Shown here: positions 1-64,000 of the stretch, one piece after another | How the letters are laid out: every line of letters begins with the position of its first letter | Numbering within the stretch: position 1 is the stretch's first letter | Assembly: GCF_006345805.1 (NCBI RefSeq) | Contig: NC_043026.1 | Location: 5,146,001 to 5,210,000, forward strand | Direction of reading: 5' to 3' | Length of the DNA stretch: 64,000 nt | Origin: Octopus sinensis | Lineage: Eukaryota | Notes under the pieces: model-generated | The model's database searches: none | Told to the model about the DNA's origin: nothing | What the model saw: only the letters and a program-made list of their open reading frames with translations | Translations under genes and position numbers: made by a program

Positions 1-224
1 CCAGTGCTATCGTTAGTCACATCAATATGAGAGAAGAGGAGAGGGGCAGAAATGGAGATGAATAGGGGTATGTGATGGGAGAGGGGAGTGGTAGAAGGGG
101 TAGTAGACCACTGATGGGGTGGGGGTGTCTATATATGTGTATAAATTACATATACATGCATACATTGTTCAATTTATTGTTTTGTTTTTCCATTTCTGAT
201 TTATATTTATATGTATGTATCTAT

Positions 225-584
225 CAATATTGTGCCCATGCTGGGGCACTGCCTTGAAACGTTTTAAACACATGAATTGACCTCATTTAAAAAAAAAATC
301 TTGATATTTATTTTATTGATTTTTTTGATGAACCACTAGGTTACAGGAATGTAAACACACACCAGTTGCCAAGCGATTGTGGGTAAGAAATACTCACAAA
401 GATCTATGCATTTAGATGTATGTATACATATGATGGGCTTCTTTCAGTTTCCATTTACAAAATTCTCTTACAAAACTTTGGTGGGCATGAGACTGTAGTA
501 GAAGACTCCTGCCCATGGTGGCACACTGTGGGACTGAAACCAGAACCAGGTGGCTGGAAAGCAGACTTCTTACCACCAACCCAC
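225..584 (-). mobile_element. SINE family A copy
   Basis: Reverse complement of family A landmarks (ccatgctggggcac, gggcttctttcagtttcc, gtgggactgaa). Confidence 0.7.
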
Positions 585-1476
585 GTCTGCACCTAAGTAC
601 TCTCTCACACACACATATCTATATATATATATATATATATATGGCTGTATCGTCCTTTGCCTTTCCCATGGACAACATTGGTGACATGGAGAGCAGAGGC
701 TGGAATGCATGGGCAACTGCTGGACTTGTACCTCAGAGGGGAACTTTCTAAGTGCAATCCCATGGTCATTCATGACCGAAGGGAGCCTTTATACTTTTAC
801 CCCCTTTCTCTCCCCCCTTTCTCTCTCTCTCTCACACTCTCTCCCTCTTTCTCTCTCCCTCTCTCTCTCCCTCTCTCTCTTTCTCTCTCTCTCTGATTGG
901 GATTCATGATCAAAAGCATTCCATCCATGACCATCCCAAAATTTTACATCTATTTTGAACTGCACTATCTAAGGGGTCTTTTGATATAAGACAAGGGTGT
1001 GATTAGCAGCAAAATTGGCTGCTATTTCTTGTCTGTTGATTTACCACGTACATAGCCCCTCATTAGCTGAGAGTGTATGTTCTGTTTTGCTGATAAGAGA
1101 AGACTTTGGTCAACATTGTTAATCTAATCTGCTAAAAACAACAAAGAGAGAAGAGCAGTTTATCTGGAGATTATGTCATGTGTTGCAAGGTTGCTTAGAG
1201 AGTGAGTTGGCGAGGGTGGGCATGGATGGCCCCATTGTCATTGCTTAACACAGGATATAATGGGAACAAAGTCATTCCAAAGAATATATTTCAATATCTG
1301 AAGTGGTATTTAAAGTGGTGTGTGTCACGTGGAGAGGTGACTGATAAACACGTGCAAGAAAACTGTATGTGTATGTACGTGTGTGTACATGTGTATGTAT
1401 GTTGTATCCATGTGAATGCATATATGTGGGTATATATGTGTATGTATAGATAGATATATATGTGCATGTGTGTGGG

Positions 1477-1556
<80 letters not shown>

Positions 1557-1577
1557 TAGATGTATGTGTGTATATAT

Positions 1578-1918
1578 GTGAAGGTGCATAGCTCAGTGAT
1601 TAGAGTGTTGAGCTTACGATCGTGAGGTTGTGAGCTCAAATCCCGGACTGGGCTCCGTGTTGTGTACTTGAGCAAGACACTTTATTTCACGTTGCTCCAG
1701 TTCACTCAGCCTTAGAAATGAGTTGCAGTGTCACAGGTGGTAAGCTGTATCGGCCCCTTTGCCTTTCCCTTGGATAACACTGGTGGTGTAGAGTGGGGAG
1801 GCTGGTATGCATGGGTGACTGCTGGTCTTCCATAAACAACCTTGCCCGGACTTATGCCTGGGAGGGTAACTTTCTAGGTGCAATCCCATGGTCAGTGTCG
1901 TGACTGAAGGGGGTCTCT
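1578..1918 (+). mobile_element. tRNA-headed SINE with central conserved domain (family C in this report)
   Basis: A box tagctcagtgatta, B box gagctcaaatcc, then ttgagcaagacacttta...gttgctccagttcactcagc. 3' parts recur at ~640-800 and ~30730-30890. Confidence 0.7.
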
Positions 1919-1959
1919 CAGATATATATATGCATGTACGTGAAGGGATTCGTGATGTG

Positions 1960-3235
1960 TCTGACTTCTATTTACTAAGATTTTTCTAGGTTAACTCTAA
2001 GGCCCTTCTATTCTAGACCTTGCTTCCATACCTGAAACATTCCTCTGTTATTGCCTGGAGAACTATGATGAACAAGAGGGTGCTGGGAACCGATCCTTGG
2101 TGAATACCTACTTATACCCTGAATTCTTCACTGTACTCCTTGCCAACGATCACCTTGCTGATAGCGTCCCTGTGTACTGCTTGAATGGCTCACCAACAGC
2201 TTGTCTAGCCCTAGTTTCAGCATTGACGACCAGATAAGTGATCGGGGGCCCCTGTCAAAGGCTTTCTCCAAGTCAACAAAAGCCAAGTACAGAGGTTTAT
2301 TTTTGGTTACATATTTCTCTTTGTTGTGGAGATCACTAGCATCTAAATCTGTCCAATAGAATCGAATGGATAGTTGTAGAACTCTCTAGAATATTCTATT
2401 GGACAGATTTAGATGCTAGCACTCTCCATAACACTCCTGAAGCTGCCCTTCCAGAAATATAGCATCAGAGGTGCTTCTCCTGGCACCACAAAACCAAAGT
2501 GCATCTCTTCTAGACTAACTCTCTCCCTAATTAGTTTGGTTAGGACCCTCTCGGCAACTTACATCATTTGATTCAACAATTTGATACCTCTGCAATTATT
2601 CCTATCTAAAGCATCACCTTCCCATTTGTAGCAGTTCACTATGGTGCTGCTACACCAGTCATTGGGTATGACTCCTTCGTGAACAACTTGATATGAGTGA
2701 GTAGACCATTACCCACACATGTCAAGATATTTTAAGGATCTCAGCAGTGATTCCTGATGGGCCGGGGCCTTTCCCTGTTTACATATTCTTAATTGCTTTA
2801 TCTATCAAGATACTGTCACTTTTGATAGCTGGTCCCTCACTTGGGTCAACATTTGGCAGACTCTCCTCCCATTCATTCTCCACGTCCAGCAGTCTTTCAT
2901 AATGGAATTTCTAAGCCTCTTTCCTTGCCAAATCATTAAATGCTAGTGAACCATCATCCATGTGGACACATTTCTCTCCTATGACATCACAAATCTCTCT
3001 CATACACTGTCTTGCATTCGAAAACACTTCAAGACTCTGGTTCTCATATCGCTAAACATAGGCAAACTTCTTTTCTGCTTCTCTCTTGGCTAGATAGACC
3101 TGTCCCCTAGCTTTCCTTCTGGTTATCTGATACGGTTTCCTCCTACCCCCAATCTTCTTTGCTCTAATGGCCTTGTCAACAGCATTGTTCCTCTACCATG
3201 TCACCCTAGGTCTGGATGGGACTTTGCACCAGCTG
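1960..3235 (-). mobile_element. RTE-clade LINE RT fragment (decayed)
   Basis: GKAPGPSGITAE and KPLYLAFVDLEKAFDR motifs with stops and frameshifts. Confidence 0.8.
2322..2433. mobile_element. 112-bp hairpin insertion within the RTE fragment
   Basis: Perfect 27-bp inverted arms at 2336-2362 and 2393-2419, extended by imperfect outer arms. It interrupts the RTE QEKY motif. Confidence 0.7.
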
Positions 3236-3334
3236 CAGATTTGGCGCGTACATATGTAAACACATATATATATGTGTGTATGTATGTATATGTATATATA
3301 CAGATATATGTATGTATGTGTATACGTGTGTGTA

Positions 3335-4290
3335 TTAAATTACTGGACCAGGTTATAAATGTCCCTGCAAGAGCCGTAGCCCAGTTAATGAAGAAGACAG
3401 TTAACAATGAGTACAGCGAGATGAATTTAGTGTGCGAGTGGGAGTTCAATCATGGGTCAGTCATGAGACCTCTCTTAGTTTTCATAGTCGTCAAGGCCAT
3501 AACGGAGGAATTTAAGACTGGTTACCCATGGGAACTCCTCTATGATGAAGATCTTGTTCTTACAGCTGAAACTTAGGAGAATTAATTTGAGAATTCCAAA
3601 TGTGAAAACAAAACCAGGAATGAAAGGGTCTTAAAGTTAAGTTGGCAAAGACCCAAGTTCAAGTTAGCAGAAAAATAGGACAGTAATAAGTTTGGGTAAA
3701 TGACCCTGTTCCATGTATAGACATTGTGTAGGCAGAAATTGCTTACAATGTCCTCAGTGCAAACCATGGACGCATAAGAGGTGTAGTGGTATGAGAGGAA
3801 TGTAAAGAGAGAGAGAACAGAAGTTGTTTGTGGCAGATGTGCAGGAGCAATAAGTAATAAGAGAACATGGGAAACAGATGTTGTGGAATACCTAGGAGGC
3901 TCCCTAGAAATAGTAGACAGATTCTGTTATCTAGGTGAGCTAATTAATAGTGGAGGAGGATAGACTGAAAGGATATTTATTGGAATAAGATGTGAGTGGA
4001 GAAAGCTTAGAGAACTTTTATGTAAGTTGGTAATGAAAGACTTTTCTCTCAGAGTGAAAGGTAGGTTGTACGATGCCTATATACAAACAGCAAAGCTACA
4101 CAGTTGTGAAAGTTAGGCGTTGAATGCAGAAGATATAGAAAGAGAAGAAACTAGCATTCTCCACTGGATGTGCAATACCAGGGTGCTTTTAGGACAAAGA
4201 AATGTGCTGAGAAAATTGGAGACATCAGATGTGGTGTACAAGATAGATGACTGCGCTGGCATGGTCATGTAAGGTGGACAGAGGTGGAGG
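3335..4290 (+). mobile_element. RTE-clade LINE RT/C-terminal fragment (decayed)
   Basis: KLLDQV, ITEEFKTGYPWELLY, VDRFCYLG and LRVKGRLYDA motifs. Confidence 0.8.
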
Positions 4291-4299
4291 AAATGGTCT

Positions 4300-4800
4300 G
4301 ATGACATTTTGGCACCTTGGACTGGCAGGTTCTAAGGATCGAGGAGCTCATTCTGTGAACCATATTGACTTTAGTGTTGATGAGAACACTCCAGTCGAGA
4401 CTGTTTCCAACAGCTACTCCTAAGTCTCTACTTTTGGATGCTGTGAGTAGTTCCTCTGATGGAAGAGAATATGGTCGGCTGAGGGCATTCTCTTTTGCAA
4501 ACTGCACGTGTTCAGTTTGGTCTTCTTTGCTGCTTCAGTGTGTGAGACAGTTATGGTAGAGATAATATGCTGAGGGTTGACCTCGTTCACATCCCTTGCA
4601 TCAATATCAGTGGGATCGCTAAAGGCAGGACAGTATTGTTTCTGTAGTACTTGAGCCATGTCTTTAGCGTTGTGGTGGAGAATCCTGTTATTGTCTCTCA
4701 ATGGACCTACGGGTGGGGCAGCGGTCTTATGCTTGCTATGCATCAACAATGAAGTCAATATAGCTTGCAGGACGAGCTCCTGGATCCTGGAGAGCAAGAT
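4300..4800 (-). mobile_element. CR1-like ORF2 fragments
   Basis: VGPLRDNNRILHHNAKDMAQVLQKQYCPAFSDP resembles the CR1 pre-RT linker. Confidence 0.5.
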
Positions 4801-4924
4801 GCAATTGTTCCCCCACTCTCCTCTTATGAGCAGCCACACCTAAAATGATGGTGCCCCCTACGGCCCCTCACCCCTGCCCCACACCAAACAAAACATTAAG
4901 AGAAATGAGTCACTCCAGAGAGCA

Positions 4925-5400
4925 ATCATTAAAGAAATACAAAGTATGACTCGTCTTGATTATTGGGACCACATTAAAGCATTGAAACTTTATTCTCTCC
5001 AAAGCCATCTTGCACGATCTGGCGAATACATGACCAGCCTTGCTGAAACAACATTAATATTTGATTCAGAATACATCCAGGGCTAGGGTGGCCACGTGTC
5101 ACATGGCCCCTACACAATTCAGGATCACAACACATGAATCCACAGCAATATAATTCTTTTCCTCAACAGGACCCTATTCCATATAATGTTATCCAAAAAC
5201 AAATCAAAGAAAAAAAAATACTATCCCATTCCCTTTAAATGAAACCTGGACAAAGTTCCTCAGGGGATACCAGAGAAACCCCCAATACCTGGGTACATCT
5301 CACTCAACAACTCCCTACGTGAATGGGGCTCAATACCACCAAATATGACTTGAAAACGATTTAATAGATCCTATGAGGGGATGCTATTAAGTCAGACATG
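4925..5400 (+). mobile_element. CR1-like ORF2 C-terminal remnants
   Basis: LDYWDHIKALKLYSLQ and LDKFLQGIPEKPPIPGY-like translations. Confidence 0.45.
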
Positions 5401-5544
5401 GTTGGGGCTAGTCTTTGGCCAAAATGTATTTCAGTTTTTAAATTGATACATATATATATAGACATACGTACGTACATATGTATGTATGTATCATAATCAT
5501 CATCTAACATAGCTTGTTTCCAGTTTATGTGTGTGTGTGTGCAC

Positions 5545-5890
5545 TATACAAGTTTCAGTCATTAAACTACGCCCATGATGGAGCAATGCCCTGATGACAT
5601 TTAGTCAAACGAATCAACTCCTGTACTTACTATGTTTTAAGACTAGAACCTATTCTGTCAATCTCCTTTTGCCAAGTCGCTAAGTTACAGGAACATGAAC
5701 ACACCAACACTGGTTGTCAAGCAGTGGGAGGGGAGAGACAAACACACACTTGGAGATGATGGGCTTCTTTCAGTTTCCGTTTACCACATCCTCTCACAAG
5801 GTTTTTCTCAGCCTGTGGCTGTAGTCGATGACAACAGCCCAAGGTGCCATGCAATGGGACTGAACCCGGAACCATGTGGCTTTACAAAGT
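5545..5890 (-). mobile_element. SINE family A copy
   Basis: Same reversed landmarks. Confidence 0.7.
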
Positions 5891-6302
5891 GATACTACAC
5901 ACACACATACACAGTTATCATAGCTGTTGCTCTTGTATACACACACCGTACCCCCATTAACGCCCCCTTACCTACCCCCAACTCCTCTTTATATATCTTC
6001 TGTGATATTGCACCCCTATCAGCTCTTATCCTGTTTGCAGACCCTCCTCCCTGCCACCTGCCATCATTTATTGTGAAATTCTCTTCAACTTTGAGATTTG
6101 CCAAAGAAATAAGAGATTGCAATATCAGAGGAAACAATGACTCCTTGCCATTATCTCCTTCACCTCAACTACCAACACCACTGCATTGCACACACGCCCT
6201 TGCCTACACATCCATCTAGCTAATAGTCTCTTTCTGTCCTTCTCTCCTTCTGTCTGTCTCTCTTTCACTCCCCTCTCTCTCTCTCTGTACATATATATAT
6301 AA

Positions 6303-6378
<76 letters not shown>

Positions 6379-6382
<4 letters not shown>

Positions 6383-6670
6383 TCATCATCAGTTAACGTC
6401 CGCTTTCCATGCTAGCATGGGTTGGACGGTTCAGCTGGGGTCTGGGGAGCCCGAAAGCTGCACCAGTCCAGTCAAATCTGGCAGTGTTTCTACAGCTGGA
6501 TGCCCTTCCTAACGCCAACCACTCCGAGAGTGTAGTGGGTGATTTTATGTGCCACCGACACAGGTGCCAGACGAGGCTGGCAAACGGCCACGCTCGGATG
6601 GTGTTTATTTATGTGCCACCGACACAGGTGCCAGATGAGGCTGGCAAACGGCCACGATCGGATGGTGTTT
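6379..6670 (-). mobile_element. RTE 3' UTR/tail fragment with two ~65-nt tandem units
   Basis: Reverse complement of the RTE tail (catcatcatc...ggatgcccttcctaacgccaaccactccgagagtgtagtggg), followed by the duplicated unit tgtgccaccgacacaggtgccag. Confidence 0.75.
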
Positions 6671-6940
6671 GTTACGTGCTCACAGTGGTTAGGGAGCTTG
6701 CTTCCTAGCTACATGGTTTCGGGTTCAGTCCCACTGCGTGGCACTTTGAGTAGGTGTCTTCCACTATGGCCCCGAGCCAACCGAAGCTTTGTGATTGAAT
6801 TCGGTTGGCGGGAGTTACTGCCGTGTGTGTATGTGTGCGTATAGCTGCTCAGTGCCTCTCCGAAAGAGAGAGAGGGATATATATATATATATATATATCA
6901 TAAATCTCTGAGCGAGGTATGAACAGTAACTGCACAACAT

Positions 6941-7330
6941 TGTGAAGTATATTTGCCACCTAAATATGGCTAACCCTTAAGGGTTGATGCTACTGTAGCT
7001 TGTAGCCCCAGGAAGACATCTCCTCCAGCTGGCTATTGACAAACTTTCTGTGCCCTATCAGTATTTGCAAAGGGAAGCCATCCTTCCCATCTTCAACCTG
7101 ACGTGATACACACGGACCCGAGTTTCTGGACATTGACCTGTCCAGAAACTCCGGTCCATGTGTATAATGTCAGACTGGAGAAGGGAAGGATGGCTTCCCT
7201 TTGCAAATACTGATAGGGCACAGAAAGTGTGTCAATAGCCAGCTGGAGGAGATGTCGTCCTGGGGCTACAAGCTACAGTGGCATCAACCCTTAAGGGTTA
7301 GCCACATTTAGGTGGCATATATACCTCACA
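6941..7330. mobile_element. ~390-bp near-perfect fold-back element
   Basis: Arms are reverse-complementary from the tips to a 6-nt loop (ttgacc, 7133-7138) with scattered mismatches. Confidence 0.85.
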
Positions 7331-7611
7331 GTATATATATATGTATATTTATATATATTTTAGTGGGGTAGGTCGACTTCATTGACCCTGCTGCCTCACT
7401 GCTACTTTCTTTATCGACCCTGAAAGAATTAAAAGCAATGTCAACTTTGGCAGAATGTGAACTGAGAGCGCAAAGATGGACGGAATGGCGCTAAGCATCT
7501 TGTCCGATTTGCTCACGACTCTCCAAGCTTGCCCCGGCAGAATCGCTAGCACACCGGGAGAAATGATTAGCAGTATTTCGTTTGCCTTCACATTCTGAGT
7601 TCAAATTCCGT

Positions 7612-8040
7612 CTACCAAATCCACTCAGAAGGCTTTGGTTGGCCCGAGGCTATGGTACAAGACACTTACCCAAGGTGCCATGCAGTGGGATTGAACCCAG
7701 AACCACACAGTTGGGAAGCAATCTATACAGATATACACATGTATTCTTTTATTCTTTTACTTGTTTCAGTCATTTGACTGCGGCCATGCTGGGGCTTCAC
7801 CTTGAAGCGTTTTTGTCAAACAATTTGACCCCCCCCCCAGGTAAGTATTCTATCAGTTGCTTTGCCGAACCGCTGAGTTATGCAGACATCAATACACCGA
7901 CTCCTGTTCTCAAGCGCTGATGAGTGGACAAACGCAGACACACACACACACATTTATATTTGTGTGTGTGTCTGTGTTTGTCCTCCGACCAGCGCTTGAT
8001 CGCCGATGTTGGTTTGTTTATATCCCCATAACTTAGCGGC
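7612..8040. mobile_element. Cluster of SINE family A fragments in both orientations
   Basis: 5' half reversed at 7612-7720, 3' half reversed at 7745-7935, middle part forward at 7960-8040. Confidence 0.6.
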
Positions 8041-8419
8041 TCTGCCTGTAAACATTCAGTGATGCTCTACATATCGCCAATAGCTTACCGGCTGCTATTT
8101 CTAGCAATGATCGTACTTCGTGTACGCCTGCTTTCTATTTTTATAATTCTACCTTTTATGGTGCTTTATTCTTGCTGAGCAATAAAATTATTTTTAATAA
8201 TATTTATATTTGTATATATATACACACATGTGTATGCATACCACTTCTACATACACTCATTTATGTGTGTACGCATATATACATATATGCATTTACGCGT
8301 GTAGAATCATACATCTCCCTCTCTCTGTATCTATCAACTCACTGAAAATGTTCAACACTTGATATTTCCTTTATAGTGAATTCTTGTGTAGTAAATACAC
8401 ACACACACACACACACACT

Positions 8420-8735
8420 TTATCGGTCGCATATTGATAGTGTATGTGTTTTGTTTATCCGCCAGTTTGTTGCGGGATAGCATTCTGGGGAGACTCCCTA
8501 CATAACGACGGGTGTTAAAGAACACTGAATGCATGGTACCCGGGAGCTCCAATAATGGGGAAATATCGATATCTACCATTCTAGCTCATGTAGGGGACAG
8601 TTGTCTGGCCTGTTCGGAGACATTCAGTGTTTTTTAACACTCGGGGTCGCGTAGGGAGATTTCCCTCAATGCTATTCCGTGATAAATGTGTGTATAAAGA
8701 TAATATATACACTATGCATGTACAGCCGAGAATGT
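8420..8735. mobile_element. Older, diverged fold-back/MITE
   Basis: 8420-8535 is an imperfect inverted repeat of 8620-8735; the opposite-strand ORFs 8352..8579 and 8627..8842 translate to similar peptides. Confidence 0.6.
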
Positions 8736-8757
8736 TTGTATATACAAGTACCTGGAT

Positions 8758-9962
8758 GTCTGGGTCATATTTAACGATCTGCTATGTCTTGTTTCTTAAG
8801 GAACCACTTGATATGTTGGCGATCAGTGAAAGGTATCGTTGAGAAAAACAAAGTTAGCTGAGATGGAGGTGAGGCAGGCATCTGCATATTAGAAACGAGT
8901 TACCTGTATCATATGATTCAACCCAGGTACCCAAATGCCAACATCCTGACTGGTGCTCAATGCTTTGTGAACATTTATAAGGCTGTAACACGTGACATGG
9001 AGAACTGCAATGGAGACTACGACACCATGGCCAGAAGGAAAGGGCACATCAGTGGTCCTGACTGGATCTGAATGCCAAGGTTCATCCCACAACGGCAGGG
9101 GAAGGGGATGTAAGACCCAAACAAAGGAATGTGGGCTTTGGTGAGCGAGATGGGTGTCAGAGTTGCCACTGTGAAGCTGATCCTGAAGAAGGACCTGTGC
9201 TACCACTACACGAGTGGTAGCAAAGGACAAATTCTGATAGCCAAGTTCAAGGAGGACCTCCTGACCAAGGCCAAAAGATCTCCTGAACAAGGTAAGGCAT
9301 CCCGTTGAACCAAGAATTGTCTGGTTATTCACAGTTGTAAGAAAACAAATCCACGTGATGTGCTGTGTATCATGAAAAACAAAGTTGCCCAAAACAGTGA
9401 CTGTCTTTGAGTGTATCTTGAGTGAGGGTGACATCGTACTACCCCTCAGGGCTTTTGGGTCAATTCAGAGGGTTATGTGGAGACTCTGTTGAAACCCTGG
9501 CTGGAGAAATTTCTGCTGGAATGCCATATGTGTGGCAGCAGGATTACTATGTCTCCATACTTCCAGAAATAATCAAAAGTGGTTGTCGGAGAATTTCTTT
9601 GACTTCACCAGCCCCCATTTCTTAATTTCTAAACCCCGTGATTGCAAATCCATGGATTATTATGTGTGAAGCGCAGTTGGGAAAGACATGAACCTCTCTC
9701 TCTGCAACACAAAGTCTGAGCTGATGGTCAAGATGAAGAAGGCATTCGAAGATCATCTGAGGAACTCAACGAGGAACACAAGGGCTAGGTTCCAGAGACA
9801 CCTTGAGGCCCTGGTGGCAGTTGAGGGTGGCTACTTTGATTAAACTGTTTTATCCCAACCGTAACATGGTTGATTTTTCAATTATTTAAAAATACTTTTA
9901 CTTTTGGATGGGATATGGTCCTTTCATTTCCGTTTGTGCAAACTGTCAAATATCACCCCAAG
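8758..9962 (+). mobile_element. maT/Tc1-mariner-type DNA transposon, decayed transposase, imperfect TIRs
   Basis: PYVWQQD, D-NPMDYYV and C-terminal AVEGGYFD motifs. 5' tgggtcatatttaac (8761-8775) vs 3' gtcaaatatcacccca (9945-9960) are near-inverted. Confidence 0.65.
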
Positions 9963-10472
9963 ATGAAGCATGAGCCCCTAAGTGGCTTTTCAATCCCAAA
10001 AACTGTTTGAAATTTGCATCACAAACAATGCAAATAAGTTTCACATCAAGTGGTACAGTGTTGTTTGTCTTGTCTGATTTATGGATATTTAAATGCCTTT
10101 TTAGACCAAGGCAGGACTTAAATGTCTTATTACAAATATGACACATGAAAGGCGGTGAGCTGGCAGAAACGTTAGCACACCAGGGGAAATGCTTAGGGGT
10201 ATTTCGTCTTTACGTTCTGAGTTCAAATTCTGCCGAGGTCGACTTTGCCTTTCATTCTTTCGGGGTTGATAAATTAAGTACCAGTTGCATACTGGGGTCG
10301 ATCTAATCGACTGGCCCCCTCCCCCAAAATTTCGGGCCTTGTGCCTAGAGTAGAAAAGAATATGACACATGAGCATGTTTGCTAGAATGATCTTACAGCC
10401 AGTTTCATGAAGATGAGTTCTCAGATGTGAAGTTAAGCAACTGAGGGACGACACAGTTTCTATGTTTAGCAA
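9946..10472 (-). pseudogene. C2H2 zinc-finger-containing ORF remnant split by the SINE at 10149-10358
   Basis: Removing the SINE and one TSD joins ...LTSHLRTHLHETGCKIILANMLMCH to ICNKTFKSCLGLKRHLNIH...ICIVCDANFKQFLGLKSHLGAH in frame. Confidence 0.6.
10149..10358 (+). mobile_element. tRNA-headed SINE (family B) with 14-bp TSD
   Basis: ggcggtgagctggcagaaacgttagc...ttctgagttcaaattc head; TSD aatatgacacatga at 10135-10148 and 10359-10372. Confidence 0.9.
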
Positions 10473-10560
10473 GGGCTTTCTTTGCTGTACTTCTCTTTTT
10501 ATTTGTCCCTAGTTTTGCTTATTTTCTATAAAATCTTTCCAATTGGTATATACACACGTT

Positions 10561-10592
<32 letters not shown>

Positions 10593-10789
10593 CAAGCGTG
10601 CCTGCGTGTGTATTATTCAGATTAATTTGTTTCTTATTTTCCAACATTATTTCAATTCTCCTCAAAATATATTTATCCAGACTTTTACGAGTGTTTAGTA
10701 TGTCTATTTTTCTCTTCAGTTTATGTTTGTCATTTTGAGAGTTCAATAAACTTGACCACCTATCAGGAAAATGAGGTTGGAGTGTCAAA

Positions 10790-11180
10790 GAGGATCGATA
10801 GAAGGAGCGCATCCATGAGGATTCATGCCAGTTCTTTAGGGAATTGAACCAGCAGATGGGAGGTTCTCATGGGACCGTCGCGAATCACCTACACTCGATG
10901 GGTAAGGTCCTAAATCTTGTTGCATGGGTACCATACGGTCTGAACAAAAGAGACACACTCCAGGCTACCCGTGGACACAGGCCGAGATTTCTTTACCCCA
11001 TTGTCGCTCTCCAACAGTCTGCAAGGCGCTTCGTTCAACTCGGCCATGAAGTTGAAAACAGGGCTCAATGAATTCTTCGATTGCAAGACCAGGAAATTTC
11101 TACCGTCCGGGCATTGAGAAGCTAACAAAATATTGGTAAGGAGTTGTGATCAATGAAGGAGAATATTTTATTGACTGATT
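10790..11180 (+). mobile_element. Internally deleted mariner transposase remnant
   Basis: HGTVANHLHSMGKVLNLVAWVPYGL (WVPHEL-like) joined directly to the C-terminal GIEKL...EGEYFID. Confidence 0.65.
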
Positions 11181-11598
11181 TGGTAAAAATTATGGATGAA
11201 AAAATATGGATTAGAATAAATGGGGGAAAAAATGAAACAATTTATCTGAGAATGCGATGTGTGTGTCTATGGAAAGATCCTTTAAAAACCTCTTCACAGT
11301 GCCTATTGCCCTGATATCGCCCCTAATGGTCATCACTTATTTAAGCATTTTGAGCTTTTCTTAAGCAATAAAACATTCTTAGATACATACACACATATAT
11401 ACACACCCATACATAGATAGATAGATAGAATCGAAATGAAAATAATTACTGCTAATATGAAGTAATTGGTTTCAGTATGAAGTAATTAATGAGTAAATTA
11501 CTGTTCCCTTTGAAGACCCCTGCCTGCCACCTTTTTTTCTTACCTCAAGTGGGAGATTCATCCGCATTTAACAACTGGCAACTCTCTGCTGCTGTCTG

Positions 11599-11644
<46 letters not shown>

Positions 11645-11649
11645 CTCTC

Positions 11650-11685
<36 letters not shown>

Positions 11686-12753
11686 TTTATCGCTCAGTAT
11701 CTCTCTATCACTTCCTTTCTCTCTGTCGCACTCATTCAATCGCAATCACTCTTTTCCTCTATCTCTCTCCGTCTGTTCGCACACCACATTGACAAGTGTT
11801 CACGTATATCTATGTACGTACAGATATATATCTATATGTATAATATGTACTTATGTATGCACACATCTATGAAAATATGTATGTTGTCTTATTCATTTAG
11901 AATAAATTTTGGTCGGCATTCTGCTTGGGGTGGTGAGGAAATCGTCTTGTTTTGGTCATCATTTTTTAAATCTTAGGAATATCTTACAGATTTCATCGTT
12001 CTGGATATTGTGCTAGAATTAAAGCATTTCCTTCGTCCCCCAATACCCCCAGTTCAGCCATATTTCACTCTTAACTGGTTGGTACATATGCTACTGCTCA
12101 AATAACACAAGGGGCAAGTTTATCCTGGCTAAGGGATTTGCAAACACCTTATCAATCGTTGATAGACTTTCGCATTCCCTTCTATTTTTCCAGCCCCTTT
12201 GCTGACCATAAGACTGTTGATTTCTACAACAGAACATGTTTCTTTTTTTTGTTTTGCTTCATTATAATATGTATGTATGTGTATGTATGCATGTATGTAC
12301 GTAAGCATTGTATGTGTGTATACGTGAATGTATGTATATATGCATGCATATATGTATGTATGCGTACGTATGCACGAATGCCTGTGCGTACGTATGTGTC
12401 TAAATGCATGCAAGTATGTATCCAGACATTTGTATTTGTGATGTAAATGCTGAGATGTTTGAAAAGAACCCATCCTCGCTGCTTTCTTGCTTTGTTTCTT
12501 TCCTTCCTGCTTTTGCTTCTCACATTCTCACCCTCTCTTCTTCCCTCTCACTCCCTCCATTTTTTGCACAGATCTTCGTCATCCTGCTAAATTCCTCATC
12601 ACCTACAGGGGCAGGAATTTCAGTTCCATCGAATGCTTTCCATTTTCTCAACAGACAAAGGCAGGAACAGCTGAAACTATTTCTTGTAAATATTTACCAT
12701 CAATATTTCAGACATTTTTTAAAAGACTTGAATGTATGCCAGCAGTTGTTTTA

Positions 12754-12787
<34 letters not shown>

Positions 12788-13028
12788 TGTTCTTTTAGTG
12801 AGGGAAAGAGAGAGAAAAAAAGAAAAATAGAGAGAAAGGAGACAAAGGAAGAGAGACAGAGAGTGAGAAAGAAAGAGGGAAATAGACAGATAGAGAAGAA
12901 AGAAAATCATAGTGATGGTGCCTGGTTTTATTTTCAGTTTTTGGAACTAACAGAGAAATAGAATCTCTCTTATATATATATATGGAGAGAAAATATTTTC
13001 CTCAGAGAGTTAAGATCAAGAAAAGAAC

Positions 13029-13064
<36 letters not shown>

Positions 13065-13185
13065 GATCTCAGTAAGTAATAGTGAAATGAATTTACAAAT
13101 GCTGAATGGGGTCAAGGTTTTCCCTGAAATTCCGACGCTATTTTACAGGAATGCAGGGCAAGGCTTTGTGTGGTTGACTTTTTGT

Positions 13186-13620
13186 TGGTGTGTCATGTTT
13201 CGGCCGATATACTCTCCACACTTGATCAGGTGTCTTGAGGAAATTTCAAATTGGGTTCTCATTTCTGAGGTATTTTTCAATATTGTTATTATTATTGTTG
13301 TTATTCATGTCACTGCCCAGAATCGAACTCTGAACCTTGAGGTTAGTAGCCTGCACTCTTAACCACTGCCATATGCCCGTGGGCAATTAGAGAGTGAATT
13401 TCAGGGCTTATAAATCTAATATTTTCCTATCCTTCCTTAATACCGGTTCCTATATGCTACTCATATCTGCACTCGGTCTGCTTAGGAGGTTGTTGTGTCC
13501 TTGCATATGGGCTCCTTTTTTTAGTTTTCGTATTTTCCAGTGGTGTTCTCTGTCTATTATTTTAACTTCGTCCCACAGGGGCAGATGGTCTCCCGCCATA
13601 TATGTGGTGTGGTGGTTGTC
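13186..13620 (-). mobile_element. Penelope-like element remnant (GIY-YIG C-terminus, tRNA-like segment, degenerate hammerhead-like motif)
   Basis: HLPLWDEVKIIDREHHWKIRKLK...HM...LLSR resembles a PLE endonuclease C-terminus. Downstream on the minus strand is cCTGATCAagtgtggagagtatatcggccGAAAC. Confidence 0.45.
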
Positions 13621-15474
13621 CTTGTCTTGAACTCTGACCATTCTTGCCACAGGACAATTTCTGGTCAAATACAAAGACAGAAAAGTAAACAAAGAGAGAG
13701 AGAGGGGGGATTGAAAGGTGTCAATTCTTTGACAATTTGGCCCTTTGGCTCTGGTCACACCATCATCATCATCATCATCATCATCATTAAAGCGTGAAAG
13801 TGGACAAAACACCAACGCTTATAAATGAAATGGTGTCTCAATTATGTTTTGTGGGACAAACAGACAGAATCTATCTTTTATATATTAAGATATATATCAA
13901 TCTATCTAACAATGTTCTTCCTGTCAGAGGACAGAGAGAGAAAGAGGTGCTCTGCGATCATGCTAGAAATAGAGACCAAGCACTTCCATGGAGGGATGAA
14001 TGGCAGGCTGGCTGCATGGATGGATGGATGGTTGGCTGGCTGGCTGGATGTATACATACATAAACGCCTGCTGTATGTATATATTGTATACAGTTGTTAT
14101 TTCGTTCGTCTCTCCATCATTTCTTCTCCAATCCATTTTCCGTTTCGAAAATCTTAGCATTTTTCGCTTCCAGGTAAGATTACAATCAAAGGGAGAGAAT
14201 TCTCCAAATGTAACAGTTTACATTAAGAGTGATTTCCCTTGACACTAAAAACTCTTCGCGTTTACAAAATTTTCTTTTCTCTTTCGGAGCAAAATTTCGT
14301 TCCATCTTTCTGTCCGTGTGTCGTTCTTTCTGCGTCTATTTATCTGTATCCCTGATTGTGTGTATTTATATCTCTGTGTCTGTGCATGCATGCATGCCTG
14401 TTTGTATGTCTGTATTTATGTATGTATACATGTATGTGTGTACGTATGTATGTATGCGTATGTGTTTGTGTGTGTATGTACATGCATACAAATACTCTTT
14501 GGGTCAAAGTGAGAAAGTGGCGATGATGGTGGGGTTTGGACCGCAGCTGCTGCTGCAACTACTAATACTACTCCAACTACTAATACTGCTACTGCTTGTA
14601 GTAGTAGTAGTAGTAGCAGCAGCAGCACTATACATGGAGGATATAAACTTGTTTTTCCCCTGATATCGATGTTATACATTCATGTGTGTGTGTGTGTGTG
14701 TTTTATTGCGCATTACTCAAATGAAAAGCTGAGGACCGCATCTATTTCATGCCAGTGGATGCGACCCTAGTCTGCCTCTTTCAGTTCAAACCAAGAGGGA
14801 CCGACTGCTTCCACCTTCATCCTTCACGCACTCTTTTCACATCTTCTTTGCTGTTTCCATGAGAATTTGGTTTTCTGATTGAGGTTGTTAGCTGCAAGTC
14901 AGCCTCTTTAGTCTCGATGACAGGTGGATTACCATCGGTCATTCTGGTACGGGTAACCCTGCCAAGAGCTTAAACTCTCACTAACATTTCCTTTTGGGTT
15001 ATAGACTCATCCCAGCCCTCCTCTGTTGCGACAAGGTAGCGATCGTTCTGTGGAGCTGTGTCTATGGTAGTAAAAGATAGTGTTATTACAAGAGGTTCTT
15101 TTTTTCTTTTAATGAAGAGAATCTATGGAAGAAAGAGGTTTTACTACCTGTAGATCCAGAGATCAGACACTCTAATTAGAAAGAGTATGGCAGAAGAACC
15201 TATTAATGACCTGCAAGATAATTAGAAGCGGATATAACATTCTTCAAATTTATGACTAAACAAGGCATTGTTGTTAACAATCGTTGTTGTGACACGTCAT
15301 TTTGCAACAGTGATGCTGAATAATTAAATTCACTTTTCCACAAACTGATCATCTCAATCAATTCTGTGCAACAATCGATAAAATGAATTTATAGATTCAT
15401 TTACAAATGGAATGTGTCAAACCATCTTAAAAATTCGTGTATTGCGTTCTTTTACACAGATTAGGAAAAACAAA

Positions 15475-16076
15475 AGAATATTTTTAAATAAAAGAATTTA
15501 TAAAGATGAAGTAGATTTCTTCAGTATTGACTGTGAAGGACCAAGGTTTGTTGGAAGCCCCAGGAGGGGAAGATGGAATGAATTGTATGTTGAAGGGTTG
15601 TTTATGGTGAATCGAGACAGCTTCCCGGTTGCTCGTTTACAAACAGACGAATGTCCTGTTCAAGTAAAAGATTTTGATGTCTCTGAGGAAGGAAAGACAG
15701 TTGTGTGTGAAAAAGCCAATAATGGAAATGTTAAAATATTCGATGAAGACGGCCAGTTGCTACGTCACAGAAATGTTGCAAGTTTAGTTGGTGGTGTGTG
15801 TTTTACACAAGAATCACACATAAAGGCCACGGTTCCTAAAAGGAAAGAAATATTTCAACTGAATGGAGAAGATTTGCAGACATCTCAAGTTTGGTCGAGT
15901 CTCATCCCTTATGGTGTAATATGGAGAAAAGTGGCGGGTATTTACTGGTGTGTACATAATGAATTGATTGAATGTCATTGCATAAAGATTGATGGGGACC
16001 AAGTGAACATTCTGGAATCTGTGTCGTTATTAAATCTTGATTCTGGTCTTCGTTTCCCTTCCATTACATCTGAAAC
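15475..16076 (+). pseudogene. Inverted partial duplicate (end of repeat 4 and most of repeat 5) of the propeller gene
   Basis: Aligns by eye to 41650-42241 reverse-complemented and is open for ~200 codons (ORF 15412..16083). It is truncated at the 3' end by a reversed SINE head. A possible phase-0 acceptor (gttcttttacacag) is at 15446-15459. Confidence 0.85.
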
Positions 16077-16126
16077 CACATAATGTGGTTGGGAAGCAAA
16101 CTTCTTAAAACACAGCCACTTCTGCG

Positions 16127-16127
<1 letters not shown>

Positions 16128-16169
<42 letters not shown>

Positions 16170-16170
16170 G

Positions 16171-16247
<77 letters not shown>

Positions 16248-16250
16248 ATG

Positions 16251-16306
<56 letters not shown>
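16128..16306. repeat. (TA)n/(TATG)n microsatellite; representative of dozens of TA, CA, CT and GATA tracts (e.g. 815-893, 1480-1560, 6288-6380, 11605-11680, 27680-27940, 37880-37925, 57420-57630)
   Basis: Read directly. Confidence 0.95.
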
Positions 16307-16560
16307 ACTGAGAATGTGTGTCCGTCTGTCTGTCTGTGTGTTTCCCTAAAACTTGAGAACTACACAACCAATTTCATTCAAAGTTTACAAATGCCTTACT
16401 TAAGGTCCAAGTAGTTTCATGGGCAAAAAAGAAAAATGTTCAACTTCTTGCCTAGAGCGGGCCCATAGCAATATCATATCTTCTCCACTATTTCAGTATT
16501 ACGTGTTAAAAGTGAAACATAAATATTTCTCTATTTTATGTCAGATGCTTTCACTTTAAC
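16300..16560 (+). mobile_element. Possible Helitron/Helentron-like non-autonomous 5' end
   Basis: tatataactgagaatgtgtgtccgtctgtctgtctg...aactacacaaccaatttcattcaaa pattern. Confidence 0.3.
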
Positions 16561-17313
16561 AATAAAAATAATAATAACAATTGAATTATATGTAGTAAGT
16601 AATAATTAGAATCAAACTAAAGTATAATATAATCGTAACATAACAAAAGTAAAAATAGCAATTGGTATAAAATTGTATCAATGACTTGAACTTGAATAAG
16701 TGGTTTCACATGAATGGGAATAAATTAAAAATAAAATTAGCATGCAGAAATGGAATAGTCCAGATGGATAATAAAAAATTAAATTAAAGAAAAGACTATT
16801 GTCTATAAAGTATACAATGTAGAGAAAAAAGAGGAGCTAACTATTCCATTTAATTGATCATTCCGCCGAGGTCGACTTTGCCTTTCATCCTTTCGGGGTC
16901 GATAAATTAAGTACCAGTAACGCACTGGGGTCGATGTAATCGATTTAATCCCTTTGTCTGTCCTTGTTTGTCCCCTCTACGTTTAGCCCCTTGTGGGTAG
17001 TAAACAAATATATTAAGGAGCTAACAACTGCAGTCTGTTTTACGCCAGTCTGTTTTTGTCATTTGCTGTTGATTACCGGTTTGTGAATTTAACTATTGTT
17101 ACTTTGTGTCATATATATATTGTGTAATTTGTGTAGAAACTGTTATTAGCCTTCGCGCGAAGGCTACGTATTAAAATTCCACCCTACGGGGGAATTGTTT
17201 TGAAACAATTATTGTGAAACAATTTAAAATATACACAAAAGGCCTGCGAAGCCAAAATTTTTGAAGGCTTGTCAAAGCCAATTGAAAAGGCTTGTAAAAA
17301 GCCACATCCAGAG

Positions 17314-18505
17314 ATGGAGACTCCTATCTCATACTCACCTGTATCAGGTGAAGAAAGTTCACCGGCGGTGACGCCAGAAAAAGAAGAGGCCCCAGCGAAG
17401 AAGTTCGCAGAAGTTGCAGGAAAAAGACAAAAGAAAATCAACACAGATAAGAGCAACTTAGAAAAGTATGAAGCACTTTTGAAAAAGGAAGGAAATGAAA
17501 TAGCAGTGGAATCAGACGTCAGAAAGAAAGAAGAAGTAGAAAGAAAAAGGATTATCTACAAGACATACAATACAACGATGAAAAGCATTCAAAGAGTGGA
17601 GGAAAAAAAATAGAGGATTGTCTGAAGACAATAAGGAAAGACATTACGTATATAAACCGAGGCAGAAAGTTTGGAACAGTTGAGGTGAGGTTTAGGACGG
17701 AGGAGATAGCCAAGAAGCTATCGACCGAACCTCAAAAAGCGGAGAATATAGTCCTTCTCCCCCCTGTACAGAGGCAGAAGGACCTCAAAAATATTAATGA
17801 AAAATATTCCGCCAGAGGCGGACACCACGTGCCTGGTGGTGGCAGTGATGTTGGGCCTGGAGGACAAGATCACTATCCTCCAGGCTACAGTAGAGGAGGA
17901 GGGGTTTTGGCAAGGCCAATGTATCACAATGGTGATTCAGGCGGAGGTCCAAACGTTAGAAGAAATACCGGAGATATTGAGGCTCAGCGAGGAGGAGAGG
18001 GTGCTAGTGTTTGTGGAGGGCAGAAAGCCGAGGTGCTTCGGCTGCGGTAAAAAGGGGCACGTAAGAGCGGAGTGCCAACCTAAACCGCAGGAAGCAGCAC
18101 TGCCGGAAAAAGAAAAAACAGAAGAGAAAACACCAGAAACTACAGAAACCAAAGAGGTAGAAGAAACAACAAGCGGGGAAGAAAAGGAAAAAGAGGAGGG
18201 GTGGTCAAAAATTACCAAAAAAAAAACGGAAAACAGAAACCACCCCTCAGATAGAGAGCCAAAAAAAGAGGAAAGAAGCGACTAATACATTTATGGCCAT
18301 TAAGGCTACCAACAACAGGCTAGTTAATGTTTTGGCAGCCATGGCCAAAGTGGAAAAAATTAAAAAAACAAAAGACTGTATTGTTTATAGAATAGGCCGG
18401 AAGGATTACGGACGGATAAAATCCGATTTCTTTCATGACGTGGGCCCTCTGAGATTGGACATATCTCCATATCTATATGAGGGCCTGCGTCGGACTCCCC
18501 CATGA
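17314..18505 (+). CDS. Tx1-like ORF1 (~396 aa if three homopolymer indels are corrected)
   Basis: Frame changes occur only at A8 (17603-17610), C6 (17759-17764) and A10 (18217-18226). Correcting these joins ORFs 17269.., 17685.., 17797.. and 18293..18505 into one reading frame. Confidence 0.6.
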
Positions 18506-18582
18506 GCCCAGGAAAAAAATAAAAGTGAAGAAGATGACGAAAAACAAGTTGAACAAGTCGAACCACTGATATAAGGTAAGTT

Positions 18583-19645
18583 ATGGATTGCATTTATGTT
18601 GGTTGTTTAAATGTGCGCGGCCTGGGATCAAGCTGGAAGCAAGGTCGCTTCCTTAATGATATCAGGTCGCGTAATTTGGATGTTATTGTCGCTACAGAAA
18701 CCCGGTTAGAGGGGCCAAGAGGTCTACTCCCGCTGTTTGATGGCTACGAGAGTTTTTACTCTCCGGCCAGTCCTACAGGCGGGGGTGGGGTGCTGGTCCT
18801 ATTAAAAAGAAACCGGGTTTTTGAGAAAAAGTTAATTTTTTCAGACCCAGAAGGTAGGCTGGTCGTCATGGATTTGACGTTCAGTAACGGTAAAGTTATC
18901 AGACTGGTTGCAATTTACGCACCCAACCAAAAAGGGCAAAGTGATTATTTTCGAGAACTGGAAAACTTTCTTGGTACTTCGCATTCATTAGTTGTGCTAG
19001 GAGACTTTAACACAATTTGCAAAGCGGATGTAGATTGTGTTGGCTTGCGTCCAGATAGAAAAGGTAACATTGGCTTCTTGGAACTGCTAAGCCGCTTTGA
19101 GCTAGCAGATCCTTATAGGTTGGAATTTCCGAACGCGCCATTGTGGACATGGTCAAACAGCGACGGATCTTCCAGGTCATATATAGATAGGATACTAATT
19201 AGAAAAGTAGACAGAAAAATAGCTAAGTGTCCACAGTTTTACCTGGTCAGCTACAGTGATCATAAAATGGTCACCTGTAAGCTTGACATAGATAAAGTTA
19301 AAAATAGAGGCTCCGGTTACTGGAAACTTAATACGTCCCTTTTGGCGATTAAGGAGTACAGAGACCGGATTAGGACTATAATTCAGAGGGCACTATCTGG
19401 TGCCATCATTAATAACAAATGGTGGTATGCCCTAAAGCGAGCCATCAAATTCGAGACTATTAGATATAGCATAGGATTAGTGGCTAGAGAGGCTAGGAGG
19501 GAATCTACTCTAGTTAAGGAATTAGAGGAAGCCTTGAAAACTGGCTCTGCGGTTCAGGTGGCGGCCAAGAGACTGGCATTAAACCAGCACCTCGAGGCCA
19601 AACACATGGGCTGCATTGTCAGGACTAGGATCCGCGCAATGGGTT
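18583..19645 (+). CDS. Tx1-like ORF2 N-terminal apurinic-like endonuclease domain (truncated before RT)
   Basis: EEP/APE catalytic motifs are intact. The frame then runs into an ORF1-derived fragment and a microsatellite. Confidence 0.85.
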
Positions 19646-19727
19646 GTGATGTTAGGCCTGGAGGACAAGATCACTATCCTCCCGGCTACAGTGGAGGAGA
19701 AGGAGTATTGGCAAGGCCAATGCATCT
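19646..19727 (+). mobile_element. Diverged ORF1 fragment of the same Tx1 family
   Basis: ~90% match to 17846-17927 (gtgatgttRggcctggaggacaagatcactatcctc...). Confidence 0.8.
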
Positions 19728-19964
19728 CCATTCTTTCATTTATTTGTATATATCTATATATATGTATATATATACATATATATTTTTTATATACCTATAT
19801 ATACACATAAATATATACACATATATATTCATATATACACATACATATATATACGACAGGCTTCTTTCAGTTTCCGCCTGCCAAATCCACTGAGAAGGCT
19901 TTGGTCGGCCTGAGGCTACAGTAGAAGACACTTGCTTATGTATATATGTGTGTATGTGTGTATT

Positions 19965-20150
19965 ATCATCTTTTAATGTCCATTGTCCATGCAGGCATGG
20001 GTTGGACGATTTGACCAGGGCTGGTAAGCTGGAAGATTGCTCCAGATCCCAGTCTGATTTGGGTTGGTTTCTATGGCTGGATGCCCTTCCTAATAACAAA
20101 CCACTCTGAGAGTGTAATGGATACCTGTACGTGCCACTGGCACAGGTGCC
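19965..20150 (-). mobile_element. RTE tail fragment
   Basis: Same reverse tail (gcatgggttggacg...ggatgcccttcc). Confidence 0.6.
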
Positions 20151-20759
20151 ATTTGCGTGACACCAGTATCTTCCACAACTGTGATTTTACTTGGCTTGAT
20201 GGTTCTTCTTCTCAACTACGACATAATGCCAACGATCTCGGGGTCATCTGTCATTGCCTCCCTGAGGCTGAACTCTTGAGAGGAGCTTTTCACATGCCAC
20301 CAACGTTGGCCTCTGCGGCACCCGACACCCGGATGCTGCTTCCGTGTGCCAGTTCCATCACATCCGCATCAGCCATGATTAGGATTTCATTTGTTCTGAT
20401 GGCTCTTCTCAACAAAAAAAGTTCTGGATTCTTTTCAACTGACTAAAAATTCTCCAGGATTGTGCCCCAGCATGGCCGTACTCTAATGATTAAAACAGAC
20501 AAAAGAGAACGAAAAAGATGTGTGTACATACACAGGCTTGCATATATGTATGTGTGTGTGTGTATAAATATACTGACATGTATGCCTATTGTCATTGACC
20601 TCTTTTATAACCTCTCACCCCTTTAACACTCATGTCACCCCTTTCCCTCTCTGCCACTAATCTGTCCTAATCTCTCTTGCTCTTGCCATTACTTATCTCT
20701 CATCCACTCCTCCCTCCTAACAATCTCACCCTAATCTGCTGGGGGTGTCACTAAGGATG

Positions 20760-21077
20760 ACAGTGGTTCTCTCTTTTCTGTTTGTCAGGCATTTCAATTA
20801 CTTTGCCGTGTGGCACATTGCTGTACTTGAGAAGAGACCTGTCCACCACACTTGAAATGATCTCCTAAAACCAAAGGGCCACATAAAAAGCATTGGTGAT
20901 GGGGCCATGTAAAAGCACCCAGTACATTCTGTAAAGTGGTTGGTGTTCGGAAGGGCATTCAGCTGTAGAAACCAACCCCAAACAGGCCATGGAACCTGGT
21001 TCAGCCCCTGGCTTTACATCTGCTATTGGACTGTCCAACCCATTCCACAATGGAAAATGGAGGTTACATGATAATGG

Positions 21078-21120
<43 letters not shown>
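20760..21120 (+). mobile_element. Decayed RTE 3' tail with (GAT)n end
   Basis: aagggcattcagctgtagaaac...gtccaacccat...(gat)n. Confidence 0.55.
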
Positions 21121-21129
<9 letters not shown>

Positions 21130-22279
21130 GGTGATTGCTTTTACTGTTGTTCTTGTTTACCATATAGCTGTATTCTGTCCCTCTGCCTATTGCTCATCTC
21201 TCATCCCCCCTGTCACTCAGTCCGCCTCTCAACCCATACTGTACCCAGCTTCAATGTGAACTGAAGATGGTAGCAGCCTTCCCTTTTGTTCGCTCAGCAC
21301 TGGCATCCAGTAACTGCACCTGTTTGGACCTTCTGCTCCACCTCTCATTCCCCTGGGCCACTTCCTGGTACCAAATCCGATTATTTTCCATCCACCATAC
21401 CATCAGCCTTATTAGTCAACCCTCCAACCCATCTACCTGTCACCCCTTGTACCCAGTTCACTCTACCTTCACCTCCCTTTTTCTACTGCCCCCTCACCAC
21501 TCCCTTCCACCTTGTCTACCCCTAAGCTCCTATTGCTTTTCTCCCTGGCCTCTGTCTTCCTTTGGTCTTCTTTTTACCCCTTGGGCCACATAGGCTTGCA
21601 TCACCTCCCTGCCAGCTCCCTCATATTACCTTCAATCTTTGTACCCAGCTTACGATACTATCTACTCCTGCCACTCCCTTAACTCGCATCCCGGGCATCA
21701 CAATTACTCGAGCATCTCACTCTGTATAGAAGCAAATGAGTGCGGGGAGGGGAGGTGGTTGAGAGTTTGGTCATGGGTGTGGACAGGCGGTTGTGTTCGT
21801 GGAGGGGCAGTTGCAAGTACAGGCAGGGTCCTTAGTACCAGATTCAATCACAAGGCTTCAGATCATTATAAAATTTATTTGAAATGTGGATAAGTAAATA
21901 ATTGAAGCTGATTATGTATAACACCTGTGTGCTATCATCATCACCATCATCATCATTGTCATCATTTTAATATCCTGTTTTCCGTTGTTTTGTGGGTTAG
22001 AATTTGTTCAGGTGGATTTTTCTACGGCCAAATACTGTTTCTGTTGCCGACGCTCACCTGTCTGGGCAAGGTAATAATACACTAGTTTGTCAGTCAACCG
22101 ACAACTGAGACTGTTATGAAGTCTTCTTTGTTTACAATGATCGGGTAACATGTGAAGACATGTCAAAAAGCCTGGACTGCAAGCATGCTTCACTGACCGT
22201 ATTGGTAGCAAAGCTGTTTACAGTCAACAGAGACAGCAAGAAATACCAAATCACCCACACAAACACAAACACACATGTA

Positions 22280-22707
22280 CAGCTCATTGTTGACTTACGA
22301 CCACAATTGTTTCCGACTGACCGGTCATAAGTCGGCCCATGGGCCTACATAGCTTTCTTTTATATTTTTACATTCCTAAGGGACATTCGCAGGTAGAAGT
22401 CACACACAGCATTCTGTATTGTACTATTATACTGGCATTAGTCAAAAATTTCAGTCTCAAGCAATCGTCTTATAAACAAACACGAGGTTGCCTCGATGTC
22501 TCCGCGACAGGATTTTCATTCAACACTTGGGATAACCACAGTAGCGATCAATAACCAAACCTAGGAGAGGCATTTATTAGCTAACACCATCTGTAGACAG
22601 GTTATTTCTAAGAAATTAAACCCATTGGACTATTTATTATTGTTGGCGTACTAATTGTCATAAAGTCAATCTGTCGTAAGTCAGAAAGGTCATAAGTCGA
22701 TGACCTG
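22280..22707. mobile_element. Tigger/pogo-like MITE with TA target duplication
   Basis: TA|cagctcattgttgacttacgacc ... ggtcataagtcgatgacctg|TA; imperfect TIRs starting CAG. Confidence 0.7.
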
Positions 22708-23195
22708 TATGCATGTTTTCTCTTTACCATTCTGGTACTGTCACGTTGTCAGGGATCACAAAGACTGTTGAGTGTTGTCGAGGCCATAACAACCTCATTA
22801 GTGTTGGTGCCATGATATAAAAATGAACCCAGGACCCTGTGTAAAGTAGCTAATGTTAGAAAGGGCACGTAGCCTTAGAAGCCATGCCAGATATAGAATG
22901 TATGAGAGAGGTGTGTTCCTCCATTAGGTGAAGAGGATAATTTGAAATATTTTTGTAGAGTCTACTTCTGAGATGGCATCTGTGTCTGGTGTCTTTTCCA
23001 TAACACTTAAGCTTTTAAACCGGCCATGTCCGGGCCCAGTTATTCTACCTGCTTTTTGTTCAAACTGGTCAGACCTGGCTTCTTGCAACCACCTTGCAAA
23101 AACCTTCTAAAACCATACAATCACACCATCAGAATCCGAAAGCGAAGAGATAAGGTTTGATTAATTGGAAACAATCTTATAATAATTCTTCAAAA

Positions 23196-23555
23196 GGCAC
23201 AGGAGTGGCTTTGTGGTAAGTAGCTTGCTTACCAACCACATGGTTCTGAGTTCAGTCCCATTGCATGGCACCTTGGGCAAGTGTCTTCTACTATAGCCTC
23301 AGGCTGACCAAGGCCTGAGTGGATTTGGTAGATGAAAGCTAAAAGAAGCTCATTGTATATATATGTGTGTGTGTGTGTGTTTGGCCCCACCAAGATCACT
23401 TGACAACCAATAGTGGTGTGTTTAAGTACCCGTAACTTAGCAGTTCAGCAAAAGAGACTGATAGAATAAGTATTAGGCTTACTAGGAATAAGTCCTTGGG
23501 TTGATTTGTTCAACTAAAGGCAGTGCTCCAGCATGGCTGAAACAAATAAAAGAAT
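23196..23555 (+). mobile_element. Full-length tRNA-headed SINE (family A)
   Basis: Head gtggctttgtggtaagtagcttgc...gagttcagtccc, internal (TG)n, and tail gtgctccagcatggc..gaaacaaataaaaga; many other copies in the window. Confidence 0.85.
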
Positions 23556-24144
23556 GTCACTCTGTTTCTCAGCCTGTCCATAACGCTTCCACGGGATTAG
23601 CTGAAGGGGATGAGAGGAGAGGAAGGAGAGATGGTGGGGAGTGAAGTGTGTAATTATTTTGTTTTTTTGAACTAACACACACACAACACAGGCTATGCTT
23701 TCCGACTTATTGGATAAAGCTTTCAGGAATAACCCAATAAGTTCGCTGTTAATTCCATGAAACATTCACAGGTTCCACTAGTGTGAATCAATAGGTATTA
23801 TGCTAAATGGTTAATTGTGGCTTTCACTGCATTTCGCTTGTTATATGCTCCAGCCATCTTCAGGTGTCTTGTGTTGACCTCTGTTGTATTAGAATTTTGG
23901 ACCTAATCCTTTATTTGATCCACAATGGTACACTTTTTTCATTCCACTCAGCTTTCATGGCATATGAATTCCCCCTCCTGTCGCAGGATTAACTCATTTT
24001 TGCCAGCTGAGTGGACTGGAGCAACATGGAATGAAGTGTCTTGCTCAAGGACACAATGCATTGCTCGGTCCAGGAACTGAAACCACAATTGGTCTTCAAA
24101 GACCAGATGTAGCTGGCCAACTTAGTCGCTTTTCTATATATATT

Positions 24145-24650
24145 CTTTTGTTTGTTTTAGTCATTTGACTGCGGCCATGCTGGAGCACTACTTTTGGTAG
24201 AACAAATCGACCCCAGAACTTATTCTTTGTAAGCTGACTACTTATTCTATCAGTCTCTTTTGCCAAACCGCTAAACCTATTCACAAGGTTTTGGTCGACC
24301 CAAAGCTATAGTAGAAGACTTGCCCAAGGTACCATGCAGTGGGACTGAGCCCGGAACCACATGGTTGGTAAGCAAGCTTCTTACAACACAGCCATGACTG
24401 TGCCAAATGTATGTGTATATACAGGAAACCTCTTTCAAGAATCCTAACTTTCTTCAAAATTGTTATTTTTTATTTTTGCCTCACTTTTAAGGTAAATAAT
24501 GTAAGAAGCTTGCTTCCCAACCACACAGTTCCAAGTTCAGTCCCACTGCATGGCACCTTGGGCAAGTGTCTTCTACTGTAGCCTCGAGCTGACCAAAGCC
24601 TTGTGAGTGGATTTGGTAGATGGAAACTGAAAGAAGCCCGTCGTGTATAT
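24145..24650. mobile_element. Two SINE family A copies, divergently oriented
   Basis: Reverse copy 24145-24395; forward head 24500-24650. Confidence 0.65.
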
Positions 24651-24764
24651 CCGCTATATCAGAAATCTGCAATGGCTCCCTAACTACCATCTCAGCTATA
24701 ACCTTGGAGCCCTAGTAATCCATTACAGCACTTACCTGGCGTACCTAATCGTTTAGATCACCTG

Positions 24765-25598
24765 TGAACTAAACTGTATGATGCATGTGTGTGAACTGCC
24801 ATGCTACATGGCAATGAAACATGGGCCGTGGCTGCTGAGGACATGCGTAGGCTTGAAAGAAATGAAGCTAGTATGATCCGCTGGATGTGTAATGTCAGTG
24901 TGTCTACATGACAGAGTGTGAGTGCCCTGAGAGAAAAGTTGGACATAAAAAGCATCAAATGTGGTGAGCAAGAGAGATGACTGCACTGGTGTGGTCATGT
25001 GCTACGTATGGATGAGGACAGCTGTGTGAGGAAGCGCCACACCCTAACTGTGGAAGGAACCTGTGGAAGAGGTAGACCCAGGAAGACATGGGATGAGGTG
25101 GTGAAGGATGACCTTTGAGTTTTGGGGCTCACAGAGGCAGTGACAGGAGGCCGAGGCCTTTGGAGATATGCTGTGACTGAGAAGACCCAGCAACTAAAGT
25201 GAGATCGCAGCCATGGCCGATGCCAGTGTTGCATGTCTGGCCCTTTTAAGAGTACCCCTGATGTGTCAGGTGATATGATATGCTTAAAAAGACCTGTTGA
25301 GTCAAGTAAAACCAAAATTGCAGCTGTGGCCAGTGTTCCCTGACTGGCTCCCATGTTGGTGGCACATAAAAAGCACTATCTGAATGTTTTTGGTGCCAGG
25401 CCTGCCTGACTGGCTCCTGTGCCGGTGGCATGTAAAAAGCATCCACTACACTCTCAGAGTGGTTGGCATTAGGAAGGGCATCCAGCTGTAGAAACCCTGC
25501 CAGACTAGAATGGAGCCTGGTGCAGCTGCTGGCTCTCCAGACCTCAGTCAAACCGTCCAACCCATGCCAGCATGGAAAACGGACATTAAACGATGATG
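24765..25598 (+). mobile_element. 5'-truncated RTE LINE 3' end
   Basis: Same C-terminal motifs and tail as 47828-49317. Confidence 0.8.
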
Positions 25599-25671
25599 AT
25601 ATATTTGTGTGTGTCTGAGTTTGTCCCCACCCCCAACTACCGCTTGGCAACCGGTGTCGGTGTGTTTGCAT

Positions 25672-25911
25672 CAGGGCTGTGGAATCAAAACAAAAACCTT
25701 CGATTCCGACTCCTCTACCATTGGCACCTCTGACTCTGACTCTTCTTTATGTAATCAAGTGATTGTGGTCTACACATCTCATAAAGCACATGCATACGCT
25801 TGTACTTTGAGTCGGCCTATAGGTTACAACTGGTTTATATTAAGGAATAAAGACATTGTGAATCAGGATTGGAGTCAGTATAGTTTTACTGACTCCGACT
25901 CCACAGCCCTG
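25672..25911. mobile_element. 240-bp MITE (TIR CAGGGCTGTGGA) nested in a SINE
   Basis: cagggctgtggaatc / gactccacagccctg termini. Flanks are gtgtttgcat (25662-25671) and gtgtttacat (25912-25921). Confidence 0.75.
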
Positions 25912-26129
25912 GTGTTTACATCCCTGTAACTTAGCAGTTTGGCAAAAGAGAATGATAAAATAAGTCCTGGGGTCTTATTTTCTCAACTAAAACCCCATCG
26001 AGGTGGTGCTCTTTTTTTATTTTGTGAATTCTCTGTACATATATATATATATATATATTTGTATGGAAAAGACATGAATTCTGTAGACAAGGGCAGAACC
26101 GTACTGGAAGAGTATTTTTCATCAGGGAC

Positions 26130-26727
26130 AAATGAACCTTGAAAGAGGGGCCTTGCAAGTCTACCAGATAGACAGAAGAGCTTTGTAGAAAATGAAGGAG
26201 AGTATATTTCAGATTAAAAAAGAACTTTGCCTCAATTTTGAAAAGTAAAAAAGTATAAAGAAACCCCATTCTTTATGGGACGATCCAATATATAGCAGTT
26301 AGGCCTTAAAATGAGCTCTATGAAGACAAAATATATGCAGTTGGAAGATGTACTAAAAAGGTGAATAGAGGTGGGAAGTGATGAAATTGAGGGGGTAAAA
26401 GGAGTACACTTAGGGCACACAGTGACTAGGGGCTGAGATATGGAAGCTGAAATTTCAAAGATTATGGGCTGGTGGTGCAGGATGGAAGGTGTTTAACTCA
26501 ATAACGAAGGATAAAACTCAATTTAAATTCGTTTATATTAATTACTAGGTTAAAAGCTGCACTCCATGTGGACTTTTAAACTAGCTCCTGCAGAGGGCTA
26601 ATTGGACCCGCAGCCCCAAACTAACGAGAGCTTGAAAAAAAGGGTATAAAATGTCTATATAGAGCACATATAGACCAAGATACAGGGGTCCCAGACGGAC
26701 AGAATTTTCACTTTTATTAATATAGAT
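26130..26727 (-). mobile_element. Possible non-autonomous Helitron-like element
   Basis: Minus strand starts atctatattaataaaagtg...ctgtccgtctg, a typical Helitron 5' pattern; the 3' hairpin/CTRR end was not found. Confidence 0.3.
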
Positions 26728-28414
26728 TTATCTTAATTATATAATTTTAGAATTGTTATAGTTATTGCTGATAAAACAGCTGTTTCGTAATGATATATCT
26801 GTGAAATTTATGCCAGAATGCCTCACAGCGGGACTTGAACCCCAAATCACACAAACTTCTTAACCAAACATCCCTTCTGGCTTCTGTCTATATACCTGGA
26901 GGTGAAAGGCATGTTTGCCTCTGTATATAAGGATATATCTGAATCTCAACAGTGTGTGTGTATACATATATATATACATATATATATATATGCACATGTA
27001 TACATGTGTCTGTCTGAATGTGTAGGTGTGTGTATAAACAGGTGCATATATTTGTATGTGTGTAAACATGTATGTGTATAGAATCATGGATGTGTGTGTG
27101 CATGTGTACATAAATGTGTATGTATATGTGTATAAGTGTGGGTGTGTTGTGTATATATAGGAGTGTGTGTGTATATATATATAAGCATGTATGTATTTGT
27201 GTTTATGTATGAATATATGGAGAGTAGGAGGAAGAGGAGGAAAAAGTCCAGCTGAATTGTCATTACTACCCCCACGCCCCGCATATGTGTATATGTGTGG
27301 TGTATATATATATGTGTGTGTATATGTGTGGTGTATATATGTACATTGTGTGCCTGTCATGTGAAATTTCATAGTCTGCTGAAAGTAGGTCAACTTGTAT
27401 TTCTCGTCAGTGTGTGTGTATAGATATATATATCCAGGCGTAGCCGTGTGGTGAGAACTTTGCTCCCCAACCATGTAGTTCTAGGTTCAAACCCATGGCG
27501 CAGCACCTTGGCTAGGTGACTTCTACTGTGGCCTTGGGCCGACCAGAGTCTTCTGAGTGCATTAGATTGGAAACTGAAAGAAGCCCGTCGTATATGTGTG
27601 TGTATGCATGCATGTGTGCTTTGGTTGACCTGAGGCTATAGTAGAAGACACCTACCAAAGGTGCCATGGACATACATATAAATATATGTATTTATATGTG
27701 TGTGTATATATATATATATTTATGTGTGTGTATATATATATTTATGTGTGTATATATATATTTATGTGTGTGTTAAGATATATATATATATGTGTGTGTG
27801 TATATATATATGTATTTATATTTATATATGTATATATATCTATTTATGTATGTATGTATATACATATGTGTGTGTATATATATATTTATGTGTGTATATA
27901 TATATGTATTTATATGTGTGTGTGTATATAGATATATATGATGGGCTTCTTACAGTCTCCATTTACCAAATCATCTCACAAGTCTTTGGCTGGTCCAATG
28001 TGTGGCGCAGTGGGATTGAACCTGAAGCCATGGGGTTGGAAAGGATATGGCTCGGTGGTTAGGCTGCTGTATGCATGACATGAGATTGTGGGTTCGATCC
28101 TCGACTCAGGTGGCATGTCCCTGAACAGAACCCTTCATTTCACATTGCTCTGGAGCCATGTGGGGACTGACATGTCAAAGCATAGACCCAGCATTTCCTC
28201 TGCTTATCATAAAAGCTGATTAATAGAGGATGAGGCTGGATTTGTACTCTGACTTTGTAAAACCCTCAACAGCAACAACTTCCCAAACAGACCCATGCGT
28301 TTGGAAGGTTGTCACCCGAGTGCTGCATGAGTTGTAAGGAGTCACCAACAGATGGCAGGTGCAGCGAGACGCTGTCAAGGCACTGACCCCCATTTCTTAA
28401 ACTAATACGACTAT

Positions 28415-29050
28415 TGTTTATTCTTTTATTTGTTTCAGTTGTGAGACTGTGGCCATGCTGGGGCACTGCCTTGAAGTCTTTTAGTCAAACAAATTGGCAC
28501 CAGGACTTACTCCTTAAAGCCTACTACTTATACTTTTGCCAAACTGTTAAGTAACAGGGACATAAATATGCCGACACCGGTTGTTAAGCTGTGTTGTTGG
28601 TGGGGGGGGGGGGTTTGCAAGCACAGACGTAGACACATAGATATATACTTACATATACATACATACGCACTGGCGTATGGTGATTATTGTATTGGATGTG
28701 CTGCCACACCCAGTGCCACCAAATTTCAAGCAGGAGCTTAACAAAAGTTTTCCGTTAAGATTTGTGATTAAATTAACGAGTAAGGTCAATATTTTATAAT
28801 GAATTTGCCACTGTCGACAGGTGTTCAGTGCACACCTGGCACACCTGCAATATACGTCCTTGATATACATACATACATACACACACATATGTGCGTGACA
28901 GGCTTCTTTCAGTTTCCATCTACCAAATCCACTCACAAGGCTTTGGTCAACCCAAGGCTATAGTAGAAGACACTTCCCCAAGGTGCCAGACAGTGGGACT
29001 GAACCTGGTACCTTGTGGTTGGGAAGTAAGCTTTTTACCACACAGCCACA
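28415..29050 (-). mobile_element. SINE family A halves separated by other sequence
   Basis: 3' half 28415-28600; 5' half 28895-29050. Confidence 0.6.
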
Positions 29051-29479
29051 CCTGCACCTCTCAGCTTTATATCTCGTTTGTATTGTTGTGATGGCAGGCT
29101 TGGAAATTCCGACTCTTCATTCAGCTTCCCATTTCATTTCTGTTACTTTTTTTGTTTTTGTTTTTCTCTACTCTGCCTTATTCTTTCCCTCCCCCTCTCT
29201 CCCTCTCTCTCCCTCCCTCTCTCCCCCTCTCCCTCTCTTTCCCTCCTCTCTTCAAATATTCTTTTCAATCATTTCACTGTTGTTGCTTTTTTCTTTTTCC
29301 TTCAAATTTCATTTTCACTTCCTTGTTTGTCTATTTATAAATATCTGTCTGTGTCAGCGGCTGTCATTTGCCAGGGAACAACACACTTCATTTCATGTAA
29401 CTCTAAAACACATGAGAAGCAATTACCACCACCACCGCCACCACTACTGCTACTACTACTACTACTACTATTGATTTAG

Positions 29480-30030
29480 AGAGTAGTGCAAGCCATCAAA
29501 GTGACACTGGGGTAAAATATACAAAGCCCAGTATACCCATCATGACTACCCGCCTGATAAGGGTACATCAGGCACATGCATCACAACCATATGTGCGCGA
29601 CATGGTGATCTCATATCAAGATAAACAGCACATGACCTTGCAGGTGGGACCCAGTTAGAATTTTCTGCTGGTTGAGTATCCAATCCTGCTCAAAAGGTCT
29701 CTGAATAAGGTTTGTTTCAAAGATGATGAGCAAAATACCAATGTTTCCACAGGTGAATTATTCAAACCCCAAAGAATCCCTCTCAACACATGGCTATGAT
29801 ACCCCCCCCGCAGTACTTCTGCTCATGATCAGAGATGCACATATCGTCAGCCACTAAGGGACATGCTCAACTGGTTAAGGTCAAACAACTGACAAGCAAA
29901 TCTGTGGTATTGAGCAGAATATTTGCTGTAGGCCATCTTTTATACCAAGACAAAACAATGTACATGATAACACTTCCAATCAGTTAAGATCAGAAGCCAT
30001 GAGAGCCACTGCCTGGTACTGCATCAGGGC

Positions 30031-30093
<63 letters not shown>

Positions 30094-30095
30094 CA
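29480..30095 (+). mobile_element. Probable retroposon 3' end with long (ATT)n tail
   Basis: About 550 nt of non-coding mixed sequence ending abruptly in more than 20 ATT units; family not identified. Confidence 0.3.
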
Positions 30096-32084
30096 TCATT
30101 ATTTCTTTTTCCAGGATGCACCTCCTTCCAGACATTTGGAGATGTGAGTACCTGTTTCTGTTTATGACCAAATTTTGGTGCCATCCGGCATGTGTTGCTG
30201 AGGTGTGTGTGTGTGTGTGTGTGTATATGAATGTGCATTTGTACACCACTTTCTGTTTAAGATTATGGAAAAAAAAAAAAAAAAAACCCAACCAAAGCAG
30301 ATCGATATCTTCGAATAAAGTGTAAGAAGCTGGCCTTTCATTCCTGTCAATCAGGTTCCCAGACTTGAGTGCAGCAGACATTGGCATTGGCCCCATGAGG
30401 GGGCAGCCAGGGAGAATGGATGGGCTACTAGCATACCTGGAACAGGTCTGCTGTTGCACAATCACACACACACACATAAACATACACACACAAGCACACA
30501 CACACACGCTAGGCCCCATTATGGAACTGTTTACATATTTGGGACACTTCTGCTGTCACACACACACACACACACACACATCCTAGATCATATTTCAACG
30601 TTGGTCACACAGTTGTGTGTGTGTGTGTATGTGTGTGTGTGAGACAGCAGCCCCACCCCGGGTATGTGTGCAGTACTGCAATATGGTGCGCAATGCCTCT
30701 GTGTTTGTATGACATCAAATTTGTTAATTCTACCGTAATCCCTTAGTCATTCATGACCAAAGGGGCTCTTTACCCTTCTTTGCCCTATGGAGAGGAGGGA
30801 CTGGTATGCATAAAACCATCCTGCCTGGACTTTGTGCCCCGGAGGGCAACTTTCTAGGTGCAATACCAAAGGGGCTCTTTACCCTTCACCTTTATTAAAG
30901 CAGGAGAGTGTGTTATTTGGTTTGTTGTTTGTAAAGGACTGCACAAAGTAAGGGAAGCAGTTGTATTAACCAAAATCACAAGATGCTATTCACTGTTGGA
31001 TTAGTGAAGGGCAAAAGAAGAGCTGACCCAGCAGAAAGAGAACTCTGGCAGAGGAACTGGAACCCTGATTGTATGAGAGGACATGTCAAACCAAGTTAAA
31101 GCATGGTTGTCCTTGCATACAGGCGTGTCCCCTGCGTCCCTCTCCAGCTGAGTGTTCTTCATCTTGCAGGCTTCTGGCTGCTGCTACCACATAAAATGCA
31201 CCTGTACCAGTTTGTTTTCCTGTAATTTTTCCAAAAAAAATTTATGGATAATTTTTCCTTCTCCAGTGTTTCGCTTGACTTGATTCATTTAAACTTATTC
31301 AAATTTCAAAACTTCTTACAACTTATCGTTTTCTAAATTCTGTTTTCTGATTAAGAATAATCAAACTTTAAACCTCTTTAACATTTCTCTAAAATTTTTC
31401 TGGAAAAAGTGAAATTCTTTTCTGGTTGGTTTTCACTTTTAAAAAATTTTAAAATTGAGTGAAAATGTTTAAATTTGATATACTGATGTAATTTTTCTCA
31501 CTAAACCTGATGTTGTTATTCAGTTGTTCCAGAAAAATTTTAGAAAAATGTAGAAAAGAAATCTCGAATGCAGTGGAGAAGTGAAAACAGCTAAGATCGA
31601 TAAAATACTCTTAGAAAATGAAAGCAGAAAACTTTATACCAAGCCACAACAGAGAAACCGTATCATTTAAAAAACAGTTAAGCATACTGTACCATTAAGC
31701 TACGTGAACTATTACATCTGATACCAACTTTTATAATGTTAAATATCTTAAAATGACCAAAATATTTTCATTTGTGTAAACAATCACCTTTTTTTTTGTC
31801 AGTTAAAGATACACCACTTTTTTGATGCTAATTTTTTGATGATTCATTTGAACACAACTGTTGTATAATTTTCTTCAATATTAGTTGATATATTTTGATT
31901 CAAAGTCAATCTTGGGTGTTACTTACCATATTTCATTACTTAAAGTCACAACTTTTCTCCTTGCTGATACTTTTTAACAAGGTTTTCACCAAAAGATTCT
32001 CCTCAATGAACACAGTCTTTTAAACCCAATTAATTTATTCACCCGCTGTCATGGGTGAATGATTCTGCTAGAGAGTGGACTTGA

Positions 32085-32770
32085 GGGTTATAACCTTTAT
32101 GTGCTCCTCCACCATTGCCACCACTTTTGTCTGGTCCCTGTTGGGGCTGATACATTGCTAACTCCTATTTTGGTCACCAGTCTTCTCTATAAATAGTTAA
32201 GTCATAAGAGAACCTTGGGATGTGCAAGTAATAGTAGCCACAGTTTTAGCTTCTGCTTTACTGTTACGAACAGCAATAACTATCCAGTGTCATTTACCTC
32301 TTGTTATGAAGTCCATTTGTTCCTGCAAGAATTTTTTCAGTTGTGCTGCACTGGGACACTGTTGTTTTCTTTCATTTGTGTGAATGTATTTATAACTCTG
32401 AGCACCTTTTCAAACTCCACCTGTCTAACACCCGTGGACATGTTTACAAAGTCAGAAAACAGCACAGCTCCCATGACTTTCGGAAACATTTTTTCACGCT
32501 AAGAGTTGCTGAAGCATGGAACAAACTGCCGACATCAGTTATTAATTGTCGGAGCACTGCATCCTTCAAAACTTCCATGCTTCCTGAGATTCGCCAACAC
32601 TACACCTGATTTTCTCCCCTCTATACACACGCAAGCATGTATCTGACTCATATACTGTTCACTTTCCAGACATTTGTACATTACTGCATATGCTTTATAT
32701 GCACTTTTGACAAGTTGTGGTGCACCTGAGCACTGTATACAATAATTTCATTATTATTATTATTATAAAT
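32085..32770 (+). mobile_element. CR1-group LINE 3' fragment with (ATT)n tail
   Basis: TRGHVYKV...FRKHFFTLRVAEAWNKLP...FK C-terminal motif, then a UTR ending attattattatt. Confidence 0.75.
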
Positions 32771-33939
32771 AATGTGTTTTTTCTTCTTGTTTTATTTATT
32801 TTCTGGTGCACGTATCACAACGACAGGAAACTTCATGAATCCTGGGATATAATATCACATTTATATTCTTTTTACTTCTTGCCTTTCTGCTGCATCCGTG
32901 GCAATGCAACACAAGATCAGTAGCATAACCTGACCGGGTCCTCAACAACAGAAAACGACAAAACCGGAGCAGTGAGCATATATGGAAGTGGTGAGGTGTT
33001 GACAATGGTCGCTGGTGGTGCCCAGCATGGAGGGGATGTTGAGTCAAGGTCGAGGGTCAGTGAGGAGGAAGTAAAGAGAAGCAGGTGGTTGATCATAGAG
33101 CGCATAAGCATGAGCAACAGTGTCCCCAGTACGAAATCAGCCAGAAGGGCAGCAACAGATTGCAAGCTTCCATAGCATGCCAACTGATGGAGGTGGTCAT
33201 GGGAATGCATTGGGGGGACACAATAATGATATTGTTGGTCTAGATGCAAGGCAGAGGTGTAGTCTTCACAGCTGTGGCAGCGGATGAGGTCATAGCCATG
33301 ACATCAAGGCGAAGGTGAGGAGGAGTCTGAATGTGAAAAATGATGAATGACCAGAGATGCTGTCAGCGGTGCATATGATGGTGAGGAGCAGGCAAGCATG
33401 AATGAGTGTATGAGCAAGCGTGGTGGCTGCCTGGGTGCAAGGCGGAGTGCAACAATGACAGCGAAGGTGAGGGCACTCATGTGCCGATGTATGAGGTAGT
33501 GGCAGCACACTGAGGACTTGCTGACCTTGTAAGGTCAAGAGGCATGTATCGATTTATCAGAAAAGACGAGGACTGTAAATGTTTGAAATAATCAGCAAAT
33601 ATTTTGAGAATTGTGAAATGAAAAATTGCACTTAGAAATTTTCCTCACTCACACTTATCAGATTGAGAAATTATGGGTTAATACACATTTACTAATAACT
33701 GTGAAGATTATATTTACCCTGCATTTCACTGTAGTGTAAATCTTTGTCAAGAAAACATGAGAACCGAAAATGTTGGAAATCAGTCACAAACCTTTTGAAA
33801 ATTTCCAATTGAAAAATTGTATTTCATTAGGTTATTTTTGTATTATCTGAAATAGAATACCCGCATATCGATTAATCCCATTATATTGAATTAATATTTG
33901 TATATATATATATATCCAAATATATATATATATATACAA

Positions 33940-33988
<49 letters not shown>

Positions 33989-34009
33989 TACATACATACA
34001 TGCATATTT

Positions 34010-35370
34010 TTTCTTTTTGTAGTTTCAGCTCATGGTTGTGACCATGCTGGAGCACTGCCATTTGCTACTCTGTTTTTACTGAGAGTCTCCTCTAATATGT
34101 GGCCCATGGTGAAGAATGGAGTTTGATGTTGCTTATCCTCATTTGCACCTCTTGCCGTGAGGTAGGTTCATCTGGGACTCTTGACAGGAAGAGGTCCAGC
34201 TTTGATTTTAAAACCCCTACATCCACTTTGTGCAGGTTCCTCAGGCTCTTTGGGAGAATATTAAAAAGCTGTGGGTCCCTGAAGCCCAGGCTATTGCAGT
34301 AACAGGTCCTGAAGCGCGATGGCATTGCTGGGATCTTTGGCACTATGTAGTATTGGCCCCTTCTGGCATGGTGTAGCTTACAATGCCAAATTTTGGCACA
34401 ATTCCTTCCAGGATCTTCCAGACATATATTACTGCATACCTCTCCCGTCTTCTCTCCAGGGAGTAGAGTCTTTGCTGTGCCAACCTTTCCCAGTAGCTGA
34501 GCTGTTGCAAAGAGATGATCTTCTTTGTGAATCTTCTCTGGATTGCTTCAAGGTCCGCTGTTAATTTTACTCTGGTGGGTGACCATAGCTGTGAGCAGTA
34601 ATCCAGGCGGCTGAGGACGAATGTCGCCAGAGAACCATCATGATTTCCTTATCTCTGGTTCTGAATGTTCTTAGGATCCATCCAGCCAGTCATCTGCACT
34701 TATCGCCATCCTGGTAATGTGCACTTGGAAAGAGGTATCCTCACTCATGTCGATACCCAGGTCCCTCACAGACTTAGGCTCTGGAATTGAAATTCTCTGT
34801 GGACCGGTGTATCCTGTAAGTTTAATATTCAGTTTTGGATGCTGGTAGCACAGGGCCTGGAATTTTTCAGCATTAAACTGCATATTATTATTCTCAGCCC
34901 ATCTGTAGATTGAGTCCAACTCCTGCTGCAGGTGTGCAACATCGCTGGGGTTCTGTATATTCTGCGAGACTTTCGTATCGTCTGCATAGCTTGCCAGTGT
35001 GGCTATCCGGGCATTTGAGGGCATATCTGAGAGGGCTACTATAAAAAGCAGTTGTCCCAAGACAGTGCCCTGTGGAACATCGCTCACTATTTGTGTGTTC
35101 ATAGAGGTGGCTCCATTAACCACTACTGCCTGACTCCTATCTTTCAGGAAGTCATGTAACCACACTCCAAGTTTTCCAGCTATGCTGAGGTCACGCAGTT
35201 TGTGGCATATCATACCATGATCCACCTTGTCAAAAGCTTTTGCAAAATCAAGGTAGATTACGTCCACATTTGATTTGTTGAGTAACTGCCTCAACACCCA
35301 GTCATAATATTGTAAGAGCTGGGTCAGGCAGCTCTTACCTTGTCAAAAACCATGCTGGGTATCACTCAGC
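34010..35370 (-). mobile_element. 5'-truncated CR1-group LINE (RT and 3' tail)
   Basis: QHGFRQGKSC, YLDFAKAFDKVDH, VPQGTVLGQLLF, YADDTKV. The 3' tail is ggcagtgctccagcatgg...ctgaaac. Confidence 0.85.
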
Positions 35371-36327
35371 ATGGAAAAAATACCATCAGAGCAAGCCGAG
35401 CTGTGCCTGAAAAATATATGGGGAGATATCAGCTTTGTCTGCCATGCCCCAAAGTTTGGCTACATCAAGGTCATATTCCAGTCGGAATCACTAACACATA
35501 AACATTCAACTGTCCCATTAAAAATGGAAGAGTTCTCTTTAATTGCTATTTATCTGGGACAGAGAGTGATCCAAATAAATATAAGTAAAATACCACGAGA
35601 AATCGATTTCTGGTGGGTAGTGAAAGCCGTGGTGCTGGAAGATTCTAGAAGCCTCCTAGAAATGAAAAAAAATCCAAAGGATGAACTAGGGTGGGACAGG
35701 GTCAGAAATTCTACTGCAAGTAAAACCAGAAACTATAGAGAAAATTCCCGACATAATAGAAATCCCTGGAGACAAGCATCTTCAGGTAATCGTGGAAGGA
35801 AGAAGGCCACGATGTTACTTCTGTGGTGATTCGGGTCAGGTCAGAGTCTATAGTCTGAGGGAAAGAAGAAAAGGGGAAAAAATGATCCACAGCAACCATT
35901 AACACCACTGCAACCACAATAACAACAGACACCACAAGAAGGGCAGCAACAGAGACAATTGGACATAAGAACATTCACAAAAACCACAACAGCGCCGGCA
36001 GCAGCTGCAGCTACAACATCGACTGGAATGGAAACAACTGCATAATGTCAAGCAGAATGCACAGCAGCAGCAGCAGCAACAGGGAACCCCCCCCCCCCCA
36101 AAAATAATGACAACACTGTTAACAGCGCCAACAGTAAAACAAATACCTGCAGAAGAAATACCCGTCCCCTATTCAGCTAAGGAAAATGAGAGAAATAAGG
36201 AGGGACAGGCATGTGAAAGAGTCACAGGGAAAGGAAGGAAAAGACGGAAGAGCACAAACGATAACCAGAAAAGAAAAACGTCCAAGAAAATGGAGGAGGG
36301 AAGGTGCAGTAAGAATAGCACACCATG

Positions 36328-36372
<45 letters not shown>

Positions 36373-37080
36373 GCAACAATAACATCATCCCCACCACTAC
36401 CACCACCACATCTACAACCATCACAAACACAACATAGCCTCCATACACAACAGACGAACTTCATTCCACCAAATGACCATAAACCAGACATTATTAATCT
36501 CATGGCTATAAGTACAAAAAGTAATGAATTAATAGAACACATCCAATTATGTCAGACACGCTTGGAGGACTTCCTTGGGATTTCTCGCCCCTTAGTGTTA
36601 GTGGGCAACTGGTATGCCGAGGTGCAACATGACCCTAAAACTACAATTTGGTGTTTGATGGGTTGGGATGAGTGCTTGTTACAAGATTCCTAGCAGATTT
36701 GTACGGAATTTCAGCGGCACTTTGCTGAACTATACGAGGCGCACAGTGGTTCGGAGGCGGGGGTGAACTCCACCTCCTACCTCGATGGACTGCTGCAGCT
36801 CTTGGCCAAGGATGTGGAATTATGCGAAATTCCAATAACAGCGGAAGATATACGAGAGATGCACTGGAGACTTGCAGGAAGGAGAAGTCTCCGGGATTGG
36901 ATGGTTTGCCCTTGGAAATTTATATTCATATGCTCGACTTGTTTGGTGAGATTTTGCAAGATGTCTAACGCAACAGGCAGCAGAACTGTGAGCCAAGGTG
37001 TGGTGATGCCATTGAGGAAGGATCCGAACAAGGGGGACATTGTTGATAACTTTCGGCCTGTAACTCTGCTAACAAGCCTA
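35371..37080 (+). mobile_element. Heavily deleted second Tx1/L1-like element (ORF1 remnant, endonuclease scrap, RT scrap)
   Basis: ORF1-like region ends in EGRRPRCYFCGD. RT-like translation includes KSPGLDGLPLE and PLRKDPNKGDIVDNFRPVTLL. Confidence 0.65.
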
Positions 37081-37084
37081 TCGG

Positions 37085-37116
<32 letters not shown>

Positions 37117-37875
37117 CTATCTCCTCCCGTCACCAGCGCTTGACAACCGATGTCTCTATGTTTACGTCAACGTCACTTAGTAGTTCGGCAAAGACGACCG
37201 ATAGGTTAAGTACAAGGCTTCATAAGTCCTGGTGTCGATTTCTTTGATTAAAAGAACCCTTCAAGGCGGTGCTCCAGCGTGGCCTCAGTCAAAATGACTT
37301 AAGTACAAAAATAAAGAATATCCATACAATACATAGGAGACTTTAAAATGTCGTGTCCACCCGTTGTTTTGGGTATGTCCCTAGTCGTGTGCGTTGAGTG
37401 CACCTTCACCACATACGGTTACCAGGTGTCGTCCGCAGCGACTGCGCTTTAGTCGCAGGGTCTACGTAAGGAATTCCTCGGTGCACGTTCAGTATGTCTT
37501 AAAGAATTGATAGGGAAGGCAGGGTGTGCTGGAAGCTATCTTTAGCACCATTATCGTTTCGGCTTGCCTTTGCACTTCTCCCATGTGGCTGGGGAACCAC
37601 AAAATGCAATCGAATGCACCCCACAATGGATTTGTGAACGACTATAAACGTACACATCAGACCAACACCATCTTGCCACACACAACAGCGAAATGTACAT
37701 ATTATAACACCGTAGCGTATTATGGAGAGAAGGAGAGAGATGATACATTGATAGATAGATAGAGAGAGAGAAGGAGAGAGAGACAGACAGACAGTCAAAT
37801 ATATAGACTGTAAGAGAGGTAGATAGAAAGAGAAAAGAGGGAGAGAGAGAGAAACAAGCACACAAATGCAGACAG

Positions 37876-37926
<51 letters not shown>

Positions 37927-38677
37927 AAAACAGACAGACATACACATAGTCTGAGAGATAGATACACCAGTCTCTCTACTTTATATTTCTCTCTCTATAT
38001 ATGTATATAGATATTCATACACATCCACATATACATACATACATACATATATATATAGATAGATTCCGTGTATGTATCTCTCTATGTGTATATATATATA
38101 TTCATACTCATCCGATTATACATACACATACACACACACGCACACACACATATATACATATATATACATCTATACATACATTTTCCCGCCTTTTTCTCCA
38201 CGTTTTTTGTCATTCAAATTAGTGTTGCTAAGCTAGAAACAATTGAACGGGAAGCGGCAGAAGTTATAGAGAGACTCCAGACTGGGCAGTTTGTATGATA
38301 CCAGACCCGAAATATCACCAGATACCCTTAAGCATGGGTTGTCACAGATGGATTTACCCGTCGTCTTTTCTACGTGTGTGCAAGAAGTCTACGTATAATA
38401 ATGTATAATTATATGTATATATATTTGAGTTTATATATGAATATGTATGTACGTATAATATTCTGCTTTCCTGTGGGTATAGTAATGATGTATATTTATA
38501 TTCCTATATAAATGTATCGGCAATCCTATACAATAGAGTCGGAAATTATCCAATACCTCAAATATTCCAACATCTTTTGATATTTCTTTTTTAAACTTGT
38601 ACATATACATGAATAAATGTATACACAAACACACATACATATAATATATATATATACACACACCTACATTTCTACAG

Positions 38678-38732
<55 letters not shown>

Positions 38733-39566
38733 CTGTGGCATAACTACAGATGAACACCCCATCGACTTTGTTTCCTCATAACTTCCAGGAAAATGGATAT
38801 TTTTAATGGAACTTCCACTTTCATTTCCTAACAGAAAAGGATGCTCTCAAAAGAAATCCTCTTTTACAAAGCTCTTATTTAAATCCCTGTGGATAAATCC
38901 CAGCAAGAATCTTCTCAGGCTCTCCAATATTTTACAATTATATAAAGAGAAAGAATCGGGGGCCAGGAAGTGGGGCTAAAAATAATCAGAGATTTTTTAA
39001 ATATTCTTTTTATTTTTTTATAACATAAATGTGTTTCTGAGGGAAAAAATGATAAAAAAAAGAAGACAAGGAGGGTGGTGTGCTAGAAACAACAGCCAAA
39101 TCTCCCTTAAATCACACATTTTTTCCCTCGAACCCTTACAAAACATTTTGCCAACAAATTTCTTTGTAATCGTAATCTGCATCGTTTGAAAGTTATTTCT
39201 ACCAAATTTCATTCAAAAATACCCTTTTTTATGCAAAAATACCTTTATACACATGTATATACCTACATATACACACAGGTCTTTGCTATGTTTTTTAAAC
39301 ACATAAAACTCATAGATGCATACTTTTATAATATTTTACACTTAAACCGCCGCAGGACAATATTTTTAGAGTTGCTTCTTAAAGTGTCCTTCACTTTTTT
39401 TATGAACCCACAACAGCAACAACAACAACAACAACAACCCTACGAGGACGAAAGGCAATGTTTGTGCGTGTGTGCAGTTGGAATGTCACTGCAACAACAA
39501 CAACAATCTATTCTTTTTAAACGGTAAAAACTGTCAGATGCAGACTGCACACACGCACACACGACA

Positions 39567-40045
39567 CTGATGACGACGACGATGATGATGACGACGATGA
39601 TGATGATGATGGTGATGATGACGACGATGATGATGATGACGACGATATGATGATGATGACGACGACGATGCTGATGATGATGATGATGACGATGATGACG
39701 ATGATGATGACGACGATGATGATGATGACGATGATGGTGATGATGATGACGACGACGACGATGATGACGATGATGATAATGATGACGACGATGATGATGA
39801 TGACGATGATGGTGATGATGATGATGATGACGACGATGATGACGACGATGATGACGACGACGACCACGACGGCGGAGACGACGACGACGGCGGAGACGAC
39901 GACGACGGCGGAGGCGGCGGATACGACGACGACGACCACGACGGCGACGACGACCACGACGGCGACGACGGCCACGACGACGACGACGACTGCGGCGGAG
40001 ACGACGACCACCACCACGACGACGACGGCGGAGACGGCGGCGGTG
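39567..40045. repeat. Compound triplet repeat (GAT/GAC grading into GAC/GGC/CAC)
   Basis: Read directly; source of the poly-M/T, poly-S and poly-I/V pseudo-ORFs. Confidence 0.95.
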
Positions 40046-40432
40046 GTCGTCTGCCTTTTAATGGAGAATCAATGATTATGAAAGTCTCTGCTTTCGGACC
40101 AGACATTCCTATACATACATGCATGCGTATATATATATATATATACATATATATACATGCGTATATACACACACACACAAACATACATATTTATAGCCTT
40201 ATTTCTATACATACATTCCTAAATATGTGTATATATATATACTGTATATAAATACATGTACATATACTGTATATAAATATACACACACACACAAAGAGAG
40301 AGTGTTGAGGAATGTTACAACAATAAGTGTGTAGAATGCGATGTATGCGATGCAGGTTCGATTCCCGGGCGAAGCCATTTACAACAACAATAATAATAAT
40401 AAGAAGATTGAAGTTTAATATTTCTGGAAATA

Positions 40433-40438
40433 TTTATT
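40433..40438 (-). promoter_or_regulatory. Candidate AATAAA poly(A) signal overlapping the stop codon of the propeller gene
   Basis: Minus strand reads GAC AAA TAA ATA, so AATAAA contains the TAA stop. A T/GT-rich tract (ttattattattattgttgttgt) follows ~40 nt downstream. Confidence 0.35.
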
Positions 40439-43400
40439 TGTCAAAATAAAAGAAAGCAAAAGATTGACTTCCAGGAATAATTCCAAAAACCATCAAAGAA
40501 TTGTCTGAAACATCCAAACCAAGAACTTTAAAGACTTCATTATCATACCCTCTGAGGAGTAAATATTTTCGATTATCTTTAAATCCCAGGATTTCATCAT
40601 CTTCAGATGTTTCCTCTTCAATATGTCGAGGTATTTCGTAAATATTGTTTCTGAAATCTGTTATATAAACACATTCACCAATTATGGTCAGACGAGGTCT
40701 TGGAATATAATATTCCCGACCAATAAATATTCTTTCTCCTATTCTTATCCTCCTCACCAAAGACTTTTCCCTGAACCATTCCACAAAACACAAAACTTTC
40801 AATATTCCAGACCCCTTCTTCTTCATCTCCCACCTCACAACAACAACATCACCAAAAGATGTGACTCCCACACCATCCACCACCCCTTCGTCTCCCTCAA
40901 ACCTTCCCAATCTCCTCATCTCCCCACGACACACTTCATCTTTACATTTCCCATCTTTGAAATCAACCACATCCACATAATAAGGGTCAAAGATGTAGGG
41001 GTCTTTGTAAAAATAGTAATACTTGTTGTTTCTCCATTTTCTTTTGTATTTCATGTGTCTCTCTTTTTGAGTTATGTCTCTAATATAATGACCACCACAC
41101 ACGAGTTGATTGTCGTTGTATTTATAAATCCTGTTGTAGTATTTCTCAGTTCTGATGGTTTTTAAACGACGGAGATCCCTATCGAAGACCCTCATTTCTC
41201 TCCCAAAGGCGACAATGAAACATTCCTCTGTCCACCGACATATGTCCAGTGGTGTTCGTTGTTGTTGTTCATGTTGAAGTATGTCCACTGTTGTTGTTGT
41301 TGTTCTGATTAATGTGACACTTTCTCGAAACATCAACACACTCACATTCTCATCTAACTTAATTAGTTTACTGTTCCGGTCCCTAATGTCCCACAAATCA
41401 TAATCAACAGGTTCCTCGAATGCAGGAATGGAAAAAGGGACCATTGCTGTCCTATATGGAAATCTCCTCACTGATATTTCATCAATTCCTGAATTATTAA
41501 TCTCCGCTATGTAATTACCACATCTCACCTTTAATCTACCTTTACCAATTATTTCACCTGATTTACCTCTTCTTCTTCCTCCTCCATCTCCATCTCCTCC
41601 TCTGTATTCCAATTTATTAATTAATTCCTTACTGAATATTTCCTTGTTCGTTTCAGATGTAATGGAAGGGAAACGAAGACCAGAATCAAGATTTAATGAC
41701 GACACAGATTCCAGAATGTTCACTTGGTCCCCATCAATCTTTATGCAATGACATTCAATCAATTCATTATGTACACACCAGTAAATACCCGCCACTTTTC
41801 TCCATATTACACCATAAGGGATGAGACTCGACCAAACTTGAGATGTCTGCAAATCTTCTCCATTCAGTTGAAATATTTCTTTCCTTTTAGGAACCGTGGC
41901 CATTATGTGTGATTCTTGTGTAAAAACACACCACCAACTAAACTTGCAACATTTCTGTGACATAGCAACTGGCCGTCTTCATCGAATATTTTAACATTTC
42001 CATTATTGGCTTTTTCACACACAACTGTCTTTCCTTCCTCAGAGACATCAAAATCTTTTACTTGAACAGGACATTCGTCTGTTTGTAAACGAGCAACCGG
42101 GAAGCTGTCTCGATTCACCATAAACAACCCTTCAACATAAAATTCCTTCCTCCTGAGGCTTCCAACAAACCTTGGTCCTTTACAGTCTATACTGGAGAAA
42201 AGTACTCTATGTTTATAAATTCTTTCATTTAAAAATATTCTCTGGTATTCCCCATTCTGGGTCAAACACAAAATGTTTTCATATCTAGATGAACCTGAAC
42301 ATTTCTCCCACTCACCATAAATGTACAAAAAACTGTCATCAATTGTCATCCTGTCATCATCACTATAATAATCCTCCATGTAGTGTCTGACTGAATGTAA
42401 ATATTGACCACCACTGTTGAAGAAAATGATGAATCTTTCGTTAAAGACGATGATGACATCTTCATCAGTAACTTTAATATCCAGGATATCATCAGAACAA
42501 TTTCCATCTTCGTCTCTCAATATTAATGGTTCAGGTATGTCTATTTTTTTTATTTCCTTCACACTCGAATGTATTTCATCAATATCAACAAAATGCAAAT
42601 GTCTTCTATCTCCCGATTCACTCAAAACCAGTTGATTGTTTGATAAAGAAGCCACACAATAATATTTATTTCTCGTTTGGTAAATTACCAACGACAATGG
42701 AAATTCCACTTTTAATGTCAACAGTTGGTGTTTATTATTCGTAATGACCAGTGTGTTTGAATGCCATCGACACATTTTAATATAATAATAAACATTCACT
42801 TTGATTGAATCCAAAAGGTGACCATCCAATGTGAATATCTTAATGTTTCCATTCTTCCTGTCACATCCTGCAATCAGATTATTTTCAGTAAGAACCAAAC
42901 GATGAATCTCCACTGGTTCTTTGTCTCCCAAATGTTTAGGGAGAGGAATATGTCTGGCTTTATCAGAAACTGTCAGGTCCTGAAGATATAAAGTGGAAGA
43001 CAACATTTCACTGAGAGAAATGTTTCTGGAAAATACATCCACCAGGTCGATATAATAATTAAGTTGATTATTAGTAACGAGATCATTAACCAACAAATTC
43101 TGATCGTTTATGGCAAACATACGGCTTCTGTCTATCAGATAAACAGACGTTTGGTCAATAGATCCACCTTGGAGACTGAGGGGACGTTTCACTTGGGACA
43201 TTAAAACACTGGGGACCATCTGACGATCGCCATGACCACCACCACCTATTCTAGTGTTGTACTGAAAAGCTTTTCTCCTAGTAACAATTAATAGCTTTTC
43301 TGTTTTCTTGTCTATTGATAATGATTTCACAAACACAGGGATATTAATTGTCTTAATTACTTCAACTTGATTATAATAATTGATGGCTAAAATGTCTAAA

Positions 43401-45712
43401 TGTGATGGTTTATCACAATAACAAACAATTTCACATTCACCCATCTTACACACCCGTACATAAGGCTGCCTTAATGATACACTTCTCACTCTCTTTGATA
43501 GGTTTCCGATGACCCTTAATTGTTTCTGTAGGGGTAATGTGACCCCTATATGATTAGAATCCCATCGACATATATCTGTGGCTGTAGACGGCAGAGATAA
43601 TCTGGACACAATGTCTCCTTCCTCAGAAATGTACATCAAGCAATCATGCTTGATGTCAGACACCACCAACTGTCCATTGGACAGATTACATATTTCACCA
43701 ATGACAAGTTTTTGGTCATTCTCCTTTTCTTTGAGTCGTAGATTTAGATTTCTGATATAAGGATTTTTAATGGGTAAAAGGCAGGCAGACGACCGGTCTT
43801 GATACTTGTATAGAAGAACCCTGTTGAGTTGAGTGTCCGGGACATAAAGAGTTCCTTGGAAAACAGCAATGTGAGGGTGAACAGGGAAAGGCAGTTCCCA
43901 CTGCCATTTCATTTCTCCATATAGATCGTAACATCTGAGAATAGAGTGTCTCCTGAAGAGGACATAGAAATAAACATTATCAGAGTAGATGTGATGAGGG
44001 TAGCCATAGAATGGAAGGTATTTTTGAAAAAGTTCTTCACCACATGTGGAATAAAATACCATTTTATTTTCGTTTCCATCTACGACTACAAAATTAATTG
44101 GAGTTGCAGCAATGCTGACATTATGATGTCCCAGAGAAATTCTTTCTGCAATGTCAACTTTATCTTCGTTGATCAAGAGGATATGGACCTCGCTTTTGTT
44201 TTCAGTGGTGGTCACAGCCAGACACTTATTTGATACAATATGACATATTTTCATGTAACCAGTTTGCACCTTTATTAAAGGGCCTTTTCTTAGTTCAGGA
44301 CAGGTGATATACTGAAATCCTTTCATTTCAGGATAAAATACCAGGAATCTGTTTGCGTTTATTCTACAACAGAAAGAAGGAAGCTCAAGGAAAACTGAAT
44401 TATTTTGGTTAATTATTTCCCCGTTATCAGTGAATAATTTAGCTTTCTTGTTTTTGTAAATTATTAATATAGAAGATGTAGACATAGGTAGAATATCTGT
44501 AATGTTGTAGCAATCCTCAATATCAATATAGTCTTTTAAACTGGGGGTATGTAGCTGGTGGTTGTATGACAGTTTGGGCCAAAAGTCTTTATTCATTTGA
44601 ATACCATGTGGTTTGCCGCAATAATCTGTTACCAAAATGGTATCTTTACCAACAGAAATAGAGCGGCATTTCCTGCCAATGTCCCTCCTTGTTACACCAC
44701 CTTTAGCTGAAATCCTATAAATTATTTGTCCCTGGAGGACATAGAAATAATTTTGGTACAGAGAGATTTTACTTGGGAGGTGCAGAGAATGGGTCTCTAC
44801 CTCCCATAACTGTTGGCCATCCAGTTTGTAACAGATTACTCTGTTGATGCTGGCGAATGTAATTGCAAGTATATTCTGGACCCCTACAGCAATATCTGTA
44901 GGGGTTTCTTTGGTAATAAATTGATAGTTAATGGTGTTATCCTCCCAATCAAATTGGTAAACTGTCTTACCAAACATTTCTACACCTATAAGTGTAGAAT
45001 CTTCCAAGTAACTCACCATATATAACCCCAACTTTATCCTTTTGATCTTGAAGGTTTTGGGGCTGATAATAAGAATCATTTCTTGGAATGGGAGGGTTGC
45101 CAGAACCATGTCTTCACTGATTCTTGTGAAACTGGTCACAGAAGATGGACAATGGACATCAATTCTGTCACTGTCTCTTGTTACTAAACTTATTATCTTG
45201 CAATGGTGGGAATATGTCATAACTCCCTCCTCTATAATGACAATATTGGATATTATTGGGATTTCTTCAAATTCTTCTCCAGATTCCTTGATATTTGCTA
45301 CCCTGGTCACAACTAGCTGAAGAGGCCGAAATTTTGTTACTTTTGCTGGTTCTATGGTCTTGTGGTTGTATGGATTGCTGGTGACATAAATGTCAAAGAG
45401 TCTTTGTTGAAACCATTCAAGGTCCTGCACAATAGAAATATTCTGTTCTTTAGTATTTTTCAGCAAAATTCCAAGTCTCTCTTTGACCTTTTCTAAAATA
45501 GAATTGGCACTTAATCCCAGACTTTCATAATGTTTGCTCTCCTTAACTATATGCTCCATAAACATCATGCAGCGATCATATTGAAGAATCCTCTGTATTT
45601 TAGCAACTATTTGTTTTTCAGTTTCTTTTGTGCTTTCTTTGTCTCCAGACATGGCCTTCACTGCTGATTCTCTCTCTGAACTAACCCTAGTATTTTCAGT
45701 CTGGTCTTCCAT
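40434..45712 (-). CDS. ~1759-aa protein with six tandem NHL/six-bladed beta-propeller-like domains (TRIM-NHL C-terminal-like), single coding exon; appears as two ORFs (1269 aa and 509 aa) because of a 1-nt frameshift at ~41915
   Basis: The two overlapping long stop-free ORFs have normal globular composition. A motif recurs about every 800 nt: SFTRISEDMVLATLP, FCCRINANRFLVFYP, TDICRWDSNHIGVTLP, KMCRWHSNTLVIT, GGVCFTQESHIMATVP, LDICRWTEECFIVAF. NHL-like D...GNIKIFTLDG / NGNVKIFDEDG motifs are present. The copy at 15.8 kb reads through the junction in frame. Span is 5279 nt, plus 1 nt = 1760 codons including the stop. Domain identity is from motif recognition, not an HMM run. Confidence 0.8.
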
Positions 45713-45719
45713 AGTGAAT

Positions 45720-45756
45720 CTGTAAAGAAATATAAGGAAAACATTTAGCTTTGTGA
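45720..45756 (-). promoter_or_regulatory. Splice acceptor (branch-like CTAAA, polypyrimidine tract, CAG) immediately upstream of the large coding exon
   Basis: Minus strand reads gctaaatgttttccttatatttctttacAG|ATTCACT-ATG-G. AG is at 45721-45720, the ATG at 45712 has A at -3 and G at +4. Confidence 0.7.
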
Positions 45757-47796
45757 AAATATTAAAGTTTCAGGGAGATGATGTTTGCTTCATCATTTGA
45801 AAAACACAAACAAAACATTTATGTATTTTTGTCAGGGAATTAATCTTGTCTAATTAATATCTAAACAACTTATTACAATCTATTATAAGATGTATTAATA
45901 AGTGTCATTAATTACATGGAGTCTAAATATTAGAAATAATTATTTTCACTGGAAATGATATTTGCTCTCAACATCACAAAGAAATAGTCATGTGTGGCTT
46001 AGATTTATTTAACGATAATTAGTCAAAGAGATTCCCCTGCTCCAAAAGCACTCAATAACGAGACACTAAGCTGTAGAGATAATTAACTTTAATTGGTGTA
46101 CATGCTATATTATGTCCCAACACACAGCAATCATGTTCAAACTTCGTTAACATGGAACAATTAGCAAAACATAGACTTTATTATGTTTCATAGACATTTG
46201 TCAGATACAAGTATTACTAATGATGGGACAGTCATGGTTGGCTTGGTTTCCATCATATTTACTTGGATTAACAGATATGAATAAAGCTGGAGATGAAACT
46301 GTTCTTAACCTGACAAATGCTGTAAATCTCTCGACATTTCAATATAATCCACACAATTATCATACACAACATTGATTAACTCGGAAAGCTTATCCGAAGA
46401 TGGGCTTTCATATAATCACACTGATAGACAGCATGTTGAGAGGATCGTTATTATTTGTTGCTGATTGAGATAATAAAGATTGGTTAATGAATAAGCCCAA
46501 TTAATGAAAGTTAGGTTCATCTTAATTATCTTTAATATAAGGGACAATGTTTGGGTAGCAATGAGAAAGATGTGTTTGTATGAAAAAGGGGTTTGGCAGG
46601 TGAAGTGTGTTTTGTTTTGTGTCAGGTGAGGAGTTATAACTTGGTGTAGTTTATTATGAAGTATTGGGTGTTTAATGAGGTGGATTAGGAAATATTGGTG
46701 GGGGTGTTTAATGACATTGTGGTGACCCATCATCATCAGAATGATCCTCCACCCCTCCTTGGTCTATGAAATAATAACTGTTACTCTATTGACCCCAGGA
46801 GGAATGAAAAATAAAAGAGACCTTCTTCAGGATGTCAGCTCTTTGAATAAACATGGACTAAACAACAACATATTTTGGAGAAAAGCTGGATAAGGCTATG
46901 TTGTTGTTATTGCTGTTGATGTTGACAACAAAGTTTATAAAGAGAAAAGCAGATAATTGCAAATATTTCAATTGTAAAATTAAATTGGAATGAATGTTTA
47001 TGTTTCATTTGTGCCATTATTTGGTTATTTTGGGGAAGAAAAACCTACAAAACCCCTCATAATAATTAGACTTTAATCTAATTGTAGATGTATTTATTAC
47101 ACATGCATACATATATATGAATGAATGTGTATAATATATACACAAGGATGCAACATATGTATATTTATACATCCATACGTCTATGTATGTATGATGATCA
47201 TCATTTTACCTCCACTTCCAATGCTGGAATGGGTTGGATGGTTCAGAGAATATCTTGCCTGAAGTTCCAGTTTTTCTGGTTTCTTTCTGCAGCTGGATGC
47301 TCTCCTGACACCAACCACTGCACAATGTGCACTAGGTGCATCTTATGGCACCATCGCTAGAGGCGATGCCGTCCTTGACAAAACTAAATGTCCCCTCAAT
47401 CTCTGGGTTCACATACACCTTGTGGATGTGTGAGAGATCTAGGGTAAAAATATATGAAAAGGAGTGGTTTGGGTGTTGGGGAGAGACCCAGGTGGTCCAG
47501 TAATATCCTAGTTTCATTGAAGAATGGTGAAGGAAGAGATTTACTGCCATCTTTGTCACAGCAGTAAGATAGTAGAGTAAAAAGAAGAAGAGAGAGTGAT
47601 TGAGAGATGAAAGACAGAGGTAGGGGTGATTGGGACGTGACAGTAGGGACTCAAGGTCTGAGAGTTGACACTCATCAAACTGGTTTTTGGAGGTCTGGGA
47701 ATATACCTCCAAAGAACCAGTTTGATAAATGCTAATAAACGAAACTTTCGGATCTTGGGTCACTTTGTTACTTCTGCTAAATATTAATATATATAT

Positions 47797-47827
<31 letters not shown>

Positions 47828-47828
<1 letters not shown>

Positions 47829-49317
47829 TATCAAAGGGCCTTAGAGTCAACCTAGCTAAAACCAAAGTCCTAATAAGTAGGAAGGCAGGCAAACCACAAA
47901 CCCCTTCAGGTAGATGGCCCTGCACAATCTGTAGTAGAGGTGTAGGTAGAAACTCTAAGATGTACCCAGTGTAAGCTATGGACACATAAGAGGTGCAGCA
48001 ACGTCAAGGGAAGGCTAACTAGGAAAATAGTTTTTGTATATGGCAGATGCTTGGGAGCTATAAATACTGAAAATGTGCAGAGATCAACTTCCGCCACATT
48101 CCAGGAAGAAAAACTAGAAGTAGTTGATAGCTTCCGTGGACTAGGTGACAAAGTCAGTAGCAGGGGAGGGTGCACTGAAAGTGTGGCTGCTAGAATAAGA
48201 ATAGCTTGGGCAAATTTCAGAGAGCTCTTACCTCTGCTGGTGACAAAGGGCCTCTCACTCAGAGTAAAAGGTAGACAGTATGTCACATGTGTACGAACAG
48301 CCATGCTACATGGCAGTGAAACATGGGCTGTGACTGCTGAGAACATATGTAAGCTCACAAGGAATGAAGCCAGTATGCTCTGATGGATGTGTAATGTCAG
48401 TGTGCATACTCGAGAGAGTGTAAGTACCTTCAGAGAAAAGTTGGACCTAAGAAGCATCAGATGTGGTGTGCAAGAGAGACAACTGTGCTGGTATGGTCAT
48501 GTGGCAAGAATGGATGAGGATAGCTGTGTGAGAAAGTGCCACACCATAGCGGTTGAGGGAACCTGTGGAAGAGGTAGACCCAGGAAGATCTGAGATGAAG
48601 AGGTGAAGCACGACCTTCGAACTTTAGGCCTCACCAAGGAAATGACTAGTGACCGCGACTTTTGGAAATATGCCGTGTGTGAGAAGACCCAGCAAACCAA
48701 ATGAGACCATAACCTCGTGGCCTATGCCAGGGGCATAACCAGCCCACTTATGCATACCTTTTCCTTCTTTGGACGACTTAAACTCTGCTTGCGAAGACCT
48801 GTTGATCAAGTGAAATCAAAATCAAATTCGATGACTAGCGTCCGTAGCGGCTAACTGGCTTCTGTGCCAGTGGCCCTTAAAAGGCACCCTTCGATTGTGA
48901 TCGTTACAAGCGTCACCTTACTGGCACTCGAGCCCCGTGCTTGTAGGGTATTAAGAGCACCATCCGAGCGTGATCGTTGCCAGAGCGGCTAACTAGCCTC
49001 CATGCCGTTGGCACATAAAAGTCACCATTCGAGTGTGATAGTTACCAGCATCGCCTTACTGGCACCTGTGCCGGTGGCATGTGTAAAAGATTTGAGCAAG
49101 GTCATTACCAGTATCGCGTGACTGGCCCCGTGCCAGTGACACGTAAAAGCACCCACTACACTCTCGGAGTGGTTGGCGTTAAGAAGGGCATCCAGCTGTA
49201 GAAACTCTGCCAGATCAACATTGGAGCCTGGTGCAGCCATCTGGTTCACCAGACCTCAGTCAAATTGTCCAACCCATGCTAGCTTGGAAAGTGGACGTTA
49301 AACGATGATGATGATGA
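47828..49317 (+). mobile_element. 5'-truncated RTE LINE with tandem-repeat 3' UTR and (GAT)n tail
   Basis: KGLRVNLAKTK, LEVVDSF, LRVKGR, WYGHV, GRGRPRK motifs; tail aagggcatccagctgtagaaac...gttaaacgatgatgatgatgat. Confidence 0.85.
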
Positions 49318-50574
49318 TATATACATACATACAGATATACATAAATGGACATATGTAAATATATGAATATACCTTCACATACCCGTGTATAAATGTTTGT
49401 GTCTATGTATGTTTATAGATATGAATCAATGAATGACAAAAGAACAAGAGTTACATAGACACCTTCATTAGCTTCCAGCTGTTTCTGCTACAGGAAGCGG
49501 TGAACTCGAGCTGAGTGTGTGTGCGCATAGGTGTCTGTGCATTTGTTTATGTTTGCAATCTCTTTTAAGTTGCTCCAGGCAGAAACATCTGTCAACCAAT
49601 CACCCCCACCTTGGAAGACATGGGAAATATGAACTTTTGTTCTTGCAAAATGGTTTTGGGTGAGCAATAAGAAGGCTGTCTGTCTGTAAAACAAGGCTAC
49701 AATAATATATTCACCTAACCCATGCTAGCATACAAAATCAGATGTGCAATCAAACATAAGTAAACCCATGTTTATGCATTCATATACTCTTATGCATGCA
49801 TAAACACACACACACACGTGTATGTGTGCATCTGGTGTTAAGAAGATCATCCAGCTGTAGAAATCTTGCCAAATCTTTCATTGGAGCTCAGCAATGTCCT
49901 CTGGTTCACTGCTTCCTCGTCAACTGTCCTACCCATGCCAGTTAGGGAAAATGGATGTCAAAACCTTTATAATACATCAGGTGGTGTATTTTCTTTTCTG
50001 TATTTTCCTTCTAATAATTTTGTTTTGTTTCTTGCCAGGTTCTTGTGAGTCCCACTCAGTCAAGTCTATGACTACACTCGATGAGGCTTACCAATCCTCA
50101 CCTGGTTTCAAGCAAGAGAATATTTCCCCAAGTTCTTCCAACATGAACAGCACAATGGTTGGATATGTTTTCTGGTGGAACACTGCAAACAAACGACTCT
50201 GTTTGTTGACGTGACATTTGTTTATAATTCGCAGTAGATGTCAAGACAAGGAGACATGAGCAGACATTTGCACACACACACACACACACACACATACATG
50301 CATACACATACAAGTACAAATGTAGATATGCATACATGAATATACACCCACATGTATATACCATAGGATTTATCAGTTCCATGTACGAAACCCATTCACA
50401 AGGCTTGAATCAACCTGGAACATTAGAAGAAGTTAATTCTTTAAGGTGCTGCAAAGTGGGACTGAACCTGAGACCACAAGGTTCTGAAGTGAATTTCTTA
50501 ACCATACAGCTATGCCCCCAAATTTTTTTGGTAATATTTTAAAGATAATAATAATCCTTTCTACTATAGGCATA

Positions 50575-50766
50575 AGGCCTGAAATTTTGGGTGTGGGGGG
50601 TTAATTGATTATGTCACCCCCCAGCACCTAACTGGTTCTTATTTTATCAATCCCAAAAGGACGAGGGGCAAAATCACCCTTGGTGGAATTTGAACTCAAA
50701 ATGTAAACTTGGAAGAAATGATGCAAAGTATTTTGTCTGGCATTTTGTAACAATTCTGCTTGTTCA

Positions 50767-50814
<48 letters not shown>

Positions 50815-51226
50815 GGAGAAGAATATCAATAACTATAACAATAACAACATCAATAATAATAATAATAATAATAATAATAATTATAACAATAATAATAATA
50901 ATAATAAAAATAATAATAATAACAATAACAATAATAATAATTGATAATAATAATAATAACAACAACAACAGCAATGATTAAAAAAAATTCTTTTTTAAAT
51001 GATTTCCAGTTTTGGCGCAAGGCCAGCAAGTTTAAGGAAGGGTCCAGTCTATTACACTGACCCCAGTACTCAACTTGTACTTAATTTATCGATCCAAAGA
51101 GGATGAGAGGCTAAGTCAACCTTGGTGGAATTTGAACTCAGAATGTAAAGATGGACAAAATGCCGCTCAACATTTTGCTTTGCTTCCTCACAATTCTGCC
51201 AGGACGTCACAGTAATTATAATGATA

Positions 51227-51272
<46 letters not shown>

Positions 51273-51636
51273 TAATAATAATGATAATAATATAATATAA
51301 TAATATGATATAATAATAATAAATAATAATATAAATAATGATAATAATAATAATAATAATATAATAGAATAATAATGATAATATAATAGAATAATAATAA
51401 AATAATAATAATAATAAAATAAAATAATAATAATAATAATAATGAATAATAATAAAAAAAATAAAAATAATAATAATAATATTATAACAATAAAATAATA
51501 ATATAATATAATAATAATAATAAAATAATAATTATAACAAAATAATAATACATAATAATGATAATAATAATAATAATAATATAATAATAAAAAAAAAAAA
51601 TAATAAAATAATAATAATAATAATAATAATTATAAC

Positions 51637-51675
<39 letters not shown>

Positions 51676-52021
51676 TATAACAATAATAATATAATAATAA
51701 AAATAATAATAATAACAATAACAATAATAATAATTGATAATAATAAAATAACAACAACAACACAATGATTAAAAAAATTCTTTTTTAAATGATTTCCAGT
51801 TTTGGCGCAAGGCCAGCAGTTAAGGAAGGGTCCAGTCTATTACACTGACCCCAGTACTCAACTAGTATTAATTATCGATCCAAGAGGATGAGAGGCTAAG
51901 TCAACCTTGGTGGAATTTGAACTCAGAATGTAAAGATGGACAAAATGCCGCTCAACATTTTTGCTTTGCTTCCTCACAATTCTGCCAGCACGTCACAGTA
52001 ATTATAATGATAATGATAATA

Positions 52022-52054
<33 letters not shown>

Positions 52055-52500
52055 TAATAATAATAATAATATTAATAATAATATAATAATAATAATAAGA
52101 AGAAGAAGAATGCTTTCTTACAATAGGCACAAGGCCTGAAATTTGGGGTGAGGGGACTAGTAAATTACATCGCCTCCAGTGCATAGCTGGAACTTATTGA
52201 ATCGACGCCAAAAGGATGAAAGGCAAAGTTGACCTTGGTGGAATTTGAACTCAGAATGTAGTGGCAGATGAGTCGTAATAATAATAATAATAATGGCTTT
52301 AAATTTTAACAGAAGCCCAGAAAGTTCTGGAGAGCAGGTAAATTGATTACATCGACCCCAGAACTCAAAAGGTACTTATTTTATTGACCCCGAAAGGATG
52401 AAGGTTGATGTCTGCAAAATTTGCACGGAGAACGTAAAGGCAAACAAATAGCTGCCTAGCATTTTTCCCAGCATGCTAACGATTCTGCCAGCTCACCACC
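50575..52500 (-). mobile_element. Five same-orientation family-B SINE copies separated by (AAT)n tracts
   Basis: Reversed family B landmarks (ggtggaatttgaactcagaat, attctgcc) near 50680, 51125, 51910, 52240 and 52420. Confidence 0.75.
50775..52100. repeat. Extended, partly degraded (AAT)n tracts with a ~790-bp tandem duplication
   Basis: 50940-51240 is repeated at 51730-52030. Confidence 0.9.
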
Positions 52501-53237
52501 CAAATAATAGTAATAGTAATTAATAATAATAATAGTAATTAATAATAATGATAACAACCCTTCCTTTCCTATTTTATATCCTTCATATGTCCTTCTCTTC
52601 TTTTACTTTCTTCTCTCTCTCTTTCTCTCATTCCCTCTCTCCTTTTCAATATCAACTTCAACATTTTATTTCCCTTTTACATAAACATGTATATATTATG
52701 TGTGTGTATTTATATAGTGTACGTGTATATATGTATATATATTCTTTTATTCTTGCACTTGTTTCTGTCATTTCACTGTGGCCATACTGGAGCACTGCCT
52801 TTAGTCAAACAAATTGACCCCATGACCTATTCTTTGTAAGCCTAGTACTTATTCTATTGGTGTCTTTTGCTGAACTTTTAAGTTACAGGGATGTAAACAC
52901 ACCAAGCAATGTTAGTGGGACAAAAATAAAGACACAATTACGTACCTATTTGATTTCTTAGCTTATATTTCTGTAAAATTGATTTAGAAATTTTGAATTT
53001 TCCATGCAAACTAAAATCTAAACTTTTTGTCATTAAATATAATTTACATTTTCTTTCTTTAGAATTCATCAAATATTTTTTGAAATTGTTCAAAAAATAT
53101 AAACTTTCTCTTCTTGTAAAAGTATTGAAATCCTGGACACATTTTTATAGTTTATAAAATGGTTGGAGGAAATTAGCACAAACGTGAAGAGTGTGTGTAT
53201 ATATGTATGTATACAAGTGTGTATCTCTCTCTCTCTC

Positions 53238-53274
<37 letters not shown>

Positions 53275-53758
53275 TTTCCATGATTTAATCATTAGTACTT
53301 ACTGTTTAATTAAAATATCAACTTCATTTCCTAATTTAGCTGATCCACAAATAGATTCGGTTAAAATATTTACCGGACTTAAAAAGAAATGTTGGTGCTA
53401 ATACAATCAGCTAAATACATAAAGGCAATGCTCCAGCATGGCCCTGGTTCAATAACTAAAGGAGTAAAACACATCAGCCACACATTACATACATAACTTG
53501 AAATCTCTACTTCACCACGACCACCACCATTTAGTCTGTTAACCTATCTCTATAAATGACACACCCTCTCTTCAATTATTATTCATGTCTTTCTCATTCA
53601 CAAATCTACACTTTAAAAAAAAACATCACTATTCTATTTCTCAACCAAGCTGATAATTCCACAGAAATCTCCAAGAATATTTCTAAATTTACCAAATTAT
53701 AACATAGATTATTCCTTCAAATACAATATTTAAATGTAATTTATAAAAATATATCAAA

Positions 53759-54031
53759 ACTGCCTGAAAATAAAACAAATTCCAATATAAAAGTTTATGC
53801 TTCAAATAGTTCTAATGAAGCTTTAACGAAGTGTATTGGTAAATTGCGTATTAAATAAAATAATTACCTGGATTACTTGTGTTGAGGTGTTTATTCTAGC
53901 CTGAAGACTTTGTCTCTCTCAGAAATATTGTGCAAGAGTGGCAATGGTTTGGCTAGTGTGCTGCACTTAAAGCTATATTTATAATCTACCAGGAAGAAGT
54001 TTCTAGATACCTGGTGGGTGTTACCTTGTCA
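53759..54031 (-). repeat. Direct duplication copy 1 containing a candidate 104-nt GT-AG intron (53764-53867) and a non-coding exon
   Basis: ~98% identical to 55618-55888. Minus strand has donor CCAG|gtaatt and acceptor ttgttttattttcag|GCAGT. Confidence 0.65.
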
Positions 54032-54179
54032 AACCATGTCGAAGCTGATCATCTAGAGCACCTGACAGTTTACGAGTACCACTACCACCAGAAAATATTT
54101 CATCTGAAGAGTCAACAAGTAGCAGAAGCCAAGAAATGGTGGAAGCTTTCGTACCATGAACGACTTCAGAGCCTCACCT

Positions 54180-54760
54180 TCCAAATCAGAGTGAGCTAGA
54201 TGATTTAATCAGGGATCTGGGTCTTACTAAGTCAGGAGTTGAACTTGTTTCATCAAGGTTGAAGGAATGGAATCTACTGGGGGAAGACTGCAAGACATCT
54301 GTGAACTGGAAATGCCATGAAGTGGGGATCATGGTGAGAGATTTCATCAGGACGTTGCAACTATGGAAAGAAGATACCAAGGATGATGGGATACTTCTAT
54401 GATGGGAGATTATATATGGTCTCTAGTCAGAAGAGATGAAGGTATACACTCTAGAAAATCTCGATCGTCAAAGCACTTCTCATCTTAAGAAAAGAGTTAT
54501 CAAGGCATTTACAGTGCAGAGTTTTATTGTTTCTTTTTGTTGTAACTAATATTATACTTCCTAAATACTTTTCAATAAATGAAAAATTACTGAATGTTGT
54601 GTAATTATCCTTACAATACTAGAATAGATTGAACCAACAAAGTGCTGTAGAGAAAAGTTACAAATATAACGAGCAAATATGAAATTAGGAATAAATAAAT
54701 AACTATCAATGTTAGGTAAAAATGAATGTGATTTTTGAATTTAGTGGCAAAAAATGCTTA
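54180..54760 (+). mobile_element. Chapaev-like DNA transposon remnant, internally deleted
   Basis: QSELDDLIRDLGLTKSGVELVSSRLKEWNLL joined to HGERFHQDVATMERRYQG; I recognise both as Chapaev-type transposase motifs. Confidence 0.55.
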
Positions 54761-55617
54761 TATGAACATTAAAAAGTACAAATAAACAAAACATGTGTTA
54801 CATTGTGTTAGTAGAGTCGTTAGAACGTTGGACTTAGACACAAACTTAATCAGGCTATAAATTTGTTTTTTACTTATTTTGCTTTCTTTCTTTTTGTGGA
54901 AAAATCCGATCCTCAATATTGAAATTTGTATACATATATAGCTACACACACACACTAACTTGTGGTATTTATACAAACTCTTTGTCTACTGAGTTCAAAT
55001 CCTGCCGAGATTAATTTTGATTTTTTATTATGCAGGGGTCGATAATTAAAATGCCAGTCTGAGGTGGTGGTCTGATGGATTTATATATTTGACAAGATGC
55101 CTTGTAGTATTTAATGTGGTTCTTTGTGATCTGAGTTCAAATCCTTTTGTTGCCTCCCTGGGTTGCAGACTTAATCTATCACCTTTTTCAACACCATCAC
55201 CTGGCCCTTGAGATGCTTTTTAGGAGAGGATTTCTCTGTTGTATGCATTCATGTTAGGTCTCTTGTTTTGAGAATGTCTATCTTCCATTCACCACTTTTG
55301 AAGACCCTGGAAATATAAAGGACCATCGGCAGGGCCCTTCTCCCTTGCTAAGCTTTTAAAAAATTAAGTTTACAAAAAGCTAATAATTTAACAGCCATAA
55401 AATTTACAAATTTTATATTTCACTTGAGAATTAGAAATCCACTGTAAACTACCTAAAATTGTGTATCCTTAGATGAACATATCCATTCCTCTAATTTCCA
55501 TTAAATAGTTTTGACATAGTCATAACCAAACTATACTTTATTTTATATTCTGGAAATGAAAATGTTTATTTGTAATGTAACAGTGTAAAGTCTTTGAAAA
55601 GTTTCTTGTCTAAAAAT

Positions 55618-55888
55618 ACTGCCTGAAAATAAAACAAATTCCAATATAAAAGTTTATGCTTCAAATAGTTCTAATGAAGCTTTAACGAAGTGTATTGGTA
55701 AATTGCGTATTAAATAAAATAATTACCTGGATTACTTGTGTTGAGGTGTTTATTCTAGCCTGAAGACTGTCTCTCTCAGAAATATCATGCAAGAGTGGCA
55801 ATGGTTTGGCTAGTATACTGCACTTAAAGCTATATTTATAATCTACCAGGAAGAAGTTTCTAGATACCTGGTGGGTGTTACCTTGTCA
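55618..55888 (-). repeat. Direct duplication copy 2 (candidate intron 55623-55726)
   Basis: Differs from copy 1 by one 2-nt indel and four substitutions by eye; splice motifs are conserved. Confidence 0.65.
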
Positions 55889-56394
55889 TGGGTATGTATC
55901 TTGGTTTAAAAGTATGTGTCTGTTGTAGTGTATAGGTATGTGTGTGTATATGTTGGTGTGTTGTAGTATATGTTAGCCAGATTACATCGACACGCCTATC
56001 TCAGATTAACACAGACTGTATGAATGACACCCTCTCCCCACCTCCCATCCAATTCTATATTCTTTCTTTCTCTCTTTACATCCTCTCCAACATGGCCACC
56101 ACCACCACCTCTCCATGCATTTCCATTCAAGTGTTTCATGTTTCTGAACCAATCATATTCACTTATTTTGCCTTCTTTCTTTATATGGAAAAATCCCATC
56201 CTCAACATTTAAATTTGTATACATACATATATAGCTACACACACACACATGTACATATATATACATATAAACATGTACCTACAAACACACCCATATACAT
56301 ACACACATACAGGCATACCTTTTCCAATGAGTTGTAGTGACCCTAACATCGTATACAATAAGCCCATTATAGTTATTATTATTATTATAATTAA

Positions 56395-56600
56395 TAAGAA
56401 TCGTTAGCATACAGGGCAAAATGCTTAGTGGTATTTCACTTGTCACTACGTTCCAAGTTCAAATTCCACCGAGGCCGACTTTGGTTTCATCTTCCCAGGG
56501 TCAATAAAACAAGTATCATTTGAGTACTGAGGCCGATGTAGTCGACCGTCCGCTTCCCTACGAAATGTCAGGCCTTGTGCCTTTAGAAGAAAGGACTGTT
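56395..56600 (+). mobile_element. SINE family B copy
   Basis: aatcgttagc...aaaatgcttagtggtatttc...gttcaaattccaccgagg. Confidence 0.7.
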
Positions 56601-57435
56601 ATTTGTGCAGTGAATGACTTCATCGTTAATGTGTCGGACATTGAACGAAGCAAGGAAGGAGAATGCTTTAGAGTAGCTAACCCTGATAGAAATAACAGCC
56701 AAATCTCCTTCTAGTCAGATTCTATTGTTATAGGAATGTATATATGTATGTATTGAGCCAATGACCGAGAGCTCTGTATGGCTGTTAAATCACAAGAATT
56801 CTTCTATTTTGATCTGAGCTTTGTGTACTAAAGATCTTTAAAGTTTGATATTTTCTAAATCCCTAAGTTCCGCACATTTGGTAACATTGGCTGCATCTCT
56901 TTTCATTTCTTGTGTTAGCATTTTATCTGCCATAAGGGATCAGATAGGAGCCCTTTAATTGGTTTGGAGAGAGTGATATACTGATAATTAAATATCCTTA
57001 AATACACCACACACACACTGTCCATATACATATATCTATGTATGTGTGTCTATATATCTGGATGTGTGTGTGTATATATCTCCATACGTTACTGTATATA
57101 ATAGCAAATTATTCCTCACAATTTTTTCTTGTAAAATGTCTGTTTTCTACTGAAAAATATTCTATTTCAACAGACATTCTTTGTTTCAGAAAACAAAACC
57201 TAAGAAAAACCAATGTATATATAATCCCTCTCATCAATGTATATATGTGTGTGTATATAAATGTATGAATGTGTGTCTGTATGTATGTAGGTCAGTAAGC
57301 ATATCTATGTATGTATGTATGCAGGGGTGAGTATGTGCATGCATCTGTAGCTGTATATATGTGTGTATGTGCATATTAAGTATATGTATAGATATATGTA
57401 GTCAGTATATATACAAAGGTAAGTATATATATAAA

Positions 57436-57483
<48 letters not shown>

Positions 57484-57497
57484 GTATATATATATAC

Positions 57498-57531
<34 letters not shown>

Positions 57532-57535
57532 GTGT

Positions 57536-57566
<31 letters not shown>

Positions 57567-57581
57567 CGTGTATATATAAAC

Positions 57582-57617
<36 letters not shown>

Positions 57618-57999
57618 ATATATGTATGTATATCTGCTGAGCTGGCAGAATCGTTAGTACACCAGGCAAAATGCTTAGCAGTGTTTTCATCTGACTTTAT
57701 GTTCTGAGTTCTAATTCCATGGAGATTCGCATTCAGGGACGATGGCCACTGGGACTGATGCAATCAAAACTGGAGCATTCCACGAATCTGCTGGCCTTGT
57801 GCCAAAATTTGAATCCAATATTTATAGATGTATATATAATAGTGCACATATTTATACACAAAAGAGGTGACCTTTAACAGGACACCTTACGTGCTAGAGA
57901 GGGCAGTTAAAGCCCAAACTACAAGAGTAATTTCAAAGGGAACTCGAGTTTCTCTATTACTGTGCAAATAAATTAATTTCCCCAAATGGAAATTGTTGT

Positions 58000-58303
58000 T
58001 AAGATACCTGTGCCGGTGACATGTTAAAAGTACCGTCCGAACGTGGCCTGACTGGCGTTTGTGTCGGTGACACGTAAAAGCACCAACCAATCGTGGCCGT
58101 TTGCCAGCCTCCTCTTGCCCCTGTGCCGGTGGCACGTAAAAAGCACCCACTACACACACGGAGTGGTTGGCTTTAGGAAGGGCATCTAGCTGTAGAAACG
58201 CTGCCAGATCAGACTGGGGCCTGGTGAAGTCTTCTGGCTTCCCAGACCCTGGTTGAACTGTCCAACCCATGCTAGCATGGAAAATGGACGTTAAACGATG
58301 ATG
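58000..58303 (+). mobile_element. RTE 3' UTR/tail fragment
   Basis: Tandem gtgccggtggcacgtaaaaagcacc units and a tail ending aaacgatgatgat. Confidence 0.75.
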
Positions 58304-61300
58304 ATTTGTGGTTGGGTATATATGTGTGTGTGTGTATATATATATATATATGATGTATATGTATTATATAAATATATATATATATACATATACACACATA
58401 CATACAGTCACACCCTTTACACCCATGCCTTCCCCCAATACAATCTGGTCCTCCACCCTATCTCAACACTTTCCTTTCCTCCTACTTCATGCCCCTCCAC
58501 TCTCCCTCATATGCCTCCTCACACACATTCACTCTCAATGCCCTCACAGACGTACCATTGTCCCCTTAGACACTCCTGTATCTCTCACCCTCTTAGGGAT
58601 CACCCCTCTCTCTTCTCTCTATCCACACACCCTGTACAGTCTTCTGAACCCCTTCATTATACAGATGCTCCTACTTCTTTGTGCACTCACTCTGCCTATT
58701 CTGAATATGATCCTATTTAAGAAGAGAGGAGGGGAGTGAAAAGTAACGCTCTCTTTCTGTAGAGAGACTGTCCAACTGTCTGTCTCGCATCCAATCACAC
58801 AAACAGGTATATGGTTCAAATTCACAGGAAACAAAAGACAGGTGTAGGAACAAGGAACACATGTTTTAGTTAAAAGCTCGAGAATGGACAAGTTTATTCT
58901 ATATTATTTACATAAATATATATATGTATATATGTACATATATATATGTGTATATATATATATATACAAATTGAGATAGGGGTTGTAAATGCAACCCTCC
59001 ATGGGATAACATATATCCAATATACTGCTATTTACTTATATTTATATTCTCTTATACATATTGTATTTATTGTATCACATTACTCCTTTATGTACACTGT
59101 TTTGTTCTATATTATTATGTTTGACCTTAAAGTTTCTTATGTGGTGGTTTAATAAAGTATGTGATTGGGTATTATCTGGAAATTGATATTTGATTTGGAT
59201 GTATTTCTCCATTTTCTTATTTTGTATATATATATATATATATTTACCTATATATGATTGTTTGTATGTATATATACATTTATGCACATAATGCAAGCTA
59301 ATTAATTAGTGAGAGAGTGTAACGCAGTGCCCATAACTTACTCACTGCCCCAAAACCTAATAATTACGTGAGCAGAATGGTAACAACGTATTACTGGTAT
59401 TTAATGTTTTTCACTGTCTGGCGAGATGCTGTGTAAAGTTAGTCTAAATAGTATGTCATGGCTGGAATGTCTTGGCTTCTAGATTTGATGGATCAGGGTT
59501 GAGTTGGGGCTAAACTGCTATAACCACAATAATACGATCCTCTCCCTCCGACAGGCACCATGACCACCACCACTAGCATGGACTATTAGAGAAAGTAGGT
59601 AAACCTCACCCAAATCACATGTGGAACAATAAATTTGTAGCTGGCATTCACTGACTTGATCAACAAGCTTGGGGGAAATGACATGACAGCAACAACAACA
59701 CCAACAATATCACACACACACACACACACCACCACCACCACCACAACCATGAAGACCAAAAAAAGAAAATTAAATTCATGATGTATAAAAGGTTAAAGAA
59801 TGTTAGAGCTGTTAGAAATAGCAGCCAAATCCCCTTCCAACAACACCATTGTGTCTTAACATAACTTCATACATATTTATGTATGTGACCAGTGACAGTT
59901 GAATTGTACATGAGGGCTAGAGCTGTTAGAAATAGCAGCCAAATGCCCCTCCAACCTACTGAAATTAACTGCAGTTTATAAATTCTATGGCTGTCTTTCA
60001 ACAAATGAACAACAGGTCCATTTAACTGCAGCACTTCATATGCTAGAAACAACAGCAAGACTTTAGCAAACATGTATATGAAGACAGAGGGAGCAATTTT
60101 GATGTAATCACCCCAAACAAACCCTCATAACTTTTTCCTTTTTGTGAATTTTTAGAAGAGTTTTGTAAATTTGTTCTAAACACAGGAATTGATACAGTTA
60201 TGCAAAAGTGAAAAGAAAAGATAGTTTTTGTGCTTTTTAAGGGCTATTTAGCTGTTATTTTTAGCATATCGCATGACCACTTGATACCCTCCTTGTTTGT
60301 TTCTCACTCTTACATATTGATGTTTTCATTATCTTTCAATAAATTCATTTAATGGTCTTTTGATGGGATTTAAGCACAAAGTCCAGACTGTCCATTTTTT
60401 TAATTTCAAAATATTAAAACAGAATTTCCTGGAAATTGAAAAAAAACAAAACTGTTATGAGTGATTATATGGGATGCTTCAATCAGAATTCCGACATGGA
60501 CAAAATATAGAAAGAAGCAGAAAGAAAAATATTTAAATATCTCATGTATCAATGCTTAATGGACACTAGACCTGCAGCAAGAAATAGCAGCCAAGTCTCC
60601 CTAAATCACAGACCTGTCTCTCTGTGTGTCTGTCTATCTATTATCAGCTCTTCTTCACAGCATTTTAGGATCAGATACCTTCCTTGCAACCCTCATCCGT
60701 ATAGACATTCAGTCCCAGGGCACCCACAGAGGCACCATTTTCTACCATACACATATATGATTATTCTTTGTCTGTTGGCACAAGGCCTGGAATTCTAGTA
60801 GAGGCAGCCAATTGACTCCATCGACCCTGCGTGTGAACGATTCTTCCACCTCACCGGCTTATACACATACACATACTGTAACATCTCTCTCTCTCTCTGT
60901 CACTCTCTCCTTCTCTATCTTTCTATTCATCTATTAATTATGTAATAATTCTCATTTAACATTTAGCACAAGGACTGCAATTATTGTGAGCACCTAATCG
61001 ATTACATTGACCCTATTACTTGATTTGTGCTCAATTCATGAGCCTGGAACGATTGGATGCAAAGCTACCCTCACCAGAATTTGAACTCACAATGTGAAAC
61101 TACGAAATGGTGTGAAGCATTTCCTCTGCCGTGTGAGGGATTCTGCCAACACGCTGCCTTATGAACACACACACACACACACACACACATACTATAACTA
61201 CAATAATATATATCATATATAGTTATATTAATACATATATGCTTCTAGAAATAGCAGTCAAATCTCCTAAAATCACACACCATGCTGTGTTATGTCTGAA

Positions 61301-61989
61301 GAAATTAACTGCATTGTAGGAAGGCTCGTTGGAATTACCAGCCAATTAAAGCTCTAATTACAGAGTAATTTCTAATGCATGTATATATGAGGTCATACAG
61401 GATCTCTATCTGGTAGCTAGATCACTTTTAGTAAATGTTGATTAAACCCCTCCCCTTAAAATTTCTAGCATTCTCCATAAATCAGGAAAAAAAAATCTAT
61501 TCTTTATGAGGGCAGGGAGTCGCTTTTTGTATATCTGTGTATATAGTTGTATTGATATTTTCTCTTGTAGAAATAGCAGTCAAATCCCTTTAAATCACAC
61601 ATTATATTGAAATATTAGCATTGTGACTCGGCTTGTTAGAAATAATATCCAAATCTCCCTCTGAAATTAAACATAGGAGATGAAAGAGAGAGAGAGAGCA
61701 GAATGAGAGAGAAAAGAGTGAGAGAGGGAGGAGGACATATAATGATTGAGTGAGAAAGAAGGAGGGATCGCTGGAATAAATACAAGGCTTAACAAAAATA
61801 TGAGGGGTGTTCATTAAAGATGTTCCCTCACCCACCCACTTCCAGTTATTGCAGGAAACGGAACTTGTACAGGTATAATCATACATGTCTCCCCATGTCC
61901 CATTGTAAATTGCAGCTTTCCACTCGGATTCGTTTGTCTTTTGCGGCTGCTGAAGTGGACTAAGCTGTTATAATGGAGGCAGTTGAATG

Positions 61990-62960
61990 CAGATCAGGGA
62001 TCAGGTTCTTATACTTGGAAGGTCATACACCAAATGGGACTTTTGATGAGACGAAAGAAGCACTTATGGTGACGATGCACCATCATACAACATAGTCAAG
62101 CACTGGCATCACCTGTTCAAATGGGGCTGGACATTGGTGGAAACTGTTGGACAACCACATTCTGCCATTGATGATGATGCCATCCATAAAGTGGAAGCTG
62201 CCATTTTGGAGGATCACCACAGAACTTTATGGCAACTAACCCAAAAAGTGAAGATAAGCTTAGGATCTGTGGGAAAAAACTCATTTACAACCATTTGTAC
62301 ATGTTATCAGCACAATGGATTCCCCAGATGCTCACATCTTTTCAAAAGCAGGAATGGGTCAATTGTTCCAAGGCCCTTTTGGCAATGTGTCAAGAAAATG
62401 AGGAGGATTTTTTCAGCAGACCTATCACACAGGATGAAGCGTGGGTCCATCACTATGGTCCTGAGACTAAAGTCCAGTCAAAACAATGGAAGTATGATAA
62501 CTCATCACCTCCAAAGAAGGGTCGCGTCCAGCCCTGACCAGGCAAGGTGATGCTCAATCTTTTTGGACCAGCACAGATTAGTGATGATGGATTTTCTGGC
62601 AAAGGGCTCCACAATTAATGGGGCACATCATGCTTCTCTGCCGCAGAAATTGCAGGATGCCATCAAAGCAGAGAAGCATGGCATGCTGACCAAAGGAGTC
62701 TGCTTCCTCAAAGACAACAACTCAGTTCACAAAACACATGTTGCCCAGATGAAAGCACACTCCTGTGGCTATGAAATCCTTACTCTCCTGACCTCGCACC
62801 ATCTGACTTCCACCTCTTTCCAGCCATGAAATCTTTTTTGAAGGGGAAGAAATTTTCAGATGACAAACTTATTTCTGAAGTAAAGCCTTGACTCTAGATG
62901 CAGCCTACCAACTTCTACAGATGAGGGATACACAACTGCATAAAAGAGACAGGAGAAGTG
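61990..62960 (+). mobile_element. Mariner (DD34D-type) transposase pseudogene
   Basis: HTH-like GDDAPSYNIVKHW, QWIPQML, ITQDEAWVHHY, LKDNNSVH and DLAPSDFHLFP motifs across frameshifts. Confidence 0.8.
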
Positions 62961-62999
62961 TGACACCACTTCTGGAGGACAACTGAAGGTTCCTATGGG

Positions 63000-63890
63000 A
63001 CAACCTGTTGCGGGTTACTGACCAGATCTGTGGCTGATGCAAAGGCCCACTTGATCTAAGGTGGCATGGTGGTGGAACAATGTAGTTGACATGGTCATTA
63101 GGAAAAAGAAACAGGCATGGAAGGACTGGAAGTGTGGTGGAAGCAGGGAACTGTATCAGATCGCCAGAAGGGAAGCTAGGAGACAGGTTTACTTAGCCAG
63201 AAGGGAAGCAGGTAAGAATAAAAATTTGCCAATGTTCTTTCTTGTGTGGACCAGAGACTCAAAGTGTTTCATATTGCAAGACAGTGTGTGAGAGAGAATT
63301 GTGATGTCAAAAGAGAGAAATGTGTCTGCATGGATGATGGGTCACTTGCATTTAATGATGCTGCAAAGAGAGAGACTTGGAGATGCCACTATAAATGGTT
63401 CCTGAATGGAAAAAAGTGTGCCAAATGTTGACCTAACAGAGGGATCAGCTATTCAAATTGACAGTACCTTGGTAGATAAAGCAATTAAGGGTATGGAAGC
63501 AGGGAAAGCTCCTGCCTCATTAGGAATCACTGCTGTGATGCTTAAAATATCTGGTGGTGTAGGCTGTAGTCTAGTCACATGTATAGTCAAGCAGGTGATG
63601 TGCAAAGGGGTCATACCCAATGACTGGTGTTGCAGCACCATAATCAATTGCTACAAAGGTAAAGGTGATGCATTAGACAAAACTAATTACAGAGGTATGA
63701 AATTGTTGGACCAGGTGATGAAAGCCACGGAGAGGGACATAGCCCAACTAAATAGGGAGTGAGTTAGTTTAGATGAGATGCAGTTTGGGTTTGTGCCAGG
63801 GAGAAGCACTATTGATGTTATATTTCTGGTAAGACAGCTGCAGGAGAAATACCTAGTTAAAGATAGTCTCCATACATGGCATTCATTGAC
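63000..63890 (+). mobile_element. RTE LINE ORF fragment (pre-RT and RT start)
   Basis: WWWNNVVD, GKAPASLG, NYRGMKLLDQV, QFGFVPGRST motifs. Confidence 0.8.
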
Positions 63891-64000
63891 AAGGAGCCAT
63901 ATATTTTTTTATTGAACTTAAAACATTTGACCCTTTAAATTAACTTTGGTACTCGCAGCTATCAGGTGACATTTTTTTCATCTGGTCATAGTTTTCAGGA

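What the first reader, a model, noticed from the sequence alone, without database searches (positions are those of the whole stretch)
40434..45712. Intronless ~1760-aa protein built from six tandem, highly diverged NHL-like beta-propellers with no RING/B-box
Seen: one 5.3-kb coding exon in a repeat desert. A motif of the form (D/small)-C-R-(W/I)-x4-hydrophobic-x-T/F-x-P recurs six times, near 45130, 44370, 43570, 42770, 41915 and 41240 (about 800 nt or 265 aa apart). The N-terminal ~130 aa is hydrophilic and helical, with no signal peptide or Cys/His RING/B-box pattern. Established: invertebrate TRIM-NHL-type proteins normally carry RING/B-box/coiled-coil plus one six-bladed propeller that binds RNA or other ligands. 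Inference: this is a lineage-specific derivative that lost the RBCC part and amplified the ligand-binding domain sixfold inside one exon. It could be a cytosolic multivalent sensor or scaffold, possibly an immune or RNA-recognition family, given the paralogous fragment nearby. This is the best candidate for an undescribed system in the window.
Basis: partly seen in the sequence, partly recalled or inferred. Interest (0 to 1): 0.75.

Follow-up and report, generated by a model that had tools for sequence, protein, structure and literature searches.

The report
Octopus six-propeller NHL gene family
This is one frameshifted copy of a large, undescribed octopus-only gene family whose ~1,780-residue proteins string together six NHL-type beta-propellers, two of which evolve under strong diversifying selection, as expected of a recognition or defence protein.

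Summary
Minus strand 45712-40434 carries a ~1,760-codon intronless coding region. It is split into two ORFs (1269 and 509 aa) by a single missing G between 41926 and 41925.

The copy belongs to a family of at least 68 protein clusters. Members occur only in Octopus (three species) and Argonauta, and all are annotated as uncharacterized. In all nine loci fetched, the whole family sequence lies in one uninterrupted ORF; eight gene models are single-exon.

AlphaFold2 gives all-beta arrays of four-strand blades. Foldseek matches only multi-propeller proteins. Pfam finds nothing. A profile of the repeat unit matches the NHL propeller of a cuttlefish RING+B-box+NHL protein (hhalign 98.2%, E 6e-14) and human TRIM2/TRIM3 NHL domains. 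No RING or B-box is encoded in the window or in any member.

New here: among five close paralogs, propellers 4 and 6 have omega of 2.4-2.7 (omega=1 rejected, 2dlnL=32). Propellers 2, 3 and 5 have omega of 0.4-0.5.

Best reading: a cytosolic scaffold carrying two hypervariable recognition propellers, possibly immune or conflict related. The function is inferred, not shown. I rate it a new variant of a known kind, interest about 0.62.

The parts
45720..45721 (-). Probable 3' splice acceptor (polypyrimidine tract + AG) 8 nt upstream of the ATG. It implies an upstream 5' exon, probably UTR.
   Evidence: Sequence tttccttatatttctttacAG|attcactATG. It is identical in L009, where the O. vulgaris model P0001 joins an upstream exon exactly here.
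41927..45712 (-). CDS piece A: codons 1-1262 (Met to ...NVASLVGGV), in frame with all homologs.
   Evidence: ORF list. 91-92% aa identity to P0001. Alignments.
41925..41926 (-). Frameshift site: one G of GGTGGTGTGT[G]TTTTACAC is missing, so the Cys codon of the V-C-F motif is broken. A TAA in the shifted frame follows at 41905-41903.
   Evidence: DNA alignment with the in-window paralog fragment. All 21 homologs fetched as sequence read ...SLVGGVCFTQESH... in one frame. Coordinates.
40434..41924 (-). CDS piece B: 496 codons (FTQESHIMATVP... to ...FAFFYFDK) plus stop at 40436-40434.
   Evidence: ORF list. The same C-terminus is found in homologs.
45314..45712 (-). N-terminal ~133-aa hydrophilic module, read as helical from its sequence pattern only (it was not modelled). 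Conserved pattern: GL(D/S)..FL...L.WF..L.DIY..NPY.HKTI. Fold unknown.
   Evidence: Alignment of N-termini. No Pfam hit. No similarity to TRIM coiled coils (hhalign prob <1%). At least three sequence types among paralogs.
44549..45313 (-). Propeller unit 1 (motif F-T-R-I near 45130).
   Evidence: AF2: 23 short strands, about six 4-strand blades, pLDDT ~80-88. hhalign 81% to the B-box protein P0090.
43751..44548 (-). Propeller unit 2 (motif C-C-R-I at 44368).
   Evidence: AF2: 24 strands, six blades, pLDDT ~75-88. In-register hhalign to units 1 and 4 at 37-44%. omega 0.47.
42953..43750 (-). Propeller unit 3 (motif D-I-C-R-W at 43570), with a Gly-rich insert. Its second half is not modelled.
   Evidence: AF2 models 3 blades, then pLDDT <50 for segment residues 662-788. 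hhalign 96% to the B-box+NHL protein P0089. omega 0.47.
42107..42952 (-). Propeller unit 4 (motif M-C-R-W at 42772): hypervariable among recent paralogs.
   Evidence: AF2: six 4-strand blades. hhalign 95-96% to RING/B-box-NHL proteins over the whole propeller. omega 2.39. pN/pS 1.1-2.1 in all 10 pairs. Variable sites concentrate in BC+DA loops.
41418..42106 (-). Propeller unit 5 (motif V-C-F, broken here by the frameshift). It is the most conserved unit and carries a Gly/Arg-rich disordered insert.
   Evidence: Alignments. AF2 of the intact paralog: about 4 blades plus an unmodelled insert. omega 0.41. hhalign 78% to P0087.
40437..41417 (-). Propeller unit 6 (motif D-I-C-R-W at 41240): hypervariable, with long variable loops rich in K/R/E/Y.
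   Evidence: AF2 gives an all-beta, irregular fold. omega 2.75. pN/pS 1.3-4.0 in all 10 pairs. hhalign 66-70% to P0087/P0089.
15450..16077 (+). Isolated paralog fragment (end of unit 4 and start of unit 5) with the frame intact across the site that is broken in the main gene.
   Evidence: tblastn, translation, and 97.6% nt identity to the P0005 gene, L001 13558-14184.

Best explanation
Shown:
- The locus is a recently duplicated member of an octopod-restricted multigene family. It carries one 1-nt deletion.
- Each intact member encodes, in one exon, a soluble protein of about 1,780 aa with no signal peptide. It has a ~100-130-aa N-terminal module, helical by sequence pattern, followed by six ~230-330-aa NHL-type beta-propeller units.
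- The units are homologous to each other and to the single propeller of molluscan RING/B-box-NHL (TRIM-NHL-like) proteins. No E3-ligase module is present.
- The family evolves by birth and death. Old subfamilies have 1:1 orthologs, and there are recent species-specific bursts on one small chromosome.
- Among recent paralogs, propellers 2, 3 and 5 are under purifying selection. Propellers 4 and 6 are under strong diversifying selection. In propeller 4 the changes concentrate in the loops of one propeller face.

Inferred:
- The protein is a constant multi-propeller scaffold that presents two variable binding faces.
- Each paralog recognises a different, fast-changing ligand in the cytoplasm.
- The ligand is most likely RNA or protein from pathogens or mobile elements, by analogy with RNA binding on the top face of TRIM-NHL propellers.
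- The conserved propellers and the N-terminal module couple recognition to a common partner acting in trans.

My probabilities: architecture and NHL homology about 0.9; 'paralog-diversified recognition protein' about 0.55; specifically immune or conflict related about 0.35.
For: Family and intronless structure:
- 68 clusters. Eight of the nine fetched gene models span exactly 3 x (aa+1) bases. The ninth, P0001, is a multi-exon model, but the family sequence lies in one ORF.

Frameshift:
-.

Propeller fold:
- pLDDT 68.5 and 71.9, about 24 short strands per unit.
- top hits are IFT-A, LRP2, DDB1 and Utp21, all multi-propeller proteins, at E 1e-13 to 1e-22.

Repeat homology:
-.

NHL homology:
- TRIM2 NHL E 1.5e-6, TRIM3 3e-5, Thin 5e-3, TRIM71 1e-2.
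- the best outsiders in 1.84e9 proteins are RING/B-box+NHL proteins of cuttlefish and mussel.
- hhalign 98.2%, 200 columns, with the shared motif GIC.W....vvTLPe.KQ.
- per-unit matches.

No RING or B-box:
-.

Soluble protein:
-.

Tree:
-.

Selection:
- family-wide dN/dS of 0.3-0.6.
- U4 and U6 have pN/pS > 1 in all 10 pairs.
- two independent pairs, Nd 232 and Sd 34, binomial p 0.0016.
- Fisher test of U4+U6 against U2+U3+U5, p 2e-5.
- GY+F3X4 omega of 2.39 (U4), 2.75 (U6), 0.47 (U2), 0.47 (U3) and 0.41 (U5). For U4+U6, lnL is -4198.27 against -4214.37 at omega=1.
- U4 and U6 are also the most diverged propellers in deep comparisons.
- variable sites cluster in patches. BC+DA loops 40/83, AB+CD loops 13/49, strands 26/135.
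Against: - No expression, binding or phenotype data exist, so the function is pure inference.
- Pfam's NHL model does not reach even E=1 on any member.
- The Foldseek matches are generic multi-propeller hits with low TM scores (0.1-0.27). They do not single out NHL.
- The AF2 alignments are shallow (21-22 paralogs). Half of unit 3, the unit 5 insert and parts of unit 6 are unmodelled, so 'six closed six-bladed propellers' is not fully shown.
- The omega estimates come from five paralogs that recombine: the N-terminus and unit 1 are mosaic. Recombination can distort tree-based tests. No site-model or recombination-aware test was run.
- The loop-face assignment rests on DSSP of a predicted model, and p is only 0.017.
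- This particular copy is frameshifted.
Confidence: 0.55

Rival explanations
1. This particular copy is a young pseudogene. The 1-nt deletion is real, the product is truncated after propeller 4, and the locus itself does nothing. This does not contradict the family-level explanation.
For: - The frameshift exists relative to all homologs compared and leads to a premature TAA at 41905-41903.
- The window's ORFs are absent from the protein collection (no row marked as window-encoded).
- The family leaves many fragments on the same chromosome and one in this window.
Against: - There is only one lesion in 5.3 kb. Both pieces, 1262 and 496 codons, are free of stops in AT-rich DNA.
- The terminal branch is no longer than that of its intact sister (0.054 against 0.062).
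- The missing G turns GTGTGTGTTTT into GTGTGTTTTT, a low-complexity context where assembly errors occur.
Confidence: 0.45
2. The family are RNA-binding post-transcriptional regulators used in development or the nervous system, like Brat, LIN-41 or Mei-P26, but multivalent. They would have no role in immunity or genetic conflict.
For: - The units are homologous to TRIM-NHL propellers.
- TRIM-NHL NHL domains bind RNA on their top face (PMC4015489, PMC5908797, PMC9070667).
- Gly/Arg-rich inserts occur in units 3 and 5.
- Octopus genomes are known for neural gene-family expansions (abstracts listed).
Against: - A domain-wide omega of 2.4-2.7 in two propellers, and species-specific bursts, are unusual for developmental regulators.
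- No RNA-binding residues were tested.
- Propellers 4 and 6 are not markedly basic (pI 7.8 and 5.3).
Confidence: 0.2
3. The protein is a substrate-receptor or adaptor scaffold that works with a separate E3 ligase or other enzyme, analogous to DDB1 with its triple propeller. The variable propellers would select substrates.
For: - DDB1 and other multi-propeller scaffolds are among the top Foldseek hits.
- The ancestry lies in E3-ligase-linked NHL propellers.
- There is a conserved N-terminal module and conserved propellers.
Against: - The Foldseek similarity is generic, with TM of 0.15-0.2.
- No partner is known.
- This overlaps with the best explanation rather than excluding it.
Confidence: 0.15
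4. The ORF is the cargo of a transposable element or an endogenised virus, amplified selfishly.
For: - The ORF is large, intronless and multi-copy.
- LINE endonuclease and RT remnants lie in the window.
- An isolated gene fragment lies at 15.4 kb.
Against: - No transposase, RT, integrase or capsid domain occurs in any member.
- Duplicated segments include at least 12 kb of collinear upstream flank and ~2 kb of downstream flank rather than ending at element termini.
- Old subfamilies have 1:1 orthologs between species.
- The nearest relatives are cellular RING/B-box-NHL genes.
Confidence: 0.04

Closest known systems
Molluscan RING/B-box-NHL (TRIM-NHL-like) proteins, e.g. Acanthosepion (Sepia) pharaonis CAE1315789.1 (P0087), and the B-box proteins P0089, P0090 and Potamilus streckersoni KAK3588083.1 (P0092)
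   Same: - The propeller is homologous over its full ~200-230 aa (hhalign 98.2%, E 5.7e-14; per unit).
- They share the motif after blade 1: ..G.ll....l...P.gIC.W....vvvTlPe.Kqi.
- They are the best non-family hits in 1.84e9 proteins.
   Different: - They carry RING and/or B-box domains and one propeller in 470-760 aa.
- The octopod family has no RING or B-box, a different N-terminal module, and six propellers in ~1,780 aa.
Animal TRIM-NHL proteins (TRIM2, TRIM3, TRIM71/LIN-41, Brat, Thin/TRIM32)
   Same: - NHL-type blade signature: PDB profile hits to TRIM2 at 1.5e-6, TRIM3 at 3e-5, Thin at 5e-3 and TRIM71 at 1e-2.
- Six-bladed, four-stranded propeller.
   Different: - Those are single-propeller RBCC E3 ligases, conserved single-copy regulators that bind RNA or protein.
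- Here there is no RBCC, there are six propellers, there are dozens of paralogs, and two propellers have omega > 1.
- Pfam NHL (PF01436) does not score the octopod proteins.
LDL-receptor family tandem YWTD six-bladed propellers (LRP2, LRP4, Sevenless)
   Same: Several six-bladed propellers in one chain. They are among the top Foldseek hits.
   Different: Those are extracellular, with a signal peptide, EGF spacers and the YWTD motif. None of these features is present here.
DDB1 / IFT-A / Utp21 multi-WD40 scaffolds
   Same: Cytosolic multi-propeller scaffolds. They are top Foldseek hits.
   Different: They are seven-bladed WD40 proteins, conserved and single-copy. There is no sequence relationship to a natural WD40 domain. 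The only WD40-type hits are the highly repetitive 2ymu and fragments or designs built from it, and most of these (2ymu and WRAP-T included) have no single stretch that passes.
Rapidly evolving recognition domains of restriction or immune families (TRIM5alpha and fish finTRIM B30.2; named from my own knowledge, not tested here)
   Same: An evolutionary analogy only: multigene expansion, with positive selection focused on surface loops of the C-terminal binding domain.
   Different: A different fold (B30.2/SPRY against NHL), RBCC retained, vertebrate.

Membership tests
TRIM-NHL (RBCC + NHL) proteins | N-terminal RING finger | tested here: not met
   No RING Pfam hit in either window ORF or in 5 homologs. 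None is listed for any of the 68 hits. tblastn of RING/B-box N-termini of 4 molluscan relatives against the whole window found nothing (best E 0.25).
TRIM-NHL (RBCC + NHL) proteins | B-box zinc finger | tested here: not met
   Same searches as for RING.
TRIM-NHL (RBCC + NHL) proteins | Coiled coil between B-box and C-terminal domain | tested here: inconclusive
   An N-terminal module that looks helical from sequence exists, but hhalign against the coiled-coil regions of P0087, P0089, P0090 and P0092 gives prob <1%. It was not structurally modelled.
TRIM-NHL (RBCC + NHL) proteins | C-terminal six-bladed NHL propeller | tested here: met
   hhalign 98.2% to the propeller of a Pfam-verified RING+B-box+NHL protein. 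TRIM2/TRIM3 NHL hits in the PDB. It is present six times rather than once.
NHL repeat (Pfam PF01436) | Score above the Pfam gathering threshold (20 bits) | tested here: not met
   No NHL hit even at E<=1 in 7 family members.
NHL repeat (Pfam PF01436) | Six blades of four antiparallel strands per domain | tested here: inconclusive
   AF2 gives 23-24 short strands for units 1, 2 and 4. Unit 3 is half modelled, unit 5 shows about 4 blades plus an insert, and unit 6 is irregular. No coordinates were available to check ring closure.
Octopod 'uncharacterized LOC...' six-unit family (e.g. O. bimaculoides XP_014783180.1, O. vulgaris P0001/P0005) | Full-length collinear similarity and placement within the family tree | tested here: met
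   91-92% aa identity to P0001 over 1261 columns. The window copy nests with 100/100 support in an O. vulgaris clade.
LDLR-class YWTD propeller arrays | Signal peptide, YWTD repeats (Ldl_recept_b), EGF spacers | tested here: not met
   No Pfam hit. No hydrophobic N-terminus. The structural resemblance is generic only.
WD40 propellers | WD40 repeat signature | tested here: not met
   No Pfam WD40 hit. The only WD40-type PDB hits are the repetitive 2ymu and fragments or designs built from it. Most of these, 2ymu and WRAP-T included, have no single stretch that passes.

The most novel reading that the evidence does not exclude
Octopods have evolved a new class of intracellular, germline-diversified recognition receptors. 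The proteins are built from six tandem NHL propellers. Hypervariable propellers 4 and 6 bind pathogen- or transposon-derived RNA or protein. The conserved propellers and the N-terminal module signal through a partner in trans. This would be a functional counterpart of TRIM5/finTRIM or NLR arrays, made from a different fold.
Probability: 0.3. Interest if true: 0.85.

Novelty: new variant of a known kind. Interest (0 to 1): 0.62.

Why it matters
- Cephalopod innate immunity is poorly known, and its large lineage-specific gene families are mostly unexplored.
- This family is big (dozens of 5.3-kb genes) and restricted to octopods. It is absent from Pfam, and I found no description in the literature searched.
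- Its architecture, six NHL-type propellers without an RBCC module, is not reported for animal NHL proteins as far as my searches reach.
- Purifying selection on some propellers against omega of about 2.5 on two others gives a concrete hypothesis about where ligands bind.
- If the family proves to be a recognition system, it would show a new way of building diversified receptors. It would also show a new evolutionary fate for the TRIM-NHL propeller.
- If it is not, it remains a clean case of domain amplification and birth-and-death evolution.

Tried and rejected
- Pfam on both window ORFs and five homologs gave only noise (DUF4934 at E 0.04-0.18). The precomputed PF23381 tag on P0023 was not reproduced.
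- phmmer of piece A against PDB sequences found nothing.
- Self-BLAST of the pieces gave only weak hits (E 1e-4). Profile-profile comparison was needed to see the repeat.
- hhalign of the N-terminal module against TRIM coiled-coil regions found nothing.
- tblastn for RING/B-box exons in the window found nothing.
- A Walker-A-like GxxxxGKS in the unit 5 insert is not conserved in Argonauta or P0049 (sequences), so I dismissed it.
- The TE-cargo idea was rejected (see rivals).
- Five literature searches found no description of the family. One paper only lists a B-box orthogroup expanded in bivalves (PMC8382680).
- IQ-TREE does not print omega in its report file; I read it from the log.
- I did not identify the species or assembly of the window. 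The tree places it in the O. vulgaris clade.
- The frame was never restored. The two pieces were searched apart, and an unknown codon (NNN) was used as a placeholder in codon alignments.

Full report
**1. What is at the coordinates**

The minus strand between 45712 and 40434 holds two long ORFs in different frames. One runs 45712-41903 (1269 aa) and the other 41963-40434 (509 aa), and they overlap by 61 nt.

A 627-bp paralogous fragment elsewhere in the window (15450-16077, + strand) reads straight through the junction. Aligning it to the main gene shows that the gene lacks one G in GGTGGTGTGT[G]TTTTACAC. The deletion lies between window positions 41926 and 41925. All 21 homologs fetched as sequence read ...NVASLVGGVCFTQESHIMATVP... 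in one frame.

The 'one 5.3-kb exon' is therefore a ~1,760-codon gene with a single 1-nt deletion. There is no other lesion: 1262 and 496 codons are free of stops. I kept the two pieces apart in all searches.

Eight nucleotides upstream of the ATG there is a good splice acceptor (tttccttatatttctttacAG). It is identical in the sister paralog of O. vulgaris, whose gene model joins an upstream exon exactly there. The CDS is intronless, but the transcript probably has a 5' exon.

**2. The repeat**

A regex finds only five hits in the two ORFs, and all are at the periodic positions. The first unit has T-R-I at the homologous column.

Simple self-BLAST is barely significant. I cut a 19-member family alignment into six units and compared the profiles. 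Every best hit was in register, with probabilities up to 95% (3v6 95%, 4v6 91%, 4v5 87%, 3v4 75%, 2v4 44%, 1v2 37%). Six diverged tandem units of ~230-330 aa are supported.

**3. A large octopod family**

Piece A finds 68 protein clusters (at 90% identity). All are from Octopus vulgaris, O. sinensis, O. bimaculoides or Argonauta hians. All are 'uncharacterized' or 'hypothetical', and full-length members are 1,660-1,915 aa.

A profile search of 1.84 billion representative proteins finds strong hits only in these taxa. This holds even though proteins from a cuttlefish and other molluscs are in the library.

In all nine loci fetched, the whole family sequence lies in one uninterrupted ORF. Eight gene models are single-exon; the ninth, P0001, adds a small upstream exon. 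Most O. vulgaris members lie on one 29-Mb chromosome (OX597841.1), at 9.57, 9.79, 10.30 and 22.66 Mb for those fetched. One has a C2H2 zinc-finger gene as neighbour.

The window from 38.2 to 58.0 kb is collinear with the flanks of the P0005 gene at 86-97.6% identity. Duplication therefore moved at least 20 kb segments, not just the ORF.

In a maximum-likelihood tree the window copy is sister to P0001, inside a clade of eight sequences that are otherwise all O. vulgaris. Older subfamilies show 1:1 orthologs between species, and P0071/P0100 is the deepest lineage. This is birth-and-death evolution with a recent burst.

**4. Fold**

I ran AlphaFold2 on window residues 130-1269 (22-row alignment). 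I also ran it on residues 951-1798 of the intact paralog P0005, which spans the frameshift site. Both gave all-beta models made of 5-8-residue strands (mean pLDDT 68.5 and 71.9, pTM 0.36 and 0.67).

- Units 1, 2 and 4 have 23-24 strands, that is six four-stranded blades.
- The second half of unit 3 (around a Gly-rich insert) and a Gly/Arg-rich insert in unit 5 are unmodelled.
- Unit 6 is irregular.

Foldseek against the PDB returns only multi-propeller proteins (IFT-A, LRP2/LRP4/Sevenless, DDB1, Utp21) at E 1e-13 to 1e-22, with low TM scores as expected for different domain arrangements. Tandem propellers are therefore confirmed. The fold search alone does not say which propeller class.

**5. 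NHL or not**

Pfam finds nothing in seven members, not even NHL at E<=1. Three independent profile results nevertheless point to NHL.

- A pooled profile of 36 unit sequences hits the NHL domains of human TRIM2 (E 1.5e-6), TRIM3 (3e-5), Drosophila Thin (5e-3) and TRIM71 (1e-2) in the PDB.
- The best non-family hits in the 1.84-billion library are molluscan proteins that Pfam shows to carry RING, B-box and NHL. They include Acanthosepion pharaonis CAE1315789.1 (E 5e-8) and further B-box and/or NHL proteins, among them a freshwater mussel protein.
- hhalign of the pooled unit against that cuttlefish protein gives 98.2% probability, E 5.7e-14, over 200 columns covering its whole propeller.

Individually, units 3 and 4 reach 95-96%, unit 1 81%, unit 5 78% and unit 6 66-70%. 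Unit 2 is too diverged.

No RING or B-box coding potential exists in the 64-kb window or in any family member. The N-terminal module has no detectable similarity to TRIM coiled coils.

The protein is thus not a TRIM. Its propellers are NHL-type and most closely related to those of molluscan TRIM-NHL-like proteins. That the family arose by loss of RBCC and sixfold internal amplification is the simplest inference, but it is not proven.

**6. Selection: the main new result**

Family-wide pairwise dN/dS is 0.3-0.6, so these are constrained genes.

Among five close paralogs (the window copy plus four intact O. vulgaris genes) the signal is sharply partitioned.

- Units 2, 3 and 5 have few changes and pN/pS mostly of 0.2-0.8.
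- Units 4 and 6 have 46-73 nonsynonymous against 4-13 synonymous differences, and pN/pS > 1 in all ten pairs.
- In two phylogenetically independent pairs the nonsynonymous excess is significant (232 against 34, binomial p 0.0016). It also differs from the other units (Fisher p 2e-5).

ML codon models (GY+F3X4) gave these values:

| Unit or partition | omega | lnL, free omega | lnL, omega = 1 | 2dlnL |
|---|---|---|---|---|
| U2 | 0.47 | | | |
| U3 | 0.47 | | | |
| U4 | 2.39 | | | |
| U5 | 0.41 | | | |
| U6 | 2.75 | | | |
| U4+U6 | 2.51 | -4198.27 | -4214.37 | 32.2 |
| U2+U3+U5 | 0.48 | -3953.02 | -3961.88 | 17.7 |

For U4+U6, omega = 1 is rejected. Synonymous divergence in units 4 and 6 is not elevated, so conversion from divergent donors does not explain the excess.

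Variable sites form short patches. In unit 4 they are enriched in the BC and DA loops, which lie on one propeller face: 40/83 there, against 13/49 in AB+CD loops and 26/135 in strands (p 0.017). This rests on predicted secondary structure.

Units 4 and 6 are also the most diverged propellers in deep comparisons. The N-terminus and unit 1 fall into discrete types shared in different combinations, which shows recombination among paralogs.

Caveats: the test uses five sequences, the paralogs recombine, and no site model was run.

**7. How it most likely works**

Shown:
- a soluble protein with no signal peptide or TM segment;
- six NHL-type propellers;
- no catalytic or ligase domain;
- conserved and hypervariable propellers interleaved;
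- rapid gene turnover.

Inferred: a constant scaffold (N-terminal module plus propellers 1-3 and 5) presents two variable binding faces (propellers 4 and 6). Each paralog would then recognise a different, fast-evolving ligand. RNA or protein of pathogens or mobile elements is the most economical guess, for two reasons:
- NHL top faces of TRIM-NHL proteins bind RNA (PMC4015489, PMC5908797, PMC9070667).
- A domain-wide omega > 1 with gene bursts is typical of conflict genes.

The output would need a partner in trans. Rivals are listed separately: a developmental RNA regulator, a ligase adaptor, TE cargo, and, for this copy, a pseudogene.

**8. Novelty**

The family's proteins are in public databases as uncharacterized. 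The window's own copy is not among them. I found no paper describing the family, and Pfam has no model for it.

The building block is a known kind of domain. The architecture, the taxonomic restriction and the selection pattern are new. I classify it as a new variant of a known kind with interest of about 0.62. It would rank higher if the recognition or immune function were demonstrated.

Noticed in passing
window 15450-16077 (+): An isolated 627-bp fragment of a paralog (end of unit 4 and start of unit 5) with an open frame. It is 97.6% identical to the P0005 gene of O. vulgaris, closer than to the window's own gene. It ends in a microsatellite and lies ~2.5 kb from a LINE endonuclease ORF.
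   Followed up: partly
window 18583-19890 (+) and 34674-35297 (-): LINE remnants: a 436-aa ORF with an Exo_endo_phos (APE) domain (E 5.5e-15), and a 208-aa ORF with RVT_1 (E 4e-17).
   Followed up: partly
window 39568-40027: A ~450-bp imperfect (GAC/GAT)n trinucleotide array about 400 bp downstream of the gene's stop codon. It produces spurious poly-V, poly-S and poly-T ORFs on both strands.
   Followed up: no
window 38182-58046 vs L001 18612-21: More than 12 kb of upstream and ~2 kb of downstream flank are collinear with the flanks of paralog P0005. Some non-coding stretches (54048-56813, 97.6%) are more similar than the coding region (90.8%).
   Followed up: partly
N-terminal module and unit 1 (window 45712-44549) compared with L001, L007, L008, L009: Discrete sequence types are shared in different combinations among close paralogs. 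The N-terminus is of type A in the window copy and L009, and type B in L001, L007 and L008. Unit 1 is of one type in the window copy, L007 and L009, and another in L001 and L008. This is a recombination or gene-conversion mosaic.
   Followed up: partly
L008 19390-22767: A C2H2 zinc-finger gene lies 4 kb downstream of family member P0007 on O. vulgaris chromosome OX597841.1. Two family gene models in the database are fused to zf-C2H2 or DUF4371 domains, probably annotation artefacts from such neighbours.
   Followed up: no
L009 31505-34342: An uninterrupted 946-codon ORF lies 4 kb downstream of paralog P0001. Its identity was not checked; it may be a transposable element.
   Followed up: no
window ~41650-41580 (unit 5 insert) and ~43100-43060 (unit 3 insert): Gly/Arg-rich (YRGGDGDGGGRRRGKSG) and Gly-rich (IGGGGHG) insertions, both predicted disordered (pLDDT <50). 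They vary in length between paralogs. In Argonauta the linker before the unit 6 motif is expanded into a long Pro/Gln/Tyr-rich repeat.
   Followed up: no
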